Source of the DNA: a virus | IMG/VR virus record: IMGVR_UViG_3300045988_168563 | Location: 28,530-92,529 of that record | Length of the DNA stretch: 64,000 nucleotides | Reading direction: 5' to 3' (one strand) | Shown here: positions 1-64,000 of the stretch, piece by piece | Position numbering within the stretch: the stretch's first letter is position 1 | How the letters are laid out: the number at the start of each line of letters is the position of its first letter | The notes under the pieces: model-generated | Told to the model about the DNA's origin: nothing | Seen by the model: only the letters and a program-made list of their open reading frames with translations | The model's database searches: none | Program-made: the position numbers and the translations under genes

Positions 1-552
1 CAGATCAATACCCATAAGCTCAGCGATGATGTTAACCTCTGCGATGATGTGACAGAGCGAGCCTACAAAGCCGTACTCCAGGTCAATCTTTGCTGCAGCT
101 CGCATGATAAACCATACGTGCGATGGCATAGAGAGCTCCTTGTAGTCTTCCATACGTCCCTCTTCCTCAAGAGTGCGCTTGATCTTCTGCTCGATCATGA
201 TGAGCGAGTCTACGAGGTGTGTGCGCATCTCACTCTCTCCGTTGTTAGCCAGAGCGTCAAGCGCGCGGATGACTACGTCTGCAGCCTCGTCCTCCCAGTT
301 GTTCTTGACCTCTTCCTCAAAGCGCTTCTTGAACTTCTCATCATCGGTCTCGTTGATAAGCTCGTCAAGATCTACCTTGGTGATGAGCCCTGCTCGGTGA
401 GCATTGATCATCTCCCCAAGCTCAGAGACGATCATCCCCTGGTAGTGCGAGGGTGGAAGCTCCTCATCCCAGAAGCCCTTGTTGACTGCGTTCTTGTGGA
501 TCTCGACACCGATGAGGGCGAGATTGCCCCAGTTAAATTCTCCTTGATACAT
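1..552 (-). CDS. MazG-like (all-alpha) NTP pyrophosphohydrolase; N-terminal 184 codons, 3' end lies beyond the left window edge
   Basis: Not in the ORF track because it has no in-window stop. My translation of the minus strand from ATG 552-550 stays open to position 1: MYQGEFNWGNLALIGVEIHKNAVNKGFWDEE..MIVSELGEMINAHRAG..NWEDEAADVVIRALDALANN..IIAELMGIDL. The SELGE..AHR and EAADVxIRxLD helices fit the EXXE/EXXD metal-binding pattern of MazG/HisE-type enzymes. The listed + ORF 49..636 (GTG start) is its antisense shadow. Confidence 0.5.
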   Translation of the reverse strand, partial: MYQGEFNWGNLALIGVEIHKNAVNKGFWDEELPPSHYQGMIVSELGEMINAHRAGLITKVDLDELINETDDEKFKKRFEEEVKNNWEDEAADVVIRALDALANNGESEMRTHLVDSLIMIEQKIKRTLEEEGRMEDYKELSMPSHVWFIMRAAAKIDLEYGFVGSLCHIIAEVNIIAELMGIDL

Positions 553-563
553 GTTCTTACTTG

Positions 564-1214
564 TTATATTACTGTGAATCGTTCAGACAGTTCTTTGCTG
601 TACTTGATCCTGATTAGTTTACCCTTTGTGATATGACTGCTACTTATTCGTCTCATCCTTACGGCATCATCGACAAAGTTCTGAAGAGTCCTCTTTGAGT
701 ACATGACGATATTCGAGAGAATGAACTGCACAGTCTGATCATCTTCACCTCCCTTGAGTTTGATAACTCGATCGGCGTATATCTCTGGGAACACTGATGG
801 GACGTATTGTTCTACTCCAAACTTCTCCATGTACTGATCTATATACCACTGGTTGAACTCATAGGGCTTGCCTGCCCCTATAGAGCACAGTTCTAGCATG
901 TGGAATTGGCTCTGATGGGTCCAGTCTAGGTCTGGCCTGATTGGGATCACTATGTGGTTATCTCTCATCGCAAGGATGGATAACCCTATGGATATGACTC
1001 CATCCTTTACGGCTATCTCTATAGTCTTGCCTTCCCTATCATAGTAGGTGCTGGGCATAAAGACCTCGAGCTTGAGCATCTCTCTTAGCTCTTGACTCTC
1101 CTCTTTGTTCTCTTCCTCAAGGACTGCTAGCTGTGTTGCTAGGTTCCCGAAGAGAGCTATCCTTTCTCTCAGATCGCTATCCATTTCTAAATTCATTTGT
1201 GACCTTGAACACAT
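564..1214 (-). CDS. hypothetical protein
   Basis: 216-aa ORF packed tightly in the minus-strand operon. The start is ambiguous (ATG at 1214, 1196 or 1184; the upstream gene stops at 1177). I recognise no motif. Confidence 0.6.
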   Translation of the reverse strand: MCSRSQMNLEMDSDLRERIALFGNLATQLAVLEEENKEESQELREMLKLEVFMPSTYYDREGKTIEIAVKDGVISIGLSILAMRDNHIVIPIRPDLDWTHQSQFHMLELCSIGAGKPYEFNQWYIDQYMEKFGVEQYVPSVFPEIYADRVIKLKGGEDDQTVQFILSNIVMYSKRTLQNFVDDAVRMRRISSSHITKGKLIRIKYSKELSERFTVI

Positions 1215-1746
1215 TGATGTAGCAATAGTGGTCTAGGTCAGGGTCGTTGTTACTCCATTCCTTGAACTCCTTAGATGACCTGAGGTTTGTACCTGAGACT
1301 TCCTGGGCGAACTTGATAGCTTCTTCTACTGAGTGAAAGTACTCGGTCCCGTCCTTGCCGTCGATAGAGTAGTCTACCTTAGCTCGTTCAGGGTAAGTAT
1401 TACCCTCTGCGTCGTTAGTCTCGTAGATCTCACATCCTGGCTCTTCCTCAATATACAAGATATCAAGGTTAGGGAATACCTCAAGGAGGAGATTAGGGAA
1501 CTCGGTCATACACCAGGCTTCCTCAGTGGTGATGACCAGTACCCCATCCTCTAGCGAGAAGTCTTGCACAAAGGCTCGTAGCTGATGGTCTTCTAAGGAT
1601 TTCCGGTCAAAGCCTAGTCCCATAAGAACGCTTCCAGCCCAGTCGGGATGTTCCGACTCTTTCATCTTGAGGAGAGCATCATAGATCTCTTGCAGTTCTT
1701 TTTCCTCTCCTCTGATAGTGTATTGTATTGAATCCCAGTTTGGCAT
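1177..1746 (-). CDS. hypothetical protein, paralog A of a tandem pair (MPNW... N-terminus)
   Basis: 189-aa ORF with ATG at 1746, 1 nt after the stop of the upstream gene. Its C-terminal half aligns by eye with the next gene (YIEEEPGCEIYETNDAEGNTYPERAKVDYSIDGKDGTEYFHSVEEAIKFAQEV vs YYREVMRECGILKTNDKEGKYFPQRYRVDYKVGDKTGTEYVKTEDEALDIAYKL). The start MPNWDSIQYTIRGEEKELQEI is reminiscent of DUF1281/Api92-like ferredoxin-fold proteins (weak). Confidence 0.65.
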   Translation of the reverse strand: MPNWDSIQYTIRGEEKELQEIYDALLKMKESEHPDWAGSVLMGLGFDRKSLEDHQLRAFVQDFSLEDGVLVITTEEAWCMTEFPNLLLEVFPNLDILYIEEEPGCEIYETNDAEGNTYPERAKVDYSIDGKDGTEYFHSVEEAIKFAQEVSGTNLRSSKEFKEWSNNDPDLDHYCYINVFKVTNEFRNG

Positions 1747-1747
1747 A

Positions 1748-2365
1748 TTAGTCTGATATTGAGAACTCGTTGATGTAGATGTAGTCGTCAGTGCCCTCGT
1801 CGTACTCTTGGTCGTTATTCCAACAGTCTACCTCTAAGAGCTCGCTGAAGGCGATGTCTGTTAGCTTGTAGGCGATATCAAGAGCTTCATCCTCGGTCTT
1901 GACGTACTCGGTACCGGTCTTGTCTCCTACCTTGTAGTCTACTCGGTATCTCTGTGGGAAGTACTTCCCTTCCTTATCGTTAGTCTTGAGGATCCCACAC
2001 TCGCGCATGACCTCACGATAGTAGATCTTTATATCCTTGAACTCCTCGGCTAGGCAGTGCATAAACTCTAACTTGCCGTACATCTCTTCTGTCTCAAGGC
2101 GTAGTGTGACTGGCGATTCGGATAGATCTACCTCGATAGAGTTGAGGTAGGATCGTGGGCAGACTACCTGTGGGTCTCCCTTAACTGCACCTAGGTCGTA
2201 TAGCATACCACCAAGCCATGTATTGCCATTGCTCTGCATGTACTTGTTGATAACGCCATTGATGTACCCTAGGATCATCTGAGGTCCCTCGATGACGTAT
2301 GAGACCGATGAGTATCTTGCTGTATCCATTATTGTGTTAGTTTGTATTTTGCTCTGTGGGCTCAT
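1748..2365 (-). CDS. hypothetical protein, paralog B of the tandem pair
   Basis: 205-aa ORF. ATG at 2365 overlaps the upstream stop (ATGA). Paralogy with 1177..1746 is seen directly in the translations. Confidence 0.65.
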   Translation of the reverse strand: MSPQSKIQTNTIMDTARYSSVSYVIEGPQMILGYINGVINKYMQSNGNTWLGGMLYDLGAVKGDPQVVCPRSYLNSIEVDLSESPVTLRLETEEMYGKLEFMHCLAEEFKDIKIYYREVMRECGILKTNDKEGKYFPQRYRVDYKVGDKTGTEYVKTEDEALDIAYKLTDIAFSELLEVDCWNNDQEYDEGTDDYIYINEFSISD

Positions 2366-2757
2366 TTCCGGCCCTGTGACGGCTTCAAATCTCCTCCCTG
2401 GACACTTGTAGCCTGTAGCGATTCTGCGGCCCCCTGAAGCTGTTCTACGCTTCTAGCCATAAAGAGTAGCTTTGAGGAGACGGTTCCTGCGCTGTCGGTG
2501 ACGAGGTAAAGACCGAAATAACTCTCGGCTTCCTCATTGGCATCGATGGCGTAGAGGACCTTATGGGTAGGCGTGTCTTTGAGGAAGGTGATGAGACCAG
2601 GCTCGAAGTCTGTGTACTTCTTGCTCTCATCCACCTGCCACAAGAGTGATGTCTCTGTCTTCTTTTCTTCCTCAAGCGTTCTTATGGCGAGTGCAGCTGC
2701 CCATATCACTAGTCCTATGAGGAAGAAAATGATTATGAATCTGAGTACTTCTTTCAT
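2362..2757 (-). CDS. small membrane-anchored protein
   Basis: 131-aa ORF with one N-terminal hydrophobic helix (FIIIFFLIGLVIWAAALAI) followed by a soluble domain. It is the first gene after terminator hairpin 2774-2804. Confidence 0.65.
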   Translation of the reverse strand: MKEVLRFIIIFFLIGLVIWAAALAIRTLEEEKKTETSLLWQVDESKKYTDFEPGLITFLKDTPTHKVLYAIDANEEAESYFGLYLVTDSAGTVSSKLLFMARSVEQLQGAAESLQATSVQGGDLKPSQGRK

Positions 2758-2773
2758 TGCTTATACTAATAAA

Positions 2774-2804
2774 GCCCACACCACCGTATTAGGGCGATGT
2801 GGGC
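2774..2804 (-). terminator. intrinsic terminator after gene 2811..3419
   Basis: Minus-strand RNA folds as GCCCACATCGCC-(C)TAATAC-GGTGGTGTGGGC (two G.U pairs that would be C.A on the plus strand), followed by TTTATTA. Confidence 0.6.
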
Positions 2805-2810
2805 GTATGG

Positions 2811-3419
2811 TTAGAGTTTGATGGTGTCTCTGATGATTTCCAGCATGAGCTTCATATCTATGTAGCTCTCGGTGTTGGCACGTGACTGCTCTAGGAAGCC
2901 ACCATCCTTTGTCTCATCTTCTCGCTTCTTGATCTCCTCAAGGACGTGCGCTGCAGCTTCCTTGATCTGTCTGAGCTGCTTCTTGGGATCTTTAGGAATC
3001 ACAGGCTCGTCCTCTTCTTCCTTGTTGTAGGTGCTCTTGATCTTAGTCATGATGGTATCAGCTACCTTAACCATCAGGCCTGAGTGTAGGTAATTGGCTA
3101 TGTCAAAGATGAAGTCTCGGTCTTCCTCAAGGATACGATCCTGAGCGCAGAAGGATAAAACCTCTGCTACATTGCGAGGATTGACTTGCTTACCTCGGTC
3201 CTTTGGATCCTTCTTGAGTTCCTTGAGCAACTCGCGTCGTGCGTAGTCAAGGGCTTTGAGGAGATCCTCCTTGCCTCCCTTGTCACGGAAGCGGATTACG
3301 TACTTGAGGATACATCCCTCTGCGAAAGAGAGGTTGAGGTTCTCGATGAGATCTAGAGGTTGGTAGTCGTATCCCTTGTAGTGTTCTCCGCCTACCTGGA
3401 TTGATTCTAGCTTATCCAT
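2811..3419 (-). CDS. DUF3310-family protein (paralog 1)
   Basis: N-terminus GGEHYKGYDYQPLDLIENLNLSFAEGCILKYVIRFRDKGGKEDLLKALDYARREL matches the DUF3310 pattern (HY..ie.id.i....f..gn.iKY..R...K...eDL.KA..Y). The C-terminal half is acidic and charged. Confidence 0.6.
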   Translation of the reverse strand: MDKLESIQVGGEHYKGYDYQPLDLIENLNLSFAEGCILKYVIRFRDKGGKEDLLKALDYARRELLKELKKDPKDRGKQVNPRNVAEVLSFCAQDRILEEDRDFIFDIANYLHSGLMVKVADTIMTKIKSTYNKEEEDEPVIPKDPKKQLRQIKEAAAHVLEEIKKREDETKDGGFLEQSRANTESYIDMKLMLEIIRDTIKL

Positions 3420-3646
3420 TTCTTACTTGTTCTTGTTGGTTCGTTAATTTGTTCTTGTACTCTTGCTATATAGGTGCTTGTGTCATCTATATGCTCCCTC
3501 AGATTTCTTAGCTCTTGGATTGATGGGTATCGATTCTCGAACTCACATCGATCTATGAGCATGTCTAGGTTGTGTTCTAGGACAACGAGCGTCGCTGATG
3601 CGTCACTAAGGTTGGCCAGGATCGTTTCTTTTGTACTCTGTTCCAT
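3407..3646 (-). CDS. hypothetical protein
   Basis: 79-aa ORF between the two DUF3310 genes. It overlaps both neighbours (13 nt and 41 nt). No motif recognised. Confidence 0.5.
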   Translation of the reverse strand: MEQSTKETILANLSDASATLVVLEHNLDMLIDRCEFENRYPSIQELRNLREHIDDTSTYIARVQEQINEPTRTSKKWIS

Positions 3647-4043
3647 GTTCGTGTGTAGGATACTCTATCTTCATCTGCATATCGATAAGGTGAGCGAGCT
3701 CTGCCATCTGGTAGTTGCAGATAAGCGTTATTACGATCATGAGGAAGTCCTGAGTTGTCTTGTCGAACTCCTTCTGCGAGACAAAGTCGCAGACCATTCT
3801 GAGATTATCCATCTCCTCAAGAACGATGCCATAGGTTGTCACGCGACTTGGGTAGCTATGACCGAACTCAGCGTAGTTTCTTGCTTTCTTCAGGTCCTGT
3901 AGGCCATTCTTCTTGCGATATCGCACGAGATACTTTAGGATGTTACCCTGGATGAAGTCGAACTTCATATCAGTGATAAACTTGATAGGCTCGTACTGAT
4001 AACCCTTGTAGTGGGCTTCTCCTTGGTACTCTGCTTTTTCCAT
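3606..4043 (-). CDS. DUF3310-family protein (paralog 2)
   Basis: GEAHYKGYQYEPIKFITDMKFDFIQGNILKYLVRYRKKNGLQDLKKARNYAE shows the same motif as 2811..3419. Confidence 0.6.
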   Translation of the reverse strand: MEKAEYQGEAHYKGYQYEPIKFITDMKFDFIQGNILKYLVRYRKKNGLQDLKKARNYAEFGHSYPSRVTTYGIVLEEMDNLRMVCDFVSQKEFDKTTQDFLMIVITLICNYQMAELAHLIDMQMKIEYPTHEHGTEYKRNDPGQP

Positions 4044-4047
4044 ATTG

Positions 4048-4611
4048 TTACTCTTTTTCTTTTGTGAGTTGAATTATCTCTTCGTCTAAGTCGATGCCAA
4101 GGATCCATCCGATAAGGAAGAGATCCTTCATTGCCCATAGAGTGTACTTTGCATCTTCCATGCTTCTGTACACGTTTGCAGCTAACCTAGCTTCAAAGTC
4201 AAAGGACTTGATATACTCTACAGTCTTTGGGTCCTCAACAAAGCTCGCATTGTAGAACGCTGGAAGGATAAACTCGTACGTATATGTTGGACTTTCTACG
4301 ATCTCTGTTATCTCTGCGTTCTGTACGACCGTCTCTGCGATCATCATCAGATAGTCGTAGATGTGATTGCCAGTTTTTTCAGCCGTAACTTGACCTTCCT
4401 TGTGGTTTCCGTACTTGAGGAAGCCGATAAGTGTGTCCACTCTATGCGCTGCAAGTCTCGTCTCTTCCTGGCTTGGTCTAATCTGTCGCTTAGCGTTGTA
4501 GAGTCGTAGGGCTGTAATCATGTCTACATAGCGCTTGCGTAGTAGCTTTAAGCCTTCTTCTTTTGAGGTCTTTGCGTACTCTATGCAGATCTCTCTTGCT
4601 GTCTTGCTCAT
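4048..4611 (-). CDS. hypothetical protein
   Basis: 187-aa ORF with an ATG start, 4 nt from the neighbouring gene. No motif recognised. Confidence 0.65.
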   Translation of the reverse strand: MSKTAREICIEYAKTSKEEGLKLLRKRYVDMITALRLYNAKRQIRPSQEETRLAAHRVDTLIGFLKYGNHKEGQVTAEKTGNHIYDYLMMIAETVVQNAEITEIVESPTYTYEFILPAFYNASFVEDPKTVEYIKSFDFEARLAANVYRSMEDAKYTLWAMKDLFLIGWILGIDLDEEIIQLTKEKE

Positions 4612-4622
4612 ACTATCTTGTC

Positions 4623-5342
4623 TTACTTGTTGCGTTTCTTTCTTCGTTCTACCATCTTGTCCTCTGTACGTAGGACCGAGAGGAGGAGCGTCATCGTTGC
4701 CTCTTTCGTGAGTTGCTTAGGACTGGCAACCTTATCATCCCTATCCCAGAAGTGATGGTACATGAGGAAACCAGGACCTGAGGATTCCATAGTTAGAACC
4801 CTATCTGTTCTGATGATATATTCTACCTGTCTATCTGTACCTGTGAATGTCTTGGCGTGGAATACACCGTCTACCTCATCGTACGCAGGGATGATGACAT
4901 TGTTCTCTACCTGTCTCTTCATCTCCTCAGGATCGTACTGCGTAGGCATAACAGCATATTCCCACTCCCAGAAGCGGTCTACAAGGATGTTGAATGTTAC
5001 TTCCCTGATCCTCTGTCGTACGAAGTTGCGATCTACAGAGCTTGTTCTAAAGCTGGTATGGTCAAACTCTTCCATAAATGAGTAGTTCACGTATGCAGCT
5101 GCTATGTGAGATGCAGCGTATGGTCCCCTAAAGAACGTTAGGTGCACCCTACGCTCGTTCTCGCCACTCAGTCTCTCCTCAGTATGCTGGATGTAATAAC
5201 AGTACTTCTTGCTGTTGTTAGGCACCATGAGGTATATGGCCTTGAGTTCGTACGCATAATAGCGCCACGGCCAGTTAAGCTTGCATCCTGAGGGTAGCTC
5301 CACGAGCTTGTTCATAAGCCCCTCAGCGGTCTTTCTGTCCAT
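4623..5342 (-). CDS. hypothetical protein
   Basis: 239-aa ORF. Its ATG overlaps the upstream stop (TAATG). No motif recognised. Confidence 0.7.
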   Translation of the reverse strand: MDRKTAEGLMNKLVELPSGCKLNWPWRYYAYELKAIYLMVPNNSKKYCYYIQHTEERLSGENERRVHLTFFRGPYAASHIAAAYVNYSFMEEFDHTSFRTSSVDRNFVRQRIREVTFNILVDRFWEWEYAVMPTQYDPEEMKRQVENNVIIPAYDEVDGVFHAKTFTGTDRQVEYIIRTDRVLTMESSGPGFLMYHHFWDRDDKVASPKQLTKEATMTLLLSVLRTEDKMVERRKKRNK

Positions 5343-5554
5343 TACTTGTGATTCTTAGTTAGTCGTTCTACTGTTCCGAGCATAGCTGCTGCTACGGCGA
5401 AGAGTGTGGCGTACCCGATCACCTGACCGATAAACCACAGGAAGATGTTGATATCCTCTTCCTTCCAGCCGTAAGTGCAGATGAGGAAGAGAATACCAAA
5501 GATTGATATCACTACTGATAGTGCGTACTGAGCGTTGTTGAGATATGGCTTCAT
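5342..5554 (-). CDS. small two-helix membrane protein
   Basis: 70-aa ORF with two hydrophobic segments (YALSVVISIFGILFLICTYGW and IGQVIGYATLFAVAAAMLG). A TACCTTTG -7 box lies 20 nt upstream on the same strand (5574-5581). Confidence 0.6.
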   Translation of the reverse strand: MKPYLNNAQYALSVVISIFGILFLICTYGWKEEDINIFLWFIGQVIGYATLFAVAAAMLGTVERLTKNHK

Positions 5555-5573
5555 AATCGTATTGTTGTTGTTG

Positions 5574-5581
5574 CAAAGGTA
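5574..5581 (-). promoter_or_regulatory. minus-strand promoter -7 box (TACCTTTG on the minus strand)
   Basis: Plus-strand caaaggta is the reverse complement of TACCTTTG, 20 nt upstream of ATG 5554. On the minus strand it is preceded by a small hairpin TTAGG(A)CC/GGCCTAA. Confidence 0.5.
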
Positions 5582-5986
5582 CCCCTATTCTTTTAGGCCG
5601 TAAAGGTCCTAAGGCGTAATGCGTTAAGAATACCTGCTGGTTATACTATCTTCTCCTCAGGAGCTTTTCCTCAAGCCCCTGTTAGCTTGCTAGTTCATGC
5701 TAGCTCCTATATGTGTGTGCTATCTTATGGTATAGTGTCCTATGGTAAAGCGCAGGGTCTGATGTTCATATAGTACGCCGCCTTCCCTATTTCTCTCTTC
5801 CTCAGACGACAATGCCACCACCTTACAAATGGCAGGCCGTACAAAGAGAACGGAAGGTAAGACGTACTATGTGAACACCCCTACTACAATCGGCAGGTGC
5901 GAAGCCGGAGTTCCCAGCGGCTCCACACGCCGGTCGTATTAACCCTGTACTCGGCTATAAGCGCGTAGCACTTATAGACCGCTTAT

Positions 5987-6014
5987 ACAAAAAAGACCTC
6001 CCTAAGGAGGTCTT
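5987..6014 (-). terminator. intrinsic terminator after gene 6021..6323
   Basis: Perfect 9-bp stem AAGACCTCC/GGAGGTCTT with a 4-nt loop, followed on the minus strand by TTTTTT. Confidence 0.75.
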
Positions 6015-6020
6015 TGCGCT

Positions 6021-6323
6021 TTACGCCTTGTAAAGGACGATAGTCTGGTGAGTCTGCTCGTGCGGTACTGGTCCGCAATAGACGGTGGCTCCCCATCCGA
6101 TGGTCTTACCACGGACTACCTCTACAGGCTTCTCCGTGGTGAAGTCAAGACACATACGTGATGTATCCTGATTATAATAGACGAGCTGACGCTTGATTCC
6201 AGCCTTGCGTACAAGGTCCAGGAAGTCGCGTAGCATCTGATTCCCAGCGGAAACGATATCAATCGCCTCAATGACCGAAGTCACTGAGGGATTGAGTTCG
6301 TCCAAGATGACCATCTGGTTCAT
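6021..6323 (-). CDS. hypothetical protein
   Basis: 100-aa ORF followed directly by a strong terminator (5987-6014). Confidence 0.6.
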   Translation of the reverse strand: MNQMVILDELNPSVTSVIEAIDIVSAGNQMLRDFLDLVRKAGIKRQLVYYNQDTSRMCLDFTTEKPVEVVRGKTIGWGATVYCGPVPHEQTHQTIVLYKA

Positions 6324-6333
6324 AGTCGTAAGG

Positions 6334-6831
6334 CTATAAGAAGTTCATCTTGTAGCGTGGGTCAGCCTCGTAGTTGCCGATGAACAGGTTGTACCCGGCA
6401 GGCTGATTGTCTACGATGCGCATCTGGAGGTTCACGTGGAACACCTGACCTGTCTGCTGCGTAAGGGCGAGTGCATCCTCGAAGACCTGAGGGCCTTCCT
6501 TGGTACCATTAACCCATACAGCGGTAGGCTTACCATCTACTCTGATGAAGGCCTGCTGGCGATCGCCATACTGAGTCTTCATCACAAACGTACTGAGCAC
6601 ACCGAGCTTCTTGAGGTCAGCCATCTGCGTAAGCTCGATGGACTTAGTCGTAACCGTATAGGCGCGTGGGCGCTCTACTACGGTCTCAACAGCCTCCTCA
6701 AAAGGATTGACTGGAGTAGCTTCAGTAGCTTCAACGCCGTCTACGTGCATACCCTGAACTTCGGCGTTGTTAAGTTCAGTTGCGATGTTGGTCTGTGCAG
6801 CTTCAGCTGCGATCTTCGTCTTGCGTGCCAT
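6334..6831 (-). CDS. hypothetical protein (beta-rich; start trimmed to MARKTK)
   Basis: The track ORF 6334..7059 runs up into a GC-rich stop-poor region. The A/T-rich context ATG at 6831 (MARKTKIAAEAAQ...) is the plausible start, with an alternative at 6846. No motif recognised. Confidence 0.6.
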   Translation of the reverse strand: MARKTKIAAEAAQTNIATELNNAEVQGMHVDGVEATEATPVNPFEEAVETVVERPRAYTVTTKSIELTQMADLKKLGVLSTFVMKTQYGDRQQAFIRVDGKPTAVWVNGTKEGPQVFEDALALTQQTGQVFHVNLQMRIVDNQPAGYNLFIGNYEADPRYKMNFL

Positions 6832-7034
6832 AATTGTATAACGCATTATAAGTGATGCTCTCTTCCCACCGTGGGTCGGGTAGCGGCGGTCCTTAGAGCG
6901 GACCATACTTGGTGAACCGGAGTCAACCGGCGGTACCTGCAGCTCCCTGCAGCCGGTAGAGACGTGGCGATGCTTCGCACCGGCAATGTAGAGGCCGGGA
7001 GGATGGCGAAGGCGGAGCCACGGACGGCAGAAAG

Positions 7035-7056
7035 CCCCGACAAGGGATATCCCCCG
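7035..7056. repeat. 22-nt motif copy A (CCCCGACAAGGGATATCCCCCG)
   Basis: Identical to copy B. It contains the palindrome GGGATATCCC. Confidence 0.8.
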
Positions 7057-7075
7057 CAAGCGGCAGGGCTACCAA

Positions 7076-7110
7076 CCGGAGGATACCATCCGGAGGTTGC
7101 CAGCCGGAGG
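7076..7110. repeat. three tandem CCGGAGG units with a 14-nt period
   Basis: CCGGAGG occurs at 7076-7082, 7090-7096 and 7104-7110, inside the GC-rich ORF-free element. Confidence 0.7.
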
Positions 7111-7144
7111 GAATCCCAGCCAGGGCGCAGGCGTAAGCCCACAA

Positions 7145-7166
7145 CCCCGACAAGGGATATCCCCCG
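7145..7166. repeat. 22-nt motif copy B (CCCCGACAAGGGATATCCCCCG)
   Basis: Perfect repeat of copy A, 110 nt away and in the same orientation. Confidence 0.8.
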
Positions 7167-7191
7167 ACGTTCGGCCGAAGGCCGCAGGGGA

Positions 7192-7773
7192 TTAGAAGAT
7201 ACGGCTGGCCTGACGGTAGAGGTACAGGCGGGCACACAGGAGAGGGTCGGAGATACCGACGTAGTGGCAGACGGAGACGACAACATTCAGCGCTCTGGCT
7301 TCAGCTCTCGTTCCATAGTTGTCATCATTCCTCAGTCCGTCCAGGGCGATAGCACCATTGCGCAGGATGCTGTCCTTGCTGTGGTAAGGACCATTCTGGA
7401 AGATATGGGTCAGCCACAGAGCGCCATTCTCCTTCTTGCTTATGCGGAAGATGAGGTGTGCGATAGCACCACCCATCAGGACATAGAAGTATGGAAGAGA
7501 GCTTGCTACCTTCCTCAGGAGACCATACTTGCGTACGCGATTGTCAAGGACGTCACGCAGGAGCGTAGCCTTCTTCTGGCTGGGCTGCGCCCACTTAATG
7601 ATTAGACATAGGACGAACTGTAGGATGCGTGCTTTGCTCATCAGCTTAGCGATAGCTTCGTAAGCAAGGCGATAGTTTACGACTGCGCTATCCTTGGTGC
7701 CGGCATTAGGAATGGCGGTCTTTGCTGCGTTGATGATAGCGGTGATCTCGTTGTTGACGTTGATAGTATTCAT
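7192..7773 (-). CDS. hypothetical protein
   Basis: 193-aa ORF with an ATG start. Its 3' end abuts the GC-rich element 6832-7191. Confidence 0.6.
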   Translation of the reverse strand: MNTINVNNEITAIINAAKTAIPNAGTKDSAVVNYRLAYEAIAKLMSKARILQFVLCLIIKWAQPSQKKATLLRDVLDNRVRKYGLLRKVASSLPYFYVLMGGAIAHLIFRISKKENGALWLTHIFQNGPYHSKDSILRNGAIALDGLRNDDNYGTRAEARALNVVVSVCHYVGISDPLLCARLYLYRQASRIF

Positions 7774-7814
7774 ATATGTAGGTGTTGTGCCGTTAGGCGG
7801 TTATTGTTAAGTAT

Positions 7815-7840
7815 GGGGGAGGCTTTAGCCCTCCTCCCCC
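7815..7840 (-). terminator. hairpin after gene 7850..8197 (terminator candidate, no U-tract)
   Basis: GGGGGAGG/CCTCCCCC 8-bp stem, 10 nt past the stop codon. No T-run follows on the minus strand. Confidence 0.35.
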
Positions 7841-7849
7841 TTTAGGGCG

Positions 7850-8197
7850 TTAGAATGGGAGGTCGTCAGTCTTTCCAGCGAGGACCTCTTGGTATATGAT
7901 GTGAGCCCGCTGGTCGCGGATAGCATCATCAATGAAGCTACGCAGAGAGCGTCGACGATCTCTCTCACCCTTAGCTGCGTCAAGGACGGTTAGGTAGTCT
8001 TCCTTCTCTGCGTACCGCTCCATAAACTCAGCCATTTCACGGTGAGCCTTAACGAGTTGCATAGCGAAGATGACTTCTCCTTCCTCAGAGATTAGACATA
8101 GGTCAAGCGTAGAGTGCAGCTCATCGAGCATAGCTTCGTCTGAGAGTGCTTCACCGAATTGCTTGAGCGTTTCCTGTGGGATTCTATATGCGTTCAT
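7850..8197 (-). CDS. small helical acidic protein ending in an SSB-tip-like tail (..KTDDLPF)
   Basis: 115-aa ORF. I verified the C-terminal codons 7853-7867 as D-D-L-P-F followed by a stop. There is no OB-fold-like sequence. Confidence 0.65.
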   Translation of the reverse strand: MNAYRIPQETLKQFGEALSDEAMLDELHSTLDLCLISEEGEVIFAMQLVKAHREMAEFMERYAEKEDYLTVLDAAKGERDRRRSLRSFIDDAIRDQRAHIIYQEVLAGKTDDLPF

Positions 8198-8228
8198 AAT
8201 CGTGTTGTTATTATAGGGTTAGTATGGT

Positions 8229-8260
8229 AAAGCCACCTCCCCCGGTGTGGGGAAGGTGAC
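8229..8260 (-). terminator. intrinsic terminator after gene 8269..9129
   Basis: 12-bp stem. The two non-Watson-Crick positions are G.U only when the minus strand is folded. TTT follows. Confidence 0.55.
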
Positions 8261-8268
8261 TGCTGTTA

Positions 8269-9129
8269 TTAGAAGGGGAGACAGTCTGATTCGAAGAGGC
8301 CGGCGTGGAAGTTGTCATCAACTTCGAGGCGCTCCATCTCCTCGTAGTCCTCATCAGTCAGACGCTCACCAGTGTAACCGACCTTGTATTCACCGGTCTC
8401 TTCATCGAAGAACACCTCGAACTCATCACTGATGAAGGCCGACTCTCTCGCCATCTCCTCAGCGGCGATAGCCGCATTCTGAGTTAGCTCCATATCGAGG
8501 TCTAGCCAGTAATCCAGCTGAGCCATCCCACATAGCTTGCCGTAGAGAATACGATACTCTTCCTCAGTGGCAAACATACTAATGCCTGCCATAAGGTCTC
8601 TGTCTCTTGCTTCAGCACTGTCAAGGACGATCTTCTCGACCCATCCCATAGATTCCTTCTCATCAGTGTCATAGTAGAGGCATTCCTCAACACGACTGAA
8701 TGAGTAGGTGCGCTCAGCAAGCTCATCATAGCTGGATATATTAAGGTTAGACAATAGGGTTGACAATTCACAGGTATGCTCCTCCTCAGGAACAGCATAG
8801 CCGATTTCACCACGCTCTTCGGCATCGACGAAAGTATCGTACTTCTGACTGTCGAAGGCTACAAGACCATCAAACAGCGCACGATACTCAATATCTGTGG
8901 CGTGAGCCTTGACGATATCAGCAAGGTAGTCAGCTATGCAACCTTCTGCACAGCGACCTACAGCACGCTTGATATCATCAATATTACCATTGGTGCCATT
9001 ATACTTCAGCCCATCGAGGACGATATTAGCCACAGGAGACCACAAAGCCATAGCAAGCTCAGCATAAGAAGAGCACCAAACGTTAGACAGAAGGACGGAC
9101 GATTCACGGAGGGTCTTGATTGCTTCCAT
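8269..9129 (-). CDS. strongly acidic protein, first gene of the leftward block, tail ..ESDCLPF
   Basis: 286-aa ORF, visibly D/E-rich (DEFEVFFDEETGEYKVGYTGERLTDEDYEEMERLEVDDNF). I verified the C-terminal codons 8272-8286 as D-C-L-P-F followed by a stop. Terminator 8229-8260 follows. Confidence 0.7.
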   Translation of the reverse strand: MEAIKTLRESSVLLSNVWCSSYAELAMALWSPVANIVLDGLKYNGTNGNIDDIKRAVGRCAEGCIADYLADIVKAHATDIEYRALFDGLVAFDSQKYDTFVDAEERGEIGYAVPEEEHTCELSTLLSNLNISSYDELAERTYSFSRVEECLYYDTDEKESMGWVEKIVLDSAEARDRDLMAGISMFATEEEYRILYGKLCGMAQLDYWLDLDMELTQNAAIAAEEMARESAFISDEFEVFFDEETGEYKVGYTGERLTDEDYEEMERLEVDDNFHAGLFESDCLPF

Positions 9130-9287
9130 TGTAGTAAGGTGTTAGGAAGTGAAACAATAAGGATGAACACCACCCTACACAGGATGGCGTACGACAGATA
9201 TAACAAGGCAACAACAGCTAAGTATAGCCATAGCATCACCACAAAACAACACAGCGGAGATAGACGAAAAGGTGGGAAGAGGAATAG

Positions 9288-9297
9288 CCCCCCCCCC
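9288..9297. repeat. C10 homopolymer
   Basis: Ten consecutive C residues in the noncoding region upstream of the first leftward gene. Confidence 0.9.
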
Positions 9298-9598
9298 ACC
9301 TCACGTCTTCCCATTGTAGCCGTCATCACAACAGCTATTCTGGGTGTTGTTGTCTTGTTCACTAGGATTGCCTAGCGCAGGGGTGTGTATTATCTCCTGA
9401 GGAGGGGAGAGTAGGTAATACACCCTTGATGTGGAGCTGGGTTACACCCCTTGCTGAGCTGTGCACTGGACTCTGTGTCCTTGGTGCTTGTGACCTGGCC
9501 AGCGTCCTGCACTGGTGAGGTCTAGGGTGCGAGCTATGACGTGTGTCGCTCGCTATGCTCAGCGGTGGGGTACCCACATCGTTGTGGTACCCATCGCT

Positions 9599-9620
9599 CC
9601 CTGACAAGGGATATTCCCCG
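9599..9620. repeat. 22-nt motif copy C (CCCTGACAAGGGATATTCCCCG)
   Basis: 20 of 22 identical to copies A and B, in the same orientation. Similarity to copy A continues about 25 nt further (..GCA..GGG(C/G)TACCAAC..GGAG). Confidence 0.75.
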
Positions 9621-9702
9621 CACCCGGGGGTACCAACACAGGAGCTGATTGCTGGAGGGGGTCCGAAGCGGGAGCCGTCAGCGCGAGTAAGTTCTGCTGT
9701 AT

Positions 9703-9729
9703 CTAAAAATTTTTTAGGTCATTTTTTTT
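9703..9729. repeat. AT-only palindrome CTAAAAATTTTTTAG plus T8 tract
   Basis: Palindrome at 9703-9717 and T8 at 9722-9729, at the boundary between the GC-rich element and the direct repeats. Confidence 0.8.
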
Positions 9730-9774
9730 GTAGTCCTAAATCGGAGGTCATCAATATGATTGGTATTGGTACTA

Positions 9775-9815
9775 TGGTTGAGGAAGGGATGGTGTATTCT
9801 GGTTGAGGAAGGGAT
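9775..9815. repeat. direct repeat TGGTTGAGGAAGGGAT x2 (25-nt period)
   Basis: Perfect 16-mers at 9775-9790 and 9800-9815. Confidence 0.85.
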
Positions 9816-9902
9816 AGTAGATGCACTTAGTGATCCTGAGTGTGTGCTGTGTAGGTGCCGGACTTAGCTGTGTGTTCGGTGTGGCTGAGGTGGGAATGGT
9901 GT

Positions 9903-9956
9903 GGGTATTTTGGTTGAGGAGGGTGTAGATCATCCTGGGTATTTTGGTTGAGGAGG
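9903..9956. repeat. direct repeat GGGTATTTTGGTTGAGGAGG x2 (34-nt period)
   Basis: Perfect 20-mers at 9903-9922 and 9937-9956. They share the GGTTGAGGAGG/GGTTGAGGAAGG core with the 9775-9815 pair. The second copy supplies the -33 TTTG of cassette 0. Confidence 0.85.
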
Positions 9957-9966
9957 AAGAAGTGTG

Positions 9967-10054
9967 TATCTTTGGTGTGAGAAGTTTCGACATAACTGTT
10001 TGGTATTTATCGTAGGATACGTGTTGCCCGTGATGGGTGGCACGTATTCGTTTT
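9967..10054 (+). ncRNA. candidate small-RNA cassette 0 (promoter to terminator, no ORF)
   Basis: -33 TTTG at 9943-9946 and -7 TATCTTTG at 9967-9974 (20-nt spacer, canonical Bacteroidota arrangement). Terminator hairpin at 10017-10047 (13 bp including 3 G.U, GTGA loop), then TTTT at 10051-10054. Confidence 0.4.
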
Positions 10055-10059
10055 ATGTG

Positions 10060-10167
10060 TACCTTTGTGTTGCTGGGTTTTGAGCTTTTTCCCAGCACAT
10101 CATATTTCCATTGGTTTATAGTTTTACATGGTACGCGTTGTCTGAGAAGATAGCGCGTATCGCTTTT
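10060..10167 (+). ncRNA. candidate small-RNA cassette 1
   Basis: -7 TACCTTTG at 10060-10067. 5' hairpin TGCTGGG/CCCAGCA at 10071-10097. Terminator hairpin at 10132-10159 (12 bp, GAGA loop), then TTTT at 10164-10167. Confidence 0.4.
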
Positions 10168-10172
10168 ATGTA

Positions 10173-10256
10173 TATCTTTGCGGTAGGGGAGTCTTCCCCT
10201 CGTGTGTGCCATTGTTTGTATGCATCATCTCTATATGGGGTGGTGCATACTTCTTT
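10173..10256 (+). ncRNA. candidate small-RNA cassette 2
   Basis: -7 TATCTTTG at 10173-10180. 5' hairpin AGGGGA/TCCCCT at 10185-10200. Terminator hairpin at 10218-10250 (14 bp with G.U pairs), then TTCTTT. Confidence 0.4.
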
Positions 10257-10265
10257 GATATGTAT

Positions 10266-10350
10266 TATCTTTGTGGCGATAGGTAATTAGCTTCATATTG
10301 ATTGTTTAGTTAGGGTTACATGCACTGCTCCTCGGGGTGGTGCATGTTCT
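10266..10350 (+). ncRNA. candidate small-RNA cassette 3
   Basis: -7 TATCTTTG at 10266-10273. AGGTAATTAG motif at 10281-10290. Hairpin at 10318-10347 (12 bp). The T-tract is weak (TCTCGTAT). Confidence 0.35.
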
Positions 10351-10362
10351 CGTATAAAGGTG

Positions 10363-10453
10363 TATCTTTGCACTGTTGAGTCTCCCATACTATTTAGGTT
10401 AGTTGTTAAACTGGGTCTGCGCATCACTCTCATGAGTGGTGCGCATATCTTTT
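10363..10453 (+). ncRNA. candidate small-RNA cassette 4
   Basis: -7 TATCTTTG at 10363-10370. AGGTTAGTTG at 10396-10405. Hairpin at 10418-10445 (12 bp), then TTTT at 10450-10453. Confidence 0.4.
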
Positions 10454-10454
10454 G

Positions 10455-10549
10455 TACCTTTGTGTTGTGGATATAATAGGTTAATTGGCTAATCAAGTGT
10501 AGCTTGATTTTGGTACGCACTGCCTGGGAAGGTGGTGCGTATTGCTTTT
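10455..10549 (+). ncRNA. candidate small-RNA cassette 5
   Basis: -7 TACCTTTG at 10455-10462. AGGTTAATTG at 10478-10487. Small hairpin at 10491-10509. Terminator hairpin at 10514-10541 (11 bp), then TTTT at 10546-10549. Confidence 0.4.
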
Positions 10550-10570
10550 GGGGATTTGAGGAAAGGGTGG

Positions 10571-10690
10571 TATCTTTGCCTTGTAATAAATCTTATCGTT
10601 ATTCTTGGGCTGTGAGGTTAGTCCCACAATTTCCATTTCAAATTTGTCTATCAGCTGTGCGCTACTCGGGAGAGTGGCGCATGGTGTTTT
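10571..10690 (+). ncRNA. candidate small-RNA cassette 6
   Basis: -7 TATCTTTG at 10571-10578. AGGTTAGTCC at 10615-10624. Hairpin at 10658-10681 (10 bp, GGGA loop), then TTTT at 10687-10690. Confidence 0.4.
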
Positions 10691-10780
10691 GGTAGGTTGG
10701 GGATTATATATACCTTTGCGGTGAAGGGTGGCGACCTTTCTGCATCGTATCTTATCTTTTATCTCTGCTCCTCGGGGCTT

Positions 10781-10856
10781 GGAGTGTGATCCAAAGGCTT
10801 GGGCCTGACTTTGTCGGGTGGCTGGCGCCGAGGTGGTTCGATTCCCCCGCACTCTA
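10781..10856 (+). tRNA. non-canonical tRNA-like element 1 (possible aberrant or class II-like tRNA; anticodon unclear)
   Basis: 7-bp acceptor GGAGTGT/GCACTCT (two G.U). T arm GGTGG-TTCGATT-CCCCC (canonical T loop, one U-C mismatch). D arm CCA-AAGGCT-TGG with GG in the loop, and a 12-nt variable arm GGC-TGGC-GCC. The anticodon arm folds as CCTGAC-TTT-GTCGGG or with a 7-nt loop ACTTTGT lacking U33. No CCA is encoded. Confidence 0.3.
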
Positions 10857-10859
10857 CTA

Positions 10860-10916
10860 CTGACTGGTGCTGTAGGCACGCGTGACGACGCTAGGGTTTG
10901 ATTCCCTACGGTCAGG
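10860..10916 (+). ncRNA. tRNA-like minihelix element 2 (acceptor + T arm, truncated core)
   Basis: Perfect 7-bp acceptor CTGACTG/CGGTCAG (one G.U). T arm TAGGG-TTTGATT-CCCTA. Only 25 nt lie between them (two short hairpins, GTGC-TGTAG-GCAC and GCG-TGACGA-CGC), too short for D plus anticodon arms. It lies 3 nt after element 1. Confidence 0.3.
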
Positions 10917-11262
10917 TCTTATCACTGCTCTCTCCTCATGAGGAAGACAGCAACACATTGCGCTTGTAGGGCCCTATCCCCGAAGGCGATGGTCTGCGAC
11001 TGATAGGTCGGTCAAGCGGATAGTGGTGTGAGATGGCGGCGACTCAGTGATCCGTTCGGTACACTTTATTACTCACAAATGGGGGACACCAAAGACCTGC
11101 CTAAGATCCCCTGCCAATACGAAGGTATATCAGGCTACCTTCGAGTAGAGGTCGGACGATGACACCGAGACCTCGCAATGACGCTCACCTTTCCATAGGG
11201 TGGGCGTCGCCTTTTATACGCCACCACAATGTCCTCTTTCCTCAGGCCATATAGTTATGCCT

Positions 11263-11270
11263 TACCTTTG
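11263..11270 (+). promoter_or_regulatory. late-operon promoter -7 box (TACCTTTG)
   Basis: It matches Bacteroidota TAnnTTTG, lies 25 nt upstream of ATG 11295, and immediately follows terminator 11180-11215. Confidence 0.55.
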
Positions 11271-11294
11271 CGGTATAACATAGTACGTACATAT

Positions 11295-12773
11295 ATGGCA
11301 AAAGATAATCAACCACAAATATCAGTACCCCTGCGTGCAGCTGCTGACTCTACCAAGGTCAAGCGGTTCTATAGTAGTGGCAATGGTGCTGTCAATACCA
11401 CTGGGTTTGGCGAGTACATAAGCCAGCCTAATCAAGTTGAGAATGACAAGGACCCTGGGAACATCGTCTCTAAGCTAGCGGCTGCTGGAGCTATCGGATC
11501 TATCGGGGCTACGCTAGCTGCTATCACCGGTAGGGTGGGTGTCAATGCAGCCTACTCTGGTGGTAAGACCCTTGTCAAGCCTATCGTGAGGGCTGGCTAT
11601 GGGGCTGCAGCTGTCGGTAGGAACATTGCTGATAGGGTCATGAGGAAGGAGGTAATAGTACCTATTGGTGAGTCGGCTAAGGCTGCTATACAGAAGGCTG
11701 GTGAGTCTAAGACCCTCCTTGGTAGGATAGCCAATGCCGAAGCTGCTATCGTTGGTGACAAGGCTCTCAAGGGTGGAGCTAAGCTAGCTAAGTTCGCCAA
11801 GTACTCTAACATGATTAAGTGGGCTGGCCCACTCTCTACTGCCGCAAGCGCTGGGCTGTCCGCAATAGCCGCAAACGCCTCCCTGCACGGCAAGTATGAC
11901 CCCGAGAAGCTACCTAGATATAATATAGGTGAGTTAGGGAAGGATGTTCCAGGGTATAGGATAGGTAGCCGCGCTGGTCTAGTCGACCCAAACTTCGTTG
12001 GTGATAATATCACTGGTGCAGCTGTTAATCTTGCGAGGACGACGATTAGTGGTGGTCAGCAGGTTAAGGGTCTTATCAAGAAAGGCGGGAAGGCTGTGAT
12101 GGAGTTCTTCGGGGTACCTGAGGGTACAGCGGATAAGATTGCTGGTGCAGGATCAAGAGTCGCAGCTGGTATATTGACAGGTCCTCTGTCACATGATGCT
12201 GTCTATAATCAAGTTGACGGCTTCCTCAAGGGATATAGCACCGAAGGCAATGTTGATCCAGACAAGGTCTATGGTAAGGATATGCGCGGTCGTATGATGG
12301 CAGACCTCTTCGTCAGGGCTAAGATGCGCGGTATGGAGGGTGTGCCTAACTCTTACCTCGCTGTTAACTCAGCTGAGGAAGAGGCAGCTAAGCTCTACAA
12401 GGAAGGCAAGCTGGAGAAGGCTGCACTCGACAAGACACCTGCAGAGATCTTCTACAACCCATCAAAGGAGCGTGGCTACAATAAGGATCCTATGATGAAC
12501 ATGGCTGCATACTACCCAGGCGATGATAGGTACCCAGTCTATATGCATACCCTCAGACAAGCATACGCTGAGAAGCACGCAGGTAACAACCCTAACTCAG
12601 CTGAGTATAAGAAGTTCGAGCAGGTCTTCGATAGCTATCTCTCCTCAACCGCGACTAAGCGAGGTGGCGAGAATGAGGATATCAGAGATGAGATGAGGAA
12701 GGAAGCGTTTGACTACTACCACCAGAAGCGTAAGGCAGCTGCAGAGAAGCGGTATGAGCCTATCAAGAAGTAG
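11295..12773 (+). CDS. Gly/Ala-rich virion-associated protein candidate (first late gene)
   Basis: The track ORF starts at 11229, but a TACCTTTG -7 box sits at 11263-11270 inside that extension. The ATG at 11295 (atatATGgca, MAKDNQ..) has the A/T-rich context typical of the other starts. Function unknown. Confidence 0.7.
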   Translation: MAKDNQPQISVPLRAAADSTKVKRFYSSGNGAVNTTGFGEYISQPNQVENDKDPGNIVSKLAAAGAIGSIGATLAAITGRVGVNAAYSGGKTLVKPIVRAGYGAAAVGRNIADRVMRKEVIVPIGESAKAAIQKAGESKTLLGRIANAEAAIVGDKALKGGAKLAKFAKYSNMIKWAGPLSTAASAGLSAIAANASLHGKYDPEKLPRYNIGELGKDVPGYRIGSRAGLVDPNFVGDNITGAAVNLARTTISGGQQVKGLIKKGGKAVMEFFGVPEGTADKIAGAGSRVAAGILTGPLSHDAVYNQVDGFLKGYSTEGNVDPDKVYGKDMRGRMMADLFVRAKMRGMEGVPNSYLAVNSAEEEAAKLYKEGKLEKAALDKTPAEIFYNPSKERGYNKDPMMNMAAYYPGDDRYPVYMHTLRQAYAEKHAGNNPNSAEYKKFEQVFDSYLSSTATKRGGENEDIRDEMRKEAFDYYHQKRKAAAEKRYEPIKK

Positions 12774-12792
12774 AATGTAGTATCTTCGTATC

Positions 12793-13038
12793 ATGATCTT
12801 GAATAGCAAGACGCTAAGCAAGGCGTTACGAGACCATTACATCGCGGTAGCTAAGACCTATGGACTCTCTCCTCATGAGGTAGAAGCCATATACAATGGG
12901 TATTGGTGCGCGGTGAAAGATATAATCAAAGAACGAAGCCCTAAAGCTGTGAATATCCACGGACTGGGCGCATTTAGAAATAAGAAGAATGAAAGAAATG
13001 AAGACCAAGATGAAGGGGCTGCTCCTCAAGAGCTTTAA
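12793..13038 (+). CDS. short HU/IHF-like DNA-binding protein candidate
   Basis: 81 aa. LSKALRDHYIAVAKTYGLSPHEVEAIYNGYWCAVKDIIKE..KAVNIHGLGAFRNKK resembles the helical body and first beta strand (V.l.GfG.F) of HU/IHF. The beta-arm region is missing or replaced by an acidic tail. Confidence 0.4.
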   Translation: MILNSKTLSKALRDHYIAVAKTYGLSPHEVEAIYNGYWCAVKDIIKERSPKAVNIHGLGAFRNKKNERNEDQDEGAAPQEL

Positions 13039-13438
13039 GCCTTCCTTCAACCATGTTGTCGTCTCACCTGTAGATGTAGATGTCCTCGCCGACTCAAAGT
13101 TCAAGGACAACAAGATCCTCATGAAGTACCTCGATCCTAAGATTACGCCTATGCGTGTCATCTATGTAGGCACGAGCGTCAGGACCTGTCAGCCCGGGGA
13201 TATCGTCCTCGTGAATATCATGAGGCATTTCCGCGGTGAAGGTGAGCAAGCACACATCGAACTGCCAGCCCTCGAGATTGGTGGCATGGAGTGTCTCATT
13301 GTGTCTGAAGGCGACCTCTATGGTGTGGCTGATGCAGAAATCTTGGAGACGGAGATTGTGTCGCAGGGTAATCTTGCTACAGCCGCCCAGCAGCACGCTT
13401 CTCAGATAATCGTACCTGACAAGAGGATTATCCTATGA
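12989..13438 (+). CDS. hypothetical protein
   Basis: 149-aa ORF that overlaps the previous gene by up to 50 nt (alternative ATGs at 12998 and 13010). Its end overlaps the next start (ATGA). Confidence 0.55.
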   Translation: MKEMKTKMKGLLLKSFKPSFNHVVVSPVDVDVLADSKFKDNKILMKYLDPKITPMRVIYVGTSVRTCQPGDIVLVNIMRHFRGEGEQAHIELPALEIGGMECLIVSEGDLYGVADAEILETEIVSQGNLATAAQQHASQIIVPDKRIIL

Positions 13439-14004
13439 TCAAGCTCTTCAAGAAAGAAGGGCTTGACATAGTGATCTCTGAGGAAGCCTACCTCCTCAAG
13501 CCGTTCGCCGATATCTGGAAAAGAGATAAGTCCAAGAATAAGCTAACGGCACAGCTGGAGCTGGCATTCATATACTTCTTTGCCGACCCCAGGTCAGAGT
13601 ACCAGATGTACAATGATCCTGAGGAAAGGACAAAGATGATAGTTGAGGGTTTAGGGATGGAGTCCGGATGGGCCCCATCCCCTCTCGTTACAGAGGCTAT
13701 CACTTTCTATGAGTCGTTCAAGCCCGTATCAGCTAAGCTACTGGATAGCACAAGAGGACTCATAAACAAACTGTCGGCGTTCCTAGAGGAGATCGACTTC
13801 CGCGCTGTGGATGATAAGGGTAAGCCCCTCTATCAGCCGAATACTATCACTAACACCATCAAGCAGCTACCAGCCTTGGTGTCTACCCTTAACGAGGTAG
13901 AGAAGACCATGAACTCTGATATTGAGGAGAGCGCCGCTATCAGAGGTAGCATGAGGAAGGCTGTGGGTGAGGATGCCTTTGACTTTAGTGACGATGACGA
14001 TTGA
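13435..14004 (+). CDS. hypothetical protein; small terminase subunit candidate by position only
   Basis: 189-aa ORF immediately upstream of TerL, overlapping it by 11 nt. It has an acidic tail (FDFSDDDD). No motif recognised. Confidence 0.35.
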   Translation: MIKLFKKEGLDIVISEEAYLLKPFADIWKRDKSKNKLTAQLELAFIYFFADPRSEYQMYNDPEERTKMIVEGLGMESGWAPSPLVTEAITFYESFKPVSAKLLDSTRGLINKLSAFLEEIDFRAVDDKGKPLYQPNTITNTIKQLPALVSTLNEVEKTMNSDIEESAAIRGSMRKAVGEDAFDFSDDDD

Positions 14005-16255
14005 GCTTAATGAATATCAGACACCGCTAGAGGTACTCACACCTGATATGCCTGAGGAGGTGAAGGAACAGATGGATGACTTCATCCAGTCTGTCCCCTT
14101 CATCCAGCACCTCATAAGCCCACACCGCAAGCGCGCTAAGGACCTACCACGTGACGAGCGCGGTCGTATCATAGTAGACATAGCCCATCCTCACATCATT
14201 GAGGATATGGATTACTTCAGGCCTGCAGCTATACACTTCGAGAAGCACGGCTGTTACACTAAGCTCAAGCCTAACACCAACCCTTCATCTCCCTTCGGGC
14301 AGTGGCTTCGTGAGGAGACAAGAAGAGTCCTTGATGGCTACGTGCGAGAGTCTGATGGCGAGTGGATCACAGGTGATCTGTACTACTACCTCAACTACAG
14401 CCCCATCATGGTCTCTAAGATCAGAGAGGACCAGCCTGGTGTTGCTGACCGCGTGGAGGCATTCCCAGAGATGTGGGAGGGTGTGTACTGGAGATACCAC
14501 TACCTGTATCAAGCGCGTAATGGAGGTATGTACAATGCCTTCCAAGGTGGTAATCATGCCTTTGAGCTAGCTCGTCGTGGTGCAGGTAAGTCCTACTCTC
14601 TGGCCTCACTCATGGCTAAGCGTCTCCTCGTCGGCGAGTCAAAGAAGGTGCAGAAGCGTGTGACTAGCGTGCTACTCGGTTATATCAAGGAGTACCTGCA
14701 AGACAAGGACGGCACGCTCTCTAAGTTTGAGCCTATGATGAACTTCGCTAGGTCTCATACCGAGTGGCCCAATAGTCTCGTGAGGAACAGCATGAGCGAT
14801 ATGATGTGGCGATGTGCATACGTCAATCCTCATACTGGTGCTGTCGAAGGCAAGAACAACGTGGTCATGGGGCTGCCTGTGAAGGACGATGACTCTAAGG
14901 CGCGTGGTAAGCGTGGTTGGATCTTCATCGAGGAGTTCGGTTCGTTCCCTTCCCTCATCGACCTGTACAACACCATCATGTACTCTGTTGAGGAGGGTGG
15001 TGTGACCTTCGCGCTTATCTATGGGGTAGGTACGGCTGGTTCTGATGCGTCTGAGTTCTCCTCAGCACAGGAGATCATGTACCACCCTGTGGCCTACAAG
15101 GTCTATAACGTGCCTAACGTCTATGACAAGGCCACAGGTGGTAGCAAGGATCGCTTCTGCTTCTTCTTCCCTGCATACGTAAACCGTAAGGGGTGCTACA
15201 ATAGTGATGGCGTGTCTGACGTAACAAGGGCTCTTTATGAGATCCTGATGGACAGGTATCGCATCAAGTACAGCACGACTAACCAGGACACGCTGATACG
15301 AAGGATAGCGGAAATGCCTATCGTTCCTCAGGAGGCTATACTGCAGGTCAAGGCTAGCTACTTTCCATCACATGCGCTGAGAGAGAGGCTGGCTGAGATA
15401 GACAATGATCCCTCCTTCTATGCAGGTGTCATCTCCTGTGAGCTATCGCGCAAGGGCTATGACGTGAGTGTGCATCCTGTCAGTGACCTTCCCATCCGTA
15501 ACTTCCCACTGCCAGACAATAAGTCTGCAGGGCATGTCGAGATCTTCGCTATGCCAGAGAAGGATGCTGATGGCAAGGTGCAGCAAGGTAGATACATCGC
15601 TGGTATGGACCCATACGACAACGACCAGGCGGATACCTCATCCTTAGGATCGTTCTTCGTCTTGGACCTCTTCACTGATGAGATCGTATGTGAGTACACC
15701 GGCAGGCCTAGCTTCTCGGATGACTTCTACCGCACGTGTTGTGATATAGCCATCCTCTACGACTGCCGCATCTGCTATGAGAATAACAAGAAGGGTCTCT
15801 TTGCGTACTGCTCAAGGTATAACCTCACACACCTCCTTGAGGATACCCTAGAGTTCCTCCGTGATAGAGACCTCCTCAAGGCTAGGCCTATTGGTAACGC
15901 AGCTAAGGGTGTGACGGCTACCGCCGGTATCAACGCCTATGCTAGGAAGAAGTTAGCTGAATGGCTCGTGATGCCTGTGAGTGTCACACGTCAGACAGAT
16001 GAGGGTGAGGTCTATGATTATGAGATACCCAATCTCTGCAGGATAAAGAATCGCGCTCTTCTTCAGGAGCTGATAGCTTGGAACGACATAGGTAACTTCG
16101 ACCGCGTGTCAGCTATGGGTATCCTCATGCTATACCGCGAGTCGATGCTCATCAGCTTCCAAGAGCACGATGAGGAGAAGCAAGAAGAGATAGATCAGAA
16201 GATGAACTTCTTTGATCGCAATCTGCGTGGCGGTAAGAGCAACCCTTATCTTTAA
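13994..16255 (+). CDS. terL: terminase large subunit
   Basis: Walker A-like RRGAGKSYS (GAGKS = 14579-14593), Walker B-like GWIFIEEFGSF, and a C-terminal nuclease-like IAGMDPYDNDQADTSSLGSFFVLD. The track start 13967 is GTG; the ATG at 13994 is preferred. Confidence 0.8.
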   Translation: MTIELNEYQTPLEVLTPDMPEEVKEQMDDFIQSVPFIQHLISPHRKRAKDLPRDERGRIIVDIAHPHIIEDMDYFRPAAIHFEKHGCYTKLKPNTNPSSPFGQWLREETRRVLDGYVRESDGEWITGDLYYYLNYSPIMVSKIREDQPGVADRVEAFPEMWEGVYWRYHYLYQARNGGMYNAFQGGNHAFELARRGAGKSYSLASLMAKRLLVGESKKVQKRVTSVLLGYIKEYLQDKDGTLSKFEPMMNFARSHTEWPNSLVRNSMSDMMWRCAYVNPHTGAVEGKNNVVMGLPVKDDDSKARGKRGWIFIEEFGSFPSLIDLYNTIMYSVEEGGVTFALIYGVGTAGSDASEFSSAQEIMYHPVAYKVYNVPNVYDKATGGSKDRFCFFFPAYVNRKGCYNSDGVSDVTRALYEILMDRYRIKYSTTNQDTLIRRIAEMPIVPQEAILQVKASYFPSHALRERLAEIDNDPSFYAGVISCELSRKGYDVSVHPVSDLPIRNFPLPDNKSAGHVEIFAMPEKDADGKVQQGRYIAGMDPYDNDQADTSSLGSFFVLDLFTDEIVCEYTGRPSFSDDFYRTCCDIAILYDCRICYENNKKGLFAYCSRYNLTHLLEDTLEFLRDRDLLKARPIGNAAKGVTATAGINAYARKKLAEWLVMPVSVTRQTDEGEVYDYEIPNLCRIKNRALLQELIAWNDIGNFDRVSAMGILMLYRESMLISFQEHDEEKQEEIDQKMNFFDRNLRGGKSNPYL

Positions 16256-16280
16256 GCCTAAATAGTCTATCAGGGTTAGT

Positions 16281-18698
16281 ATGAACGAAAAGAAACAAAA
16301 GGGTGGATTTCCTCAACAGAATCTCCCTAATAGCAAGAAGACACGTGACTGGTGTATCCAGTGCGTGGACTGGGCGAAGGGTACATCCTCTGTGGTTTCC
16401 TCATCGTCCGTAAGACACAGCATCGCAAGGAAGAAGATCAACTATGACCTCATGAATGGTATCATCCATGAGGAGGACATGGCGTCCTTCTTCAACCCTT
16501 ATGGCTTCGCTGACTCCGATGCGCCTGGTAAGATTCAGCACTTCCCCATCATCAACTCTAAGATCAACGTCCTCCTTGGTGAAGAGTCGCGTAGGCCTTT
16601 TGACTATCGTGTCATAGTGACCAACCCCACCGCGGTGTCAGACATGGAGGAGATGAAGAAGCAGCAGGTGATGGAGAACATCATGGCTGTCATGGAATCA
16701 GGTATCACCGATGAAGCTGAACTCAAGGAAGCCTTCAACGAGATACAGCATAGGTACGCTTATAAGTGGCAGGACCTACGCGAGATTCGTGGTAATGCCT
16801 TCCTCAAGCACTACTCTTCTGAACTCTCACTGCCGCTGATGTTCAACAAGGGATTCCTTGATGCGCTCATCGTAGGTGAGGAGATCTATAGGTGTGATAT
16901 CGTAGCTGGTGAGCCTACTATCGAACGTCTCGACCCTATGAAGGTGCGAGTCTTCAAGTCTGGATCATCGGGTAGCATTGAAGATGCTGACATCGTCGTA
17001 GTGGAGGACTACTGGTCCCCTTCACGCATCCTAGATATCTATGGAGATAACCTGTCAAGGGAAGAGATCGATAAGATACACTCTGGCTCTTCCTCAGGAC
17101 TTATAGGTGGTGAAGGAGATAACTTCACCGTCGCAGAGATGTTCGGTCGCTTTGGTATCCATTACTCTGGACCAAACGACACGGCTATCTATAATGGGTC
17201 TACTGTGGCTTCCTCATTGACACCATACGACTTTGAGGGAAACGTCCGCGTCATGCAGGTCTATTGGAAGTCCATCAGGCAGGTGAAGAAGATCACCTCT
17301 ATCGACCCTATGACCGGTGCTGAGGTGTCTACCCTAATGCCCAGTGACTACAAGGTAGATGAGCTCGCAGGTGAGACAGCGAAGATCATGTATATCAACG
17401 AGGCCTGGGAAGGTGTACTCATCGGAGACGACATCTACGCTAACCTCGGTCCCAGGAAGATTCAGTTCAACAGGCTGTCTAATCCTTCCAAGTGCCACTT
17501 CGGTATAGTAGGTAGTATCTACAACCTCAGCGAGGACAAGCCTTACTCCCTCGTCGATATGATGAAGCCGTATAGCTACATGTACAACCTTGTGCATGAC
17601 AAGCTCAACAAGATCATCTACGACAATATCGGTAAGGTAGTCCAGCTGGATATGGCTAAGCTCCCAGCCGAGATGAAGTACGAGAAGTGGTGGTCTATTC
17701 TGAGGAAGATGAAGATGGTCGTGACCAATTCATTTGAGGAAGGGAAGGTTGGTGTAGCTAAGGGTAAGCTAGCCGGCGCGCTGAATAACAACGTAGCTGC
17801 CTCTATCGACCTTGACCTCTCCTCATCGATCATGAACCACGTCCAGCTTCTAGCCTCTATCAAGGAGGAGATGGCTGACGTGGCTGGTATTTCAAGACAG
17901 CGAGAAGGTCAGATCTACAATAGGGAGACTGTAGGAGGTGTCGAGCGCGCCACGCTGCAGTCCTCGTATATCACCGAGTGGATCTTCACTATCCACGAGG
18001 ATGTGAAGAAGCGCGCGCTAGAATGCTTCCTTGAGGTTGCAAAGATTTCACTACGCTATGGGTCAAAGAAGTTTGAGTACATCCTACCAGACCAGTCTAG
18101 GCAGATCATGTCTGTCGGAGGAGAAGAGTTTGCAGAGTGCGACTATGGTATCACTATTGATTCTTCTCGTGGGACGATGGAGATCAATCAGAAGCTGGAT
18201 ATGCTGGCTCAGGCCGCTCTCCAAAATCAGGCCATTGACTTCTCTGCTATCATCAAACTCTACCAGTCTACCTCAATATCTGAGAAGGCAAGTATCATTG
18301 AGCAAGGTGAGCAGGCTATGCGTCAACGCCAGGCTGAGCAGATGCAGGCTCAACAGCAAGCTGAACAACAGGCTGCAGAACAGCAAATGCAGCTCAAGAT
18401 GGCTGAGCTCGATCTCAAGGACCGAATTAGTCAACGTGAAGTGGACGCCCAGCTTGAGATTGCTAAGATGAAGGAAGCGTTCGGCTTCGGTCAGACGATC
18501 TTCCGTATCGACGACGACGTATTCTCTGAGGAAGAGCAGAGGACTCTTGAGCAGTCTGATAGGCAGTTCGATGAGAAGATGAAGCTCGAGAAGGAGAAGC
18601 TGGAAGCGAACAACAAATACAAGCAGCGACAACTGGAGATCCAGGAGCAAGCTGCAAAGGCAGCCAGTGCCAAGGTGGTATCTGGTAAAAAGAAGTAG
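16281..18698 (+). CDS. portal protein (by size and position after TerL)
   Basis: 805-aa ORF directly downstream of TerL. The C-terminal Q/E-rich coiled region (QRQAEQMQAQQQAEQQAAEQQMQL) is typical of portal barrels. The assignment is positional. Confidence 0.6.
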   Translation: MNEKKQKGGFPQQNLPNSKKTRDWCIQCVDWAKGTSSVVSSSSVRHSIARKKINYDLMNGIIHEEDMASFFNPYGFADSDAPGKIQHFPIINSKINVLLGEESRRPFDYRVIVTNPTAVSDMEEMKKQQVMENIMAVMESGITDEAELKEAFNEIQHRYAYKWQDLREIRGNAFLKHYSSELSLPLMFNKGFLDALIVGEEIYRCDIVAGEPTIERLDPMKVRVFKSGSSGSIEDADIVVVEDYWSPSRILDIYGDNLSREEIDKIHSGSSSGLIGGEGDNFTVAEMFGRFGIHYSGPNDTAIYNGSTVASSLTPYDFEGNVRVMQVYWKSIRQVKKITSIDPMTGAEVSTLMPSDYKVDELAGETAKIMYINEAWEGVLIGDDIYANLGPRKIQFNRLSNPSKCHFGIVGSIYNLSEDKPYSLVDMMKPYSYMYNLVHDKLNKIIYDNIGKVVQLDMAKLPAEMKYEKWWSILRKMKMVVTNSFEEGKVGVAKGKLAGALNNNVAASIDLDLSSSIMNHVQLLASIKEEMADVAGISRQREGQIYNRETVGGVERATLQSSYITEWIFTIHEDVKKRALECFLEVAKISLRYGSKKFEYILPDQSRQIMSVGGEEFAECDYGITIDSSRGTMEINQKLDMLAQAALQNQAIDFSAIIKLYQSTSISEKASIIEQGEQAMRQRQAEQMQAQQQAEQQAAEQQMQLKMAELDLKDRISQREVDAQLEIAKMKEAFGFGQTIFRIDDDVFSEEEQRTLEQSDRQFDEKMKLEKEKLEANNKYKQRQLEIQEQAAKAASAKVVSGKKK

Positions 18699-18705
18699 TT
18701 AATAT

Positions 18706-20832
18706 ATGAGTAACATTTTCGAGTTAAGGGATAAGATGACCTCCCTTACAGGTAGGAGGGATACGGACTTCCCAGAGTCCGCCCCACTCCGAGGAGATGA
18801 GAAGATTCCTATCGTGCAGGGCAACGTCAATGTCCTGGCCACGGTAGCGGACCTCCTCTCTGTGGATCAGTCAACCTACCACTCCGTGCCTCCTAGCGTA
18901 CGGACTATCGAAGCTCTGATGGATTACGTCGACAAGAAGCAGATCCCCTCGTTCAAGACGGCGGGATCTGTCTACTCATACTTCGATATGGACTCAGGTC
19001 TGTGGGAAGTGGTGAGGTACATCGGTGCGTCGACGCGATCTGAGGATGTTAAGAACGTGGGTAACTGGGAATGGCTCTCCTCAGGATCAAGTTCCTTCAA
19101 GGGACTCTTCGGCACCAAGCGTGAGCTTGAGGTAGCTGTCCGTCGTCCAAGGGTAGGCGATCACGCCTTCGTGGGTGAGACGCTCGTCACCTCCACGATG
19201 TACAAGTGTCGTCTTGATGGCTTCTGGGAAGCATCAAGCACTAATCCCTTCCAGGACTTCATCTCCGGGCAGGGATACATCGTTTCTGAACCTACCGAGT
19301 ATTTCGGTGCGCCTATTGAGGAGATCATCGCTGACAGGGCTATCGCCGACAGTGAGGGTCATGTGATCTCACAGACCTATGTCACGAGGTGTATGCTTGA
19401 GGAAGCAGTGCAGTACGCAAAGGGTAACATCGGTATTGAGGATCTCTCCCCTGAGGTCATCGCTTACCTCATTGGCATCCGTACTACTGGCATCCTTCCT
19501 AACAGTGAGGACCTGAAGTTCAACGATAAGAACGAGCTGTCCTTCGCAGACCGCAAGGCTTCCGAGGAAGAGTATCTCGGGTATGGGTATGTCTACATGA
19601 GGAAGAACATAGTCGACAAGACCAACCTCCTCGAGCAGCACATGATCGATAAGGAGAACACCATCTATGATGTTCGCTATACCTACGATCTTGATGGGCA
19701 GACTATCAACATCCCTAGTAACACTGTCCTCGACCTCACCAGCGGTGGTGCTTTCAAGAATGGTAAGATCCGCGTCGGCGAGAACGTTATCATCAAGGTC
19801 TTTCGTATGGACCAGATCTGTGTAGATGTCGAAGGTGATCCCAAGTACATCGATGCAGTGAGGAAGGGTGATAAGGGTGATCCCGGTGAGAGAGGTGCTG
19901 ATGGCGCTCGTGGTCCACAGGGTCTCCCCGGTCGTGATGGCGCAGAAGGTCGTCCTGGTAGGGATGGTATAGATGGAAGGCCCGGTCGTGATGGTCGTGA
20001 TGGTATCAACGGCTCTAACGGCGCTAATGGTAAGGATGGTGCCCCTGGTATCACGCCTAGGTTCAAGGTAGAGGATAATAAGCTCTATGTCTCTTACGAC
20101 AATAAGCATACGTGGGAATGGCTGTACACCTTCACCAGCGGTGGTGGTGTAGTACCAGCCCCAGAGCCTAGCCCTACCCCTGATCCTACGCCTAAGCCTC
20201 CTACACCACAGCCGGATCCTACTCCTAACCCTCCTCAACCAGAACCAGAGCAACCTTCACAGCCCTCTTGCTCGTTCGTCTTCCTCAATCGCGCAGACTA
20301 TAACCTTGCGTCGTATCACGCTGGACTACCAGAGGGGATCTACGCATACCAGGTCTGTGAGGAAGGTAATGGAAAGAGAAAGGACTTTGGCAAGATCCTG
20401 TCTGTAACTAGGATGCCTGAACGCGACAAGCCCAACGAGAAGTGCGGTCCTGAAGAGTTCGTAAGTCCTATCATTCAGGATGAGATTCCTGTCGACTACG
20501 TGGATGTGGTGCAGTTTGTAGAGGACGTTGTCCCCAACGGCACTCGTGGTGTCCTCTCAGTACTCCTGAGGAAGGGCGAGGCACGTAGGTACGATGAGAA
20601 GACTATCGACGCACTCCTCGATAAGTACGCACGCCTAGAGCTCGCTACGTACTCCCTCTGTGAGGTGGTGAGGGATGGTCGCACCACGCTCGTCTACAAG
20701 CGCGTAGGCATCCTCGGTCCTATCAATAGGGATAGCGATGTCCTCTGCACTGTAGTGGATAAGGCTACCATCGTGAGAGAACTGTCAGCAAGAACGTCTA
20801 ACTTCCCATTTGTCAAGTATGTCAAGAATTAG
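18706..20832 (+). CDS. collagen-like repeat fibre protein (head or tail fibre)
   Basis: 20 uninterrupted G-X-Y triplets ([41 protein letters not shown], 19867-20049). A Pro/Thr-rich linker [37 protein letters not shown] (about 20155-20266) follows, then a globular C-terminal domain. Confidence 0.7.
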
Positions 20833-21736
20833 AATTTGCAGAATCAACAAGCCCGGACATCCGCTCCATGGGCTTGTGGTGAACTACCGCAATGCCGACG
20901 AGAATGAAGGCGGCGGTGGTGGCGGTGGAGCTGTTACTACCGACAAGGAGGCTATCAAGAGTCTTATCTCTGAGGAGATGTACAGTGGTCATATCGGCGT
21001 AGGCGTACATCTTGTCGCGCAGGCAGAGGCTACCAATGACGGCATGAACAACGCTGTTGTACGCCCTCAGCTTGGATCTTACCTCGATATCACCGACGAG
21101 ACCTTCAACAAGCTGAAGGACAATGTCAGCAGGCTGAAGATCAGGTGTGGTGACTTTGAGAGCTCCTTCAGGTTTGACTACAGGCCTCACCTCGACAGGG
21201 AGACCTATGACTTCCCTGACAACAAGACAATCGGCAACTTCGATCTCTATGGCTCTGCAGGTAGAAGGCTTCACATCGATGAGTTCGTCTGGGGACAGAT
21301 CCTCAACAACGCTGCTCGTGAGGAACGCAGGACGAATGTATTCATCCCTAGCGGCACTGGAGATAGGGACTTCTTAGCTATTACGGCTAGAAGGGTAGCA
21401 CCAGATCAGCTTAACAGGATTGGTGACCTGTCTCTCAACAGCCCAGCTATGGTCGAGAAGTTCGTCCAGTCATCCGCTCCTCTTCCTTATGGGCGTGCTA
21501 ACTCAGCTATCCTCTCCAGGGAAGCTAACTGGGGAGATCTCATGATGCCTAACGCCAACGCATCAGGTTATCCGACTCAGGAAGTGATGTACACCATTGA
21601 GTTCCTTGATGGCTCGTCCTTCTCTGGCAGTGCTACCGTTGAAGTGCGTCCTACCTTCTCTACCTACACAGCCTCTAGGCTCCTGAGGAAGGATGAAGAT
21701 GGCTGGAGATATGGCTTTATCAAATTCCATGCATGA
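20819..21736 (+). CDS. fibre/receptor-binding candidate with shared N-terminal anchor motif
   Basis: The track start 20810 is TTG; the ATG at 20819 gives [21 protein letters not shown], followed by a Gly7 linker (20908-20928). The N-terminal motif is shared with the next gene. Confidence 0.6.
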
Positions 21737-21792
21737 TGGAGCTCGCGTTTCAGATCGCAGTAGCAGTCGTAATACTAATCGTAATTTTAAGT

Positions 21793-22620
21793 ATGGCAAA
21801 AATCAAATATAGGATCTGCCGAATCGTCAAGCCTGGATCGCCCCTTAACGGTCAGATCGTCAGTAAGACGATAGTAGATGACAGTAGGGAAGGGCAGCCA
21901 GAGTGGACACCACGTGTTGGTGAGTACGTCTGGATGGATATGCAGAACGGCGGCAGCTCAGCTAAGCCAGTAGCTGGTGCGCCTTCCTACTGGAAGACCA
22001 TGGTCCTCTCTACAAGTGGCAAGACCTTCCAGGAGCTTACCGTCAATGCGGAGGACTACAGGAAGAGAGCTAACACGCCTGGAGGTATAGACTCTCTCTA
22101 CCCAAGGTTCGCGCTCCTGCAGTACGACTCTAATCTTCAGCCTAAGGCTGTTGTCGATGATGTACATTCTCTTGTTGGTTACACTGGCGGTGAAGTGCTT
22201 GGTCTGTATACGTCTGGTGATAACAATGCTTACGTCATTGCAAATGCCATCAAGTCCAATGGTTCATCTCCAGTGTCCACGCACTTCGTCTTTATGTCTA
22301 CGACTGATCTAAAGAAGAGGGATGAAGCATCATATAAGCTCCGCAATTCGGACTTCAGTCATAGCGATAAACCGAAGGCTGAAGTTGTCTCTTACCTCAA
22401 GACTCTCGGCGCAAAGATGGGTATCGACACATCTGGCGCTACAGAGTACACGACACAAGAGTTCCGCTTCCCATCAGCATACCACTTCTATGGTGATACG
22501 CCAGATGAGAATGGCATGTTTGCCTTTGTGCAGTACACGCTAGTTCTACCCAATGGAGACCAGCGCGTGAGTGTACTTGTCAAGGACATCCATGATGAAG
22601 GATATAGTGATCATCTTTAA
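21793..22620 (+). CDS. fibre/receptor-binding candidate with shared N-terminal anchor motif
   Basis: MAKIKYRICRIVKPGSPLNGQIV parallels the N-terminus of the previous gene. The ATG at 21793 has the usual A/T-rich context. An alternative ATGA-overlap start at 21733 would add a hydrophobic 20-aa extension. Confidence 0.55.
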   Translation: MAKIKYRICRIVKPGSPLNGQIVSKTIVDDSREGQPEWTPRVGEYVWMDMQNGGSSAKPVAGAPSYWKTMVLSTSGKTFQELTVNAEDYRKRANTPGGIDSLYPRFALLQYDSNLQPKAVVDDVHSLVGYTGGEVLGLYTSGDNNAYVIANAIKSNGSSPVSTHFVFMSTTDLKKRDEASYKLRNSDFSHSDKPKAEVVSYLKTLGAKMGIDTSGATEYTTQEFRFPSAYHFYGDTPDENGMFAFVQYTLVLPNGDQRVSVLVKDIHDEGYSDHL

Positions 22621-22629
22621 TAATCAGCT

Positions 22630-24552
22630 ATGATATCTAAAGAAAACATAATAGAGTCCCTCAAGGCTCTTACCAAGAATCTCTTGAGGTCTAGCAGCGG
22701 TATCACTGTGGCTGATGGCACTGTCATTGGCAGTGCATCATCTGAGGAGGTTGTGGCTAATATGCCCAACCTCATCTTCCGCAGTGTGCCGGAGCTGAGG
22801 AAGGTAGACCCACTGATCCTCTATGATGGTATCTCTAAGGCTGGGGAGCTGACAAGGTATGACTACAAGGGTAATCCCTGGGAGAACCTAGTCCTTGATA
22901 TGTACTCTGGCGGTGAGCACGTCTACCATAGGGAGATTGACCTTGGCGTAGCGCTGATGTTTAATATCATCGAAGCAGGTGTTCCTCAAAGTGTAGTTAC
23001 AAAGGAGATCTTTGATAAGTTCGAGAACTGGAGGTTTAACTATCCTGTCCTTAGGTATCACCTCTGCCACTTCAATATGAAGCTGAGGAGAGGTGATGAA
23101 GACACGGAGACGAGGATTCCACTCTTCTACGAGTTGAAGAACGCGCCACATCTGGCATTCTATCGTTGCGTAGACCCAGAGACGAACTTCTCTACTGACC
23201 ACGACCCACTCTTTGGTGGATGGCTGAGGCTGATGTATGCTCTCCCTCGCAATGAGCACTCTAAGAAGATCCTTCTCCTCCTCAAGGACACTCTGGCAAA
23301 GTACCCTATCAATGGCAACATTGACTACCTCCTTGGTAATGAAGGTATGCACTTTGGTGGTCTTAGTGTGAATGAGTTTGAGAATGTAGGCAATCACATG
23401 CCTGCAGAGGTGGAAGAGCTGAAGATGACCATTCAGGCGGACCCAGGTCCAGCAACATCAGTCTTTGATGGTATCTCTGCCAGGGCTGCCTTTGCCTGCG
23501 CTAAGGTGAACCCCAGTATCACGTTCAAGTCAGGGCATATCAATAACTGTCACGCAATGTTCAAGGGTGTGCGTGGTACTACTACTGATCCTGAGCGAAT
23601 GAAGAATGAGGTGTACTTCTCTCCCTGTAAGCTCAAGATTGGCTATGAGGGTAAGAAGTATGCGTCAGCTGACTATCCTTACTTTGGACTAGTGCCTACC
23701 ACCATCGCGGACTGTTTCAAGTTCTCTTACCTCAACCAGAAGAGCTATGATGAGTTCTTCCTCAAGGCTAACTTCAGGCACTGCCGAGACTTCTCTGGCG
23801 CTTTCGCTGAGCAGGTCTTCAATAGGGTCTTCAATGCTGAGGAGGATGGCTTTACTCCTGAGATGGTAGGTCACGGATCATTCGGTGACTACGGTAAGAT
23901 CACGATCAAAGACCCAGCACTCTATGATGAGCACGGATTTCGTAGGGTTGATCCTGTGGCGTTCTCCGTGTGGTACCCAGGTATGGATGACTACGACAAG
24001 GACAAGAAGCGCTGGTCAGTAAATCCCACCGGTGGTATCTCCTATATGTGTAAGTACTCTCACGTGGCTGTCATCGAACCGATCATCGATTGTACTTATC
24101 TTTACACCGATGCTCAGCTGTACCAGGCCTTCCACTGTCCTCCTGGTCAGGTTAACTGGCCTGGCTATCGCGGCCTGAGGAGCCAGATACAAAGTCTGAG
24201 GCTTAGGAATCTTGGTAATAGGGACTACAACTTCGCAGGTACTGTCACTGACTGGGCTACGACCAACAACCCAGACTGGAACCTTGAGTCTCTTGACAGA
24301 GAGTCTGTGGTCTATCTCCTCAACAACATGAGGGATCAGTCTCTCTACGTAAATGGTAAGGAAGACGAACTCTTCCTTCTCGGTCCATCCTTCAGTCTTA
24401 GGATCCCTGAAAAGTGGGAAGCCTACATGACTGGTGGTATGGTGGCCTCGCTCATGAGGAAGGGATGGAGAGTCTACATCGGCAATGACACCAAGAGCCT
24501 TGAGGACTACATCGTATGCACTGAGGAAGAAGAAGAACCAGATTTTTTATAG
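22630..24552 (+). CDS. virion structural protein candidate (function unknown)
   Basis: 640-aa ORF in the late operon between fibre-like genes. No motif recognised. Confidence 0.7.
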   Translation: MISKENIIESLKALTKNLLRSSSGITVADGTVIGSASSEEVVANMPNLIFRSVPELRKVDPLILYDGISKAGELTRYDYKGNPWENLVLDMYSGGEHVYHREIDLGVALMFNIIEAGVPQSVVTKEIFDKFENWRFNYPVLRYHLCHFNMKLRRGDEDTETRIPLFYELKNAPHLAFYRCVDPETNFSTDHDPLFGGWLRLMYALPRNEHSKKILLLLKDTLAKYPINGNIDYLLGNEGMHFGGLSVNEFENVGNHMPAEVEELKMTIQADPGPATSVFDGISARAAFACAKVNPSITFKSGHINNCHAMFKGVRGTTTDPERMKNEVYFSPCKLKIGYEGKKYASADYPYFGLVPTTIADCFKFSYLNQKSYDEFFLKANFRHCRDFSGAFAEQVFNRVFNAEEDGFTPEMVGHGSFGDYGKITIKDPALYDEHGFRRVDPVAFSVWYPGMDDYDKDKKRWSVNPTGGISYMCKYSHVAVIEPIIDCTYLYTDAQLYQAFHCPPGQVNWPGYRGLRSQIQSLRLRNLGNRDYNFAGTVTDWATTNNPDWNLESLDRESVVYLLNNMRDQSLYVNGKEDELFLLGPSFSLRIPEKWEAYMTGGMVASLMRKGWRVYIGNDTKSLEDYIVCTEEEEEPDFL

Positions 24553-24555
24553 AAT

Positions 24556-26517
24556 ATGAGTTGCGGATGTAACAAGGAGGTATATAAGCGACCTGAGCGT
24601 GAGCCTAAGAAGGTCCACGTCGAACAGCTTTACAGGCGCATAGAGCAAACGCCTTGCTCGGTAGAGAGCAGGAAGCCTGTCTATCCTCAGACCGTCATGC
24701 AGGCTGTCTTTGATGGGTACACCGGCAAGCGTCTTGATCATGTGCTCACCATGGCCAACCATATCTATCTCCCTTGGCGAGGCTGCCTCAAGGATACCCT
24801 TAGGCAGATCCCTCGTGGCGTTCGTCGTCGCGGGCTCGTCATCACTATGGTAGATGGTGCAGGTCAGGTTATTACGAGGCAGTACACCGGCTCCTGCAGC
24901 GATGGCTGTAAGGAGATCACCAATCCTAAGCACTGGTCTCCCATCGGCGCAAACAAGGATACGTTCTACAAGCCCTACAACATCAGGATGCAGGGTCAGA
25001 ACCTCATCACTGAGTTCGTCGACGACCGCGGAAAGCTCCACGCTCTTCAGACGAAGATCGATGGGCTCTTCAGGTACGAGGTGAAGACCAGGGCATTCCT
25101 TGGCGCACCTGAGATGGCTGAGGAAGGAGTGATCTACCTTGTGCCTAACGATGATGCTCCCGGCACGTTCCGTGAGTTCATGAAGGTTAGCTACATGCGT
25201 AATGGTCAGCTCGTCCACAAGCTCGAGCAGTTTGGTAGTGCCTCAGGTATCTGCCAGCGACAGGGTGCTCCCGACAGGAGCCTCAAGAGCGTGGTCTATG
25301 AGAACGGTGAGCTTGTCTTCCGTGTAGGCCTTAGCCCTGAGATTGATACTGACGGATCCCTTGATGAGGTACTGCGTGTACCTTTTGCTGTTGAGAACGG
25401 CAATCTCGAAGCTCTGGAACGTAGGGTGAAGGTCCTTGAGAACAAGGAGGACAAGGATACGATCTTCAATCCTTCTTCTCTCCTCAAGACCATTGAGGAC
25501 CTGACTAACGAGTTGAAGGCTGTCAAGGCTAAGCAGGCAGAGCTTGAGCGCAAGCAGGATGTCTATGCCGTCTCTGGCGAGTGGGTCGATGACGACACCA
25601 TCAAGATCCAGAACAACAATGGTACCAGCTTCCTCATCTCCAAGAATGTCGTGCAGGAATGGCGTGAGCTTCCCGCTAAGACGACCTTCGATGCTCCTCT
25701 GCCTGTAGAATGGGACACAGCTACCGATCCTACGCTCTACGCTGATGAGTCAACTGTAGTGCGCACCGCTGTCCTCGGCAAGCGTGTCGTGGTTGAGGAA
25801 GAGCTGTACCGCAATGGTCAGCCTACCGGTACCAAGCGTACGAAGAGTGATGTCCATACCCCAGGTGTTGCAGAGATGCGCAGGCGTGGTGCTAAGAAGC
25901 GTCCTGTTGTCACGACGCAGACGATCGTAGAGAAGGAACCTATCCAGCCAGGACCTAATGGACCTGACCAGTACGACAACAACGCCTTCGAGGATGTCAT
26001 CGTCACTATCCAGCCTGTAGTCGGTGAGCGTCAGCGCAATGTCACCTACACGCTCATCGATGGTGTACGACAGGCTAATCCTCAGTATGGCGAGTGGACT
26101 GTCACCAAGCCAGCTAAGCCCGGTTACAGGGTCGTAGGTAGGAAGAAGAGGCCTGTAACTGAGACCTACACTACCTACCTCGGAAAGTACCCTCACAGGA
26201 GCGGTATCGGTGAGGAGGGGCACCCTATCACTGCAGCTGACATCAAGGCTCTGACGGCTACTGTCGCTTCCTCACCTGCAGAGGTGTTCAAGCAGATCAC
26301 TGTAGTGTCTAACGAGAACTCAAAGTTCTCTTATGCATATCCCAAGAGTCTGGGTGCTGTCACCAAGATCATCGATGGTTCGAATGATGATATCAGGGAG
26401 AACTTCGATGAGACCACGGTAAGCATTGATGGTGTTGACTACCTCGTCTACACCATCGCCGCACCATTCGGCTCCACGAGAAAGCGTCAAGAAATCCCAT
26501 TCACTTTTGTTAAGTAA
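24556..26517 (+). CDS. fibre-like structural protein with coiled coil and two internal repeats
   Basis: 653 aa. It has a coiled segment (LERRVKVLENKEDKD..ELKAVKAKQAELERKQ) and two ~70-aa repeats, each ending G(A/R)KKRPV (about 25750-26160). Confidence 0.65.
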   Translation: MSCGCNKEVYKRPEREPKKVHVEQLYRRIEQTPCSVESRKPVYPQTVMQAVFDGYTGKRLDHVLTMANHIYLPWRGCLKDTLRQIPRGVRRRGLVITMVDGAGQVITRQYTGSCSDGCKEITNPKHWSPIGANKDTFYKPYNIRMQGQNLITEFVDDRGKLHALQTKIDGLFRYEVKTRAFLGAPEMAEEGVIYLVPNDDAPGTFREFMKVSYMRNGQLVHKLEQFGSASGICQRQGAPDRSLKSVVYENGELVFRVGLSPEIDTDGSLDEVLRVPFAVENGNLEALERRVKVLENKEDKDTIFNPSSLLKTIEDLTNELKAVKAKQAELERKQDVYAVSGEWVDDDTIKIQNNNGTSFLISKNVVQEWRELPAKTTFDAPLPVEWDTATDPTLYADESTVVRTAVLGKRVVVEEELYRNGQPTGTKRTKSDVHTPGVAEMRRRGAKKRPVVTTQTIVEKEPIQPGPNGPDQYDNNAFEDVIVTIQPVVGERQRNVTYTLIDGVRQANPQYGEWTVTKPAKPGYRVVGRKKRPVTETYTTYLGKYPHRSGIGEEGHPITAADIKALTATVASSPAEVFKQITVVSNENSKFSYAYPKSLGAVTKIIDGSNDDIRENFDETTVSIDGVDYLVYTIAAPFGSTRKRQEIPFTFVK

Positions 26518-26522
26518 TAAAC

Positions 26523-27062
26523 ATGGCAAGTAATTTCAAGAACATAGCCATCACCTTTGGCTATGAAGGGGATCTCCCCAACTTCGAGCGCGACCAGTTC
26601 GCCACTCTGTCGGATATGAAGCAGGTCGTCGACACCATCGACGAGGGTCACATGTCCTTCTGTAAGGAAACGAAGAAGCACTATGTCTTCCACTCTTCCA
26701 ACACTCTCGATGCAACAACCGGTAAGTGGAGGGAGATCGCTGACCCTGCTGAGGTGGCTGCAAGCAAGCAGACTCTCGAGGCTCAGAAGACTAAGCTCCA
26801 GTCTATCGAGGGCACCGTCAACCAGCAGAAGCAGACCATTAGCCAGGCTAAGGGTAAGGCTGACGAGAACGCTGGCAAGATCGCTACCCTTGAGTCTACG
26901 ATCCAGCAGCTGCAGGCTAAGATCTCTCAGCTGGAGTCCGCTCCTGCACATGAGGATCAGATCACGTTTGTTGACTCGCTTGAAGCATACCAGGCTCTTA
27001 CTGAGGCTACGAGGAAGAAGAAGAATCATCTCTTCGTAATCGGTAAGGCACCAGAAGCATAA
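26523..27062 (+). CDS. coiled-coil fibre-associated protein candidate
   Basis: 179 aa with a long heptad-like segment QTLEAQKTKLQSIEGTVNQQKQTISQAKGKADENAGKIATLESTIQQLQAKISQLES. Confidence 0.6.
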   Translation: MASNFKNIAITFGYEGDLPNFERDQFATLSDMKQVVDTIDEGHMSFCKETKKHYVFHSSNTLDATTGKWREIADPAEVAASKQTLEAQKTKLQSIEGTVNQQKQTISQAKGKADENAGKIATLESTIQQLQAKISQLESAPAHEDQITFVDSLEAYQALTEATRKKKNHLFVIGKAPEA

Positions 27063-27067
27063 AGACC

Positions 27068-27676
27068 ATGAAGGTGAACGTAATCCTACTGTTGATAGCT
27101 ATCACGTTATCGGCGGTAGGGTACGCCTCCTTCCTCAGGAACGAAAACCAGAGACTTCGCATTGAGGAAGAGAGAGCGTATGGAAATCTTCGCGCAGAGA
27201 TAGCAGCATCAGATAGCTTGAAGAATCAGAGCAAGCTATACAAGATGACTATCGACGAGCTTGAGCAGAGAGGTGATAGCATCAGCATCGCTCTCCTCAA
27301 GACCAAGAAGGAGCTAAAGGTTAAGGATAAGGACTTGAAGGCTCTGGCTGAGTTCAGGTCTGCATTCTCGACTAAGGATACCTTGGTCCTGCGCGATACT
27401 ATATTTGCCCCTGGGGTCTCCTTAGATACTATCTTAGGAGATGAATGGTACAAGCTAAGGTTGGCGTTACGCTACCCAGATACTCTAAGAACGGACCTGT
27501 CGGTGCTATCAAAGAAGCACATCGTAGTACATACACGCAGGTTTATTCGCAAGCCATCGAAGATCTTCTTCATCCGTTGGTTCCAGAAAAGAAGCACGGA
27601 GGTCATCGTTGACGTTAAGGACTTGAACCCCTACATTAGTGAGGAAGGTAGTAGGTTCGTTGAGATTGTTAATTAA
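27068..27676 (+). CDS. N-terminally membrane-anchored coiled-coil protein (spanin/holin-accessory candidate)
   Basis: MKVNVILLLIAITLSAVGYASF signal-anchor, then a charged helical region. It lies two genes upstream of the lysin candidate. Confidence 0.45.
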   Translation: MKVNVILLLIAITLSAVGYASFLRNENQRLRIEEERAYGNLRAEIAASDSLKNQSKLYKMTIDELEQRGDSISIALLKTKKELKVKDKDLKALAEFRSAFSTKDTLVLRDTIFAPGVSLDTILGDEWYKLRLALRYPDTLRTDLSVLSKKHIVVHTRRFIRKPSKIFFIRWFQKRSTEVIVDVKDLNPYISEEGSRFVEIVN

Positions 27677-27678
27677 AG

Positions 27679-28032
27679 ATGCATGAGTTTATCGTTAGCA
27701 GTATTATCAGCATAGTCACCTCGACTATCAGTGCCTTCGTGACGTTCATCTTCACCAAGAAGAAGTACCAAGCGGAGACCGGAGCGATCGAGGTAGCTAA
27801 CATGAAGGAGAGCCTTGAATTCTATCAGACGCTCTCCGAAGACAACAAGAGGAGGCTTATAGCTCTCCTTGAGGAAAACGAGAAACAGCGTGAGAGCATC
27901 GAGAAGCAGCGCGAGGAGATCAGCAGGCAGAGGGAAGAGATCTCAGATCTCAAGGCTCAGATCGCCGAGCTAGCAAGCCTCGTGAAGGAAGCGACAAGGA
28001 ACGTCGATGCTAACGCGGATCAGATACCCTAA
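27679..28032 (+). CDS. single-TM coiled-coil protein (holin/spanin candidate)
   Basis: IVSSIISIVTSTISAFVTFIF transmembrane helix followed by a charged coiled coil (EKQRESIEKQREEISRQREEISDLKAQIAEL). Confidence 0.45.
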   Translation: MHEFIVSSIISIVTSTISAFVTFIFTKKKYQAETGAIEVANMKESLEFYQTLSEDNKRRLIALLEENEKQRESIEKQREEISRQREEISDLKAQIAELASLVKEATRNVDANADQIP

Positions 28033-28037
28033 GGCTT

Positions 28038-28472
28038 ATGAAGATTGAACTAAAGAGAGTAGCACTCAAAGAGACGTACACTATCGGTAAGCTATACATC
28101 GATGGTGTTTACTTCTGTGATACGCTAGAGGATAAGGTAAGGGACCTGAATGAGAATGGCAGGTTTGACAATGGCGAGCGTAAGGTCATGCATGAGACCG
28201 CCATCCCCTATGGCAAGTACAAGGTCGTTGTCAATATGTCCCCACACTTCGGTAAGGAACTTCCTCGTCTCCTCAATGTTCCCGATTTTGACGGCATTCT
28301 TATTCACGCAGGGAACAATAAAGGCCATACGTCTGGCTGTATCCTCGTAGGTAAGAATAAGGTCGTCGGTGGACTTGTAGACTCTAAGACCACGTCTGAG
28401 GCCCTCACAGCCCGCCTAAAGGCTTCTCAGCAAAAAGGTGAGGAAATATATATCTTTATCACGCGAGGCTAA
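28038..28472 (+). CDS. DUF5675-like protein; endolysin/cell-wall peptidase candidate
   Basis: YTIGKLYIDGVYFCDTLED..AIPYGKYKVVVNMSPHFGKELPRLLNVPDFDGILIHAGNNKGHTSGCILVG. The H..GN...T.GC signature (28305-28340) matches DUF5675 and resembles the YkuD-type His/Cys arrangement. Confidence 0.5.
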   Translation: MKIELKRVALKETYTIGKLYIDGVYFCDTLEDKVRDLNENGRFDNGERKVMHETAIPYGKYKVVVNMSPHFGKELPRLLNVPDFDGILIHAGNNKGHTSGCILVGKNKVVGGLVDSKTTSEALTARLKASQQKGEEIYIFITRG

Positions 28473-28517
28473 CAGAGCGCGTTTCTGAGCCTTGTAGTAC
28501 ATATTAAGAGAAAGAAC

Positions 28518-29696
28518 ATGAATCCAGAAGAATTTAGTCTTGCTTCATTTGGTCTTGAGGACGGTAGGTACGAAGAGCCTGCAGAACCCCAAGGTCTAGC
28601 AGATGTCAATTCAGGTGGGCCAGTAGGACTTCCTGATATCTTCCTCAGAGGCGAGCTCAGCGAGCCGACTCCAGAAGATGGCAATGCTGAACCTGAGCCT
28701 CAGGAAGAGCCTAAGCAAGGTGAAGAACCAGCTGTACCGCAGCCCGAAGAACCAGGCGTAGAACCCATCCATGAGGAAGAAGTCAAAGGTGATAACCTTG
28801 GCGGAGACGTGTACTCCGCATTTGCTCAGGACCTCGTAAAGGGAAACGTACTCAAGTTCATCGACCCCAAGGAGATTGGCGGAGAGCTTACCCCAGACCA
28901 ACTCTCAGACCTTATTGACCAGGAAGCGGCTAACCGCGCTGGCGATAAGGTTAAGCGTTTTGAGGAGGCTATGGCTGCAAACGTCACTGTCGATGAGTAC
29001 ACGCAGTACTCTAACATTATCGATACCCTGAGCAGTATCGACGAGGACCAGCTCACCAAGGAAAATGATGCGCAAGCTGAATCCACCCGACGTGAGCTTA
29101 TCTACATGTCATATATCAACAAGGGGTTCTCTGAGGAAAGGGCAAAGCGCGAGGTAGAAAAGTCTATCAATGCCGGCACAGATGTAGCCGACGCTGTCGA
29201 TGCCCTTCAAGACTGCAAGGACTTCTACGTGAGGTCTTATAACAACCTCCTTGCTCAGCGTGAAGCTGAGGCTAAGGAACAGCAGGCTCAGATCGAGATG
29301 CACGCACAGGCTCTCCGTTCAGCTGTGTTAGAAGATAACTCCTTCTATGAGACGCTTGGTGTAGATAACGCTATCCGTGATCTCGCATATAAGGCTCTCA
29401 CAGAACCAGCATATAAGGATAAGTCCACTGGACAGACGCTCACCGCACTAGAGTACGCCATGCAGAGTGACCCTGTGTCATTCTCTCGCAATGTAGGCGT
29501 GCTCTTTGCTCTGACGGATGGTTTCAAGGACTTGTCTAAGATCGGCCAAAAGGCAGTACAGAAGGAGGTCTCCTCAAAGATGTCTGCCTTGGAAGCAAAG
29601 CTACGCACGCCAGAGAGGCGTGGTAACTCGCAATTAGTCAGCAGTGGTGGGCCCATCGCACATCTGATAGATGGCACCCCTGTTAAAATCAGATAG
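28518..29696 (+). CDS. scaffolding protein candidate
   Basis: 392 aa with an acidic Pro/Glu-rich N-terminus (EPEPQEEPKQGEEPAVPQPEEPGVEPIHEEE) and then a long helical region. It lies immediately upstream of the capsid candidate. Positional inference. Confidence 0.4.
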   Translation: MNPEEFSLASFGLEDGRYEEPAEPQGLADVNSGGPVGLPDIFLRGELSEPTPEDGNAEPEPQEEPKQGEEPAVPQPEEPGVEPIHEEEVKGDNLGGDVYSAFAQDLVKGNVLKFIDPKEIGGELTPDQLSDLIDQEAANRAGDKVKRFEEAMAANVTVDEYTQYSNIIDTLSSIDEDQLTKENDAQAESTRRELIYMSYINKGFSEERAKREVEKSINAGTDVADAVDALQDCKDFYVRSYNNLLAQREAEAKEQQAQIEMHAQALRSAVLEDNSFYETLGVDNAIRDLAYKALTEPAYKDKSTGQTLTALEYAMQSDPVSFSRNVGVLFALTDGFKDLSKIGQKAVQKEVSSKMSALEAKLRTPERRGNSQLVSSGGPIAHLIDGTPVKIR

Positions 29697-29702
29697 TAAT
29701 AT

Positions 29703-31265
29703 ATGAGTAAGTTAATTCAGAATGGGCTCCAGCCCTTACAGGTAGCAAGGACCTCTGGGTGGACTGGTCTGACGACCGAGAACCACCTCGCATCCATCGG
29801 CTATCGCTCTCCCCAGCTTCTGGCGGACTTTATGGTTAACCTTGTGTCACGAAATTCAAAGGGTAGTAACCTCGAGGCTTTCCTGCGCAAGTTCCCCATC
29901 AAGTACGTAGAAACGACCAACGACTACGAGTGGGACGTCGTCGGCGGCTATAGGCGTAATATCCCTCTGATCCAGGCTCGCGACGAGAGCGGTGCTATCA
30001 TCGACGAAAACTACGGCAACGTCGGTCGCAACTTCTCTCCCTTCTACCTGGTCTTCCCCGAGGACTACTTCTTCAAGGGTGAGATCATCATGGGTGAGAA
30101 GAACGAAGTCTATCCTCTCCACATCCAGGATCACCCTGTCAACGAAGGCTCGCAGGTTGTCTACCGCGTAGTCCTCGCTAACGGTGATGAGAATGGTATC
30201 CCTGCAAGGGAGCTTCTGGAAGGCCGCAGATTCAGCTACTCTCACACGATCATCGAGAGTGAAATGTCTCGCAGCGTTGGCGGTATCCGCTTCGGTGAGG
30301 CTAACAGGATGCGCAACAACTTCACTAACATCCGTCTCGACTACAAGGTCGCTTCTGAGCGTTTCGTCAAGGAGAACAGCGGTATGATGTTCCTCTATCC
30401 TTTCATCGATCCCGACAACGGCAACAAGGTTGAGATCAAGGAAGCATGGGTACACTACACCGAGTGGCTTGCTGAAATCCAGTTCCGCGAAATGAAGGCT
30501 AACATGCTTGCCTATGGTCGCTCCACCAAGGGCGCTAACGGTGAGTTCACGCTCTTCGGTGCTTCCGGTAACAAGATCAAGACAGGTGCAGGTCTCTACG
30601 AGCAGATCTCCTACGGCAATCAGCACTACTACACGAAGTTCAACATCGAGATGTTCGAACGCGCACTGGTAGACTTCTCTGTCGACAACAAGGAGTTCGG
30701 CGAACGTAAGTATATCCTCCGTACCGGTGAGTATGGTGCTATCGCCTTCCACAAGGCTGTTTCTGACTCTGTCAAGGGCTGGGCTTATATCGGTGATGGT
30801 AACGCTCCCGCTGTCACGAGGACGAACAGTCCTTACCACGACAACGCTATGGCTGCAGGCTACCAGTTCACTGAGTACCGCGCTCCTAACGGCGTGACGA
30901 TCACTCTCGACATCGACAGCATGTACGATGACATCGTTCGTAACAAGATCTCTCACCCCCAGGGAGGTACGGCATTCTCTCACCGCTTCGACCTCTTCGA
31001 CTGCGGTACGACGGACAACCCCAACATCCAGCTTGTACAGCCTAAGGGTGCAGAAGAACACCGCTCTGTCATCGTGGGTACGACGAGGTACAATGTTGCA
31101 GGCACGCTGATGAGCCACGCTCTGAGCGCTTATGGTGGTGGTACCTACCAGCACTCTGCTAACGACGAGGATAGCGTACAGTTCACTCGCACCGCTACGA
31201 TGGGTGTATGTGTCCGTGACGCTTCGCGCGTAATGTCGTTCATCCCCTCGATCCTCAGGGACTAA
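29703..31265 (+). CDS. major capsid protein candidate
   Basis: 520-aa ORF after the scaffold-like gene. Very even codon usage produces a 432-aa stop-free antisense shadow ORF, typical of highly expressed genes. Size and position are compatible with an HK97-fold MCP. Not verified by homology. Confidence 0.55.
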   Translation: MSKLIQNGLQPLQVARTSGWTGLTTENHLASIGYRSPQLLADFMVNLVSRNSKGSNLEAFLRKFPIKYVETTNDYEWDVVGGYRRNIPLIQARDESGAIIDENYGNVGRNFSPFYLVFPEDYFFKGEIIMGEKNEVYPLHIQDHPVNEGSQVVYRVVLANGDENGIPARELLEGRRFSYSHTIIESEMSRSVGGIRFGEANRMRNNFTNIRLDYKVASERFVKENSGMMFLYPFIDPDNGNKVEIKEAWVHYTEWLAEIQFREMKANMLAYGRSTKGANGEFTLFGASGNKIKTGAGLYEQISYGNQHYYTKFNIEMFERALVDFSVDNKEFGERKYILRTGEYGAIAFHKAVSDSVKGWAYIGDGNAPAVTRTNSPYHDNAMAAGYQFTEYRAPNGVTITLDIDSMYDDIVRNKISHPQGGTAFSHRFDLFDCGTTDNPNIQLVQPKGAEEHRSVIVGTTRYNVAGTLMSHALSAYGGGTYQHSANDEDSVQFTRTATMGVCVRDASRVMSFIPSILRD

Positions 31266-31292
31266 GGCTAACTAAGAATACATAGAATAGAA

Positions 31293-32198
31293 ATGGCAAA
31301 GAAATCAACCAACATCGAAGAGTCCGTCCTCGTGAAGAACGAGGGCGGGTTCTCGCTACCTAATAGGAGGGTCAACGTCACGATGATCCCCAAGAAGACC
31401 CCACTGGTGACCAGCAAGAACCACGTTCTCGCTTCCGGTAGGGCTCCTGGTGCGACAGTGACGATCTGTGTACCTGTTAAGATCGATGGATCCTACGTGC
31501 AGGTTCTGACTGAGGAAGAGCAGGAATGTCTCGTTAAGCTGATGGGTCTTCCCAAGGATGCCCTCTCCAGCTACCTCAGGGTGAACAACTACTGGGATAA
31601 CTACTCTATCAAGCTCAATGCTGAGGATAAGTCTATTGACCTCAGCACGCCTGAGGGGTACATCGAGTACAAGGTCCTTGCAGCTAACAAGCATATCATT
31701 GCTACGTCGGCTGAGGAACACAGGAAGAACCCCGACTCTGAGCATCTGTACCTCCTGTCGTTTGAGGATGAGCGTGCTAAGCGCATTGAGGAAGAGGCAG
31801 ACCTCTCTATCAACGCTATCATGCTCCTCAATGGCATCAGGGATGACCGCGACACTATGCGTGCCGTTCTGGAGCGTCTCACAGGCGCTGCACTGTCCCT
31901 TAGGGTTGATAGGTCCTTCCTCCTCAACAAGCTGACTAAGGTCGCACAGGAGTCGCCTAAGCGCTTCATTGAGGTAGCAGGTAATGAGAACCTCGCTTCG
32001 ATGGTGGTCATCAAGAAGGCTGCAGCTCTCAAGCTCATCTTCAACAAGGGTGGTAAGTTCTATCGTTTGGACAACACACCCATTTGTAATGTAGATGAGG
32101 AGCCAACGCTGGAGAATGCATCAGCATATCTCTCGCGTCCTCAGAATCAGGAGGAGCTCCTGACTCTCAAGGCTAGTATTAAGGAAGCAGAAAAGTAG
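31293..32198 (+). CDS. virion structural protein candidate
   Basis: 301-aa ORF in the head gene cluster. No motif recognised. Confidence 0.65.
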   Translation: MAKKSTNIEESVLVKNEGGFSLPNRRVNVTMIPKKTPLVTSKNHVLASGRAPGATVTICVPVKIDGSYVQVLTEEEQECLVKLMGLPKDALSSYLRVNNYWDNYSIKLNAEDKSIDLSTPEGYIEYKVLAANKHIIATSAEEHRKNPDSEHLYLLSFEDERAKRIEEEADLSINAIMLLNGIRDDRDTMRAVLERLTGAALSLRVDRSFLLNKLTKVAQESPKRFIEVAGNENLASMVVIKKAAALKLIFNKGGKFYRLDNTPICNVDEEPTLENASAYLSRPQNQEELLTLKASIKEAEK

Positions 32199-32201
32199 AC
32201 C

Positions 32202-32858
32202 ATGACGGTACAGGAGCTCTCTCACGAGTTTGATCTTCTATACAACAACCTGTCGAGCAACAGCGCTCCAGGTCTTACTGAGTATGAGAAGAGTCGCCTC
32301 CTGACAACAGCACAGGAACAGGTCCTCTCCGCTATCATCGGCGGGGAGGATCTCCCTGGTCTGGACGGCTCCGATGAGAACAGGTCTCGTCTGCACACTC
32401 TCCTCAAGGACTATGAAGCTGTAGCATCTGTCACGACCACGACTAGGGAGCTGAAAGGCATCCAGGGCGTGACAAGCTATTCTAGGTTCTTTGCCACACC
32501 AGAGGATATGATACAGCCTCTCTATGAGTACGTCAGTGGTGTAGGTGGTTGCGCTATCACAGTCGCACCAGTAAGCCACGACAAGATCGCTAAGAGGCTT
32601 GTCAATCCCTTCTCAGGTCCTACCATCCAGCCACTGCGCCTTATGGCAGGTGACATGGTAGAGATCATCTACAAGAGGGATTTCTCTGGCTACTCTATGC
32701 GTTATCTTCGCATACCAAAGCCAATCATCTTGGAGGATATCCAGGATGGGCTCACAATAAATGGAGAGACGAAGGCTCGCACTAGTGAGCTCAATCCGTA
32801 CCTCCACCGGTCTATCGTTTTACAGGCCGTGCAACTAGCACGTGCCGCATGGAAATAA
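32202..32858 (+). CDS. head-completion/connector candidate (position only)
   Basis: 218-aa ORF, 3 nt after the previous stop. No motif recognised. Confidence 0.6.
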   Translation: MTVQELSHEFDLLYNNLSSNSAPGLTEYEKSRLLTTAQEQVLSAIIGGEDLPGLDGSDENRSRLHTLLKDYEAVASVTTTTRELKGIQGVTSYSRFFATPEDMIQPLYEYVSGVGGCAITVAPVSHDKIAKRLVNPFSGPTIQPLRLMAGDMVEIIYKRDFSGYSMRYLRIPKPIILEDIQDGLTINGETKARTSELNPYLHRSIVLQAVQLARAAWK

Positions 32859-32864
32859 TTATTT

Positions 32865-33929
32865 ATGGGTTACAAGGTTAATCAGGTGCGACAGGTATAT
32901 GTCGCAAATAAGGTTGAGCTGGCCACTGGCTTTGGTCCTAGTGATCATCTCCCCGAAAAGGGCGACCTCGGTGAGGCTAGGCTGTTCATCAATGACGAGG
33001 GCGGCTACATGTACTTCGAGTATCGCACGCACAATGGTGTTGTCCGCACTGACGAGATTCCTCTGGCGAGCATCAACAAGATCCGCCTCACGAAGAAGGA
33101 ACAGCTCCGTCATCACAAGGATTGCTACAAGATCACGATCCCCGCTACGTCTACGGTAGAAAAGCAGAATGTCGACATCTATGTTGACATCTTCGGCGTT
33201 TACACGAACACGCAGCTGAACAAGATCACTGAGTCTATCAACTTCGACTACGATGGTAGCTTCAACCTCGACAAGGATAACTTCCTTCTCGCTGTTCTTG
33301 ATCTCGCTAAGAGGCTGTATCAGATTCGTGAGAACGCCGTTCAGGTCTTCATCGACACTGCAGGCACGGAGGACACGATCGGTACTCTTGTAGAGGTCAA
33401 GCACGATATGACGTTCGACCAGCTCAAGGCTGCCGCTACTAACATCAACGGTCTTATCCTCAAGGAAAATCAGACGTTCTTCTACAACCCCGCTCACTCG
33501 GCTCCCACGTATAGGCTGAGCTTTAAGCCTCGTGTCATGATGACTGGTGCATCAGACAACACGAACATCGTCTGCAAGCGCGTCAAGCTCGACTACACGA
33601 ATGCTGACAACTACGAGATCAATGGTCCTGTAGTAGCAGACATGGAACGCTTCCACTTCGGATTCCGTGGTGATGAGTACCAGGGTCTTGGTCAGGGTTA
33701 CAAGCTCCCTGTGGGTATGGTAGCTGATCCTACGCAGGAGTACGACGCTCTGGATATCCACTACGCTCACCTCGGTTCTGGTACTCAGACCTTCCGCAGT
33801 GAGAAGGATATCACGCTCTACGGCAAGTACGACGAGCTGAAGGCTCTTCTTGATGGTAAGTTCAAGGACGCTATCAAGAAGGAGCTTCATCCTGCCAAGG
33901 ATGGTGTCGCCATTCTTGACGAATGCTAA
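32865..33929 (+). CDS. abundant virion protein candidate (auxiliary capsid or tail component)
   Basis: 354-aa ORF with a long antisense shadow ORF. It is followed by the strongest plus-strand terminator in the late operon (33949-33987). Confidence 0.6.
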   Translation: MGYKVNQVRQVYVANKVELATGFGPSDHLPEKGDLGEARLFINDEGGYMYFEYRTHNGVVRTDEIPLASINKIRLTKKEQLRHHKDCYKITIPATSTVEKQNVDIYVDIFGVYTNTQLNKITESINFDYDGSFNLDKDNFLLAVLDLAKRLYQIRENAVQVFIDTAGTEDTIGTLVEVKHDMTFDQLKAAATNINGLILKENQTFFYNPAHSAPTYRLSFKPRVMMTGASDNTNIVCKRVKLDYTNADNYEINGPVVADMERFHFGFRGDEYQGLGQGYKLPVGMVADPTQEYDALDIHYAHLGSGTQTFRSEKDITLYGKYDELKALLDGKFKDAIKKELHPAKDGVAILDEC

Positions 33930-33948
33930 CCAACCTCATGTAGAATCT

Positions 33949-33987
33949 GGGGGTCATCTACACCTGTAGGTGGCCCCCTTATTTCTT
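33949..33987 (+). terminator. intrinsic terminator after gene 32865..33929
   Basis: GGGGGTCATCTACA-CC-TGTAGGTGGCCCCC (14 bp, two G.U) followed by TTATTTCTT. Confidence 0.7.
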
Positions 33988-33995
33988 AAATACAA

Positions 33996-34607
33996 ATGAT
34001 CGAGATCAATGAATTGCTGGTAGACACCAGGGTAAATAAACTAATCATCGACATCAGCGTATCCTCACTATGCTACTACGACAACATGTGGTTGAGGAAG
34101 GTCAAGGTCACTGTTGGGGATAAGGTCAAGCATGAGCAGGATATCTCTGCCATCCCTAAGGATATTGCTACAGCTAACCTATGCCGTGAGTTCTGTGGTG
34201 TCCTCCCTACTGAGTCTGAGATGGCTCATAACGACCTGAGGAGGAAGAGAGCACGTCTTGAGCTTAGACTGGACAAGATCAACGCTAATGCCACTGATCT
34301 CTTCCTCATTGACGTAGAGCTTGCTGGTGCACCTATGGAGAGCACGCCTTGTGGTCTAGACAAGAACAAGTTCCAGCTTATCACCTACGATGAAGGGATC
34401 TTCTATCGTCGCTTGAGGAAGAGCATAGGTGCTGGTGAGGAAGGTAAGTATAACAAGTCGGCTGTCATTGACACCATCCTCCTCATGGAGGGTATGCGCG
34501 CTGCAGTACGTTGTGGCGATGTCAATGCAGCTAACCGCTTCTGGGCCCTGACTGGTGAACCTGTGGCTGAGGAGAAGAAGAAATGTAGTAGCTGCAATGA
34601 CCGATAG
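33996..34607 (+). CDS. hypothetical virion protein
   Basis: 203-aa ORF, the first gene after terminator 33949-33987. Confidence 0.65.
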   Translation: MIEINELLVDTRVNKLIIDISVSSLCYYDNMWLRKVKVTVGDKVKHEQDISAIPKDIATANLCREFCGVLPTESEMAHNDLRRKRARLELRLDKINANATDLFLIDVELAGAPMESTPCGLDKNKFQLITYDEGIFYRRLRKSIGAGEEGKYNKSAVIDTILLMEGMRAAVRCGDVNAANRFWALTGEPVAEEKKKCSSCNDR

Positions 34608-34914
34608 AGAAATCATAGATCTCCTACTTGACTATTACGATGGTCTTAGTAAGGGAGAAGCCAAGGACGACAAGGATCTGCTCATCGCTATAGAGATAGC
34701 TATCATCGACAGGACCTCGCTAGGGCTATATGCCACGGTAGAGGAATACAGGTCGATGCTATCTATCCTTTCCTCAGAGCTATCTTTGTGTGGGGTTGAC
34801 TTCGGCGCAGGCGATCTCATCCTCAATGACCCTGTAGAATCCAACAAGAGGCTCAGGGTGACACAGCGTTGCGAGATACGTGTCGCTGACAATACCTTTA
34901 GAATTGAAGTGTAA
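34597..34914 (+). CDS. hypothetical protein
   Basis: The track ORF starts at 34555. The ATG at 34597 (MTDREIIDLL..) gives an 11-nt overlap with the previous stop. Confidence 0.55.
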   Translation: MTDREIIDLLLDYYDGLSKGEAKDDKDLLIAIEIAIIDRTSLGLYATVEEYRSMLSILSSELSLCGVDFGAGDLILNDPVESNKRLRVTQRCEIRVADNTFRIEV

Positions 34915-35621
34915 TGGCAACGTACAGAGAACTCATATCACTGATCACTGATCAGGTCAAGGGTGGCTCGGATGACTTCAGCTTCACCGACGCACACATC
35001 GCCTTCCTCATAGACAAGTACCGCGCCCTCCTTATAGAGAAGAAGTACAATGGCAAGGACCCAGGTAGTGAGAACAAGGTAGATCTGTGCGTCAAGCTCA
35101 AGCTGAAGAGTATCGACAAGTGCAAGAACATCTTTGAGTCTGTGAGTGTCGATAAGCTACCCTCAATGATCGGTGACTACAACATCGAGGCAGGGGAGCT
35201 TACCATCAGCTCAGCTAATACAGATAGGTTCAGGCACGCCCTCTCAGGTGAGTTCGCCGCTAAGACCATCTACGGCACTATCGGCGGTGATAGGCATCTC
35301 AAGCTCAAAGGTCTTGATCCCAGGATGAAGTACCTTAATGAGGTACGTATCACCTGCATGCCTGCATCCATCCCTGATAGGAAGCTCCTCTGTGATCAGT
35401 CTGAGGAAGGACAGGGTGGAGAGTGCGCTGATAGCTATGACATCACCATTCCTCTTGAGGAAGGGCTAGTGATGCCTCTCATAGACGCTGTGAGGAAGGA
35501 TATACTATCTACGATGTACAATGCTGATGACTACAAGAACAACGGCATGGACGACCTCCCAGATATCTACACACTTGCTTCAGCTATCTCTCGTCAGCTG
35601 AGGAATAGGAAAGCTAAGTGA
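34914..35621 (+). CDS. hypothetical virion protein
   Basis: 235-aa ORF with a TAATG junction to the previous gene. Confidence 0.65.
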   Translation: MATYRELISLITDQVKGGSDDFSFTDAHIAFLIDKYRALLIEKKYNGKDPGSENKVDLCVKLKLKSIDKCKNIFESVSVDKLPSMIGDYNIEAGELTISSANTDRFRHALSGEFAAKTIYGTIGGDRHLKLKGLDPRMKYLNEVRITCMPASIPDRKLLCDQSEEGQGGECADSYDITIPLEEGLVMPLIDAVRKDILSTMYNADDYKNNGMDDLPDIYTLASAISRQLRNRKAK

Positions 35622-36064
35622 TGAAGAGTATCGGAAGTAAGGAGATCTATCCCTTCCTCAGGAAGGACCTCAAGAAGAAGGTGAAAAGAAGTATCTTCAT
35701 AGACATAGTGAAGGACCTCAACGCCGCTCTCTTTGATGTCTTGCTTGAGGAAGGGATGGTTCGTCTACCTTTGGATCTCGCAGTCCTCTACCTTGAGCTC
35801 AGGGAGTACGAGCCCAAACTTGTCAATGGTAAGCTCACAGGGCTACCACCTATCAACTGGGCGAAGACCAACGAGATCAGGAAGAGCGGCCACAAAGGCT
35901 TCGTGAGGCAGGACTGGAAGCACAAGCTGATCCTGCGTAGCAAGAAGTCCATGAGGAGACGCACAGTGATGCGTCATTACCTCTTTGAGTATTACAGGAG
36001 CGCTAAGACAAAGCTCCGCGAACAAGAACAAAGACTAATATATGAACAGGTACATAGGTATTGA
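35621..36064 (+). CDS. basic protein; possible second HU/IHF-like subunit (weak)
   Basis: The track start 35618 is GTG. The ATG at 35621 overlaps the previous stop (TGATG). The protein is Lys/Arg-rich; ..RSIFIDIVKDLNAALFDVLLEEGMVRLP.. loosely resembles the HU/IHF helical body. Confidence 0.35.
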   Translation: MKSIGSKEIYPFLRKDLKKKVKRSIFIDIVKDLNAALFDVLLEEGMVRLPLDLAVLYLELREYEPKLVNGKLTGLPPINWAKTNEIRKSGHKGFVRQDWKHKLILRSKKSMRRRTVMRHYLFEYYRSAKTKLREQEQRLIYEQVHRY

Positions 36065-36647
36065 TAGCCTCCTTTCTAGGTTGACCAGGAATCCCAACTT
36101 GGCTACCCTGGATAAGGAGGCTGTTGCTGAGTACGTAGCTAGCTTCACGAGGAAGTACGCTGAGCCCGACAGTCTTGATATCTATGAAGACGAGGTGGAG
36201 ATCAAGTCCTTCCGTGGTAGGCTGCCTAAGGACTGTCTCAGGCTTCAGTCCGTACGTATCGGTCACATCCCCATGAATGAGGTGAGGAGGAGTGGACGTA
36301 TAGGGAAGTACGAGTACACCCTACGCAATGGTGTTATGCAATGTGGCTTTGAGAAGGGTAAGATCGACATCTCCTATCTCGCTATGCCGGTAGATGAGGA
36401 TGGCTTCCCCATGGTCTATGAGGATGAGATGCTCATTGACGCTATCCTAGCCTACATCAAGATGGACCAGTACAAGCTCCTCTTCGATAATAACAAGATC
36501 AGCAGGGAGTCATCACACCAGGCACAGCAAGACTACGCATGGGCCGTAGGACAGTACCTCGCATCACAGAGGATGCCTACACCTGAGGAGATCATCGAGA
36601 TCGGTATCAGGGCTAGGTTCTCCGACATAGGTACCAAGAGACGATGA
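36042..36647 (+). CDS. hypothetical virion protein
   Basis: 201-aa ORF with a 23-nt overlap upstream and an ATGA overlap downstream. Confidence 0.6.
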   Translation: MNRYIGIDSLLSRLTRNPNLATLDKEAVAEYVASFTRKYAEPDSLDIYEDEVEIKSFRGRLPKDCLRLQSVRIGHIPMNEVRRSGRIGKYEYTLRNGVMQCGFEKGKIDISYLAMPVDEDGFPMVYEDEMLIDAILAYIKMDQYKLLFDNNKISRESSHQAQQDYAWAVGQYLASQRMPTPEEIIEIGIRARFSDIGTKRR

Positions 36648-39600
36648 AAGAGAAGGTTATCCGCCTAATGGCTCGAGGCATGGCGCAAGACCACGCTGAG
36701 GCCAGGGCATCAAACGATCTAGCCTACGAGCTGAGGAATATCCGCATTTCCTCAGATGGCAGTAACACGCTCTTCTCTATAAGTTGCATCAAGGGGACAG
36801 AAGCCAAGAGCTCTGTCCCTGGCCGCGTTGTAGCTACCACTGTGATAGGCGACAAGGCTGTCATCCTCAGTAAGCTCGGCAATGATGGTATGGTCTTCGT
36901 CTTCGATGGCGAGAACATCAAGAAGATCTACCAGACCGAGATGAACCTGAGCGATAACGTCGATATGATCGGTGTTGTCGAGCGCGATGACATTGAGAAG
37001 GTCTACTGGGTTGATGGTGTCAATCCACTAAGGTCACTTAACATCCATGACAAGCGTCTAGCCACCAATCCTGATGTCGACTACATCAACAACACCTGGT
37101 CTCTATCTTTTGAGGAAGAGGTAAGTGTCACACAGAGCTGGGGTCGTGGATCAAAGCTGCATAGTGGTAACGTCACCTATCTCTTCACCTACTCTCTTCT
37201 TCATGGCAAGGAGTCCAAGGTCTTCGCTGAGTCTGACGTTTACTACATCACCCATTCTGATGGTCGTGGTGGTTCAGGCGAGGACATTATCAATTGCTCC
37301 TTCGATATCGAGGTCACAGGCTTGGATCAGAAGGCTGACTTCGTCAATGTGTATAGGATCCTCAGGACTAGCGAGGGTGGTACACCTGACGTGCAGCGCG
37401 TCTACTCTATCCCTGTCACTGGCACTAGTGTAGAGTTTCACGACTACGGCCAGCCAGGTATCAGCATCGAGCCTCAGGCTATCCTGTATCTCGGTAGCAA
37501 CACGATCATCGCCTCTACGCTCGCAGCCAAGGATAACACGCTGTTCCTCGGCAACCTCTCTATCCCCGGCTTTAAGTTGTCTGAGGAGGAACAGAAGACG
37601 ATCAAGGACCACTATGCTGCAGGTGGCATAAACTTCAACCCTGTCGATGTAGAACCTTTTAGGGCTAGACAGGCAGGTAAGGGTCACAAGGATATCTCTG
37701 TGTTGATGCCGTATGAGCATTACCCTGTGGCTATCCAGCTTATCAGTAAGACAGGTCAGGAATCCAACCCTGTGCCTGTCGGTGTGTTCATAGCACCCGA
37801 CTCTCCCTCAAGGCTTGTAGTATCACCTCCTCCTGTGGTAGGGGACTATGTGGGTTACAGGGTTCTCATCCATTATCCATCGACGAAGGAGCGTAGGACG
37901 ATCGCTAATGGCGTTCTCTCTCCTACCCTCTATACGGTAGCTGATAGGGAGGACGGTGTACCATACGCCTTCTCCTCATACTGCTTCAGGCCCATCACAC
38001 GTGATGAGCTGCTCCCAGAGAGTCTTGGTGATCTCACCGTGAATAAGTCCCTCTTCAGGAAGGAGGTAGACCAGCCGTTCTTCAAGTCTAGCTCCTCTAC
38101 GGCTGGTCTTGCGTCAGCTCAGGTAAGGGTGTGTGCTGAGATACAGACCTTCAATACCCCTGACATCCAGGACTGCTACGATGAGGATATCCAGCTTCAC
38201 GTGAAGACCCTTGGTGCTCCCATCGAGTCATACGTCTACAGAGATACTAGGGTTGAGGAAGGGAAGTGGAGTGATATCTCTACCACATACGACCATGAGT
38301 CTCTCCTCAGGCCCTCATTGTCTACCACCATAGGATCAACGACGAGGCTTGAGCCAGGCTCTAAGATTCTAAAGGTGTCAAGCCTTGAGACTGACATGGT
38401 AGGTGTGGCTATCCCTCTCTTCTCTACCAAGGACACATCTGGTGGTAAGGTTGTCGAGAATACCACAGCACGACTCTCTGTGTATGGTAGGGCAACGACA
38501 GATGAGAGGACGCTCAATGGTAAGACCTCTACGTGGAGGAATGGTGGAGCATCACTGCAGAAGGTTGATGGTGACACGTACCTTGGCGAGGTAGACAAGA
38601 TTCTCCCAGCTATCAAGGGTGGTGTATCGCGTTTCCTTGGTGTTGATGGGAAGGGACAGGCTAGGTCAGTATCTAGCATCAGCGGTCCCACGAGGATGAA
38701 GTACGGCACGTCAGACCACTTCGTCATCAAGCTCAGCAAGGATGATCTTGTCGCAAATGAGGTTAAGCGTGATGGTCTTCCTCCTAGCGCCGTGAGTGAC
38801 TTCATGAATACTATGGAGGGCAGGTGGTTCACACATGACTTCGATCCTCAAGGTGGTGCTAACCTCGGTGGCGCTAAGAACTGTTGGGGACCTGTCTCTA
38901 TCGAGTTCCACGATGGTGACTTCCCTGATACGTCCTACGCTGATATAGCGACTACCTTCTTCTCGAGTGTTGAGGAAGTGAGAGAGAAGCTCTTCCCCAG
39001 CTGGCTCACCCTTGACGCTGATAACGGCAAGGAGACGTTCTACTATGCTACACCTCCTGGTGGTGTCTACTGGAACAAGCATGAGGCTATGGACGACAAG
39101 AAGGGTAAGATGCGCATCATCAGTCCATACACCAAGGACTCTGGTGATGTCATTGACTCTAACGGCGTACCATTCAGGCACTCGCTCTACAAGACTGACG
39201 CTACCTCTGTAGGTCTATGGCTTGCCTTCGTGTCAAGAGGGCAGATAGCTAAGGGTGTGGGATCGTCAAGCAATGACAGGGATAACCTGAGGAGGCTGAT
39301 GAGAGAGATCCTCAAGGTAACAGCTGAGAAGCTCATGAGCAGGTACAACCAAGTTCCTGTCTCCTCAAAGAGTATTGTCAAGGCTCCTCTTACTGACTCG
39401 GTCCTTCCCATCGCTCTGATGACGAGAGAGGCTCCTGGGTATGACATCGACAGTCTCAGGTGGGAGTCCTACTCTTACGTAACGCCCATTGCTAAGAGTG
39501 CTACAGGAGGCGGTGACACCTACTATCAGACGACAACGCTCTTCAAGACTATCCCTTCCTCAGAAGCTAATAAGGTGACTGATATCATTGACATTCCTCT

Positions 39601-40774
39601 CCTCACTAGGGTAAACCAGCTTGGTAGGTATGATAGGAACATCGGTATCAAGACCCCTCAGGCTATGAGTATGGACAACGTCAATAAGATGAACGATGTC
39701 TACAACGACAGGATGACCCTCAAGACGTACGATATCATCCCTGACTACATGCTTACGTCACATCACCCAGCGTCATTTACATGGAGTAAGACTAAGCAGA
39801 ACGGAGAGTTCATTGATAACTACACGCACTTCAGTGGCGCTTCTACAGCATCCCTTGATGGTATCTGTGGTAGTATCACAAGAATCCTCTCCTCATCAGA
39901 CAGACTGTTCTTCGTACAGAGACAGGGTATAGGACTTATCAACTACAACAGCAGGGTCCAGGTCCAAGCATCTGATGGTGTGCCTATCGAGATCAGCAAT
40001 AGCCGTAAGGTCGATGGTCATAGGTACATGTCTAAGGAGATCGGTACAGGCTCTCTGAGGAGGGTATGCCATTCCGCTTCGGCACTCTATCTCCTTGACG
40101 ACCGCACTAGCACGCTTTACAGCCTCTCTGACGGCTTATCTCCCATCTCTAAGCAGAAGTCTATGCAGGACTATTTATCGGCCACCACAGGGGCTGTATT
40201 ACTCTCAGAGGGGGTGATGAATAGGATTCACGTCTGTACTAAGGATGAGACGCTGTGCTACAATGAGGAGCTGCAGGCCTTTGAGTCCTTCTACGACTAT
40301 AAAAAGATTGAGGAGATGTTCGTCCTTGGTCAGTCGGTCTACAGCTTGGCTTATGGGTATCTCTGGCATAACGAGTCGAAGTATGGTGCAGGTCTGTACA
40401 ACCAAGCTCTTGACTGGTACATCCACTACAGGGTCAATCCTGAAGGTGCAGGCGAGGATAAGATCTTCACCAACCTCGACGTCCGTGGTGACACTTGGGA
40501 TGGTGATAAGCTGATCACCCTTGACCTCACAGAGATGGACGTGTGGACGGAGTATCAGCGCACTATGGGCTATGGGATTACCTTTGTAAAGAACTATCCG
40601 TCAGTGATGAAGGAGAAGTTCAGGATTTACAGAATACAGATCCCACGAGACGCGCAGAGCAAGTTCAAGATGGATCGTATCAGGAATCCATGGATGCACC
40701 TCAGGCTCCACTCTAATGGTGGCTTGCTCTACAGGAGCATCATTCACGATATAACTGTTCACTATTACGAGTGA
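36644..40774 (+). CDS. large tail structural protein (hub/muzzle-type candidate)
   Basis: 1376-aa ORF, beta-rich throughout, sited in the tail part of the late operon. The role is inferred from size and position only. Confidence 0.7.
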   Translation: MKEKVIRLMARGMAQDHAEARASNDLAYELRNIRISSDGSNTLFSISCIKGTEAKSSVPGRVVATTVIGDKAVILSKLGNDGMVFVFDGENIKKIYQTEMNLSDNVDMIGVVERDDIEKVYWVDGVNPLRSLNIHDKRLATNPDVDYINNTWSLSFEEEVSVTQSWGRGSKLHSGNVTYLFTYSLLHGKESKVFAESDVYYITHSDGRGGSGEDIINCSFDIEVTGLDQKADFVNVYRILRTSEGGTPDVQRVYSIPVTGTSVEFHDYGQPGISIEPQAILYLGSNTIIASTLAAKDNTLFLGNLSIPGFKLSEEEQKTIKDHYAAGGINFNPVDVEPFRARQAGKGHKDISVLMPYEHYPVAIQLISKTGQESNPVPVGVFIAPDSPSRLVVSPPPVVGDYVGYRVLIHYPSTKERRTIANGVLSPTLYTVADREDGVPYAFSSYCFRPITRDELLPESLGDLTVNKSLFRKEVDQPFFKSSSSTAGLASAQVRVCAEIQTFNTPDIQDCYDEDIQLHVKTLGAPIESYVYRDTRVEEGKWSDISTTYDHESLLRPSLSTTIGSTTRLEPGSKILKVSSLETDMVGVAIPLFSTKDTSGGKVVENTTARLSVYGRATTDERTLNGKTSTWRNGGASLQKVDGDTYLGEVDKILPAIKGGVSRFLGVDGKGQARSVSSISGPTRMKYGTSDHFVIKLSKDDLVANEVKRDGLPPSAVSDFMNTMEGRWFTHDFDPQGGANLGGAKNCWGPVSIEFHDGDFPDTSYADIATTFFSSVEEVREKLFPSWLTLDADNGKETFYYATPPGGVYWNKHEAMDDKKGKMRIISPYTKDSGDVIDSNGVPFRHSLYKTDATSVGLWLAFVSRGQIAKGVGSSSNDRDNLRRLMREILKVTAEKLMSRYNQVPVSSKSIVKAPLTDSVLPIALMTREAPGYDIDSLRWESYSYVTPIAKSATGGGDTYYQTTTLFKTIPSSEANKVTDIIDIPLLTRVNQLGRYDRNIGIKTPQAMSMDNVNKMNDVYNDRMTLKTYDIIPDYMLTSHHPASFTWSKTKQNGEFIDNYTHFSGASTASLDGICGSITRILSSSDRLFFVQRQGIGLINYNSRVQVQASDGVPIEISNSRKVDGHRYMSKEIGTGSLRRVCHSASALYLLDDRTSTLYSLSDGLSPISKQKSMQDYLSATTGAVLLSEGVMNRIHVCTKDETLCYNEELQAFESFYDYKKIEEMFVLGQSVYSLAYGYLWHNESKYGAGLYNQALDWYIHYRVNPEGAGEDKIFTNLDVRGDTWDGDKLITLDLTEMDVWTEYQRTMGYGITFVKNYPSVMKEKFRIYRIQIPRDAQSKFKMDRIRNPWMHLRLHSNGGLLYRSIIHDITVHYYE

Positions 40775-40779
40775 TTGAT

Positions 40780-42531
40780 ATGACAGAATCAGAAATAAGG
40801 GCGGCAAGGGCGAGCCGTTTAGCAGGTAAGATCTCGGGGGCTATCTCCGGGATCTCTGCCGTGCGTGACGCTTTCCTCACGTCCAGTAAGCTAAAGGATA
40901 CTAGCGGTCTTGAGAAGGAGGCGCAGTACCATACCGGTCCTGTGGGTGTCGATAGCAATGATGCACTCATGGCTCAATGGGAAGCTATCGATCCACTTGA
41001 CTCAGTCTCATACTCTCAGGTGAGAGATGATGGTAATGCTATCGGTGGTATCGCATCTGGCATCCTTGGTGGTGCTGGTGCAGGTACAGCCTTTGGCCCT
41101 ATTGGCTCTATCATCGGTGGAGGTCTCGGCCTCATCGGTGGTATTGCTGGTGCCTTCAAGGGCAGTGCTGATGCCAGAGAGCGACAGCGTCAGCTCAATG
41201 AACAGAGGGCTATCGCTAACAATGAAGTAAATAGATCCTTCCTCACCGCAGCTCAGTCTGTGGACAAGAGTAATGACACCAGGCTTCAACAGCAGTTCTT
41301 TGCTGATGGTGGTGTGACTGAGTTCAACGCTGGTGGTACTCACGAGACTAATCCCAACGGTGGTGTGCAGTTCGGCATCAATGGTGAAGGTCAACCTATG
41401 CTGGCTGAGGAAGGAGAGATTAAGGTAGGTAACTATATGTTCTCAGATCGACTAGAAGAAAGCAAGGGTAAGAGCTTTGCCAAGGCAGCGAGGAAGCTAG
41501 CTAAGTCCCTTGAGCAGCGTCCTAACGACCCAATCGAAAAGCGTAGGTTTGAAGTTGAGACGGCAAGGCTCGCACAGAGACAGGAACAGATCAAGGCTAT
41601 GAGTCAACCATCTCTTCCTCAGGGACAGATCTTCGCCAAGGGTGGTGCTATCTCTCCTCTCCTCAGGTACGCTCCTGCAGCCCTATCAGGTCTCAATGTC
41701 CTTCGTGATACCTTCGGTGCTACTAATAAGGATGACTTTTCCAGGGCTGACAGGATCGAGCGTGAGTACGTGAAGACGTTTAAGGAAGCTCCTATCAGGA
41801 CACCAGAGATCGTCAAGGATACGTATAAGCCCTTCGACACCGATTACACGGCTAGTAAGATCATCGCTCAGGGTAATGCCCTGAGGAACGCGATCATCAA
41901 TGGCTCCAGTGGTAATGGTCTTGGTGCTGTTGCTGGGTTGCTTGCTTCTGGGTATAACACACAGCAGGCTATCGCTGATGCTAAGATCAAGGCTGATGAG
42001 TTCAACGATCAGAGGAGAAGGGCTGTAATCGGCTTCAACCGACAACAGGAAGCACAGAACCTCCAGTTCATCCTCCAGCAGGAGGCGGCTAACAGACAGA
42101 TTGCAGCGCAGAGGTTGCAGGGCATTGAAAGGTCTGAGGCGATGAGGATGGCTGAGGAAGCAGCAAATGCGCAGGCCAGGTCTACTAACCTCAACAACTT
42201 CGCGATGAACCTCAGCGCTATTGGTGAGACCGCTCTCAACAGGAGGCTGGTAGCTGCAGTACATGGGTACACCTTCGATGATCTTGGTAACATCATAAGG
42301 ACACCTGGGTACTCTCCAGACTATGCTTCTCCTCAGAACGCAAGTCAGACTGTTCCTCAGGCGGCAGTAGGAACAAGTACACCGCCCCCTATAGTTAGAA
42401 GGACATTCCCTACAATTCAGAAGGAGCTACTGAAGTTGAACAACTTGTTTAGCACTAATCCGAACGATGAGGTGAACTCTCCGACATTTGCTGGTCTCTC
42501 GCTATTTGGTAGACCTATGAACCTCAAGTAA
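40780..42531 (+). CDS. internal/ejection protein candidate with Gly-rich hydrophobic segment
   Basis: The track start 40771 is GTG; the ATG is at 40780. The AIGGIASGILGGAGAGTAFGPIGSIIGGGLGLIGGIAGAF segment (about 41038-41163) is followed by Q/R-rich helices. Confidence 0.6.
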   Translation: MTESEIRAARASRLAGKISGAISGISAVRDAFLTSSKLKDTSGLEKEAQYHTGPVGVDSNDALMAQWEAIDPLDSVSYSQVRDDGNAIGGIASGILGGAGAGTAFGPIGSIIGGGLGLIGGIAGAFKGSADARERQRQLNEQRAIANNEVNRSFLTAAQSVDKSNDTRLQQQFFADGGVTEFNAGGTHETNPNGGVQFGINGEGQPMLAEEGEIKVGNYMFSDRLEESKGKSFAKAARKLAKSLEQRPNDPIEKRRFEVETARLAQRQEQIKAMSQPSLPQGQIFAKGGAISPLLRYAPAALSGLNVLRDTFGATNKDDFSRADRIEREYVKTFKEAPIRTPEIVKDTYKPFDTDYTASKIIAQGNALRNAIINGSSGNGLGAVAGLLASGYNTQQAIADAKIKADEFNDQRRRAVIGFNRQQEAQNLQFILQQEAANRQIAAQRLQGIERSEAMRMAEEAANAQARSTNLNNFAMNLSAIGETALNRRLVAAVHGYTFDDLGNIIRTPGYSPDYASPQNASQTVPQAAVGTSTPPPIVRRTFPTIQKELLKLNNLFSTNPNDEVNSPTFAGLSLFGRPMNLK

Positions 42532-42538
42532 CAGATAT

Positions 42539-42572
42539 GGAAGAGTGGTGGCGACAGTGCCATCATTCTTCC
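42539..42572 (+). terminator. hairpin after gene 40780..42531 (terminator/attenuator candidate)
   Basis: 14-bp stem GGAAGAGTGGTGGC/GCCATCATTCTTCC (two G.U), 8 nt after the stop. There is no T-run; the -7 box follows directly. Confidence 0.4.
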
Positions 42573-42573
42573 G

Positions 42574-42581
42574 TACCTTTG
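42574..42581 (+). promoter_or_regulatory. internal late promoter -7 box (TACCTTTG)
   Basis: It lies 1 nt after hairpin 42539-42572 and 24 nt upstream of ATG 42606. Confidence 0.45.
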
Positions 42582-42605
42582 AAGAGATACTAATAATAAT
42601 ATATA

Positions 42606-44438
42606 ATGGCTAAAACGACAGTTACCACAGCGGTAATGCAGCCTACCTCATTCGACCAGATGGCTCGTATCATTGAGCCTCTAGCGAGGCGTGAGGAAGA
42701 GTACTACACGACCGCAATACAGTCCCATACAGACCTTATGTCTCTTTCCTCAGCCCTATCTGCCGAGGATAAGAACAGTGACTTCTACAAGGGCACTATC
42801 GCTCCTATGCTATCTAAGCTCAGTGGGTATGCTGATAGGATTGCTAAGGAAGGGGTTATCTCTGATGGCGCATACAATAGGGCAATGATGCAAGACCTTG
42901 TGAAGCTCAAGGGTCAGTACGCACAAGGAGCTAGCCAGCTCAAGGACGCTCTCACTAGGCGAGCGCAGTACAATGATATGGCTTCTAAGGCCAGGCTACA
43001 GGATCCCTCTGCAGTCGTCCTTGGTAAGGACCTATCCATCCAATCATTCATTGACGATCCTAACAAGATAGCTCCCCTCCTCTTCTCTGGTGAGGATGCT
43101 AGGAAGCGAGCCTTCGACTACCTTTCAGCTTGGAGGAACAGCACACAGGATCTCAAGCTCATCGGGAATATCGATAGACTTACCAGGATCCTGCGCACAG
43201 TGAAGGGCTCTAAGGCTGAAGATGTGTACAAGGCTATCGGCCAGCACTTCTCTGATCCCAAGAATCCTCTCACCGAGCTTTACAATCAGGTCCTTCATCA
43301 GGTCAAGTCCTCATATGGCGAGGACATCAGGAAGCACCTTGATGAGCCAGAAGCTAACTTCGCTCTTGTCCATGGCGTACAGCGTGGTATGATCGGTGCT
43401 GCAGGTGGTGACGCTATGACACCATTTGAGGATAAGGAGGCCATCATGATGCTACAGGATAAGTTGGCGAGGGCGCGCGACGCTGCAAGGCCTCATAACG
43501 GTGGAGGTCATAGAGGAGGTGATGGTGGTGCTGCAGGTAGTCCTGATATGACTGGTGGCTCTATCGATCTCAAGGCTAGAGGTGGTGGTAAGGCTACGTA
43601 CAGCTCTGGCTTAGTTGGTCACACCCTCTTAAACTCTACATGGCGAGCTGCGGTAAACAAGTTCAATAGGCTTCCTGCATCATCAAGAACTCCATCTGCC
43701 ATGAACGATCTCGTTACTGAAGCGTATGCTAAGACCTTTGGTAGTCAGAACTTACCAGCAGTATCCAAGATTCTGCAGAAAGCAGGCTTCACGTGGACTG
43801 GTAATAAGCTGGTAGCACCAACACAGAAGTCTGCGGATGGTAAGGGTGTTTCCTTTAACCCCAACTTCCTTGGCATCCAATACTCAGCAGATGTGAATAA
43901 CAATCTGTACCGCATGACAGCTAAGAATAACGTAGCTGGTAGCTTCAATGTGTCCTCTGACGTAGCTAACGATATCCTTAGCGCTGCACTCTCTGGTGCG
44001 TATGGTGATGACTATAAGAGCAGGCTTAGCGACACTGATTCTAAGAAGCTCGACAATTTTGTCAAGAGCTTCAGGAGCGGTACAAGACCTAAGTCAGCCC
44101 GCGTGATGCAGGACTCAGATGGTCGATGGTACTACGAGGCTGAGTATATCAATGGCGGTGATAAGACACCTGCATCAATAGCAGTACCACTCTCGACCTC
44201 GAGAAATCTTCAGCACCTCATGGGTCTTTCCTCAGAACTTGACTTCAACACGTCAGAAGAGTCCCTCATGCAGAAGAAGCTCCTCCTGGCTAAGTATCAG
44301 TCGATAATAGAGAATAAGCGTGCTAATGCAACGATCGATCCAGATGAGGTTGCAGGTATGGACATAGTTATGGATGCTGCACAGAGCAATCCGTCATTCT
44401 TAGATACGTCACTTGACATCCTTGGACAGAATAGATAA
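42606..44438 (+). CDS. virion/cargo protein candidate
   Basis: 610-aa ORF preceded by its own hairpin and TACCTTTG box (42539-42581). No motif recognised. Confidence 0.7.
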   Translation: MAKTTVTTAVMQPTSFDQMARIIEPLARREEEYYTTAIQSHTDLMSLSSALSAEDKNSDFYKGTIAPMLSKLSGYADRIAKEGVISDGAYNRAMMQDLVKLKGQYAQGASQLKDALTRRAQYNDMASKARLQDPSAVVLGKDLSIQSFIDDPNKIAPLLFSGEDARKRAFDYLSAWRNSTQDLKLIGNIDRLTRILRTVKGSKAEDVYKAIGQHFSDPKNPLTELYNQVLHQVKSSYGEDIRKHLDEPEANFALVHGVQRGMIGAAGGDAMTPFEDKEAIMMLQDKLARARDAARPHNGGGHRGGDGGAAGSPDMTGGSIDLKARGGGKATYSSGLVGHTLLNSTWRAAVNKFNRLPASSRTPSAMNDLVTEAYAKTFGSQNLPAVSKILQKAGFTWTGNKLVAPTQKSADGKGVSFNPNFLGIQYSADVNNNLYRMTAKNNVAGSFNVSSDVANDILSAALSGAYGDDYKSRLSDTDSKKLDNFVKSFRSGTRPKSARVMQDSDGRWYYEAEYINGGDKTPASIAVPLSTSRNLQHLMGLSSELDFNTSEESLMQKKLLLAKYQSIIENKRANATIDPDEVAGMDIVMDAAQSNPSFLDTSLDILGQNR

Positions 44439-44440
44439 AT

Positions 44441-47400
44441 ATGGGAAGAGCAAAAAGAAAAGTATTCAGGCCGATCTTCGGCCGAGACATCACGTCCAGC
44501 TCTGGGCGTAGGACACAGGAGCGCATAGATAATGAGTTCCGTGCAGCTCAAGAGCTGTACGACATCAATGCTGAGAAGTACCGCGCTTCAGCCATTAGGA
44601 ATCTTCGCGATAGCGATGGCTTTGAAGGTCTCAATGAAGCGGAGAAGCAGATTGCGATCGACAAGGAGATCGCCAATATCATGCCTAAGGAGGAGAACCC
44701 CTTTGCAGATATCAGCTCCAACCCCAATGCTGAAGGTGCTATCCAGCAGGATGAGAAGAGAGCTAAGGCGAGGGGCGATGACTACGGCCTCCTTGACAAG
44801 GCTGAGGTCTGGATGAATGCATCTATGAATAAACTCTTCGCTAACGCCACCCAGTCTATCAAGGCTGGGTCGGACGTTATACGAGGAGCCTCTGACTACT
44901 TCTTCAGTGGGAATGATGTATCACCTAACTACATGCTTAGCGATGCTGTACAGCAGGAAGGTAAGGGTGCATTGTACAATATCTTCGGTGCAGGTAACAA
45001 GTACCTAGCCGAGACTGCAGGTGTCGCTGACAGGGCTATACAAAGCGCTGAAGCGTCTCTTGCTAGTAGGGGTATGGACTCTGGCTTCTGGCACGCTGCA
45101 TCAGACATGGTAGGCCAGTGGGGGTTCACCTATGGTGGTATGGCTACAGCAGCTCTTGGTAGACTTGGTGGTGCCTTCTCAGGCCTTGGTAGTCTAGCTA
45201 AGTCCACTACAGCTGCAGCTAGGTGGGCCAAGGCATCTGAGTACACCAGGAAGATGTTCTCGGCTTCCTCACTCTTCTACGGTGCGCTCAGTGAGGCAGC
45301 CGTAGAGTCGTACGGCGTGAGTAAGTCTCTTGAGGAAGGCAAGAAGGGTCAGCTTGATCAACTGTTGTCCATGATGCAGAAGGATTTCGATCAGGACTTC
45401 TATTCCTATGAGCGTAAATACGGAGCTATGAAGTTTAGTGACTTTACCGATATCATTATGGCAAAGTCGCATCTGGATCCCAGGCTCAAGCGTGAGATCG
45501 CTGGGGTGCTGTCAGGTCAGGTCAAGAACCCATCTTACGCTGCTGCAAAAGCAGCCGAGGCTGTCGTAGCTGAGTACAAGAATCATGCTGAGAAGGCCAT
45601 CCTACAGAACGCTAGTGACGAGATCGACCAGCGCAATGGTCTTGCAGCTGGCTGGACTGCAGGTCTCAACACCGTCCTCCTTACCTTCATGAATAAGTAC
45701 ACCTACGAGCTAGCCACTGATAAGCTCGCTGGTGCAAACCGCATGAAGAAGGCTGGTAGGCTTGGTGCTCTCGGCAGTACGCTTATCAATGCTTCCGCAG
45801 AAGGTATTGAGGAAGTAGTACAGGGTGGTATCAGCAAGGGCGCAGAGAATATCGGTAAGAGGTCTGTCGATGAGATGCTCCGCGCTTCTACCATCTCAGA
45901 AAGGAATAGTACCTCTATCGGTGTGCTCGGCTCTCTTGGTGAGATTGGTAAAGGCATGTGGGACACCACACTCTCTGGCTCTGCGTGGACTGACGAGGCT
46001 CTCCCTGCCATCGTCAGCACTCTCCTCATGCCCATGTACAAGGGTAGTAAGTTTGCTAACGACAGCCATAGGACTGATGCCTTTGGTGATGCAAGACAAA
46101 AGAAAAAGAGCTGGCTTAGTGGTATAGGTAGCCTCTATGACAGTAGCCCTATTGGCTTCTCCGGTATAGAGCGCTACCGAGACTACAAGTACAGCGGTGG
46201 CAAGCAGCGCACCTCTGATGAGGCCATCGAGGCTATGGCCAAGATGATCAAGGGCAAGCATGACGATCTAACTAATGAGGAAAAGAGAGTTATGACTGAG
46301 GTCTTTGGCCAGAACTACGCTGAGGTAGTTCATGAGACCTATCAGAGCGTTGTCGATGCTATGGCTTCAGCTGATCGTATGAATGCTCTCTTGGCTCAGG
46401 TGGCACAGACCTCTAGTGACTTAGCTGAGACCGCTGCAGCAGAGGAGCTGACTAAGGCTCACAACGTGGCTACTATGCTCAGCGTAGTGTACAATAGTTC
46501 TATCGGTCAGGCCAACTTCAGCAAGCGTAACTTCGGTCAATGGACTTCTGACATGATGAGGTCTACTCGTGAGTTCGGTGCTGACATGGGTCACGCTATC
46601 TCCTCCTTCTTCGGTGCTAACACTGAAGAGAAGGAAGCCAGGTATCAGGCTGCCGTTGCTAAGCGTGAAGCTGACAAGGCTGCACGTGAGGAAGCAAGAA
46701 GGTCTGAGTCAGATCCATTCGCTGAGGTGCCTGACAATCTCCGTCCCTTCCTCAACTTCCTTGATGTCAAGGAGACTGATGAGGCTACCCTTGTCAGTAT
46801 CGCTAGGCAACGTATCGAGAACACACTCGATCCTGAGGAGAAGCAGAAGATGCAGGAGGCCTACTTCCAGGGTGAAGGTTCTGACAAACTCACCGAGAAA
46901 GCCATCAAGGATATCGCTGGTGAGATCAACAAGCAGAAGCACACTCTCGCTGACATCGCTGTAGACTACACTAATACCATGAGGTACCTCAACCTTGGTA
47001 CTAGGGCCGGTGATCTGAGTGGTAGAGATAAGAGTCGTATAGCAGCAGCTGCAGCTAGCTTCAACCATCTCAGGAGGCTCTCTTCAGAACACATGGATAC
47101 GTTTGAAGGTGAGCTTGCTGGTCTTTATAAGGAAGTCGTACAGAGTCTTGAGAAGCGAATCACTGAATTTATCAAGGATCGCGAGGACATGCGCAAGAAC
47201 CTCAATACTGATAATAAGGAAACGAAGAGTCGTCTTGAGGAGAACATCGATCAGGTCAACAAGGCGATCGAGGAGCTGGAGAAGCAGATGCGCACTATTG
47301 AGGAAGCTCAGAAGAAGCGTGAGGAAGCCCAGAAGGCTGACTTCTCACATGCTCTTGGTGGCTGGGATGAGTTCATCCAGAGGTTCGAGAGTTTCGCTAA

Positions 47401-50400
47401 GCTCAATGAGGCTCACATCGATGCTGCGTTCATGGCCGGCAACGAGGAGCTTGGCACTAAGCTCGCTGAGATGACCCTTGTTGATGAGAAGAAGTCTGAG
47501 AACGGCAAGCTGGCTCTCAGCTTTGCTAGGCAAGCTATGCAAGGTGTAGAAGCTCTTGACAAGATTCTCGAGGGTAAGAAGAACACCGACATACTTGTGG
47601 CAAAGGCAGCAGAGGAAGAGAAGAAGCAAGCTGAGCAGGATGCTGCTGATGCTGTAAGGAATGGTGAGACTACGGAACAAGTTGATGCCGCTTTGAATAG
47701 CGCTAAGGGTAATGGCTTAGAGAGTGACGAGGTTGATGCCGCAAAGGATGCAGCAGCTAAGGCCGCTGAAGGTGAAGGGTCAGGACTCTCGAAGTATAAG
47801 TCTGCGGTCCGCAATACCATCAAGGACACTCTCATGAATAATGAAGACTTCATGGGGATACTCTACAGTTTTGGACTTGATAAGGATGCAGCTGAGAAGT
47901 TCATCGAGGACTACATCTACTTGGTCACATCTGTAATCGGTGTAGGTTCCAATAATGGCTACAGCGACTACAAGTACTTGATGGGTAAGGCTCTTGAAAA
48001 CCTTGCAAACAACAAGGGCTTAGCTCAGACTACGTTTGGATTTGAGAACGATGAGCTTGTCAACGATGTGCGCCAATGGATTGACAGCAACATGGATCTA
48101 TTCAATCAGGATCCTACTACCCCAGTCCAGACCCTACAAGGTGAGTCAGCTAGGGCTGACGCTGGTCGTAGAGTTGACTCTATAGAGTTCGATCAGGCTA
48201 CACAGAGAGAGATAGAGTCTGCATCGATAGGTGGTGTTAGCATTCTTAACTCAAGCGCATCAGAGCACCTCAAGGAACTCTTCCATGGCAAGAACGCTCT
48301 TACTAATCTCCTGAAGAATGGTAAGGCTGATATCTACACGTCTATCACCTTTGCTGATGGAAAGGCTACTATAGAAGTATCGATCAAGACAGAGTTCGGT
48401 ACGTATGAGTTTAGTTTCAGCCTCAAGTATGACGATCTGAGGAATCGCCTACAGATGGAAGTTAGCCTCGGTACTCTTATCGGTGACATTGTCAACACCA
48501 TAATCAATGTCAATGAGAAGAATGTCAAGAAGGCGTTTGAAGCTGCCCACAAGGACTACTTAAAGAAGAAGAAAGAGGCTGAGAAGGATGCTGTAGGCAA
48601 GCCAAGTAGCAGTGAACAGAACAACAAGGGTCGAGACTCAAACAAGAAGGGTGTTGTACACGAGGGCCCAGTTCCAGGATCTACACCTCCTGCATCTCCA
48701 GCTACTGATCCTACAGATGATGATGGAAACAAACCATCCCTTCCTCACACCGGACGACTCACGCTATGGGATGCCTACAACCCTGGACTTAATGAGGCAA
48801 ACCTCACCTCTCTGTCGGAAGAGTGGCAAGAGAGGATAAGGAAGTGGTATAAGGAAAAGAACGTAGGTCTCAACCTCAAGAACGCTAAGGGAAATGAGAT
48901 CTTCTATGGGTTTGCTGAGGAGCTATCTGAGAATGGCGATGTCAGCAACTCTCCTCTCGTTGTCTACGTGAAGGACGAGCAAGGGCAGTTCATCCCTATC
49001 GGTCTCCTGCCAGCTAAGACAAGTGGCAATACGCAGGTCCTGATCAACAACGCTCGCGCTGTAGCTACTGAGGACAAGAAGTTCGATATCTTCTCTTCCT
49101 CAGATCTCAATGCTCCGAAGGTAACTATCAGCAAGGTTAAGTACTCACCATTCGAAGTCAAGCGTGTACGCGGAGATGAGACTATCGATGCTGAGGATAT
49201 CGAGAATGGTGTTGAGGAAGAGCTGAAGAGGGGCCAGGTCGCTATCTCTGTCACTGCATTCCCAAATAGGGACAATCCCCCAACGATCAAAAGTACCACT
49301 CACAACAAGGCTCTTGCTGATGAGGCTGCTAAGGAGATCGATGCGTTCATAAAAGAGAAGGAATCATTCCTAGCTCAGAACTACGGACAGACTTACCTGG
49401 TCGTTCTTATCAATGGCAAGGATGGTCCTAAGCCTATACTGGTTGGTATTAAGGGCCGAGACTTGATCGTTGATCTTGTGCAAGGCACAGCAGGCAAGAG
49501 CGAGGCCTCTAGTCTGGCTGATGAGTACATGGCTAAGCTCACAGAAGAGTTTGAGAAGGCCATGGAGACACCAGACGGTGAGGCTTCAGGGGTTTATGAA
49601 GAAAAGTACTCTAATGTATTCGGCAGCTCCTTTGTCTATTCGGTTAAGCCTCTTCGTGATGCTGATGGTAATGTAACTCAAGTTGAGATCACATTCCCCA
49701 AGCGACTAAACGAAGGTAATGTTCAGAGCTCTGCACCTGTTGTTGTAGATATTGATCTATCCTCAGGGAATACCAGGCAGGCTCTTGCTAAGGCCATCGT
49801 CGATGCCATGAAGTCCTCTGGCAAGGAGAATCGTAGGACGGCTATCGCTGAGTCTATTATGGGCAACAAGGATAAGGTCGAGGCCGTTATGACCAGTGGC
49901 ATGCGAATGACCGAGGTGCGTAGTGAAGCCGGTTTTGAAGCTCGCTCTGAGGAGAAGGGCAATGAGGAAGGTACAGATGGTACTACCGACTCTACTACTC
50001 CTCCTCAAGGACCTGAAGGTACGAAGTCAACACCTAAGGTGTCTGAGGCTCCAGCAGGTCAGGTAGGTCAAAGCGATGGTCCATTCGGTTCTTCCGGTGA
50101 AGCCTCTCTTGAGAATATCAAGGACAAACTCGCAAAGGATCTCGTTGACGAAGGGTACGGCGTCGTCGTCAAGAGTTCTACCTCTCCTTATATCGCAGCC
50201 ACCAGTAATGGCAGGATCTACATGTTCGAGATCAATGCCGTCGACGGCTCTTATAAACAGGTCGAGTGGAGCAATATGCATCCTGCCCTCAAGGCTGATG
50301 CTTTCTCTCTCGTCAATAGCGCCCTATCATCAGACTTCAAGAGTAGCAAGAATGGTAGACTCCTTGAGTATGGTGAAGAGATGGGTGGTACTACTCACAC

Positions 50401-52237
50401 TATCTTCGTCCGTAGATCTACGAAGGGTATGTCCACTGGAAATGAGAGGAAGAGTAGTGGTAGTAATGCAGATAGGGTTATTAGGCTGGCTGGCGAGGGA
50501 AAGCATGTTGCTGCTCATGCCATCAAGACTGAACCAACACTCAGGGGGCTTGTTCTTGAGCTTGCAGCCAAGGGTGTCTCATCTGGCACGCCGATCTACT
50601 TCTCTGAGCACACCATCAATGGTAAGACCTATGGTGGTGGGCACAAGGTTATCCTGCAAGCCGAGGATGAGCATGGCAAGATCCATAGCGTTGAGATAGA
50701 GATCGACAATGAGCTTGGCGCTAAGATGGATAAGATCGCAGAAGATGTCCGTGAACTATCTGCCAGGAAGGTCGCTGAAGGTTTTGCCATGATCTCCGAC
50801 GTGAAGATGAAGGATATCAATAGTGGTAGAATCTCCGGTGAAGCAGATATCGTCTTCCTCAGGAACGATGGTGAGAAGGCTGAGGGCATAGTCGCTGATA
50901 TTAAGAGTACTCTTATTGGATCTGAGAACTCATCTCCAGCTGAGGAAATCCGACAGAGCAGTCATAATGGTGTACCAGCCACGACTAAGTACAAGACTCA
51001 GATTGATGGCTATGAGACACATATCAAATCCTTAGGCTTCAAGATCGCTGAGCAAGGATATGTTATCGCTGTTGGCTATGCCACAAGCAACGGAGCAACT
51101 GTTGTCGAGGCTATGTCTCTAGATGAAAAAGATCTTAATCAGCACAGGAGGCAACTTAATCGCGGCACACGAGTAGGTAGTAATGGTCTTGATAGCAACG
51201 ATCAGACTGAGGCTAACCCTAAACAAGATAGAGCGGCCCTTCTGCCATTTGAGCGAGGAGATGTATATAGAGAGGCTCATGACGTAGCCAAGCTCCTTCC
51301 TCAAGGTATGCTCTATCAGGCTCTGAGGATCTACCGAGGTGTTGCTGAGGTAGCTCCAGATGTCTGGGGTAGGTATCGTAATGGTGTCCTTGAGGTCGCC
51401 GAGGGTGCATCGGCTGGTACTCTCTATCACGAGGCCATGCACTTCATCTACGAGAAGCTCCTCACTGATGCTGATAGGGGTATGCTAGTATCAGGCTTGT
51501 CAGAGGTGACTGAGGAACAGATCAGAGAGATCTTCGGTAATCAGATTCCAGTGGCCTATGCTCATGATGTACAAGAACTCTCCGCCGAGCTCTTCCGTCT
51601 GTGGATGCAGACCAAGGGGGATAAGAAGGCCCGCAAGGCTCTTGAGGAGAAGATAACTAAGCTCGCTCCTAAGAAGAAGGGCTTCTGGGGTCGATTGCAG
51701 GCCCTCTGGGAGCGTATCAAGGCCGCCCTGGGGTATACTCCTCAGTCGAGTATTGTAAGCCTCCTGACGGGTATTGATGGTGGTAACTACTCCCATGTGT
51801 CTGTAGCCTCAAGAGTGAACGCTACCAACCTCTCCTCACCTATGGAGGGCGTGGTAGAGTCAATGCTTAGGTATGGTCTTATGAGTGAGGAAGAGTTTAA
51901 CTCCTCTTACGATCCTTTCTCAATCATGGCCTCAAGGAATCTGGCTCAGCTTATCCATAGGAAGCTCATGGAGCTTGCGTATGAGGCTCTAAGGGATCTT
52001 GAGGGAGATAAGATTGAGACTGATCATGCCGGCAGTATCAGGCGTATGGAGGGAACTCTTGACGATGCTATTGCTGTCCTTCGTGACGCAGCCGCAAACT
52101 CAGAGAAGGCTCAGCATGCCGTTGAGATCATCGATGAGCTTGGTATTGACGGTAACACTAAGACGATCCAGGAGATGGACGCCATTGAGGAGAGGACAGA
52201 TAATCTCCTTGGTCAAACGCTTGCAGGCTGTAGGTAA
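44441..52237 (+). CDS. giant polyvalent-type virion protein with RecB-like PD-(D/E)xK and HExxH zincin motifs
   Basis: 2598-aa uninterrupted ORF. ISGEADIVFLRNDGEKAEGIVADIKST..KTQIDGY gives D 50846-50848, D-I-K 50897-50905 and QxxxY 50999-51013, i.e. RecB/Cas4-type nuclease motifs II, III and QhxxY. About 140 aa downstream lies GTLYHEAMHFIYEKL (HEAMH = 51428-51442). Confidence 0.8.
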   Translation: MGRAKRKVFRPIFGRDITSSSGRRTQERIDNEFRAAQELYDINAEKYRASAIRNLRDSDGFEGLNEAEKQIAIDKEIANIMPKEENPFADISSNPNAEGAIQQDEKRAKARGDDYGLLDKAEVWMNASMNKLFANATQSIKAGSDVIRGASDYFFSGNDVSPNYMLSDAVQQEGKGALYNIFGAGNKYLAETAGVADRAIQSAEASLASRGMDSGFWHAASDMVGQWGFTYGGMATAALGRLGGAFSGLGSLAKSTTAAARWAKASEYTRKMFSASSLFYGALSEAAVESYGVSKSLEEGKKGQLDQLLSMMQKDFDQDFYSYERKYGAMKFSDFTDIIMAKSHLDPRLKREIAGVLSGQVKNPSYAAAKAAEAVVAEYKNHAEKAILQNASDEIDQRNGLAAGWTAGLNTVLLTFMNKYTYELATDKLAGANRMKKAGRLGALGSTLINASAEGIEEVVQGGISKGAENIGKRSVDEMLRASTISERNSTSIGVLGSLGEIGKGMWDTTLSGSAWTDEALPAIVSTLLMPMYKGSKFANDSHRTDAFGDARQKKKSWLSGIGSLYDSSPIGFSGIERYRDYKYSGGKQRTSDEAIEAMAKMIKGKHDDLTNEEKRVMTEVFGQNYAEVVHETYQSVVDAMASADRMNALLAQVAQTSSDLAETAAAEELTKAHNVATMLSVVYNSSIGQANFSKRNFGQWTSDMMRSTREFGADMGHAISSFFGANTEEKEARYQAAVAKREADKAAREEARRSESDPFAEVPDNLRPFLNFLDVKETDEATLVSIARQRIENTLDPEEKQKMQEAYFQGEGSDKLTEKAIKDIAGEINKQKHTLADIAVDYTNTMRYLNLGTRAGDLSGRDKSRIAAAAASFNHLRRLSSEHMDTFEGELAGLYKEVVQSLEKRITEFIKDREDMRKNLNTDNKETKSRLEENIDQVNKAIEELEKQMRTIEEAQKKREEAQKADFSHALGGWDEFIQRFESFAKLNEAHIDAAFMAGNEELGTKLAEMTLVDEKKSENGKLALSFARQAMQGVEALDKILEGKKNTDILVAKAAEEEKKQAEQDAADAVRNGETTEQVDAALNSAKGNGLESDEVDAAKDAAAKAAEGEGSGLSKYKSAVRNTIKDTLMNNEDFMGILYSFGLDKDAAEKFIEDYIYLVTSVIGVGSNNGYSDYKYLMGKALENLANNKGLAQTTFGFENDELVNDVRQWIDSNMDLFNQDPTTPVQTLQGESARADAGRRVDSIEFDQATQREIESASIGGVSILNSSASEHLKELFHGKNALTNLLKNGKADIYTSITFADGKATIEVSIKTEFGTYEFSFSLKYDDLRNRLQMEVSLGTLIGDIVNTIINVNEKNVKKAFEAAHKDYLKKKKEAEKDAVGKPSSSEQNNKGRDSNKKGVVHEGPVPGSTPPASPATDPTDDDGNKPSLPHTGRLTLWDAYNPGLNEANLTSLSEEWQERIRKWYKEKNVGLNLKNAKGNEIFYGFAEELSENGDVSNSPLVVYVKDEQGQFIPIGLLPAKTSGNTQVLINNARAVATEDKKFDIFSSSDLNAPKVTISKVKYSPFEVKRVRGDETIDAEDIENGVEEELKRGQVAISVTAFPNRDNPPTIKSTTHNKALADEAAKEIDAFIKEKESFLAQNYGQTYLVVLINGKDGPKPILVGIKGRDLIVDLVQGTAGKSEASSLADEYMAKLTEEFEKAMETPDGEASGVYEEKYSNVFGSSFVYSVKPLRDADGNVTQVEITFPKRLNEGNVQSSAPVVVDIDLSSGNTRQALAKAIVDAMKSSGKENRRTAIAESIMGNKDKVEAVMTSGMRMTEVRSEAGFEARSEEKGNEEGTDGTTDSTTPPQGPEGTKSTPKVSEAPAGQVGQSDGPFGSSGEASLENIKDKLAKDLVDEGYGVVVKSSTSPYIAATSNGRIYMFEINAVDGSYKQVEWSNMHPALKADAFSLVNSALSSDFKSSKNGRLLEYGEEMGGTTHTIFVRRSTKGMSTGNERKSSGSNADRVIRLAGEGKHVAAHAIKTEPTLRGLVLELAAKGVSSGTPIYFSEHTINGKTYGGGHKVILQAEDEHGKIHSVEIEIDNELGAKMDKIAEDVRELSARKVAEGFAMISDVKMKDINSGRISGEADIVFLRNDGEKAEGIVADIKSTLIGSENSSPAEEIRQSSHNGVPATTKYKTQIDGYETHIKSLGFKIAEQGYVIAVGYATSNGATVVEAMSLDEKDLNQHRRQLNRGTRVGSNGLDSNDQTEANPKQDRAALLPFERGDVYREAHDVAKLLPQGMLYQALRIYRGVAEVAPDVWGRYRNGVLEVAEGASAGTLYHEAMHFIYEKLLTDADRGMLVSGLSEVTEEQIREIFGNQIPVAYAHDVQELSAELFRLWMQTKGDKKARKALEEKITKLAPKKKGFWGRLQALWERIKAALGYTPQSSIVSLLTGIDGGNYSHVSVASRVNATNLSSPMEGVVESMLRYGLMSEEEFNSSYDPFSIMASRNLAQLIHRKLMELAYEALRDLEGDKIETDHAGSIRRMEGTLDDAIAVLRDAAANSEKAQHAVEIIDELGIDGNTKTIQEMDAIEERTDNLLGQTLAGCR

Positions 52238-52257
52238 TCCCAACCTGTAGCTTATAC

Positions 52258-52302
52258 AAAAAGAATCCCCCATCCTTCTTCAGGGTGGGGGATCTTTCTT
52301 TT
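52258..52302. terminator. bidirectional terminator between the convergent giant genes
   Basis: GA(A)TCCCCCATCC-TTCTTCA-GGGTGGGGGATC hairpin (52263-52294), flanked by an A-run (52258-52262) and TTTCTTTT (52295-52302). It sits between stops 52237 (+) and 52303 (-). Confidence 0.65.
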
Positions 52303-55300
52303 CTAGTAAGCTACGTCTAAGCCATCTCCCTCTGACTCTCCTCTTTCAAAGACCTCATAGTCGGATAGGTCTTCACCAGCTAGACCTTCGTACTTCATGA
52401 AGAAGCTGTCAGGTAATGGTGTCAAGTAGTTTGACTGGTACTTCTTGATGTCCTTCATCTGCTTCTCTCTGAATTGGTCGTTGATGAATGGCACATTAAA
52501 CATGTTCCTGCCTATAACACCCACGATGAAGACATTCCAGAAGGTCCTGTCCGCAGGAGATCCATTCTCCATGTCGTTCTTGTACCTTCTCCAAGCCTTC
52601 ACGATAAAGCTATCATCGGACTCCTCAATATACCTTTCCTCATTCTCCCACTCAGTGGGGTTGGCTTTCTTGCGTCCCTCCTGGCTGTTGTTGGCTATCC
52701 TGTTGTACGTATCACCTATCCCGCTGAATAGACTCATCATGGTCTTATACCCAGCTACACCACTAGTCGCCATCGACTCGATGCTCTGTCCGAAGTCCAT
52801 CTTCTTCACGCCGGCCCCAGCACCGAACATATTATTCTGCACCATAGCCATAGCGAAGGCTATAGGATCACCAGGGTGAAGCTCATTAGAACCTGCGCTA
52901 GCCAGACCGTAGAGGTCAGCAACAAAGCCAAGGCTTATCTCCTTCATCTCCTTGTTGAGGTGTCTCCTCGCTGACTCCATCTCTGAAGACGTAGCGTTCC
53001 CATCAGCCTCCTTAAACCTCGCGTAGTTCCTCCTCATGCGGTCATAGAGGTCTGTATGAATCCATCCCTCCTTCACAGCCGTAGGCCCGAGGATAGGCGT
53101 TAGAGACATGATGAAGTGCATGGCAAGCTCAGCTAGTGTCTCGTACCAGGGCTCATCATCATCGTCATCAGCAAAGCCCATAGTAAGCATAGCCACGTAG
53201 AGCGTATCTGTGATAGCTCGCATCGCATGTAAGATGAGGGCTGACCTACCAAGCCTGTGTAGGTTATTAGCCTGCATGTCGGATAAATGGAATGCCTTCT
53301 GCACCCTACCCCTAAGCGTCTTGCTTATCATGAGTGGCACAAACATAGCTACAGCAGCCGTACCCAGCGTATGCATAGCGCTGATACTATTCTTCCCATT
53401 TTCACCCTTGACGTGCATCATACGCCATAGGGTCGTGTATGCTCCTTCCTCAAACTCTTGGTTCTGCGCGTTGTACCTTGTACCCCTAAACATATCAGAG
53501 ATAATCACAGGCATCCAGTTGCGGAAGGTGAGCACAGCCCTACCAATGGCGTATGAGTTTGCAGCTGCCCTGTCATTGTCGTTATATGCACCAAGGGTTC
53601 TTTGTGTCCCAAGGAGCAACCTCTGAGAGTGACCACCAAGCCAGTCGTACATTGCTTCCCTGTGCTCAGCTCCAGAGAATTTTATAAGGGCATCCTCAAC
53701 GAACTTAGTCATCTTTACTCCCTCTGGAGCCTTGAGATTTTTCATGTAGTCATAAAGTGACACACCCTTGAACTCCTCCTTAGCTGCTGGGTTCAGCTCG
53801 CCAGCCTCGACGTTGAGGAGGTATGCGATGGCGAAGCTCTGCTTCATCCATTCATCACCCATGGTCAATGGAGCCATGAGAGTCTCAGTCGAGAATAAGC
53901 TCATCAGTGACCTTACCTGCGAAACATTGCCTTGCATGAAGGCTTGTCGTCCATCGTGGCTAGAGTCCATGAGGAAGAGCAAAGATGTGAGAGGATCTTC
54001 AATGATACCCCTCTTATTGAACTTCCACCTATTGGGGATCTCCCTATGTGCAAGCAGGATCGCCTTCACTAGCGTCGTAGCGTTATACCCAGTACGACTA
54101 TCACCTAAGGCTGTTGCTCTGAGGAAGCCATTGATGAGGTTCTTGATACCTGACACAGCATTGAGCCCAAGACCAGTGACGTAGACAAGGTCGTTGAATG
54201 GATCCATCACTGCATCCAACCTCTTATCCCAGTCAGGTCTTTCATCATTGATGACGTTCTTTTCGTAAATAGTACGATTGATAAAGGCATCATAGTCAGC
54301 CATCTTATCTCGTCCTACTCCATTCTCCCTGCTGTGGTAGCCTCGATTCTCCACGTCAAGGATACGCGTCAGTTCTACGATGTGCCTGATAGCGGCCATC
54401 CTAGTGTAATAGCCTGAGGAAGCGGCATAAGCCTTCATAGCGCCGATAGGGTCAGTAAGGTAGTCCACGTCTGGATTCTTCGACAGCTCAAGTCCGAACT
54501 GAGTATAGCCCTTAGGCTTGTGAACAAAGAGTAGTGTACCCAGGGGATCTTTTGTATGGACCCCTTCGTATTCCTCAATACCAACGACACCTCCAAGGAT
54601 CTTCTGCTTCCAGTTGATAGCCGCAACCCTCTTGAATGGGTTAAGCTCTTTTGATGATCCCTGCCTTGCAATGAGTGGCAGCTTCCATGGTTCTGGTGTC
54701 AGCCCTGACCAAATGTCCAGGTCTTTCTTTATATCCCATAGCGCATCAACAAATTCCTTCTGCACATCGCTGAGTTTGTCGTACTCCTCATTTCTGAAGA
54801 AGTCTCCAGGGTAGGTCTCTACTATGTCAGAGCCGTCTTCTCTTTGCCCAACGATATACTCCTCTGTGAGCTTAGAACCATGCTCTCGCTCCCACTCTTC
54901 CTTATGGTACTTCTCTAGGCCTCTTCTTTCCTGCTGGATAGATTCATAGTCCATATTGGCTTTGTGTATCCTTCGATACTCCGCCAACTTCTCATTGAGA
55001 GCCTTCTCTATCTTCTCTTTGATCTTCTCCTTCTCAGCCTCGAACTCCATCCACTTGAATTGAGATACGATCTCACCGGTGATACGGCCGTTCTTGTCAC
55101 GCATTAAAGACCACTGACTCTCATTCTGAAGATTATACTTCTCCTTGATCTCTGTCAGCTTACGCTCAGTCATCTCTGTTCTAGCCACAATAGCCATGTT
55201 TCCTCTGGTCTCCGTGGATTTGATGAATCGAGCCATGAGAACATGGATGAGGTCTCCGTTGGTAGCTACTGGTGTGAGGAAGGCAGAGAGCTTGTTATTC

Positions 55301-57072
55301 TTTGATGAGTACTTCCCAAAGTCTTCTATGATCTCTTTCCTTAGTGCCGCTCTTGCCTGTCCTTCATTTTCAAATAGCTTATTGCCATAGCCATCCTTTG
55401 CATCCTTAAAGTACTCGATGACCTGATCGATTATGATCTCAGCCATCTTCTCCTTTAGGTTGTACGCGTCTATAGATGCATTAACCTCAGTCTGATTGTC
55501 AATGATCTTCTTTTTGATCTTTCCTGCAAAATCCATCAATCTTGCTCTCTCGCTGTCAGACATCTGTATAGCCTCAGAATCCTCAGTCTCACTGAGCATT
55601 GATATGATATCATTGGCTAGAGTCTTGTTCTCCTCAAGATTCTTTGCCACCATATAAATGTTCCTGAGGAGCGAAGCAGAGACATTGTACGCCACAAGGC
55701 TTTTATCACCACTATTAAGGATGCTCTCCACATCCTTCATCTGATTGACGACAGCGGATGCGTAGTCGTTCATGATAGTCAGACCCTCGATGAGGTTATC
55801 GATAGCATCCACAGCAATAGCCGTACCAAGAGCTGAGTTCACACGACCCGATGCAACGCCAAGGAGGTTGCGCGCTCCGTCAATGTAATCGATCCTATCC
55901 TCGTCAAGGTTAGTCCTGAAGAGTTCACCCTTCTTGACCGACTGGCTATAGAAGGCATTGATCCTACTCTTGAGCTTCTCGGCAATCCTGTTGATTTCAG
56001 CAACCTCATTCTTGATCCCTGTCTGGTTGGCTATAGCAGCATACAGGCTCTTTCCTTTTACGATCTCAGAGAGGTGCTCATTAGAAAGCAAGGCTTTCTT
56101 AGCTACGATCTTGCTTGCGTAGTCCCTGAATAGTCTGTCGGTACGCTCTACCTCATTGAGGAAAGCTCCGTCAGTGATACCATGGAATAGATCCTTGATG
56201 ACCTGCCAGATGCGGTTGAGGAAGGAAGAGTATTTCCCTTCATACTGTCCGATGATGTGCTTGGTGAGGAGCTTAGCCATCGCCTCTCTCCTCAGGAGGT
56301 CCTGTGAGCCCTCATAGAGCTCGCTGTACGTCTCAAACTCCTCGCCTAATATCTCCTTCACCTGGGTATCAGATATCGCGGCAGAGAGCCTCTCTCGCAA
56401 CGCAGGGGGCGCAAACTCCAACGCGATGTGTGCAAGCTCCTCTGTTAGGACCTCGCTAGACGAGCCATTGGCTACACGGATGAGCGCAGCTAGCTTGTTG
56501 GTAGCTTGTGCGGTCTCAAGGAAGACAGTCTCACCTGCTTGCCTTAGTCCTTCCTCAATAGCTTCGAAGTACTCTACAGGAATACCGTAGTGCTCAAGAA
56601 GCGCCAGGATCCTACCACGAAGGACAGCCTGCCTCTCAGCGTCTGCCTTAGCCTCCCTATCCTCGGTGTAGGACAACTTGTATCCTTCCTCAGTCACCTC
56701 AGGCATCAAGGGCGTACGCTCAGAGATGGAATCCTTGTTACCCTTCCTCACAGCCGCAAAGGCGGAATCGTAGGTATCGAAGTGATTATCCTCGCCAGCG
56801 TACGTACGGACCATGTAGGATCCATAGGTGCTAGCAGGGAACATGTCCCCGACCGGGGTCAGGGCCAGGACATCTCGTCCTGACCACTGGCCTTGATCGT
56901 TCTTCTTTAGGTCATGCCCATAGTCCTCGAACCATTTGCTGATGGATGCGTAGTAGGCATCCACAGTGGCATTCCTATCTTGCAAGACCTCACCAAGCTC
57001 GATGAACATCTTACTTCTCTCTTCCCCACGCGGCGTGCTAACCGTTGGGTACATTACACATGACTTACTCAT
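52303..57072 (-). CDS. giant protein of the RNAP/cargo module (function unknown)
   Basis: 1589-aa ORF. Its ATG at 57072-57070 overlaps the stop of the upstream giant gene (TAATG). The C-terminal half has several hydrophobic stretches. No catalytic motif recognised. Confidence 0.75.
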   Translation of the reverse strand: MSKSCVMYPTVSTPRGEERSKMFIELGEVLQDRNATVDAYYASISKWFEDYGHDLKKNDQGQWSGRDVLALTPVGDMFPASTYGSYMVRTYAGEDNHFDTYDSAFAAVRKGNKDSISERTPLMPEVTEEGYKLSYTEDREAKADAERQAVLRGRILALLEHYGIPVEYFEAIEEGLRQAGETVFLETAQATNKLAALIRVANGSSSEVLTEELAHIALEFAPPALRERLSAAISDTQVKEILGEEFETYSELYEGSQDLLRREAMAKLLTKHIIGQYEGKYSSFLNRIWQVIKDLFHGITDGAFLNEVERTDRLFRDYASKIVAKKALLSNEHLSEIVKGKSLYAAIANQTGIKNEVAEINRIAEKLKSRINAFYSQSVKKGELFRTNLDEDRIDYIDGARNLLGVASGRVNSALGTAIAVDAIDNLIEGLTIMNDYASAVVNQMKDVESILNSGDKSLVAYNVSASLLRNIYMVAKNLEENKTLANDIISMLSETEDSEAIQMSDSERARLMDFAGKIKKKIIDNQTEVNASIDAYNLKEKMAEIIIDQVIEYFKDAKDGYGNKLFENEGQARAALRKEIIEDFGKYSSKNNKLSAFLTPVATNGDLIHVLMARFIKSTETRGNMAIVARTEMTERKLTEIKEKYNLQNESQWSLMRDKNGRITGEIVSQFKWMEFEAEKEKIKEKIEKALNEKLAEYRRIHKANMDYESIQQERRGLEKYHKEEWEREHGSKLTEEYIVGQREDGSDIVETYPGDFFRNEEYDKLSDVQKEFVDALWDIKKDLDIWSGLTPEPWKLPLIARQGSSKELNPFKRVAAINWKQKILGGVVGIEEYEGVHTKDPLGTLLFVHKPKGYTQFGLELSKNPDVDYLTDPIGAMKAYAASSGYYTRMAAIRHIVELTRILDVENRGYHSRENGVGRDKMADYDAFINRTIYEKNVINDERPDWDKRLDAVMDPFNDLVYVTGLGLNAVSGIKNLINGFLRATALGDSRTGYNATTLVKAILLAHREIPNRWKFNKRGIIEDPLTSLLFLMDSSHDGRQAFMQGNVSQVRSLMSLFSTETLMAPLTMGDEWMKQSFAIAYLLNVEAGELNPAAKEEFKGVSLYDYMKNLKAPEGVKMTKFVEDALIKFSGAEHREAMYDWLGGHSQRLLLGTQRTLGAYNDNDRAAANSYAIGRAVLTFRNWMPVIISDMFRGTRYNAQNQEFEEGAYTTLWRMMHVKGENGKNSISAMHTLGTAAVAMFVPLMISKTLRGRVQKAFHLSDMQANNLHRLGRSALILHAMRAITDTLYVAMLTMGFADDDDDEPWYETLAELAMHFIMSLTPILGPTAVKEGWIHTDLYDRMRRNYARFKEADGNATSSEMESARRHLNKEMKEISLGFVADLYGLASAGSNELHPGDPIAFAMAMVQNNMFGAGAGVKKMDFGQSIESMATSGVAGYKTMMSLFSGIGDTYNRIANNSQEGRKKANPTEWENEERYIEESDDSFIVKAWRRYKNDMENGSPADRTFWNVFIVGVIGRNMFNVPFINDQFREKQMKDIKKYQSNYLTPLPDSFFMKYEGLAGEDLSDYEVFERGESEGDGLDVAY

Positions 57073-60000
57073 TATTGTCTACATGGATTTTTATTTTCCT
57101 TTGTTGCGTTCGCTTCCTCATTGGCTATCACGCCAAAGAGTGAGAAGTATGAAACAGCCTCAGCGTGTGCATTGGCCTTGAATGGGCCTGACGGCTCTAT
57201 TAATCCATACCCAGCCAATCGAGTGATGTTCAGCTTCTCTGGCTGTGCTTTCTGGAGCGAAGGTAGTAGATAACCTCCATCCATCCTATAGTCGTTATAC
57301 AGTGTTCCGTCTTCTGTCACGATACCCCTTGGGGTGATCCTTGTGTAGACAGTATCTTCTGCACTCGCCTTACTGTCCCTGCCCTGTACATAGATGATGC
57401 CACGGTTAGGCTGATTCTCGTCTGCGATGACATAGACAGGCTCTCTTTTCTCACCTTTCACCATGATGTAGTTAGGTACTACACCACCTGTTGAGTTCAT
57501 TAGAGCCTCAGCATCCTTCTGTGATACGACACGACCGATCTTCCTGATGTTCTCTCTAACGTAGTTGGCCATGAACTGATGAATGAACTCAGTATCGAGC
57601 TCTTGACCAGCTCTCAGCTCAAGAGCGTCGAACTTGATTCTCTCAAGCATCGCGTTACGACCCATCATAAGAGCCTTCACCGACTGAGGGATAGCCTGTA
57701 GCATAGCCTTCATGTTCGGATTACCGCTCATGTAGGTAGCGTACAAAGCAAGACCCTTTAGGAGCTCGTAGTCTCTAAGTGCCTTGGCCCTCTCTACACC
57801 TGTCAGTCGAGTGTTGTGCGCTTGCTCAATGATATCCTCAAAGGCAGCCGTAGCCTTCGCCATGGCCTTCTCCTCGCTGGGCGTACCAAGACTCTTGAAT
57901 ACCAGCGACTGGAATGTCCTCTTCTGCCATTGCTTGTTGATGAGGACAGGTACGATGTTCTCCTTACCGAGACCTACTATCTTCTTCAGGGACTCAGGTG
58001 CAGTCCTATTGAAGATGTCCGGGAACTTGGTGATAATCTCCTGCGCCAGGACATTCTTCTTTTCCTCATCCTCAGAGTAGGTGATGATAGCCGAGCTTAC
58101 GTACTGATCGTACGCAGAGATGAACTTCTTAGTAAAGTCCATCGTAGGCTTAACACCGAGTCTCCTTGCTGTCTCTACGATAGAGAGGGCAAACATAGGC
58201 GATACCTTAGGGTTGTAGACAGACTCTGCATACATCGTCCCGAAAAGACCAAGTCCTAGGTACATCTTGTAGAAGTGCCCATCCTTGTTCTGCTCGATGA
58301 ACGTCTTTGTTGTAGCCTCTTGACTAAGACCTGGCAGAGACCTCAATGATACGATAATCCCCTCGTGCTTGATATACCTATGGTTCTGCGCTCGCTCGAT
58401 CTGGTCAATAGACTTGACCATAGCGAATACAGACTCAGTGACACCACCCTTAGGTCCACTTGAGGAGACATCAGATTTACTCTGGAAGACAAGGTCTTTG
58501 ATCTCTGATGCAGCGTTTACAACGTCTATGAGTAGGCTAGCAACAGACTTTACGGCGTGCTGTGTTCTTGCGTCCAGCTTACCGAAAACCTCTACAAGTT
58601 TATCATCAGTCGCATTGAGCGCCTCCCTGATGAGGGCCTGCGTCTCGAACTTGGAACATTCGATAAGGTCATCCATAGACACATCCACAGACCTATTACT
58701 GTCAACCGGTCCACCCTGACCTAACGCCCTAAAGAGAGCCTGTGATCGTCCCTCATCACCCTCGAGGTTGGCAATATGCTTCCACAGAGGTGTAGCGGTG
58801 ATGAGGCCGATGATGTTACCTGGTACACCCATTCTCACCATAGTGGCGATGATAGAGGCATTATCCATAGTGATGTCAGCAAGACCGATCACAGGGTCCT
58901 TAGCGTTGTCCACAGACGCAGCACTGTATTCCTCAAGGATACGAGACACGTGCGTCCCATCGACACCTAGCACGCGGTTGAGTGACTGATACTTTTCACC
59001 AGCTATCTTAATTGACTTGCTGAGCTCAAGGAGCTGTGCTTGCTGGAAAACACTGGTAGCGGTATTCTCATTAGCGAAGACACCAACGAGGCCTAGACCA
59101 GCCTTGTTCTGCCTCTGCATCTCCATCTCAACCTCAGAGAGTGCGATGTTCTTACCCGACCTAAAGATATCTACGATCTTATTGATCTTGTCAAGGTCGA
59201 GGTTATGCAGATATTCAAAGATGACCTTGTCGCCGATCTTCTTATCTGCCTTATCATCAAGGACCTGCTCAAGGATCTCCTCAAGTCTCTCCTTGCTTAT
59301 GTTACTGATGATGTAGCCGATCTTCAGGTCCTTCTTCACACCATCGTAACCACCAGGCTGTGCCATCTCTAAGGCGGCCTGTGGGCTCCTCAGAACGCCT
59401 CTGATGATATCAAAGAGTACGTTGGTCCTCTGCCTTTGGTTGAGGTCCCTGGTGTTGACACCGCCATTCTTGAAGACCTCTGCAGCCGAGTAGTTGAGGT
59501 CAAGAACTGCAGGCTTCTTAGGCATCTTCTTGTCACCTCTGATCTGAGCCTGTCGTACCTTCTCATCATAGTCTTTCCTGATCTCAGCGATCTTCTTCTT
59601 GCCGGGACCAACATCCTTCTTCATGAAGAACAGCTTGTCGACGTCGAAGTCAAAGCCCGCTTGAGCAATACACTCATGAGGGACCTGGATAACACCACCA
59701 GCAACGCGAGGCAGGAAGCCTACGATACGGAGAGGGAAGGCTGAGTACTTAGACTCAGTGGGGATACGATAAGCTACAAGCTCAAGGAGATCCTCTCTAC
59801 CATCCTTCTCAATCTTCTTGATGTCGATCTCGCCCTTCTCATTGGCGTACTCAAGGATCTCGCTAGAGTGTGGCGTGACACGTACAGGCACGTAGTCGAT
59901 AGACCCATCCTTCTTGTATACCACCTTGAGATCGTTCGAGGCTTCAGCAGAGCTCATTTGGATGAGTGATCCCCCAGGGACCATCATCTTATAGATCTTC

Positions 60001-63000
60001 TTAGCTGCCATAGCGTAGAAGGCTGAGTGTAGAGCATCCTGGAAGGAGGGATCGTAGATGTCGTTCGTGAAGTGCTTACGGCCATACTCGTCCACGTGGA
60101 CCTCAAGGTAGTCCTCGCTGGCAGGGTCATAATAGTCACTATCCCTAAGTGCATCAAGTATCTGTCTCCTCAGGCGATCAAAGCGCCTGTTGTAGCTCTT
60201 GACGCTCTTCTTGTTGATCTTCTCGCTATCAGGATTCATCTCGATACCTGATTTGACGAACTCATCGATGGCGTGCTGACCTACGATCTCATTGATAGCT
60301 GCCTTGATCTGATAGCCATAAACCTGCGTACCGGCTACCTCAAAGGTGTCCAGGTTGTTGAGGTTAGTCGTGATGATCTTCCTCAGCTGAGTACCTAACC
60401 TCTGCCACGTATTGAAAGAGTGTAGTGGCGTTGAGGTCTGGATACCATAGTACTTGTATGGCATATCCTTGACCTTCTTGTCGTCGAGTTTGATACGACC
60501 ATCCTGGTCTCTATCCACTATCCATTTCTTCCTGCCATCGATCTCTACCTGATTGCTAGACTCGGCGAGCTGACCAGTGATATACTCAGAGATTTCGTTA
60601 GTGACCATCTTTGAGAACTCAGACCTATACTTCTCTACTTCTTCCTCAGATAGTTCCTTCTTCTTTACATACTCAGCCATCTTCTCATTGAACTCCTCAA
60701 GACTAGCGGCTGTGATGGCCCCACTCTTACCCTTGACCTCGAACGTATACTTGATAGGTGAGAGGTCTTTCAGGTCTAAGTCCACGGTAGCGTAGTTACC
60801 CACCTTAGATGCACTGTCGTACTCAATAGCATCGATCTGGTTATCCTCCATGAACTTCACAAGGGCATTGAGGAAGGGAGACGATATGCCCTCCTCATTA
60901 AGTCCTGTGAGGAGAGCCTCAGAGTGCTTGTATTGCTGGATGACCTTAGTATCCCTCTCACCGTCCTTAACGTGGATGTCACCATAGTACAGGCTTTTGA
61001 TGACGTTAAAGCGATGATCCTTGATCTTAGTATAGTCAGGCTCACGGCCTTCCTTGATAGCATTAGCCATCTCCTCAAGGGCCTCGATAGCTCCATCAGT
61101 GTAGCCCTGACCTGAGCCTTCAAGAATACGCTTGTAGCCTGAGGGTGATAGCCAGGCCTGACCGTCGGTAGCCGTGATCTTGCTATACGCCTTGAGTGAA
61201 GCATCGTAGCCAGCCTTGGTGATAAGACCCAGCTCTTTCTTCTTGTCGAGAATAGCCTTGATCTCCTTTGTCAATCTATCTGCCATACGGTCATTGATGA
61301 CGACAGTACGCCTTACAGCGTTCTTCTTAAGGTCAAGTCTCTGGGTGTTACTCTGTGCTTGCTTAGCACGCTTAACCTCGTTGACGATACTACCAAGTAC
61401 AGCCTTGTCGCCATAGAGCAGGTGACCAATCTGGATTCGCCAGAACACGCCATTAAAGGCAAGCGCGTACTGCTCCATAGCCTCAGCCTTGTGGTCAAGG
61501 TCGAACTCATCCCAGGACTGCACCTCATTCTGCACCTCCTGGTTGAATTGCAGCTCTACTTCATGCCTGAGCACCTCCTCAAGTTTTTCAAAGGTCGTGT
61601 TATGATCCCTGTTGTACGCATGGACAAAGTGCACCCTATCTATATCCGTGAGGCCCTTGTCAATCATAGCACCCATGATGTTGTACTCAACGCCTTTGAT
61701 ACCTTCGATTTCCGTTTTGTAGTCATTCAGCCCAGGCAGCAATACAAACCTATGGGCCATGCTGTCCCTCTTACCGATCTCCATGGCCTTATCCTTGCCA
61801 TAGAGTACGTGCTGAGCTCTCCTGGCTTCATTATAGGCTATCATGGTAAGATGGTCTATCGCATAGTCCCTATCTACATACTTCCCACTTTTGTCCTGTT
61901 CCATGGGGTTGAGTCTCCTCACCTTGACGAACTCAAGGGTGGATGCTTCTGCGGCTACAGGGAGATGCGCCCAGTAGTAAGCCTTGTCCTTGTCCTTCTG
62001 GGAATCATAGTAGAGGTTAGCAAGCTCGTTGCTATTCCACTTATTCATCTTGCGCCCATTGTGCACAACAACTCGCTTCCTTGAGAATAGCCCGGATACA
62101 AAACTCTTGGCCGCATAAGCCTCGTTGAGGAAGGCGTTAGCTGTATGATAAACCCCTTGTATCCCCTTTAACGTAACTTGATTCTTGTAGATCTCATCTT
62201 TGTCAAGATACTCACGCTGTATTGTATCTACGATCTTAGGATGCCTGTTGTTACCCCTAAACTGCAGCTCCTGGAATGCCATGTCACGATACGACGGTGA
62301 TAGACTTGATGCAAAGAGGAGGCCCTCTACACTTGTCCCGGTAGTATCATAGCTCAATACTCCTGTGTAGAATGCTGCACTAATCTTCGATAGGCTACTA
62401 TAGACGTATGAAAAGTCTGATCCCCTCGTAAAGTCTATAGGTGACTTCAGCGTGAACTTCTTGCCATCGCCCATCTGAGCGGCGAGTTTTCTTAGGTTCT
62501 TTGCGTAATCAGCTATTGAGAATCTTAGCATGGTGAGGATGTCGTAACGTTGCCCAGATAGATCCCTACCCCCTGTTGGAGGCATAGTGCTCGCTGAATT
62601 GTTGTATCCTCTTGTTGTCTGCGCTGCCTTAGTCCATTCGATAGATAGCATCCTTGGCTCTACGAAGATCCCAAACTTCTGCAGCAACTTAGACGCGCGT
62701 TCCTGCAACTGAATGAGATCTTCGGCTTCAGACAGCTTCATTTGAAGTCCGCTGTCCATGCTTACATCTAGACCGACCAGCTTTATCATAGATTGATCTA
62801 TCTCCGTGGCGATCTTGTCTATCTCCTCAACCGACAGGGTTAAGCCATCTACACCAAAGGTCTCTGTGAACTTGCTTGCCCACTTACCGATGATATCAAG
62901 GTTTGAAGACCTGTCCGCCATAAAGACAAAGCCATTACTATCTCTTACAGCATACTTTATCCTGATCTTATTGATCGCAGAGAAGAGCTGTGAGGCCATA

Positions 63001-64000
63001 GCCTTCATTCTCTTACGCTTCGGTATGGACTCTTCATTCCTGTAGTCTATGTAGGGACGTAGCTGCTTTATCCAGGGCTCAACGACCTCCATATTCTCAA
63101 GTCGCTCAAGCATATCCTCGCTATTCTCGATACCCTCCATAAGAGAGGCGAGAGTGTTATAGGTCTCACCAAGTGGCTTGAACTTGGTGTACCCAAACGA
63201 GTCGGTGATAGGCTTGCCGTCAAGATCGACATCCTCGATAACTGAGAACATAGCTCTCACTGCTGGGGTTATAGTCGACATCACCGACTTATCCTCAGCC
63301 TCCAGGAACCTGACATCCTCCCCTGCATCTCCTTCCTCAGAACTTCCTGCTTCCTCAGAATCTTCTACCTGGTCTCCCTCTTCCTCATCGAAGAGGTCGT
63401 CGAAGAGATTGCGTTCATAGAGGTCATCATCTCCATCTTCTGCCTCATCAGCATCCTTGAGAGCCTCAGCCTCGTTGATCCTCTCAAGAGCGATAGTAGA
63501 GCCAAGAATCTGTCTCGCAACCTTGTTGGTGGCAAGATTGAACATCTTCTCATCCTTTCCTATCTTCGTCGAGATATTCTTCAGGGTATCCCTCTCGCTC
63601 ATCACAACGCCATAGGCGGCTGCTACAGCCTCTATGACAGCATCACGCTGCTTTGATATCTCTGGGTCATTCTGAAGCTGTACAGCTTTGATGATAGCTT
63701 CGTCAAGGGTCGTCCTGTCGAGGATACCGTTAGTCGTGTTGAACTCTAAGTCCCTCTTGAGAGCGTCAGCAAATATCTCCTTATCCTCAAGCCCTACATT
63801 TCTTAGTGCTCTATCGATGATAACATCCTTAGCCATGTTGTCAGCCTTATCAATGCGATTTCTGATAGCGGCCTTTGTCATGGCGTATAGATTCTCCTTA
63901 GACTCCTTGCTCTTGAAGTCATGTAGGAACCACCCATCGTCCTTAAGGAGAGAAGAGACAACGCCCTTGACAACATCTGTAAGGACCCTCTCTTCCCTTC
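57072..64000 (-). CDS. crAss-type virion RNA polymerase candidate (two-barrel RNAP, DxDxD motif); 5' end beyond the right window edge
   Basis: The track lists 57072..63881 (2269 aa). I translated 63882-64000 in the same frame and found no stop (..GRERVLTDVVKGVVSSLLKDDGWFLHDFKSKESKENLYA-MTKAAIRN..), so the ORF is open to the edge. AQAGFDFDVDKLFFM has DFDVD at aa 1411-1415 of the listed ORF (59637-59651), analogous to the catalytic Asp triad of two-barrel RNAPs and the phi14:2 gp66 family. Confidence 0.65.
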   Translation of the reverse strand, partial: REERVLTDVVKGVVSSLLKDDGWFLHDFKSKESKENLYAMTKAAIRNRIDKADNMAKDVIIDRALRNVGLEDKEIFADALKRDLEFNTTNGILDRTTLDEAIIKAVQLQNDPEISKQRDAVIEAVAAAYGVVMSERDTLKNISTKIGKDEKMFNLATNKVARQILGSTIALERINEAEALKDADEAEDGDDDLYERNLFDDLFDEEEGDQVEDSEEAGSSEEGDAGEDVRFLEAEDKSVMSTITPAVRAMFSVIEDVDLDGKPITDSFGYTKFKPLGETYNTLASLMEGIENSEDMLERLENMEVVEPWIKQLRPYIDYRNEESIPKRKRMKAMASQLFSAINKIRIKYAVRDSNGFVFMADRSSNLDIIGKWASKFTETFGVDGLTLSVEEIDKIATEIDQSMIKLVGLDVSMDSGLQMKLSEAEDLIQLQERASKLLQKFGIFVEPRMLSIEWTKAAQTTRGYNNSASTMPPTGGRDLSGQRYDILTMLRFSIADYAKNLRKLAAQMGDGKKFTLKSPIDFTRGSDFSYVYSSLSKISAAFYTGVLSYDTTGTSVEGLLFASSLSPSYRDMAFQELQFRGNNRHPKIVDTIQREYLDKDEIYKNQVTLKGIQGVYHTANAFLNEAYAAKSFVSGLFSRKRVVVHNGRKMNKWNSNELANLYYDSQKDKDKAYYWAHLPVAAEASTLEFVKVRRLNPMEQDKSGKYVDRDYAIDHLTMIAYNEARRAQHVLYGKDKAMEIGKRDSMAHRFVLLPGLNDYKTEIEGIKGVEYNIMGAMIDKGLTDIDRVHFVHAYNRDHNTTFEKLEEVLRHEVELQFNQEVQNEVQSWDEFDLDHKAEAMEQYALAFNGVFWRIQIGHLLYGDKAVLGSIVNEVKRAKQAQSNTQRLDLKKNAVRRTVVINDRMADRLTKEIKAILDKKKELGLITKAGYDASLKAYSKITATDGQAWLSPSGYKRILEGSGQGYTDGAIEALEEMANAIKEGREPDYTKIKDHRFNVIKSLYYGDIHVKDGERDTKVIQQYKHSEALLTGLNEEGISSPFLNALVKFMEDNQIDAIEYDSASKVGNYATVDLDLKDLSPIKYTFEVKGKSGAITAASLEEFNEKMAEYVKKKELSEEEVEKYRSEFSKMVTNEISEYITGQLAESSNQVEIDGRKKWIVDRDQDGRIKLDDKKVKDMPYKYYGIQTSTPLHSFNTWQRLGTQLRKIITTNLNNLDTFEVAGTQVYGYQIKAAINEIVGQHAIDEFVKSGIEMNPDSEKINKKSVKSYNRRFDRLRRQILDALRDSDYYDPASEDYLEVHVDEYGRKHFTNDIYDPSFQDALHSAFYAMAAKKIYKMMVPGGSLIQMSSAEASNDLKVVYKKDGSIDYVPVRVTPHSSEILEYANEKGEIDIKKIEKDGREDLLELVAYRIPTESKYSAFPLRIVGFLPRVAGGVIQVPHECIAQAGFDFDVDKLFFMKKDVGPGKKKIAEIRKDYDEKVRQAQIRGDKKMPKKPAVLDLNYSAAEVFKNGGVNTRDLNQRQRTNVLFDIIRGVLRSPQAALEMAQPGGYDGVKKDLKIGYIISNISKERLEEILEQVLDDKADKKIGDKVIFEYLHNLDLDKINKIVDIFRSGKNIALSEVEMEMQRQNKAGLGLVGVFANENTATSVFQQAQLLELSKSIKIAGEKYQSLNRVLGVDGTHVSRILEEYSAASVDNAKDPVIGLADITMDNASIIATMVRMGVPGNIIGLITATPLWKHIANLEGDEGRSQALFRALGQGGPVDSNRSVDVSMDDLIECSKFETQALIREALNATDDKLVEVFGKLDARTQHAVKSVASLLIDVVNAASEIKDLVFQSKSDVSSSGPKGGVTESVFAMVKSIDQIERAQNHRYIKHEGIIVSLRSLPGLSQEATTKTFIEQNKDGHFYKMYLGLGLFGTMYAESVYNPKVSPMFALSIVETARRLGVKPTMDFTKKFISAYDQYVSSAIITYSEDEEKKNVLAQEIITKFPDIFNRTAPESLKKIVGLGKENIVPVLINKQWQKRTFQSLVFKSLGTPSEEKAMAKATAAFEDIIEQAHNTRLTGVERAKALRDYELLKGLALYATYMSGNPNMKAMLQAIPQSVKALMMGRNAMLERIKFDALELRAGQELDTEFIHQFMANYVRENIRKIGRVVSQKDAEALMNSTGGVVPNYIMVKGEKREPVYVIADENQPNRGIIYVQGRDSKASAEDTVYTRITPRGIVTEDGTLYNDYRMDGGYLLPSLQKAQPEKLNITRLAGYGLIEPSGPFKANAHAEAVSYFSLFGVIANEEANATKENKNPCRQ

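Follow-up and report, generated by a model that had tools for sequence, protein, structure and literature searches.

Two adjacent genes of an uncultured, crAss-like phage of the human oral cavity encode mutually unrelated helical proteins with the same kind of C-terminal end, D-x-[L/I]-P-F, and similar ends occur on three replication proteins encoded in sister genomes. We put the probability at about one half that this end is a docking peptide of the SSB-Ct type, D-x-[L/I]-P-F-COOH, displayed on at least five phage proteins, and that the two early ones act as competitors or adaptors. In this proposal we infer the binding by the tail, the identity of the receptor, the early timing (from gene position only) and the competitor or adaptor role. 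The peptide is probably a common address label, suited to plugging into the SSB interaction network or to blocking it.

Two helical proteins at the head of a leftward gene block

Within the window, the whole stretch of 64,000 nucleotides that we analysed, the first credible genes of a leftward block encode a 286-aa and a 115-aa protein, in that order (Table 1). Upstream of both lie about 2.1 kb of hairpin-rich intergenic DNA without a convincing gene. The functions of the early proteins of crAss-like phages are almost all unknown. The initial annotation had described two consecutive leftward proteins with D-x-L-P-F ends at this place, and the reading frames and tails agree with that description when checked codon by codon. 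The C-terminal stretch of the 286-aa protein reads ...HAGLFESDCLPF. In both genes the stop codon stands immediately 3' of TTC, so that Phe is the terminal residue and occupies the free carboxylate position. The Pro codon of the motif differs between the two, CCC in the 286-aa gene and CCA in the 115-aa gene. The terminator-like hairpin behind the 286-aa gene folds as RNA with a dG of -24.4 kcal/mol (z = -4.5) and is kept in sister loci; the L-P-F codons of this gene fall outside its predicted stem.

Table 1. Positions in the window of the two genes, their parts and the hairpins behind them
Feature	Position	Strand	Description	Basis
Gene 1	8269..9129	-	286 aa, acidic, all-helical, ends SDCLPF	ORF and translation
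Helical domain copy 1 (286-aa protein)	8863..9105	-	residues 9-89	BLASTP self-comparison and family alignment
Helical domain copy 2 (286-aa protein)	8533..8769	-	residues about 121-199	BLASTP self-comparison, alignment, AF2
Hypervariable cassette in the 286-aa gene	8364..9079	-		blastn of the window against sister genomes
Acidic C-terminal segment (286-aa protein)	8272..8445	-	residues 229-286; low-confidence, probably disordered	
D-C-L-P-F tail (286-aa protein)	8272..8286	-	GAC TGT CTC CCC TTC, then TAA TAA	
Terminator-like hairpin after gene 1	8231..8261	-	13-bp G+C-rich stem, then UUUA	
Gene 2	7850..8197	-	115 aa, helical, ends ...VLAGKTDDLPF	ORF
D-D-L-P-F tail (115-aa protein)	7853..7867	-	GAC GAC CTC CCA TTC, then TAA	
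Hairpin after gene 2	7815..7840	-	8-bp G+C stem; dG -21.3 kcal/mol, z = -2.0	RNA fold

Both proteins had also been described as helical and acidic and as lacking an OB fold, a view that our models bear out. Their AF2 models are all-helical, their net charges are -43 (286 aa) and -10 (115 aa), and neither matches an SSB in Pfam or PHROG; the helical models and the lack of an SSB match rule out that either is an OB-fold SSB. The strong negative charge of the 286-aa protein further speaks against binding of ssDNA. This protein is internally repetitive, its N-terminal and C-terminal parts aligning in BLASTP at 35% identity over 82 aa (E = 8e-5), and the short members of its family (138-174 aa) contain one copy of the helical domain only. 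AF2 predicts helices alone in the domains, with pLDDT of 70-87, and one short low-confidence hairpin near the tail. In residues 229-286 pLDDT is mostly below 55, and below 50 in residues 229-241, 248-258 and 271-286; the final 60 residues of the protein hold 20 D+E against 4 K+R. The 115-aa protein is modelled, with low to moderate confidence, as a long helical hairpin (residues 38-64 and 68-106) from which the nine-residue end AGKTDDLPF is free.

Neither protein has a family match in Pfam or PHROGs, and in Foldseek comparisons with PDB and BFVD no hit for either reached E <= 0.001. Megablast and tblastn searches with the region and both proteins found no match among 50,697 phage records, and an exhaustive profile search over 1.84 billion representatives recovered the same clade and fragments only, with no distant relatives. 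Paralogy of the two proteins was rejected as well (BLASTP E = 1.9; hhalign probability 0.15%). Because the two families are unrelated, their common tail is not a simple heritage of gene duplication, and it must have been acquired twice or transferred. We also considered a beta-clamp-binding motif, for which the consensus is of the Q-L-[S/D]-L-F type with an L-x-L-F hydrophobic pattern, and rejected it: the tails K-T-D-D-L-P-F and E-S-D-C-L-P-F contain no Gln and place Pro at a position of the pattern.

Conservation of the tail in a hypervariable gene

We found 53 homologs of the 286-aa protein, all from Crassvirales and from a single clade, and 10 homologs of the 115-aa protein, most of them at 83-100% identity. 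The initial annotation had tied the idea of a functional tail to its persistence in orthologs, and the terminal [L/I]PF is indeed kept in nearly all homologs. Across 53 representatives of the 286-aa family, the final Phe is present in 53/53, Leu in 52/53, and Pro and the Asp at position -4 in 49/53 each, counts whose power is limited in that the homologs are drawn from one narrow clade with flanking DNA 80-93% identical. The exceptions, a few representatives, end in LHF, LLF or RPF. The acidic run of this family is fixed as Asp at -4 only, with Ala at -5, Glu at -6 and a variable position -3, where eight different residues occur among the 53 representatives; the corresponding run in the 115-aa family is D-D. 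Three unrelated pre-tail linkers converge on LPF (..NFHASLYEADxLPF, ..IAEENHYPADDLPF and ..QSPVRPKDPHSLPF). A pattern of constant D, L, P and F around a free -3 fits a residue-specific constraint on the protein and fits a DNA or RNA element poorly.

The 286-aa gene behaves as a hypervariable cassette: one or two helical domains lie between a constant N-terminus and a constant tail. DNA homology across the cassette is undetectable in several sister genomes, while the flanks are 80-93% identical (blastn against four sister genomes), and protein identity within the family drops to 25-40% with both termini constant. Nearby genes of the block encode an ArdA-like protein and a protein with the crAss001_48/'Sequestin' domain, and the cassette together with these neighbors fits a host-interaction or counter-defence neighborhood.

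In the cassette variants, homology restarts just upstream of, or inside, the last 6-30 codons. This is one of the observations that would be expected if the shared end had no function in the protein and were a by-product of conservation at the DNA level, such as a recombination boundary or a terminator region, or a matter of chance. In the same direction, CTC CCC TTC TAA TAA and the downstream hairpin are invariant in those 286-aa family loci in which the DNA was read, and CTCCCC resembles the sequence of a hairpin arm. Given this invariant end, the 286-aa family alone cannot separate conservation of the protein from conservation of the DNA or of a recombination boundary. The 115-aa orthologs vary at this place: their Leu codon is CTC, CTA or ATC, the last giving Ile and the end DDIPF, and their Asp codon is GAC or GAT. 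Each change of the Leu codon is therefore either synonymous or an L-to-I exchange, which is the natural alternation of the SSB tip. An RNA hairpin as the constraint behind the tail was rejected on this variation of the Leu codon, on the position of the L-P-F codons outside the predicted stem and on the hypervariable -3 codon amid fixed D, L, P and F. The same three observations count against a DNA-level by-product, as do the different Pro codons of the two genes and the presence of a like end on three further, unlinked genes.

Chance alone accounts poorly for the frequency of such ends. In a composite proteome of about 92 proteins, four have PF at the end where 0.12 are expected from composition (Poisson P = 7.5e-6); the corresponding count in crAss001 is 0/97. 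Within the window, three of the 545 ORFs of at least 30 aa end in PF, namely our two genes and an antisense ORF within a gene of 2598 aa. In the extended leftward block, the tail is missing from all 33 other genes. Taking these points together, we regard a shared end without function in the protein as very improbable.

Related tails on replication proteins

In five sister genomes, similar tails are found on a gp82-like protein (DDLPFN), a gp81-like protein (EPAPF) and the primase (DQ[IV]PF). The genes there run in the order Sak4-like, gp82-like (183 aa), gp81-like (352 aa) and primase (ending DQIPF), and the two proteins of the window are encoded well upstream of the Sak4-like gene, where the same block begins. 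While the gp81-like protein and the primase end at Phe, the acidic gp82-like protein has one residue beyond it, which is incompatible with a strict need for a free Phe carboxylate. Across the order Crassvirales, the tails of gp81-like proteins carry D-x-P-F and x-P-W motifs, also in phages with their own polymerase, and a primase ending in DNMPF occurs in another crAss lineage. We found no recognizable OB-fold SSB in the gp82-like or gp81-like proteins by Pfam, PHROG and PDB sequence searches. For the 352-aa gp81-like protein, searches of PDB by sequence and by profile, and of Pfam, returned noise only, with a weak RPA-OB match in 1 of 32 members, so its label as a putative SSB refers to its position after Sak4 and its tail architecture only.

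In bacterial genome maintenance, the SSB tip serves as the central docking signal, and it is being studied as an antibacterial target. In Bacteroidota, the phylum of the hosts of Crassvirales and likely that of the host here, SSBs end in DLPF or DDLPF (PMC3991886). The mimicry of the SSB tip suggested by the initial annotation is in part supported by the match with the Bacteroidota DLPF, but the feature is not peculiar to the two adjacent genes, as that annotation had it, since three replication proteins share it. Titration of host partners, which it also raised, is plausible as one sub-model.

A search of the clade for a DNA polymerase found none that was recognizable. Three giant proteins without matches stand at positions corresponding to the RNAP-like gp47, gp49 and gp50 of crAss001, and in crAss001 PolA occupies the syntenic slot; crAss-like phages without a polymerase have been recorded before (PMC7886860). 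By these searches the phage seems to encode no DNA polymerase, in which case its replisome has to rely on enzymes of the host.

The receptor of the tail could be a host SSB-interacting protein or the phage's Sak4 or helicase, so that it could be phage-encoded instead of, or besides, host-encoded. If the receptor were encoded by the phage alone, most plausibly as the Sak4-like annealase or the DnaB-like helicase, the early proteins would be accessory factors or regulators of phage replication and recombination and not decoys for the host. The genes for both candidates lie directly upstream of the three tailed replication genes. A precedent is offered by phage HK620, whose Sak4 binds SSB-coated ssDNA only via the last six residues, NDYPPF, of the cognate SSB (PMC5928155), and genes for Sak4 and SSB co-evolve as functional pairs (PMC5499656). 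The order-wide P-F and P-W ends of gp81-like proteins, polymerase-encoding phages included, also fit a conserved phage receptor. However, the early tails are closer to the SSB tip of the host phylum (DLPF) than to the EPAPF of the phage's own gp81-like protein, and the hypervariability of the 286-aa family is unexpected if its contacts are conserved phage proteins only. We consider a purely phage-internal receptor rather unlikely, and it is in any case compatible with the SSB-Ct-type docking peptide that we favor, as one type of pocket could serve both.

Phages commonly make early proteins that are short-lived, and the tail might instead be a protease tag, LPF-COOH, through which the first early proteins are degraded quickly and removed on schedule. 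The C-terminal tripeptide LPF is present in both window proteins. In Streptococcus mutans, the terminal LPF of SsbA is reported to be sufficient for degradation by ClpXP, and GFP becomes degradable when LPF is added, with recognition limited to some S. mutans strains and absent in the other bacteria tested there (PMC5143411). The likely host phylum here is Bacteroidota. A degradation tag would also leave the conserved Asp at -4 unexplained. Nor would it account for the same kind of end on the primase and on the putative SSB, proteins that replication requires from beginning to end, and we judge it improbable.

A proposed docking role and its relation to known systems

In the SSB-Ct-type docking model, the Phe at the end, with its free carboxylate, would insert into a pocket of the SSB-tip type together with the Pro, the Leu or Ile and the Asp. 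The 286-aa and 115-aa proteins, owing to their position at the head of the block, would be made first, and both would be competitors or adaptors at tip-binding pockets. They may fill the SSB-tip sites of host nucleases, helicases, and primosome or polymerase components, or they may tether the ligands of the variable helical domains to host genome-maintenance enzymes. Later, the gp82-like protein, the putative gp81-like SSB and the primase would use the same sites, leading to assembly of the replisome.

A bolder version of this model, which we offer tentatively, is that the phage, infecting oral bacteria and lacking a DNA polymerase, has detached the host-type SSB tip and copied it onto a primase, an SSB-like protein and an acidic partner to hijack the replication and repair machinery of the host. 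It would further have placed the tip on two early helical decoys or adaptors that shut down or redirect the host SSB interactome, including nucleases, helicases, the restart primosome and possibly defence enzymes, and the swappable domains and the variable -3 position would record an arms race. If true, this would define a new class of phage protein for host takeover or counter-defence. A literature search returned no report of non-SSB phage proteins bearing an SSB tip in the full-text collection searched.

If the tails are functional, phages would be seen to detach the tip from SSB as a modular label that serves both the building of a replisome and early interference. The first early genes of crAss-like phages would gain a testable function and with it a first functional handle, and the replication of a polymerase-less crAss-like phage would have a rationale. 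The proteins would also be natural high-copy mimics of the tip, in which the variable position shows how the specificity of the tip pocket can be tuned.

In being very acidic (-43), fast-evolving and early by position, the 286-aa protein recalls the DNA mimics Ocr and ArdA. Neither window protein resembles these in sequence or fold, with no Pfam ArdA match and no Foldseek hit at E <= 0.001, and no DNA mimic is known to bear an SSB tip.

In phage T7, the SSB gp2.5 and the helicase-primase gp4 have acidic, Phe-ending C-terminal tails that compete for one site on the T7 DNA polymerase. These tails are without the L-P-F signature, and no early non-replisome proteins of T7 are known to carry the tail. 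As in T7, where the interplay of SSB and polymerase has been described (PMC12339929), an SSB-like protein and a primase of one phage share an acidic Phe-ending tail. The difference is that T7 encodes the receptor polymerase, whereas the crAss-like clade studied here has no recognizable polymerase.

The Sak4 systems of HK620 and phi11, in which Sak4 is paired with a cognate phage SSB, are likewise similar in arrangement, in that a Sak4-like gene immediately precedes genes for proteins with an SSB-tip-like end. They differ in that the proteins following Sak4 here, gp82-like and gp81-like, are not recognizable OB-fold SSBs.

Phage N4, which injects an RNAP of its own, shows that SSB-type proteins and their C-termini can be interaction devices outside replication: its virion RNAP has host SSB as a cofactor, and host RNAP is activated at late promoters by the C-terminus of N4SSB (PMC4496689). 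By analogy, the early tip proteins might be transcription cofactors or regulators that act on the injected virion RNAP or on host RNAP, supplying or competing with an SSB-like cofactor and switching between phases of transcription. The crAss-like virion RNAP uses single-stranded or denatured DNA as template and drives early genes (bioRxiv 10.1101/2020.03.07.982082), and the two genes adjoin the hairpin-rich 2.1-kb intergenic region. Against this, a direct interaction between purified EcoSSB and N4 vRNAP was reportedly not detectable (PMC4496689), the virion RNAPs of crAss and N4 are unrelated enzymes, and neither of our sequences points to RNAP binding. The two phages have no sequence relationship, a role of this kind in a crAss-like phage is conjectural, and we give it little credence.

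A further likeness is to the SSB-Ct itself (..D-D-D-[I/L]-P-F). Like it, the tails in the window stand at the extreme C-terminus, present [L/I]-P-F after Asp and follow a flexible acidic segment, and the alternation of L and I recurs in the phage orthologs. The DDLPF of the 115-aa protein is identical to tips reported for SSBs of Bacteroidota, the likely host phylum (PMC3991886). Two differences set the phage tip apart: the 286-aa family has one Asp only, with position -3 free, and the tip is borne by all-helical non-OB proteins and a primase instead of by an ssDNA-binding tetramer.

Two adjacent genes with a common C-terminal tail

Counting credible genes only, the leftward block begins with genes 1 and 2, which adjoin a 2.1-kb intergenic region and encode proteins of 286 and 115 aa that both end in D-x-L-P-F. 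This confirms what an initial annotation had reported of these adjacent ORFs and their ends. A strong hairpin lies 3' of each gene. Only 3 of the 545 window ORFs of at least 30 aa end in PF (genes 1 and 2 and one antisense ORF inside a giant gene), and the tail is found in 0/33 other genes of the extended leftward block. The tails of the two products are far from chance.

Neither protein has relatives in Pfam, PHROG, PDB or BFVD. The 286-aa protein (net charge -43) contains a helical domain in two tandem copies, residues 9-89 and ~121-199 (35% identity, E = 8e-5); between the second copy and the tail lies an acidic segment of low model confidence. The AF2 model of the protein consists of helices only, with pLDDT of 70-87 in the domains and below 50 at 229-241, 248-258 and 271-286, within the last 58 residues. 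For the 115-aa protein AF2 gives, with low to moderate confidence, a long helical hairpin from which the last 9 residues extend freely. Because the predicted models are helical, we rejected an OB-fold SSB identity for both, as the initial annotation had anticipated. Homology between the two families was likewise rejected (BLASTP E = 1.9; hhalign probability 0.15%), and the tail is their only common feature.

Features of the window, the replication module and related loci. Locations are window positions unless prefixed; L002 and L016 are sister-genome loci, L023 is crAss001 and L025 is another crAss lineage. Numbers 1-10 give gene order in the module.
Feature	Location	Strand	C-terminus, match or counterpart
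Gene 1, ORF, 286 aa	8269-9129	- (leftward)	...HAGLFESDCLPF
-3 codon of the 286-aa tail	8281-8283
Gene 2, ORF, 115 aa	7850-8197	- (leftward)	...VLAGKTDDLPF
Paralogous neighbour genes	2811-3419; 3606-4043	-	DUF3310 domain at start of each
360-nt G+C-rich gap	6832-7191	-
2.1-kb intergenic region	9130-11228
Tandem TGGTTGAGGARG repeats	9758-9956
146-aa ORF	9772-10212	-
Six long hairpins (12-16 bp)	10015, 10129, 10218, 10418, 10654, 11179	+
708-aa protein	18706-20832		collagen-like tail-fibre repeat
653-aa protein	24556-26517	+	G5 domain (PF07501, E = 9e-11)
Giant protein, 2598 aa	44441-52237	+	position matches crAss001 gp47
Giant protein, 1589 aa	52303-57072	-	position matches crAss001 gp49
Giant protein, 2269 aa	57072-63881	-	position matches crAss001 gp50
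1, SF2 helicase
2, DnaB-like helicase
3, Sak4-like annealase			phrog_2872, E = 1e-46
4, gp82-like acidic protein, 183 aa	L016:8353-11032 (4-6, consecutive)		...SSSIDDLPFN
5, gp81-like protein, 352 aa	L016:8353-11032 (4-6, consecutive)		...GDGNPFDEPAPF (EPAPF)
6, DnaG-type primase	L016:8353-11032 (4-6, consecutive)		...VQGDQ[I/V]PF
7, Holliday-junction resolvase
8, exonuclease
9, ArdA-like protein	L016:13774-14370		PF07275, E = 2e-10
10, thymidylate-synthase-like protein
crAss001_48 domain protein	L002:19855-20304; L016:639-1088		PF21825; contig annotation 'Sequestin'
Primase, another crAss lineage	L025:10911-11942		..DNMPF
crAss001 gp49	L023:3433-7482		..YIEDQIPFFKQ

Conservation of the tail in a hypervariable gene

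A profile search run exhaustively over 1.84 billion representatives returned nothing of the 286-aa family outside the clade. Within the family, a near-constant N-terminus (MEAIKNLRESS..) and C-terminus enclose a middle whose one or two domains belong to several divergent types; identity there runs from 96% down to ~25%, and family members are 138 to 378 aa long. Among sister genomes the flanks of gene 1 share 80-93% DNA identity while the gene body is without homology, which is regained only in the last 6-30 codons; in these alignments gene 1 behaves as a replaceable cassette.

Conservation of the terminal LPF in orthologs, the check suggested with the initial annotation, was borne out in the 53 cluster representatives of the 286-aa family: F occupies position 0 in 53/53, P position -1 in 49/53, L position -2 in 52/53 and D position -4 in 49/53, with any of 8 residues at -3. 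This LPF end is common to three unrelated pre-tail linkers. The residues seen at -3 in the family are C, D, A, S, Y, R, N and H, with V in one sister locus, always flanked by invariant Asp and L-P-F; where the DNA was read, the codons are TGT, TCT and GTT. Diversifying selection acting on the specificity of the tip may lie behind this hypervariability. The 115-aa family consists mostly of close homologs (83-100% identity among near-full-length members), and CTC, CTA and ATC all occur as its Leu codon, ATC giving DDIPF, an E. coli-type tip. Some sister genomes have no 115-aa gene, and there the sole tailed early protein is a single-domain member of the 286-aa family.

Could the tail be kept by chance or at the DNA level? 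Wherever the DNA of a 286-aa family locus was read, it was invariant over the final four codons, the double stop and the hairpin downstream, so this family alone would be compatible with DNA-level conservation. We argue against both. A DNA-level constraint is at odds with three features: the hairpin stem does not include the tail codons, fixed codons flank the hypervariable one at -3, and genes 1 and 2 use different Pro codons.

The replication module and its genomic setting

By its sequence matches the window is assigned to a Crassvirales genome: nr homologs carry the name 'Crassvirales sp.', terminase, portal and major head protein match crAss-type PHROGs, and muzzle and cargo proteins match crAss Pfam families. 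The major head protein has at most ~44% identity to any catalogued phage, and identical contigs come from human oral metagenomes. A G5 domain occurs in the structural block, and a collagen-like repeat in a 708-aa protein. The DUF3310 domain is linked in PHROGs to nucleotide-kinase-associated families. The three giant proteins have zero Pfam, PHROG or PDB-sequence matches; their positional counterparts in crAss001 are annotated as RNA-polymerase-like. The end of one counterpart, gp49, resembles the clade's primase tail GDQIPF, which may be coincidence.

Sister genomes were followed beyond the window's left end, one of them encoding the 286-aa protein at 97% identity, and in these the leftward same-strand block runs on into a replication module. 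Its Sak4-like gene lies directly upstream of three tailed genes (gp82-like, gp81-like and primase), whose tails are kept in every gene copy read in five sister genomes; the gp81-like protein also has internal D-x-N-P-F repeats. Of the ~92 proteins in a composite proteome, 4 have a PF end where 0.12 would be expected (P = 7.5e-6), and a fifth ends in PFN. The initial annotation had proposed SSB-tip mimicry by the two early genes, an interpretation that is supported in part: the non-SSB helical proteins with conserved tip-like ends stand, but the tail is not confined to them, being also carried by three replication proteins.

The module is syntenic with crAss001 gp85-gp80, where gp82 ends in ..ADEMPFKD and gp81 in ..TPWG; the crAss001 primase has no such end, and PF ends occur in 0/97 of its proteins. 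Across Crassvirales, gp81-like C-terminal tails carry one or two [D/E]-x-P-F and x-P-W motifs, and a primase of another crAss lineage ends in DNMPF, from which we infer that replication modules throughout the order carry the acidic-x-P-F/W peptide as a linear motif. The present clade has sharpened it to exact C-terminal [L/I/V/A]-P-F ends and has put it also on two early proteins. The leftward block further encodes a 'Sequestin'-annotated protein, which together with the ArdA-like gene would fit a host-interaction neighbourhood.

Contacts through the SSB tip are a known way of reaching replisome components. The clade (the window and sister loci L002, L015 and L016) has no recognisable DNA polymerase, ribonucleotide reductase, UDG or dUTPase, so a host polymerase would have to be recruited. 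All four are present in crAss001, with PolA in the syntenic slot between exonuclease and thymidylate synthase. CrAss-like phages that lack a polymerase have been described (PMC7886860).

The G+C-rich gap that separates the 193-aa gene from the 165-aa gene has a predicted fold of -166 kcal/mol (z = -3.0 against shuffles), 90-94% identity across sister genomes with a nearly invariant 3' half, compensatory changes in 3/104 predicted pairs, two copies of the motif GGGGGATATCCCTTGTCGGGG and no Rfam match; it thus resembles a structured RNA. No convincing gene lies in the 2.1 kb that separate the divergent gene blocks. This region has 10 hairpin-plus-T-run sites versus 3.2 +/- 1.7 in shuffles, and a TTATGTRTAYCTTTG-type repeat follows several of its long hairpins. 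Possible roles for these elements are as non-coding RNA units, promoters or an origin. The long intergenic RNAs of phi14:2 are highly transcribed. The basic, low-complexity 146-aa ORF in this repeat- and hairpin-rich region, annotated as a gene in public contigs, is probably not a real gene.

Candidate receptors and known systems

Cloning primers for the F. psychrophilum and P. torquis SSBs decode to ..ENDLPF and ..DDLPF, and Bacteroidota SSBs end in DLPF (PMC3991886), so the 115-aa tail is an SSB tip of the probable host phylum. The end of the 115-aa protein agrees fully with the sequence criteria for an SSB C-terminal tip (SSB-Ct), and those of the 286-aa family agree in part. We give a probability of about one half to a reading in which five phage proteins share an SSB-tip-type docking peptide: the two early proteins would present it on flexible ends and either compete for tip-binding pockets or serve as adaptors there, and the tip-bearing replication proteins would later occupy the same pockets.

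The receptors could be host SSB-interacting proteins, as suggested by three points: the tip agrees exactly with that of the host phylum, the phage has no recognisable polymerase, and gene 1 is hypervariable. Instead or as well, the phage's own Sak4-like protein or helicase could serve, a possibility to which gene order, the order-wide motif and the HK620 precedent point. HK620 Sak4 docks on SSB-coated ssDNA only via the six C-terminal residues of its SSB partner (PMC5928155), and Sak4-SSB pairs are functional units (PMC5499656), which makes the Sak4-like protein a candidate phage-encoded receptor. Besides the chance or DNA-level conservation argued against above, rivals to the docking reading are an LPF degron of the ClpXP type, whose recognition is strain-restricted according to PMC5143411, and a role in transcription that would be analogous to that in N4 (PMC4496689).

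Red-beta, RecT and Sak4 are phage proteins that bind SSB tips; no non-SSB phage protein bearing such a tip was found in the literature searched. The docking mode proposed here would resemble the bacterial SSB-Ct network and also T7, in which SSB and helicase-primase share an acidic Phe-ended tail, whereas the 286-aa and 115-aa proteins differ from SSBs in having no OB fold in their predicted models.

Follow-up and report, generated by a model that had tools for sequence, protein, structure and literature searches.

Results

Organization of the locus

The stretch of DNA analyzed here (64 kb, referred to as the window; GC ~50%) belongs to a crAss-like gut phage. Between two divergent blocks of genes, at the point where the coding strand switches, it contains a strongly conserved row of seven small putative promoter-to-terminator units and one longer tRNA-like RNA unit, which together look like non-coding RNA genes. 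The observed anatomy of the array is given below; RNA sizes and RNA ends are predicted.

9766-9956, plus strand: upstream zone, variable, in which repeat search and motif scan found (T)GGTTGAGGARGG in 4-5 copies
9967-10056, plus strand: unit 1; box 9967-9974, predicted RNA ~9980-10056, terminator 10015-10049 followed by GUUUU
10060-10169, plus strand: unit 2; box 10060-10067, 5' hairpin 10071-10097, terminator 10130-10161 followed by CUUUU
10173-10256, plus strand: unit 3; box 10173-10180, 5' hairpin 10185-10200, terminator 10218-10250 followed by UUCUUU
10266-10353, plus strand: unit 4; box 10266-10273, body, terminator 10318-10347 with a UCGG loop and a weak U-tract
10363-10453, plus strand: unit 5; box 10363-10370, body, terminator 10418-10445 followed by UAUCUUUU
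10455-10550, plus strand: unit 6; box 10455-10462, internal hairpin 10491-10509, terminator 10512-10543 with a GGGA loop, followed by UUGCUUUU
10571-10692, plus strand: unit 7; box 10571-10578, hairpin 10606-10635, terminator 10654-10685 with a GGGA loop, followed by GUUUU
10711-11215, plus strand: unit 8; box 10711-10718, predicted ~490-nt structured RNA, terminator 11179-11209 followed by CCUUUU
10780-10856, plus strand: tRNA-like module 1; variable arm long, anticodon arm abnormal
10860-10915, plus strand: tRNA-like module 2, mascRNA-like
within 10711-11215, plus strand: 3' domain of unit 8, ~270 nt
11263-11297, plus strand: box 9 (11263-11270), putative promoter of the rightward structural operon, with the ATG at 11295

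The initial annotation had seen no credible open reading frame (ORF) in this region. Mechanical ORFs do exist on the minus strand, and together with small plus-strand ORFs they would have to carry any protein-coding function of the stretch:

9772-10212, minus strand: mechanical ORF, 146 aa
10293-10520, minus strand: mechanical ORF, 75 aa
10493-10879, minus strand: mechanical ORF, 128 aa

These ORFs arise because the minus strand is poor in T, so that stop codons are rare (AT skew -0.335). In most relatives they are broken or shifted by indels of 1, 2 or 5 nt, and no conserved ORF is observed on either strand in the related genomes. Moreover, the substitutions track the layout of helices and boxes and have no codon periodicity. 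Since the ORFs differ between genomes, we rejected a protein-coding reading of the array, for which there remains next to no room, and the earlier statement holds in the sense that none of the ORFs is kept open and in frame in relatives.

Promoter-like boxes

All nine plus-strand copies of TAYCTTTG that had been reported are present at exactly the positions given (9967, 10060, 10173, 10266, 10363, 10455, 10571, 10711 and 11263), with spacings of 93, 113, 93, 97, 92, 116, 140 and 552 nt. The whole window holds 14 matches compared to 3.10 +/- 1.62 expected, a number that was not reached in any of 100 shuffles, and outside the array the looser TAnnTTTG occurs at about the expected frequency (20 further sites versus ~19 expected). 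The box fits the consensus of sigma-ABfr, which consists of TAnnTTTG at -7 and TTTG at about -33 (PMC7366714), and five of the eight variable columns within the boxes fall on the two free 'nn' positions (hand count). TTTG is found 20 nt upstream of boxes 1, 7 and 8. At box 1 it is provided by the last copy of (T)GGTTGAGGARGG, in the position of a -33 element, while degenerate box-like sequences come after the earlier copies; at boxes 7 and 8 the U-runs of units 6 and 7, respectively, double as this element. Among relatives, 73% of the columns just upstream of box 1 (9900-9966) are variable. The 8-mer also occurs 32 nt ahead of the first ATG in the structural operon (box 11263, ATG 11295), at an identical distance from that of a cargo-protein gene (box 42574, ATG 42606) and 27 nt ahead of a leftward gene at 5554. 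It is plausible that TAYCTTTG is a working promoter: on sequence evidence only, eight exact boxes meet the definition of a primary-sigma promoter, namely TAnnTTTG at -7 with or without TTTG at -33. The ninth box, which had been counted along with the others, appears to be a plain operon promoter; no hairpin lies between it and the ATG at 11295, and wherever a related locus extends far enough upstream, the box is found at the same offset of -32.

Terminator hairpins and RNA folding

The eight hairpins described in the initial annotation are all real and lie on the plus strand, with stems of 12-15 bp rather than the 10-14 bp assigned to them. As had been noted, a run of three to four Ts follows seven of the eight, the exception being 10318-10347, which is followed by TTCTCG; as U3-U4 runs in the RNA these meet the criterion for intrinsic terminators, with unit 4 being weak. 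In a scan of the window for stems of 10 bp or longer with a TTT after them, 7 of the 11 strong plus-strand sites in the 64 kb fell within the 1.2 kb of the array, and boxes and terminators are clustered far beyond chance. The U-tracts are short (3-4 U, and almost none in unit 4), so that read-through and nested transcripts are possible.

Plus-strand RNA folds with -24 to -33 kcal/mol (z -2.9 to -5.5), while folding of the minus strand is much weaker (-12 to -23 kcal/mol). G.U pairs make up about 23 of the 99 consensus pairs in the terminators (hand count from the pair table); in the minus strand they would be C.A mismatches, so that they can form in plus-strand RNA alone, which bears out the suggestion that the constraint acts on this RNA. 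GNRA loops, which had also been proposed, occur in the terminators of unit 2 (GAGA) and of units 6 and 7 (GGGA), but that of unit 1 has a 5-nt loop, GUGAU; the unit 4 loop, UCGG, is of the UNCG type. The terminator hairpins of the units align with one another as paralogues, and a 3' hairpin of about the form TACGCAyy...GGUGGUGCGUAU is common to the seven small RNAs. Boxes and terminator arms are the only elements that recur in the array, with 64-100% identity. A shared 5' motif, AGGTWART, is present in three exact copies (10396, 10478 and 10615), but the fourth copy assigned to it at 10281 reads AGGTAATT and does not fit. With 12 matches in the window versus 5.5 expected and poor retention in related genomes, this motif is only weakly shared.

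Conservation of the array in related genomes

Related loci spanning the array provided 23 distinct array sequences, and in these loci, with a single exception, every box of the array is retained. Nucleotide identity to the window is 95-96% in the array compared to 71-83% in the adjacent gene and 75-88% in the upstream spacer, although the high identity of the array could partly result from recent recombination sweeps in a mosaic genome. Column variability was compared in the same 15 genomes for the parts of the array and for TerL. The fraction of variable columns was 14% in RNA bodies, 15% in stems and 12% in -7 boxes, versus 41% in the start zone after the box, 37% in hairpin loops and 30% in spacers; for TerL codon positions 1, 2 and 3 it was 8%, 4% and 55%, respectively. 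The seven bodies are hence about 4-fold more constrained than TerL third codon positions, and this comparison demonstrates purifying selection on the whole bodies of the predicted transcripts that is as strong as on coding positions. In unit 1, whose body is U/G-rich and largely unstructured, positions 9980-10012 are almost invariant in the alignment of relatives, and in unit 3 a 44-nt stretch (10184-10227) is without any change in 21 sequences. The body of unit 2 is single-stranded between its 5' hairpin and its terminator, and that of unit 5, which carries a 5-nt indel in the alignment, differs most between subclades.

The hairpins are likewise conserved and covary in the related genomes, as the initial annotation required, with stems kept through G.U intermediates and compensatory changes. 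Pairing was found in 99.5% of 2751 cells, compared to 35-56% when the 3' partner was slid, both-sided changes affected 8 pairs (26 cells), and neither the paired fraction nor the covariation score was reached in any of 500 shuffles. Two compensatory pairs each were found in the hairpins of unit 1 (AU<->GC and CG<->UA, in 5 of 21 sequences), unit 4 (together with six one-sided G.U switches) and unit 5; in unit 6 one pair varies and the rest is invariant, and in unit 8 compensatory pairs occur in the anticodon-like arm, the D-like arm and the 3' helices. The terminator loop of unit 2 alternates among GAGA, GUGA and GGGA in relatives, and thus the GNRA class is kept. Most of the compensatory changes stem from a single split, between one subclade (L004/L011/L013/L173) and the rest, and at this low diversity represent few independent events.

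The array appears to be young and confined to one clade, since a sister clade (TerL 57-58% identical, GC 34%) has a single box and no array. A blastn search with the region against 50,697 phage records gave no match, and no analogous array was present among the first 120 matches listed in a scan of IMG/VR for three spaced boxes, where coding tandem repeats of 27 nt and further members of this clade predominated. One natural genome (L175) has lost units 2-7, which indicates that the units are accessory rather than essential. Many related contigs break at the window equivalent of 7.0-9.5 kb. A physical genome end beside the array was considered and rejected: the single contig that could be checked at both ends has a 55-nt terminal overlap, a signature of circular assembly that provides no evidence for a terminus at the array.

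The comparative data bear on two readings that had been left open besides small RNA genes, an antitermination leader and a sink for RNA polymerase. Both fit worse, because neither needs unique, conserved bodies. Acting in cis on the late operon, such a leader would load host RNA polymerase at its eight promoters and stop it at each hairpin until a phage antiterminator (lambda Q-like or put-like) allows read-through to the structural genes, so that expression would be tightly shut off at first and then rise in a large burst late in infection. All units indeed point to the structural operon and lie directly before it, the short U-tracts suggest leaky termination, and the late operons of lambdoid phages have a promoter, a terminator and a short RNA that ends there in front of them. 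Like the 6S RNA of lambda PR'-tR', the units would give short terminated transcripts just upstream of late genes and on the same strand; however, in lambda there is a single promoter with a single terminator and no other promoter intervenes ahead of the late genes, whereas eight units with unique conserved bodies are followed here by a separate operon promoter. As this consensus box at 11263 lies 3' of the last terminator, with no hairpin before the ATG, the terminators cannot gate the operon, and a lambda-type Q leader was rejected given the eight promoters and the ninth box directly before the ATG. Furthermore, gating needs promoters and terminators only, yet seven different bodies without a common site for a factor are strongly constrained, a genome without units 2-7 exists, and no antiterminator homologue was found among the neighboring proteins. 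A leader function is for these reasons distinctly improbable in our judgment.

We are even more doubtful that the battery of promoters acts as DNA, be it as a polymerase or sigma sink, as an insulator between the divergent blocks or as part of a transcription-activated replication origin, with the short RNAs being by-products or primers. The location at the strand-switch point, where the cumulative GC skew turns, the adjoining iteron-like repeats (9766-9956) and the nine consensus boxes within 1.3 kb would suit such a role. In contrast, the observed constraint is strand-specific and acts at the RNA level (G.U pairs, preserved GNRA/UNCG loop class, compensatory changes), and conservation of the bodies matches that of the boxes, whereas drift in the bodies would be tolerable for a sink or insulator.

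Unit 8 and its relation to tRNA arrays

The eighth cassette, which had been counted as one more unit of 70-120 nt, is instead predicted to give a structured RNA of ~490 nt with two tRNA-like modules. These modules keep the acceptor, D-like and T arms, while their 'anticodon' loops are abnormal and variable (CUUUG, CUGUG, CUCUG). Unit 8 gave sub-threshold Rfam scores for tRNA-Sec (29.7 bits, 47 required) and mascRNA (34.1 bits, 42.5 required). With Rfam 15 no family was found in the whole window at the gathering threshold, and only sub-threshold matches, but no family, appeared at an E-value threshold. The modules were rejected as tRNA genes, since they have no normal anticodon arm and are not recognized by ARAGORN, which found 0 tRNA or tmRNA genes in the 64-kb window.

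At the syntenic locus the IAS virus carries a tRNA array in which the same box, TACCTTTG, is found 20-25 nt before the tRNA genes. The observed tRNA arrays of crAss-like phages (IAS virus, Steigviridae) share locus and orientation with the array described here, between the leftward block and the HU/chaperonin/TerL block, and unit 8 still has two tRNA-like modules. They differ in that the window is without any tRNA recognized by ARAGORN and that the units end at terminators with no processing from a tRNA precursor. Small stable RNAs are also known from inside the tRNA cluster of phage T4.

Another possibility is that the array produces decoys against host defense. In this case the small RNAs or the tRNA-like modules would mimic CRISPR repeats, antitoxin RNAs or tRNAs, the latter being targets of anticodon nucleases, and would poison or soak up defense proteins instead of pairing with mRNAs. 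The units are accessory, as the deletion of units 2-7 illustrates, the bodies are all different, as would be expected for distinct mimics, and the modules combine retained acceptor and T arms with abnormal, variable 'anticodon' loops; moreover, the start of the unit 2 RNA, GUUGCUGGG...CCCAGCAC, may bear a faint resemblance to Bacteroidota CRISPR repeats. RNA anti-CRISPRs, which are solitary repeat units, are likewise small, dispensable non-coding units of phages with their own promoter, sometimes in several copies. However, with the host and its repeats unidentified, no similarity to CRISPR repeats could be shown; the array has no repeat-spacer periodicity, no identical repeats and no similarity to an Rfam family, and its bodies are all different and mostly unstructured, unlike most repeat hairpins. 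We regard decoys as unlikely.

Some specific known systems could be set aside. A CRISPR array or a solitary-repeat RNA anti-CRISPR was rejected, on the sequence of the array alone, for lack of near-identical direct repeats and because of the irregular spacing of 92-140 nt, and the antitoxin RNA of a type III toxin-antitoxin system because there are no tandem repeats of ~34-36 nt and the neighboring proteins have no match to a toxin family. A Y-RNA/Ro-like system, suggested by the TROVE protein of crAss001, was likewise rejected, as no TROVE or RNA-binding family was found among 20 neighboring proteins.

Discussion

The stretch 9967-11215 is best explained as an island of RNA genes in a crAss-like phage, with its transcription being inferred. 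We consider it probable, although by no means certain, that the array encodes sibling small RNAs that are independently transcribed by the host RNA polymerase and act in trans, a reading that is derived from sequence comparison. The original proposal of autonomous plus-strand small RNA genes is favored by the comparative evidence: bodies are constrained like the boxes while start zones, loops and spacers drift, no reading frame is conserved, and the same box apparently drives tRNA genes in the IAS virus. The seven short units, with predicted RNAs of ~70-110 nt, would start at a Bacteroidota-type promoter of the host primary sigma factor and end at their own strong intrinsic terminators, and the eighth would give the long RNA with the tRNA-like modules. 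The seven RNAs are siblings in that they have the 3' terminator hairpin in common, while their bodies are different, mostly single-stranded and U/G-rich. In the absence of expression data, both the production of discrete RNAs by host RNA polymerase and their action in trans through the conserved single-stranded bodies remain inferences.

The most likely mode of action in trans would be extended base pairing with host, and less likely phage, mRNAs around translation start regions, modeled on the canonical Hfq-independent small RNAs of Bacteroides; alternatively, the small RNAs might bind a protein or titrate it. Searches of the 64-kb window, and of two stretches of related genomes that extend ~10 kb and ~18 kb past the part shared with the window and array, gave no convincing antisense target. 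The best match, between the unit 4 RNA and the start region of the gene at 40780, comprised 15 bp including 6 G.U pairs and was equaled by 7 of 200 shuffles. A test anchored at start codons gave a borderline outcome. RNAduplex runs against all start regions gave only loopy, uninformative duplexes, an exact k-mer antisense search only chance-level matches of 10-14 nt, and a 20-mer from the unit 4 body only three chance matches, in unrelated taxa, among the genomes of 185,579 bacterial species.

The high-confidence intergenic small RNAs of B. thetaiotaomicron are defined by a transcription start site, an unstructured body and an intrinsic terminator (PMC7366714). Similar to these RNAs, such as GibS and BTnc201 (PMC7366714), the units described here combine a putative sigma-ABfr type promoter, a mostly single-stranded A/U-rich body and a predicted intrinsic terminator without an ORF, in a phylum without Hfq or ProQ; unlike them, they reside on a lytic crAss-like phage instead of a chromosome and are arranged head-to-tail, seven in a row, with common terminator paralogues. 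The best match to a Bacteroides small RNA was BTnc201 (E = 0.82; 22 bits versus 105 required), via the terminator only. Tandem sibling small RNAs are known from bacteria, for example LhrC1-4 of Listeria and PrrF1/2 of Pseudomonas, whose genes lie in a row with their own promoters and terminators and arose by duplication. Those siblings have a seed in common and differ little between copies, whereas here the 3' hairpin is common and the bodies are different; in addition, the present array is on a phage and has more units (seven and the long one). Long intergenic regions of the crAss-like phage phi14:2 rank with the most strongly transcribed parts of its genome, and their transcripts are described as long non-coding RNAs that are present from the earliest time point (bioRxiv 10.1101/2020.03.07.982082). 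This phage thus also has long ORF-free regions transcribed above most genes, but no array of promoters and terminators was reported there (bioRxiv 10.1101/2020.03.07.982082). In the literature we found no description of such an array for any crAss-like phage.

A more far-reaching reading, which with all its parts taken together is only tentative and somewhat unlikely, is that the array forms a modular RNA device for host takeover; no regulatory module with several sRNAs would have been known before from a phage of Bacteroidota. Its different long U/G-rich seeds would silence several host mRNAs at A-rich translation start regions, the common 3' hairpin scaffold would possibly be a handle for a still unidentified RNA-binding protein, the battery would be expanded and shrunk by recombination, and in this clade it would, together with the tRNA-mimic RNA, have replaced the tRNA genes that relatives carry at this locus.

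CrAss-like phages are the most abundant human gut viruses. To our knowledge, the means by which they take over Bacteroidota hosts are almost entirely uncharacterized, and we know of no regulatory RNA with an assigned function in these phages. The seven small RNAs and the tRNA-mimic RNA represent concrete and easily testable candidates, being short, with ends predicted to the nucleotide and with a natural deletion variant available. The design of the junctions, with a terminator U-run serving at the same time as the -33 element of the promoter that follows, has practical value as well, since multiplex RNA expression in Bacteroides could be modeled on this compact natural arrangement. If the RNAs served as decoys, they would add an RNA-based anti-defense strategy; if they acted on host mRNAs, they would open up phage-encoded riboregulation in a phylum without Hfq and ProQ.

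Gene setting and architecture of the array

The window has a GC content of about 50% and encodes a crAss-type large terminase (TerL, 13967-16255), a portal protein (16281-18698) and a major head protein (29703-31265) according to PHROGs, as well as Crassvirus cargo proteins (40780-44438) according to Pfam. By TerL the closest characterised phage is the IAS virus (Steigviridae), with only 52% identity, and a blastn search of the non-coding stretch against 50,697 phage records gave no match. Words resembling TTGAGGARG are over-represented in the window as a whole, with 43 matches to TTTGGTTGAGGARG (up to 3 mismatches) versus 8.5 expected.

The array (9967-11215, plus strand) consists of seven small promoter-to-terminator units and a longer eighth unit, and is flanked by the first leftward gene, which starts at 9129, and the first rightward one, which has its ATG at 11295. 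All coordinates of boxes and hairpins in the initial annotation held when they were re-checked. The window contains 14 copies of the -7 box TAYCTTTG where 3.1 would be expected. Nine of them are on the plus strand within 9967-11263, and two of the five copies outside the array are intergenic and lie 27-32 nt ahead of a start codon (5574, minus strand; 42574, plus strand); the looser TAnnTTTG was not enriched outside the array in our motif scan of the window. A consensus terminator scan recovered six of the array hairpins, and our own scan of the whole window placed 7 of 11 strong plus-strand hairpins followed by TTT within 10015-11209. When folded, every predicted unit showed little or no structure in its 5' part and then a terminal hairpin of 12-15 bp, with energies of -24 to -33 kcal/mol (z -2.9 to -5.5) compared to only -12 to -23 for the reverse complements, and roughly one stem pair in four is G.U, as counted by hand from the table of pairs. 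The shared motif AGGTWART was confirmed as three exact copies, although the proposed copy at 10281 deviates and the motif is poorly kept in relatives. An 18-bp hairpin with G.U pairs also abuts a TACCTTTG box at 42536-42581, before the cargo-protein-2 gene (ATG 42606), a terminator-promoter junction of the same design as in the array and with a similar GAGTGGTGGC arm.

Conservation among related genomes

Relatives were retrieved with the neighbouring 492-aa protein (15 IMG/VR and 15 metagenome loci, 69-99% protein identity) and yielded 23 distinct array sequences. The boxes occupy unchanged offsets in all but one of the loci spanning the region, with occasional mutations of single boxes (box 1 in L010, box 6 in L012 and L180, box 7 in L008 and L176). 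Identity of the array to the window is 95-96% (88% in one subclade), and outside the array it is 71-83% for the adjacent gene, 75-88% for the upstream spacer and 89-95% for TerL. Alignment columns were classified in the same 15 genomes for the array and TerL. Variable columns made up 12% of the -7 boxes, 14% of the RNA bodies and 15% of the stems, versus 41% of the seven bases after each box, 37% of the hairpin loops and 30% of the inter-unit spacers; for TerL codon positions 1, 2 and 3 the values were 8%, 4% and 55%. Five of the eight variable box columns correspond to the two unconstrained 'nn' positions of the TAnnTTTG consensus. Such a pattern would be expected if transcription begins a few bases downstream of each box and function resides in the entire RNA instead of the signals alone.

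The initial annotation had found no credible open reading frame here. Mechanical minus-strand ORFs of up to 146 aa do exist on this T-poor strand, but none is conserved among relatives. On either strand the longest ORFs change between genomes, with indels of 1, 2 and 5 nt inside them, which speaks strongly against a protein-coding region.

The stems are maintained. Among 21 distinct sequences, 99.5% of 2751 stem cells are standard pairs, a share that falls to 35-56% when the 3' partner is slid by 1-3 columns. Changes on both sides affect eight pairs (26 cells; RNAalifold was also run), one-sided changes proceed nearly always via G.U, and the loop of terminator 2 is GAGA, GUGA or GGGA among relatives, hence always a GNRA tetraloop. 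Because the majority of these double changes distinguish a single subclade (L004, L011, L013, L173) from all other sequences, they represent few independent compensatory events; within this limit, the proposed hairpins are kept paired in related genomes with compensatory changes.

Proposed small RNAs and their possible targets

Three observations point, as far as can be inferred from sequence, to plus-strand RNA gene products and away from both a DNA element and a simple leader: the way selection is distributed over boxes, bodies, loops and spacers, the strand asymmetry seen in the stems, and the fact that no two of the seven bodies are alike. The original interpretation as a small-RNA array is therefore supported by comparative evidence, without expression data. 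The alternative that the terminators gate the late operon by antitermination is argued against by the late operon having its own box (11263) after the last terminator.

The architecture of the units is that of high-confidence intergenic sRNAs of Bacteroides thetaiotaomicron, and on the basis of this match (PMC7366714) we propose that host RNA polymerase would produce the units as trans-acting small RNAs. Middle and late genes were found to use host RNA polymerase in a study of the crAss-like phage phi14:2 (bioRxiv 10.1101/2020.03.07.982082). The genus of B. thetaiotaomicron has no obvious Hfq or ProQ homologue, and it has been suggested that some of its unstructured, A/U-rich sRNAs may require extended seeds (PMC7366714). 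Pairing with A-rich translation start regions may be the most likely mode of action, an inference only, with no significant target found. Six of the seven bodies carry CAU followed by a U/G-rich run, the complements of which read like Bacteroidota start regions. No significant antisense target was detected in the window or in two related-genome stretches (~10 kb and ~18 kb beyond the overlap with window and array), nor in one 20-mer scan of bacterial genomes. The best start-codon-anchored pairing, between the unit 4 body (10294-10311) and the start region of the cargo-protein-1 gene (40765-40782), comprises 15 contiguous pairs, six of them G.U, and was equalled by 7 of 200 shuffles; it is the only target candidate and is not convincing.

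Unit 8 and the proposed RNA-gene island

Box 8 (10711) is followed by ~490 nt up to the terminator at 11179-11209, a stretch that contains two tandem tRNA-like modules of cloverleaf-like form and, directly after them, a conserved domain:

Predicted features of unit 8
10780-10856, plus strand: tRNA-like module 1, sub-threshold tRNA-Sec match (29.7 bits)
10860-10915, plus strand: tRNA-like module 2, sub-threshold mascRNA-like Rfam match (34.1 bits)
10916-11178, plus strand: structured, conserved 3' domain of ~270 nt

Neither module was called by ARAGORN, and both the modules (10780-10915) and the 3' domain (10916-11178) go unrecognised by ARAGORN and Rfam alike. Compensatory changes are clear in the arms of both modules and occur also in helices of the 3' domain, and the 'anticodon' loop of module 1 differs between genomes (CUUUG, CUGUG, CUCUG). 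As an alternative to trans-acting small RNAs, decoy functions against host defence still have to be taken seriously, especially for these modules.

At the syntenic locus, which separates the leftward block from the HU/chaperonin/TerL block, the IAS virus (NC_049978.1) carries 18 tRNA genes (2463-4861), all placed by ARAGORN on the plus strand, as is TerL; the RefSeq record has them on the minus strand. TACCTTTG boxes precede its tRNA-Gln by 25 nt and its tRNA-Thr by 20 nt, and yet another box, at 2065, stands at the head of 360 nt without an ORF, possibly an additional non-coding RNA. ARAGORN found no tRNA gene in the 64-kb window, and 2-3 in most loci examined of the AT-rich sister clade (GC 34%, TerL 57-58% identical; none in L161), which has one box and lacks the array. 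Since the IAS virus tRNA genes bear this box at the same locus, we regard the locus as an RNA-gene island driven by it, which in the present clade holds small RNAs and tRNA mimics in place of tRNAs.

Dynamics of the array and flanking regions

The terminator hairpins of the units are paralogues. The terminators of units 6 and 7 have U-runs (GCTTTTGG, GTTTTGG) placed precisely 20 nt ahead of the following box, at the position expected for a -33 TTTG. A metagenome contig (L175, OWMB01000007.1, 90,295 bp) has cleanly lost units 2-7 (~650 bp), its unit 1 terminator being joined via a hybrid -7 box to the unit 8 body (2330-2440). This loss looks like the outcome of recombination between repeated boxes and suggests that the array is dispensable and able to change in size, albeit from a single contig with ~5.7-fold coverage.

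Upstream, in the highly variable region 9758-9956, (T)GGTTGAGGARGG is repeated four to five times, in several cases with a degenerate box-like sequence such as GTGTATTCTGG after it; these may be decayed promoter copies or regulator binding sites. In all three clades, a stretch that is rich in G+C and apparently structured lies immediately upstream of the first leftward gene and is followed by an A/T-rich tract. The two may serve as a leftward promoter or leader, or else as an origin:

G+C-rich stretch and A/T-rich tract
9270-9740: window, with about 11 consecutive C at 9289-9299
2480-2620: compared locus L154
1885-2010: IAS virus (L136), sharing a CTGCCGAAGGCAG-type hairpin with L154

Six of 11 near-full-length IMG/VR contigs of the clade begin or end at the equivalent of 7039-9526, 2.5 kb just upstream of the array. 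A genome end there was considered, but the clustering probably reflects a variable region that breaks assemblies, and in the sole contig for which both ends could be checked these overlap by 55 nt, a sign of a circular assembly.

In the literature that we searched, no such array is described for crAss-like phages. Both phage-encoded sRNA genes and sibling sRNA genes are already known kinds, and comparative evidence, in the absence of expression data, supports the array as a new variant of them, one of real interest to the biology of crAss-like phages.

What the first reader, a model, noticed from the sequence alone, without database searches (positions are those of the whole stretch)
10711..11215. 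A ~0.5 kb noncoding transcript unit carrying two abutting non-canonical tRNA-like modules
The last cassette is far longer than the others. It contains two acceptor/T-arm modules separated by 3 nt. Module 1 (10781-10856, 76 nt) has a 7-bp acceptor, a canonical TTCGATT T loop, a D arm with GG and a class II-like 12-nt variable arm. Its anticodon arm is aberrant, with either a TTT triloop or the loop ACTTTGT without U33. Module 2 (10860-10916, 57 nt) has a perfect acceptor and T arm but only 25 nt in between, so it cannot be a standard tRNA. Neither module encodes CCA. About 260 nt of helix-rich sequence follow before the terminator. crAss-like phages often carry tRNAs in this kind of location, and some lineages carry suppressor tRNAs. 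These two look more like tRNA mimics. They could act as processing handles for RNase P/Z, as CCA-adding or aminoacylation decoys, or as decoys for host anticodon nucleases. They could also be decaying tRNA genes.
Basis: partly seen in the sequence, partly recalled or inferred. Interest (0 to 1): 0.7.

Follow-up and report, generated by a model that had tools for sequence, protein, structure and literature searches.

The report
Two tRNA mimics in phage RNA
An uncultivated crAss-like phage makes a roughly 490-base noncoding RNA that starts with two conserved tRNA look-alikes lacking any anticodon loop and continues into an elaborate folded domain, a new variant of the structured RNAs that phages keep in their tRNA islands; its function is still unknown.

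Summary
Window 10781-10856 (TLS1) and 10860-10916 (TLS2) fold as cloverleaves 3 nt apart. They lie in a unit that runs from a Bacteroidetes-type promoter (10688-10718) to an intrinsic terminator (11179-11215).

ARAGORN and Rfam gathering thresholds call no tRNA. Below threshold, TLS2 resembles mascRNA and TLS1 resembles tRNA-Sec.

The whole unit occurs in 31 relatives (18 distinct sequences) of one narrow Crassvirales group. About 97% of proposed pairs are kept, against 39-48% in slid controls. Five pairs show compensatory double changes, including the pair next to TLS1's triloop, so there is no 7-nt anticodon loop.

The unit is 76-99% identical where third codon positions of the adjacent gene are 48-68% identical, so these are not decaying genes.

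Three distant relatives carry genuine tRNA-Ser(UGA) and tRNA-Ser(GCU) nested just after TLS2, so this is a tRNA-operon-type transcript. The 3' ~300 nt is also a conserved multi-helix RNA with no Rfam match.

Best reading (inferred, not shown): the mimics are handles for RNase P, RNase Z and the CCA-adding enzyme that punctuate and stabilise the transcript. Rival readings are decoys for tRNA-directed enzymes, or integral parts of a GOLLD/ROOL-like large RNA.

The parts
10688..10718 (+). Bacteroidetes-type two-box promoter: TTTG (10688-10691), 19 nt, TAccTTTG (10711-10718). The transcription start is inferred near 10724.
   Evidence: Pattern scan gives 3 sites in the window against 0.22 expected, all in this noncoding array. 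The site is invariant in relatives.
10724..10780 (+). 5' leader: a hairpin (about 10723-10740), a pyrimidine-rich single-stranded tract AUCGUAUCUUAUCUUUUAUCUCU, and a tetraloop hairpin GCUC-CUCG-GGGC (10767-10778). It ends with U at position -1 of TLS1.
   Evidence: 90-99% identical in the close group. The hairpins are kept in distant relatives, with UUCG in place of CUCG.
10781..10856 (+). TLS1, a class II-like tRNA mimic: acceptor 10781-87 with 10849-55; D arm 10790-10803; anticodon-less hairpin 10805-10817 with a triloop; variable arm 10818-10831; T arm 10832-10848 (UUCGAUU); discriminator A10856.
   Evidence: tRNA-Sec model 29.7 bits, below the gathering score of 47; two compensatory pairs in the triloop hairpin; four acceptor pairs change on one side and stay paired.
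10857..10859 (+). 3-nt spacer CUA (CA in most relatives) between the two mimics.
10860..10916 (+). TLS2, a 56-nt mini-cloverleaf plus discriminator G: acceptor 10860-66 with 10909-15; hairpin 10867-79; hairpin 10880-91; T arm 10892-10908 (UUUGAUU).
   Evidence: mascRNA-menRNA model 34.1 and 29.3 bits, below the gathering score of 42.5; RNAalifold recovers the fold unaided; three compensatory pairs; z = -3.7.
10916..11034 (+). P1 helix (10916-10929 with 11022-11034), directly continuous with the TLS2 acceptor stem. It encloses hairpins H1 (10930-46), H2 (10950-61), H3 (10962-87) and H4 (10992-11021). In relatives L042, L043 and L046, two true tRNA-Ser genes occupy the place of H1 and H2.
   Evidence: P1 has four independent one-sided changes that keep pairing; H3 and H4 have compensatory changes.
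11035..11056 (+). H5, a hairpin of variable sequence.
   Evidence: At least five different sequences across lineages; hairpins could be traced by eye in most but only weakly in the window's own version, and one search supports three outer pairs, one with compensatory changes.
11057..11112 (+). Conserved single-stranded tract (GUACACUUUAUUACUCACAAAU) and H6 (GGGGG 11081-85 with CCCCU 11108-12), which has a conserved loop CACCAAA...CCUAAGA. An alternative helix P1' (11025-30 with 11060-65) is mutually exclusive with P1.
11120..11174 (+). H7 (11120-27 with 11136-43) and H8 (11148-53 with 11169-74).
   Evidence: Each of the 16 sequences folded (13 of them distinct over this segment) gives two hairpins at the same places with unrelated stem sequences.
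11179..11215 (+). Intrinsic terminator (13-bp stem, 7 G-C pairs, then a U tract).

Best explanation
What is shown:
- Window 10724-11215 is a single noncoding RNA of about 490 nt with a host-type promoter, so it is presumably transcribed by host RNA polymerase.
- It sits in the slot where related crAss-like phages keep a tRNA island.
- It starts with two tandem tRNA mimics under purifying selection.
- The mimics keep the 'top half' of a tRNA: a 12-bp acceptor/T-arm stack, a T loop, and in TLS1 the D-loop GG.
- Each has a short closed hairpin where the anticodon loop would be, so neither can decode.

What is inferred (the mechanism):
- The mimics serve as recognition handles for the host tRNA-maturation enzymes.
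- RNase P would cut at 10780/10781 and at 10859/10860. RNase Z or exonucleases plus the CCA-adding enzyme would finish the 3' ends.
- This would cut the primary transcript into a conserved 57-nt leader RNA whose 3' end is made by RNase P, a 76-nt TLS1, and TLS2.
- TLS2 would either be released or stay stacked on helix P1 as the stable 5' cap of the ~300-nt structured 3' domain.
- This is the logic of MALAT1/mascRNA, of the gammaherpesvirus-68 tRNA-miRNA transcripts, and of the phage T4 tRNA-cluster precursor that also yields species I and II RNAs.

The function of the mature 3' domain is not known.
For: The structure is real and under selection:
- All 31 relatives carry the unit.
- 96.7% of cells are paired against 39-48% in slid controls, with 5 compensatory pairs.
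- The unit is 76-99% identical where third codon positions of the adjacent gene are 48-68%.

Not decoding tRNAs:
- ARAGORN finds none and no Rfam model reaches its gathering score.
- Covariation reaches the pair next to the triloop.

tRNA-processing context:
- Relatives L042, L043 and L046 have tRNA-Ser(UGA) and tRNA-Ser(GCU), scoring 51-58 bits on RF00005, in the same unit 10 nt after TLS2.
- Neither the mimics nor these tRNAs encode CCA, so 3' processing and CCA addition are needed in this host.
- Position -1 of TLS1 is an invariant U.

Other support:
- TLS2's nearest model is mascRNA, a known RNase P/RNase Z substrate.
- The leader released by such cleavage is itself 90-99% conserved in the close group.
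- Precedent: the T4 tRNA-cluster transcript is the precursor of eight tRNAs plus species I and II RNAs (PMC2330249).
Against: - There are no expression or end-mapping data; no cleavage has been shown.
- Simple punctuation does not obviously need two different mimics, nor a class II-type variable arm.
- TLS2 has no single-stranded 3' trailer if P1 forms, because G10916 is already the first P1 pair. That would hinder RNase Z.
- The invariance of the loops (for example GACG in TLS2) suggests contacts beyond those needed by RNase P.
Confidence: 0.42

Rival explanations
1. The processed mimics are themselves the effectors. They would act as decoys or sponges for host or defence proteins that read the acceptor/T-arm/elbow or the class II variable arm. 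Candidates are acceptor-end nucleotidyltransferase toxins of the MenT/AbiEii type, acceptor-stem tRNases, the CCA-adding enzyme, or a synthetase. The effect would be to protect or re-balance host and phage tRNAs during infection.
For: - Two different mimics are kept, one with a class II-type variable arm.
- Relatives add two class II tRNA-Ser genes in the same unit, which suggests pressure on class II tRNAs.
- Loops are invariant.
- Conservation is stronger than that of the true tRNAs, which are absent from 28 of the 31 instances.
Against: - No anticodon loop is present, so the best-known anticodon nucleases cannot be the target.
- No defence or counter-defence gene was recognised nearby.
- The idea is purely inferential.
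Confidence: 0.22
2. The mimics are not cut off. They are integral domains of one large RNA or RNA-protein particle, with TLS2 coaxially stacked on P1. This would be a smaller analogue of GOLLD/ROOL, which are phage RNAs near tRNA islands that can carry tRNAs in a linker and assemble into RNA-only cages. Alternatively it would resemble tmRNA or YrlA, where a tRNA-like domain docks a larger RNA onto tRNA-binding machinery.
For: - The TLS2 acceptor runs straight into P1 with no unpaired base.
- The 3' domain has at least 9 helices conserved in structure, several with completely different sequences between lineages.
- True tRNAs are nested inside the P1-enclosed region in relatives. This parallels tRNAs in the GOLLD linker (PMC12286853).
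- The unit occupies a tRNA-island position.
Against: - No Rfam hit to GOLLD, ROOL, tmRNA or YrlA even at E <= 10.
- ARAGORN finds no tmRNA.
- G3:U70 in TLS1 is not conserved: the pair is A-U in the window and G-C in others.
- If the nested tRNA-Ser genes of relatives are excised, P1 could hold only in trans.
- The alternative helix P1' competes with P1.
Confidence: 0.22
3. The mimics are aminoacylated by a synthetase that ignores the anticodon (SerRS, LeuRS or AlaRS) and donate the amino acid outside the ribosome, or they are otherwise unusual but functional acceptors.
For: - TLS1 has a variable arm, G2:C71 and A73, and G3.U70 in 9 of 18 distinct sequences.
- The acceptor ends are intact.
Against: - G3.U70 is replaced by A-U (5 sequences, including the window) or G-C (4 sequences).
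- The variable arm stem is only 3 bp.
- TLS1 has G, not U, at position 8.
- No aminoacyl-transferase gene was recognised nearby.
Confidence: 0.06
4. The modules are decaying tRNA pseudogenes, or an attP-type copy of a host tRNA 3' half, with no function of their own.
For: - tRNA detectors fail.
- The window lineage lacks the tRNA-Ser pair that distant relatives have.
Against: - Compensatory changes keep every helix.
- The modules are far better conserved than third codon positions next door.
- They are present in all 31 relatives.
- No exact copy of either T-arm/acceptor 3' half exists in 185,579 bacterial and archaeal species genomes.
Confidence: 0.03

Closest known systems
mascRNA / menRNA (Rfam RF01684), the tRNA-like small RNAs cut from vertebrate MALAT1 and NEAT1
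   Same: TLS2 is a 56-nt cloverleaf without linker nucleotides. It has a 7-bp acceptor, a 5-bp T arm and two short inner hairpins, with no anticodon loop and no encoded CCA. It is embedded in a longer noncoding transcript. RF01684 is its best Rfam match (34.1 and 29.3 bits). mascRNA is made by RNase P and RNase Z and then receives CCA (established knowledge; PMC8457004 for the MALAT1 context).
   Different: The score is below the gathering score of 42.5. mascRNA is a vertebrate nuclear RNA at the 3' end of its host RNA, whereas TLS2 is in a phage, near the 5' end, and follows a second mimic. The resemblance is convergent, not homologous.
Phage T4 tRNA-cluster transcript with species I and II stable RNAs
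   Same: A phage transcript that mixes tRNAs with other stable structured RNAs of unknown function and is processed by the tRNA-maturation machinery (PMC2330249). Here, relatives carry two true tRNAs in the same unit.
   Different: There is no sequence relationship, and T4 infects a different host phylum. The T4 RNAs are not known as a tandem pair of complete anticodon-less cloverleaves followed by a 300-nt domain.
GOLLD and ROOL large ornate RNAs
   Same: Phage or prophage origin, next to tRNA islands, many helices, unknown function. tRNAs are sometimes inside a GOLLD linker (PMC12286853, PMC5737381), as the tRNA-Ser pair is inside the P1-enclosed region in L042, L043 and L046.
   Different: No match to RF01998-type models at E <= 10. 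This RNA is shorter (about 490 nt against 580 to over 800 nt). Its distribution is very narrow (one phage group), and oligomerisation is untested.
Gammaherpesvirus-68 tRNA-miRNA-encoded RNAs (TMERs)
   Same: Viral, non-decoding tRNA-like modules head a noncoding transcript and recruit host tRNA-processing enzymes to release downstream structured RNAs (PMC4337559).
   Different: TMERs are from a eukaryotic virus, are transcribed by RNA polymerase III, and carry pre-miRNA hairpins downstream.
Bacterial Y RNA-like YrlA and tmRNA tRNA-like domains
   Same: A tRNA-like module with T arm and acceptor is fused to another functional RNA domain. YrlA relatives occur in phages (PMC4201824).
   Different: There are no Rfam or ARAGORN hits. 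In YrlA and tmRNA the tRNA-like domain is formed with or within the rest of the molecule, whereas here both mimics are self-contained cloverleaves.

Membership tests
tRNA (Rfam RF00005 / ARAGORN) | Detected by tRNA covariance model at or above 29 bits, or by ARAGORN | tested here: not met
   ARAGORN finds 0 genes in the window. Nothing in the window reaches any gathering score. By contrast, the tRNA-Ser genes of relatives score 51-58 bits.
tRNA (Rfam RF00005 / ARAGORN) | 7-nt anticodon loop with U33 | tested here: not met
   TLS1 has a 5-7-bp stem closed by a 3-nt loop (4 nt in distant relatives). The pairs that would lie inside a 7-nt loop covary. TLS2 has a 4-bp stem with loop GACG.
tRNA (Rfam RF00005 / ARAGORN) | 12-bp acceptor/T-arm stack with a T loop of the UUCRANY type | tested here: met
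   TLS1 is 7+5 (with a U.C mismatch) or 8+4 with a bulged U, loop UUCGAUU. TLS2 is 7+5, loop UUUGAUU.
tRNA-Sec (RF01852) | Score at or above 47 bits; UCA anticodon | tested here: not met
   Scores are 29.7 and 29.0 bits, and there is no anticodon loop.
mascRNA-menRNA (RF01684) | Score at or above 42.5 bits | tested here: not met
   Scores are 34.1 bits (E = 1.9e-4) and 29.3 bits.
mascRNA-menRNA (RF01684) | Produced by RNase P and RNase Z cleavage and CCA addition | not testable with these tools
   This needs RNA end mapping or in vitro cleavage.
tmRNA | Detected by ARAGORN or Rfam; alanine identity G3:U70; tag reading frame | tested here: not met
   ARAGORN finds no tmRNA and there is no Rfam hit. 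The TLS1 3:70 pair varies between G.U, A-U and G-C, and TLS2 has G3-C70. Indels rule out a conserved reading frame.
GOLLD / ROOL | Match to the family covariance model | tested here: not met
   No hit at E <= 10 in a 3-kb or an 0.8-kb search.
GOLLD / ROOL | Phage-borne, next to or containing tRNAs, many conserved helices | tested here: met
GOLLD / ROOL | Homo-oligomeric RNA-only cage | not testable with these tools
   This needs cryo-EM or light scattering on the transcript.
YrlA (bacterial Y RNA) | Match to the model; Ro-binding stem closing the molecule; rsr gene nearby | tested here: not met
   There is no Rfam hit, and no Ro-like protein was recognised among the neighbours scanned.

The most novel reading that the evidence does not exclude
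The unit is the first example of a new class of ornate phage RNA. In this reading, two permanently attached anticodon-less tRNA mimics are working parts of a ~490-nt RNA machine. They would either present tRNA-shaped bait to tRNA-directed host immunity or toxins, or dock a structured RNA (possibly a multimer, as in GOLLD/ROOL) onto tRNA-binding machinery. The true tRNA-Ser genes nested in relatives would be optional cargo.
Probability: 0.25. Interest if true: 0.85.

Novelty: new variant of a known kind. Interest (0 to 1): 0.62.

Why it matters
- crAss-like phages are among the most abundant human-associated viruses, and almost nothing is known about their noncoding RNAs.
- This is a well-supported case of tRNA mimicry in a DNA phage. 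Two different anticodon-less cloverleaves are kept under stronger constraint than the real tRNAs beside them, and they are fused to a large conserved fold.
- The coordinates predict cleavage sites exactly, so the case gives a concrete substrate for testing whether phages use tRNA-shaped modules as processing signals, as decoys, or as parts of larger RNA assemblies. That bears on the open question of what GOLLD/ROOL-type RNAs near tRNA islands do.
- It also shows that tRNA detectors miss such elements entirely.

Tried and rejected
- **DNA similarity to GenBank phages:** no match for 9800-11300. The lineage has no sequenced isolate; the best terminase identity is 52%.
- **Neighbouring proteins:** PHROG and Pfam scans found nothing related to RNA or tRNA.
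- **The 492-aa protein downstream:** it has only 13 homologue clusters, all in this phage group. Its AlphaFold model is unusable (pLDDT 37.5), so no fold search was run.
- **Wider distribution:**
  - Exact-pattern scans of IMG/VR and of metagenomes, followed by the covariance model and blastn, found only the same ~90-kb phage group. The other 17-mer and 16-mer hits are chance.
  - The sister group L062-L070 (terminase 57-58% identical; L068 43%) has no copy by covariance model or nhmmer.
  - No copy of either T-arm/acceptor half occurs in 185,579 bacterial and archaeal genomes, which argues against an attP or host-tRNA origin.
- **Antisense targets:** the two conserved single-stranded tracts have no further match, on either strand, elsewhere in the window.
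- **'H1/H2 are remnants of the two tRNA-Ser genes':** this looked plausible by eye in alignment A2, but the alignment score is reached by 83 of 500 shuffles. The direction of the gain or loss is left open.
- **AlaRS identity:** considered for TLS1 and rejected because G3:U70 is not conserved.
- **Protein coding:** rejected for both strands because single-base indels are scattered through the alignment and substitutions are compensatory.
Full report
**Setting**

The window is from a crAss-like phage. Its large terminase (13967-16255) matches phrog_6681. It is 50-52% identical to the terminases of IAS virus, cr85_1 and the PhiCrAssBcn Bacteroides phages, with nothing closer in GenBank. Leftward genes end at 9129, and the rightward late module starts at 11295 with a 492-aa protein of unknown function.

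The 2.1 kb between them is noncoding. It holds a row of short units, each with the Bacteroidetes -7 motif TAnnTTTG and an intrinsic terminator. The finding is the last and longest of these units.

The full two-box promoter TTTG-N19-TAccTTTG lies at 10688-10718. The window has three such sites against 0.22 expected, all inside this array. The terminator is at 11179-11209, followed by a U tract. The transcript is therefore about 10724-11215, roughly 490 nt. This is inferred from motifs; no RNA data exist.

**Checking the observation**

Reading the sequence confirms both modules.

TLS1 (10781-10856):
- A 7-bp acceptor stem, including two G.U pairs.
- A D arm with GG in its loop.
- A hairpin closed by the triloop UUU.
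- A 14-nt variable region with a 3-bp stem.
- A T arm with loop UUCGAUU, and discriminator A.

TLS2 (10860-10915, plus G10916):
- A 7-bp acceptor stem and a 5-bp T arm with loop UUUGAUU.
- Two 4-bp hairpins in between, with no linker bases.

They are 3 nt apart, and neither encodes CCA.

Results from the detectors and folding:
- ARAGORN finds no tRNA or tmRNA in the 64 kb, and nothing reaches an Rfam gathering score.
- In a permissive 3-kb search, TLS2 matches mascRNA-menRNA over its full length (34.1 bits, E = 1.9e-4, gathering score 42.5). TLS1 matches tRNA-Sec (29.7 bits, E = 3.8e-3, gathering score 47). A different haplotype from a relative gives the same two hits.
- Folded alone, each module gives the cloverleaf as its minimum-free-energy structure. 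TLS2 has z = -3.7, while TLS1 has z = -1.2 and is not significant on its own.
- For TLS1 the thermodynamic fold prefers an 8-bp acceptor and a 4-bp T stem with a bulged U. This accounts for the invariant U.C 'mismatch' of the 7+5 drawing.

**Relatives and covariation**

The downstream protein led to 15 IMG/VR contigs of about 90 kb. All of them carry the whole 505-nt stretch at 86-96% identity. The most divergent protein homologues (62-73% identity) led to more distant contigs L042-L046. A metagenome scan added further contigs of the same phage group but no new lineage.

A covariance model of the two modules (R1) finds 31 instances, 18 of them distinct, all scoring 133-168 bits. For comparison, tandem genuine tRNAs of IAS virus score only 14-23 bits.

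On this alignment:
- 96.7% of cells form standard pairs, against 39-48% when the 3' partners are slid by 1-3 columns.
- Five pairs show changes on both sides: two in the TLS1 triloop hairpin (G-C/A-U/U-A and G-C/A-U), one in the first TLS2 hairpin (A-U/G-C), and two in the second (U-A/G-C and G-C/C-G).
- Four TLS1 acceptor pairs and three TLS2 acceptor pairs vary on one side and stay paired.

The same result holds on an independent MAFFT alignment, and RNAalifold recovers the TLS2 cloverleaf unaided.

One caveat applies: the sequences fall into few lineages, so the compensatory changes represent a small number of events.

**Selection**

Across relatives, third codon positions of the adjacent 492-aa gene are only 53-68% identical to the window (48-57% in the distant group). 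L001 is the exception, with a near-identical gene (98%). In the close group the leader is 90-99% identical, TLS1+TLS2 85-97% and the 3' core 82-97%. In the distant group TLS1+TLS2 is 76-79% identical. Single-base indels are scattered through the alignment, so no reading frame is conserved on either strand.

The modules are therefore functional RNA elements, not decaying genes. They are also not copies of a host tRNA end: no exact match to either T-arm/acceptor half exists in 185,579 species genomes.

**The key piece of context**

In the distant relatives L042, L043 and L046, the ten bases GGUCUUAUCA that follow TLS2 are followed by two genuine class II tRNA genes, tRNA-Ser(UGA) and tRNA-Ser(GCU). 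ARAGORN calls both, and they score 51-58 bits on RF00005. After them the alignment with the window resumes.

The unit is therefore a tRNA-operon-type transcript. The true tRNAs are optional, being absent from the window and from its 27 close relatives. The two mimics and the rest are present in all instances.

Whether the window lineage lost the tRNAs or the other lineage gained them is open. The by-eye resemblance of 10926-10968 to tRNA remnants is not significant (83 of 500 shuffles).

Position agrees with this picture. IAS virus has 18 tRNA genes immediately upstream of, and co-oriented with, its terminase module.

**The 3' domain**

The remaining ~300 nt is also a conserved structured RNA.
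- Helix P1 (10916-10929 with 11022-11034) starts at the TLS2 discriminator, so the TLS2 acceptor stem and P1 are contiguous. P1 has four independent one-sided changes that keep pairing.
- P1 encloses hairpins H1-H4 in the window. In the distant relatives it encloses the two tRNA-Ser genes plus H3 and H4.
- H3 and H4 show compensatory changes.
- H5, H7 and H8 have unrelated sequences in different lineages. H7 and H8 fold into hairpins at the same places in every sequence tested. H5 varies across at least five sequence versions, and its hairpin could be traced by eye in most of them but only weakly in the window's own.
- Two single-stranded tracts and the H6 loop are nearly invariant.
- An alternative helix P1' (11025-11030 with 11060-11065) is mutually exclusive with P1. 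It also has consistent one-sided changes. Which helix forms, or whether both do at different stages, cannot be decided here.
- No Rfam family matches this domain at E <= 10, apart from one weak reverse-strand chance match (sR24, 16.2 bits, E = 2.9, 10905-10943).

**Mechanism**

The following are shown:
- The mimics keep what enzymes that read the top half of a tRNA need, and they lack what decoding needs.
- They lie in a transcript that, in relatives, must be processed by the tRNA-maturation machinery.
- CCA is not encoded for the mimics or for the true tRNAs.
- Position -1 of TLS1 is an invariant U.
- The leader that RNase P would release is highly conserved.

The inferred mechanism is that RNase P, and RNase Z or exonucleases plus the CCA-adding enzyme, use the mimics as handles. 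This would cut the transcript into defined, stable pieces: leader, TLS1, TLS2 and the 3' domain. TLS2 may instead remain on P1 as a protective cap. This is how mascRNA, the gammaherpesvirus TMERs and the T4 tRNA-cluster precursor work (PMC8457004, PMC4337559, PMC2330249). I put this at about 0.4.

The main rivals are about 0.2 each:
- The released mimics are decoys for proteins that read the acceptor end, elbow or class II variable arm. The co-occurrence with two class II tRNA-Ser genes hints at this. The missing anticodon loop argues against anticodon nucleases as the target.
- The mimics stay as working domains of a larger RNA, in the manner of GOLLD/ROOL. Those RNAs sit near phage tRNA islands and sometimes carry tRNAs in a linker (PMC12286853, PMC5737381).

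Aminoacylation-based roles are unlikely, because the only recognisable identity element, G3.U70 in TLS1, is not conserved. Pseudogenes are excluded.

**Novelty and score**

tRNA mimicry and tRNA-island-associated phage RNAs are both known kinds. No known family claims these elements: every membership test by model score failed.

The particular architecture appears undescribed in the literature I could search. It consists of two different self-contained anticodon-less cloverleaves in tandem, contiguous with a conserved multi-helix domain that can host true tRNAs.

Its distribution is narrow. It is limited to one genus-level Crassvirales group and is absent from the sister group. I rate it a new variant of a known kind, with interest of about 0.6.

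Noticed in passing
window 9958-10700: Seven short units, each with a TAnnTTTG promoter motif and an intrinsic terminator (about 90-130 nt each). They are 88-100% identical across most of the close relatives (two of them drop to about 80% or are missing in one subgroup), while the adjacent 492-aa gene is only 81-83% identical at the nucleotide level where it aligns over its full length. They are probably a battery of small phage RNAs. Their function is unknown.
   Followed up: partly
window 9766-9956: Four copies of a 21-nt repeat (TGGGTATTTTGGTTGAGGAGG and variants), with spacings of 25, 111 and 34 nt, at the left edge of the noncoding array. They look like iterons or regulator-binding sites. 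The region has a strong positive GC skew.
   Followed up: no
L042 543-720; L043 3473-3650; L046 1379-1556: Distant relatives carry tRNA-Ser(UGA) and tRNA-Ser(GCU) nested between TLS2 and hairpin H3 of the same unit. Neither encodes CCA, and the first has U rather than G as discriminator.
   Followed up: yes
window 10781-10916 compared with 11295-12773, across loci L001-L015: Haplotypes of the mimics and of the adjacent gene are uncoupled. In L001 the gene is 99% identical (aa) but TLS1+2 only 86% (nt). In L004 the gene is 83% (aa) but TLS1+2 is 97%. This indicates recombination between co-circulating phages inside the noncoding array.
   Followed up: partly
window 11022-11034 with 10916-10929, or 11025-11030 with 11060-11065: Two mutually exclusive helices (P1 and P1') share the invariant segment AGUGGUGUGAGAU. 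Both are supported only by one-sided changes that keep pairing. This could be a conformational switch, or precursor versus mature folds.
   Followed up: partly
L136 (IAS virus NC_049978) 2463-4861: ARAGORN places all 18 tRNA genes on the + strand, co-oriented with the terminase module. The RefSeq feature table as returned lists them on the - strand. The annotation strand may be wrong.
   Followed up: partly
window 11229-12773: Several databases call the downstream protein with 513-514 aa, starting at the ATG at 11229. That start lies upstream of the TAccTTTG motif at 11264-11271, and the 492-aa form (ATG 11295, MAKDNQPQ...) is the one shared by all homologues. The protein is Ala/Gly-rich and helical, and no family matches it.
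   Followed up: partly
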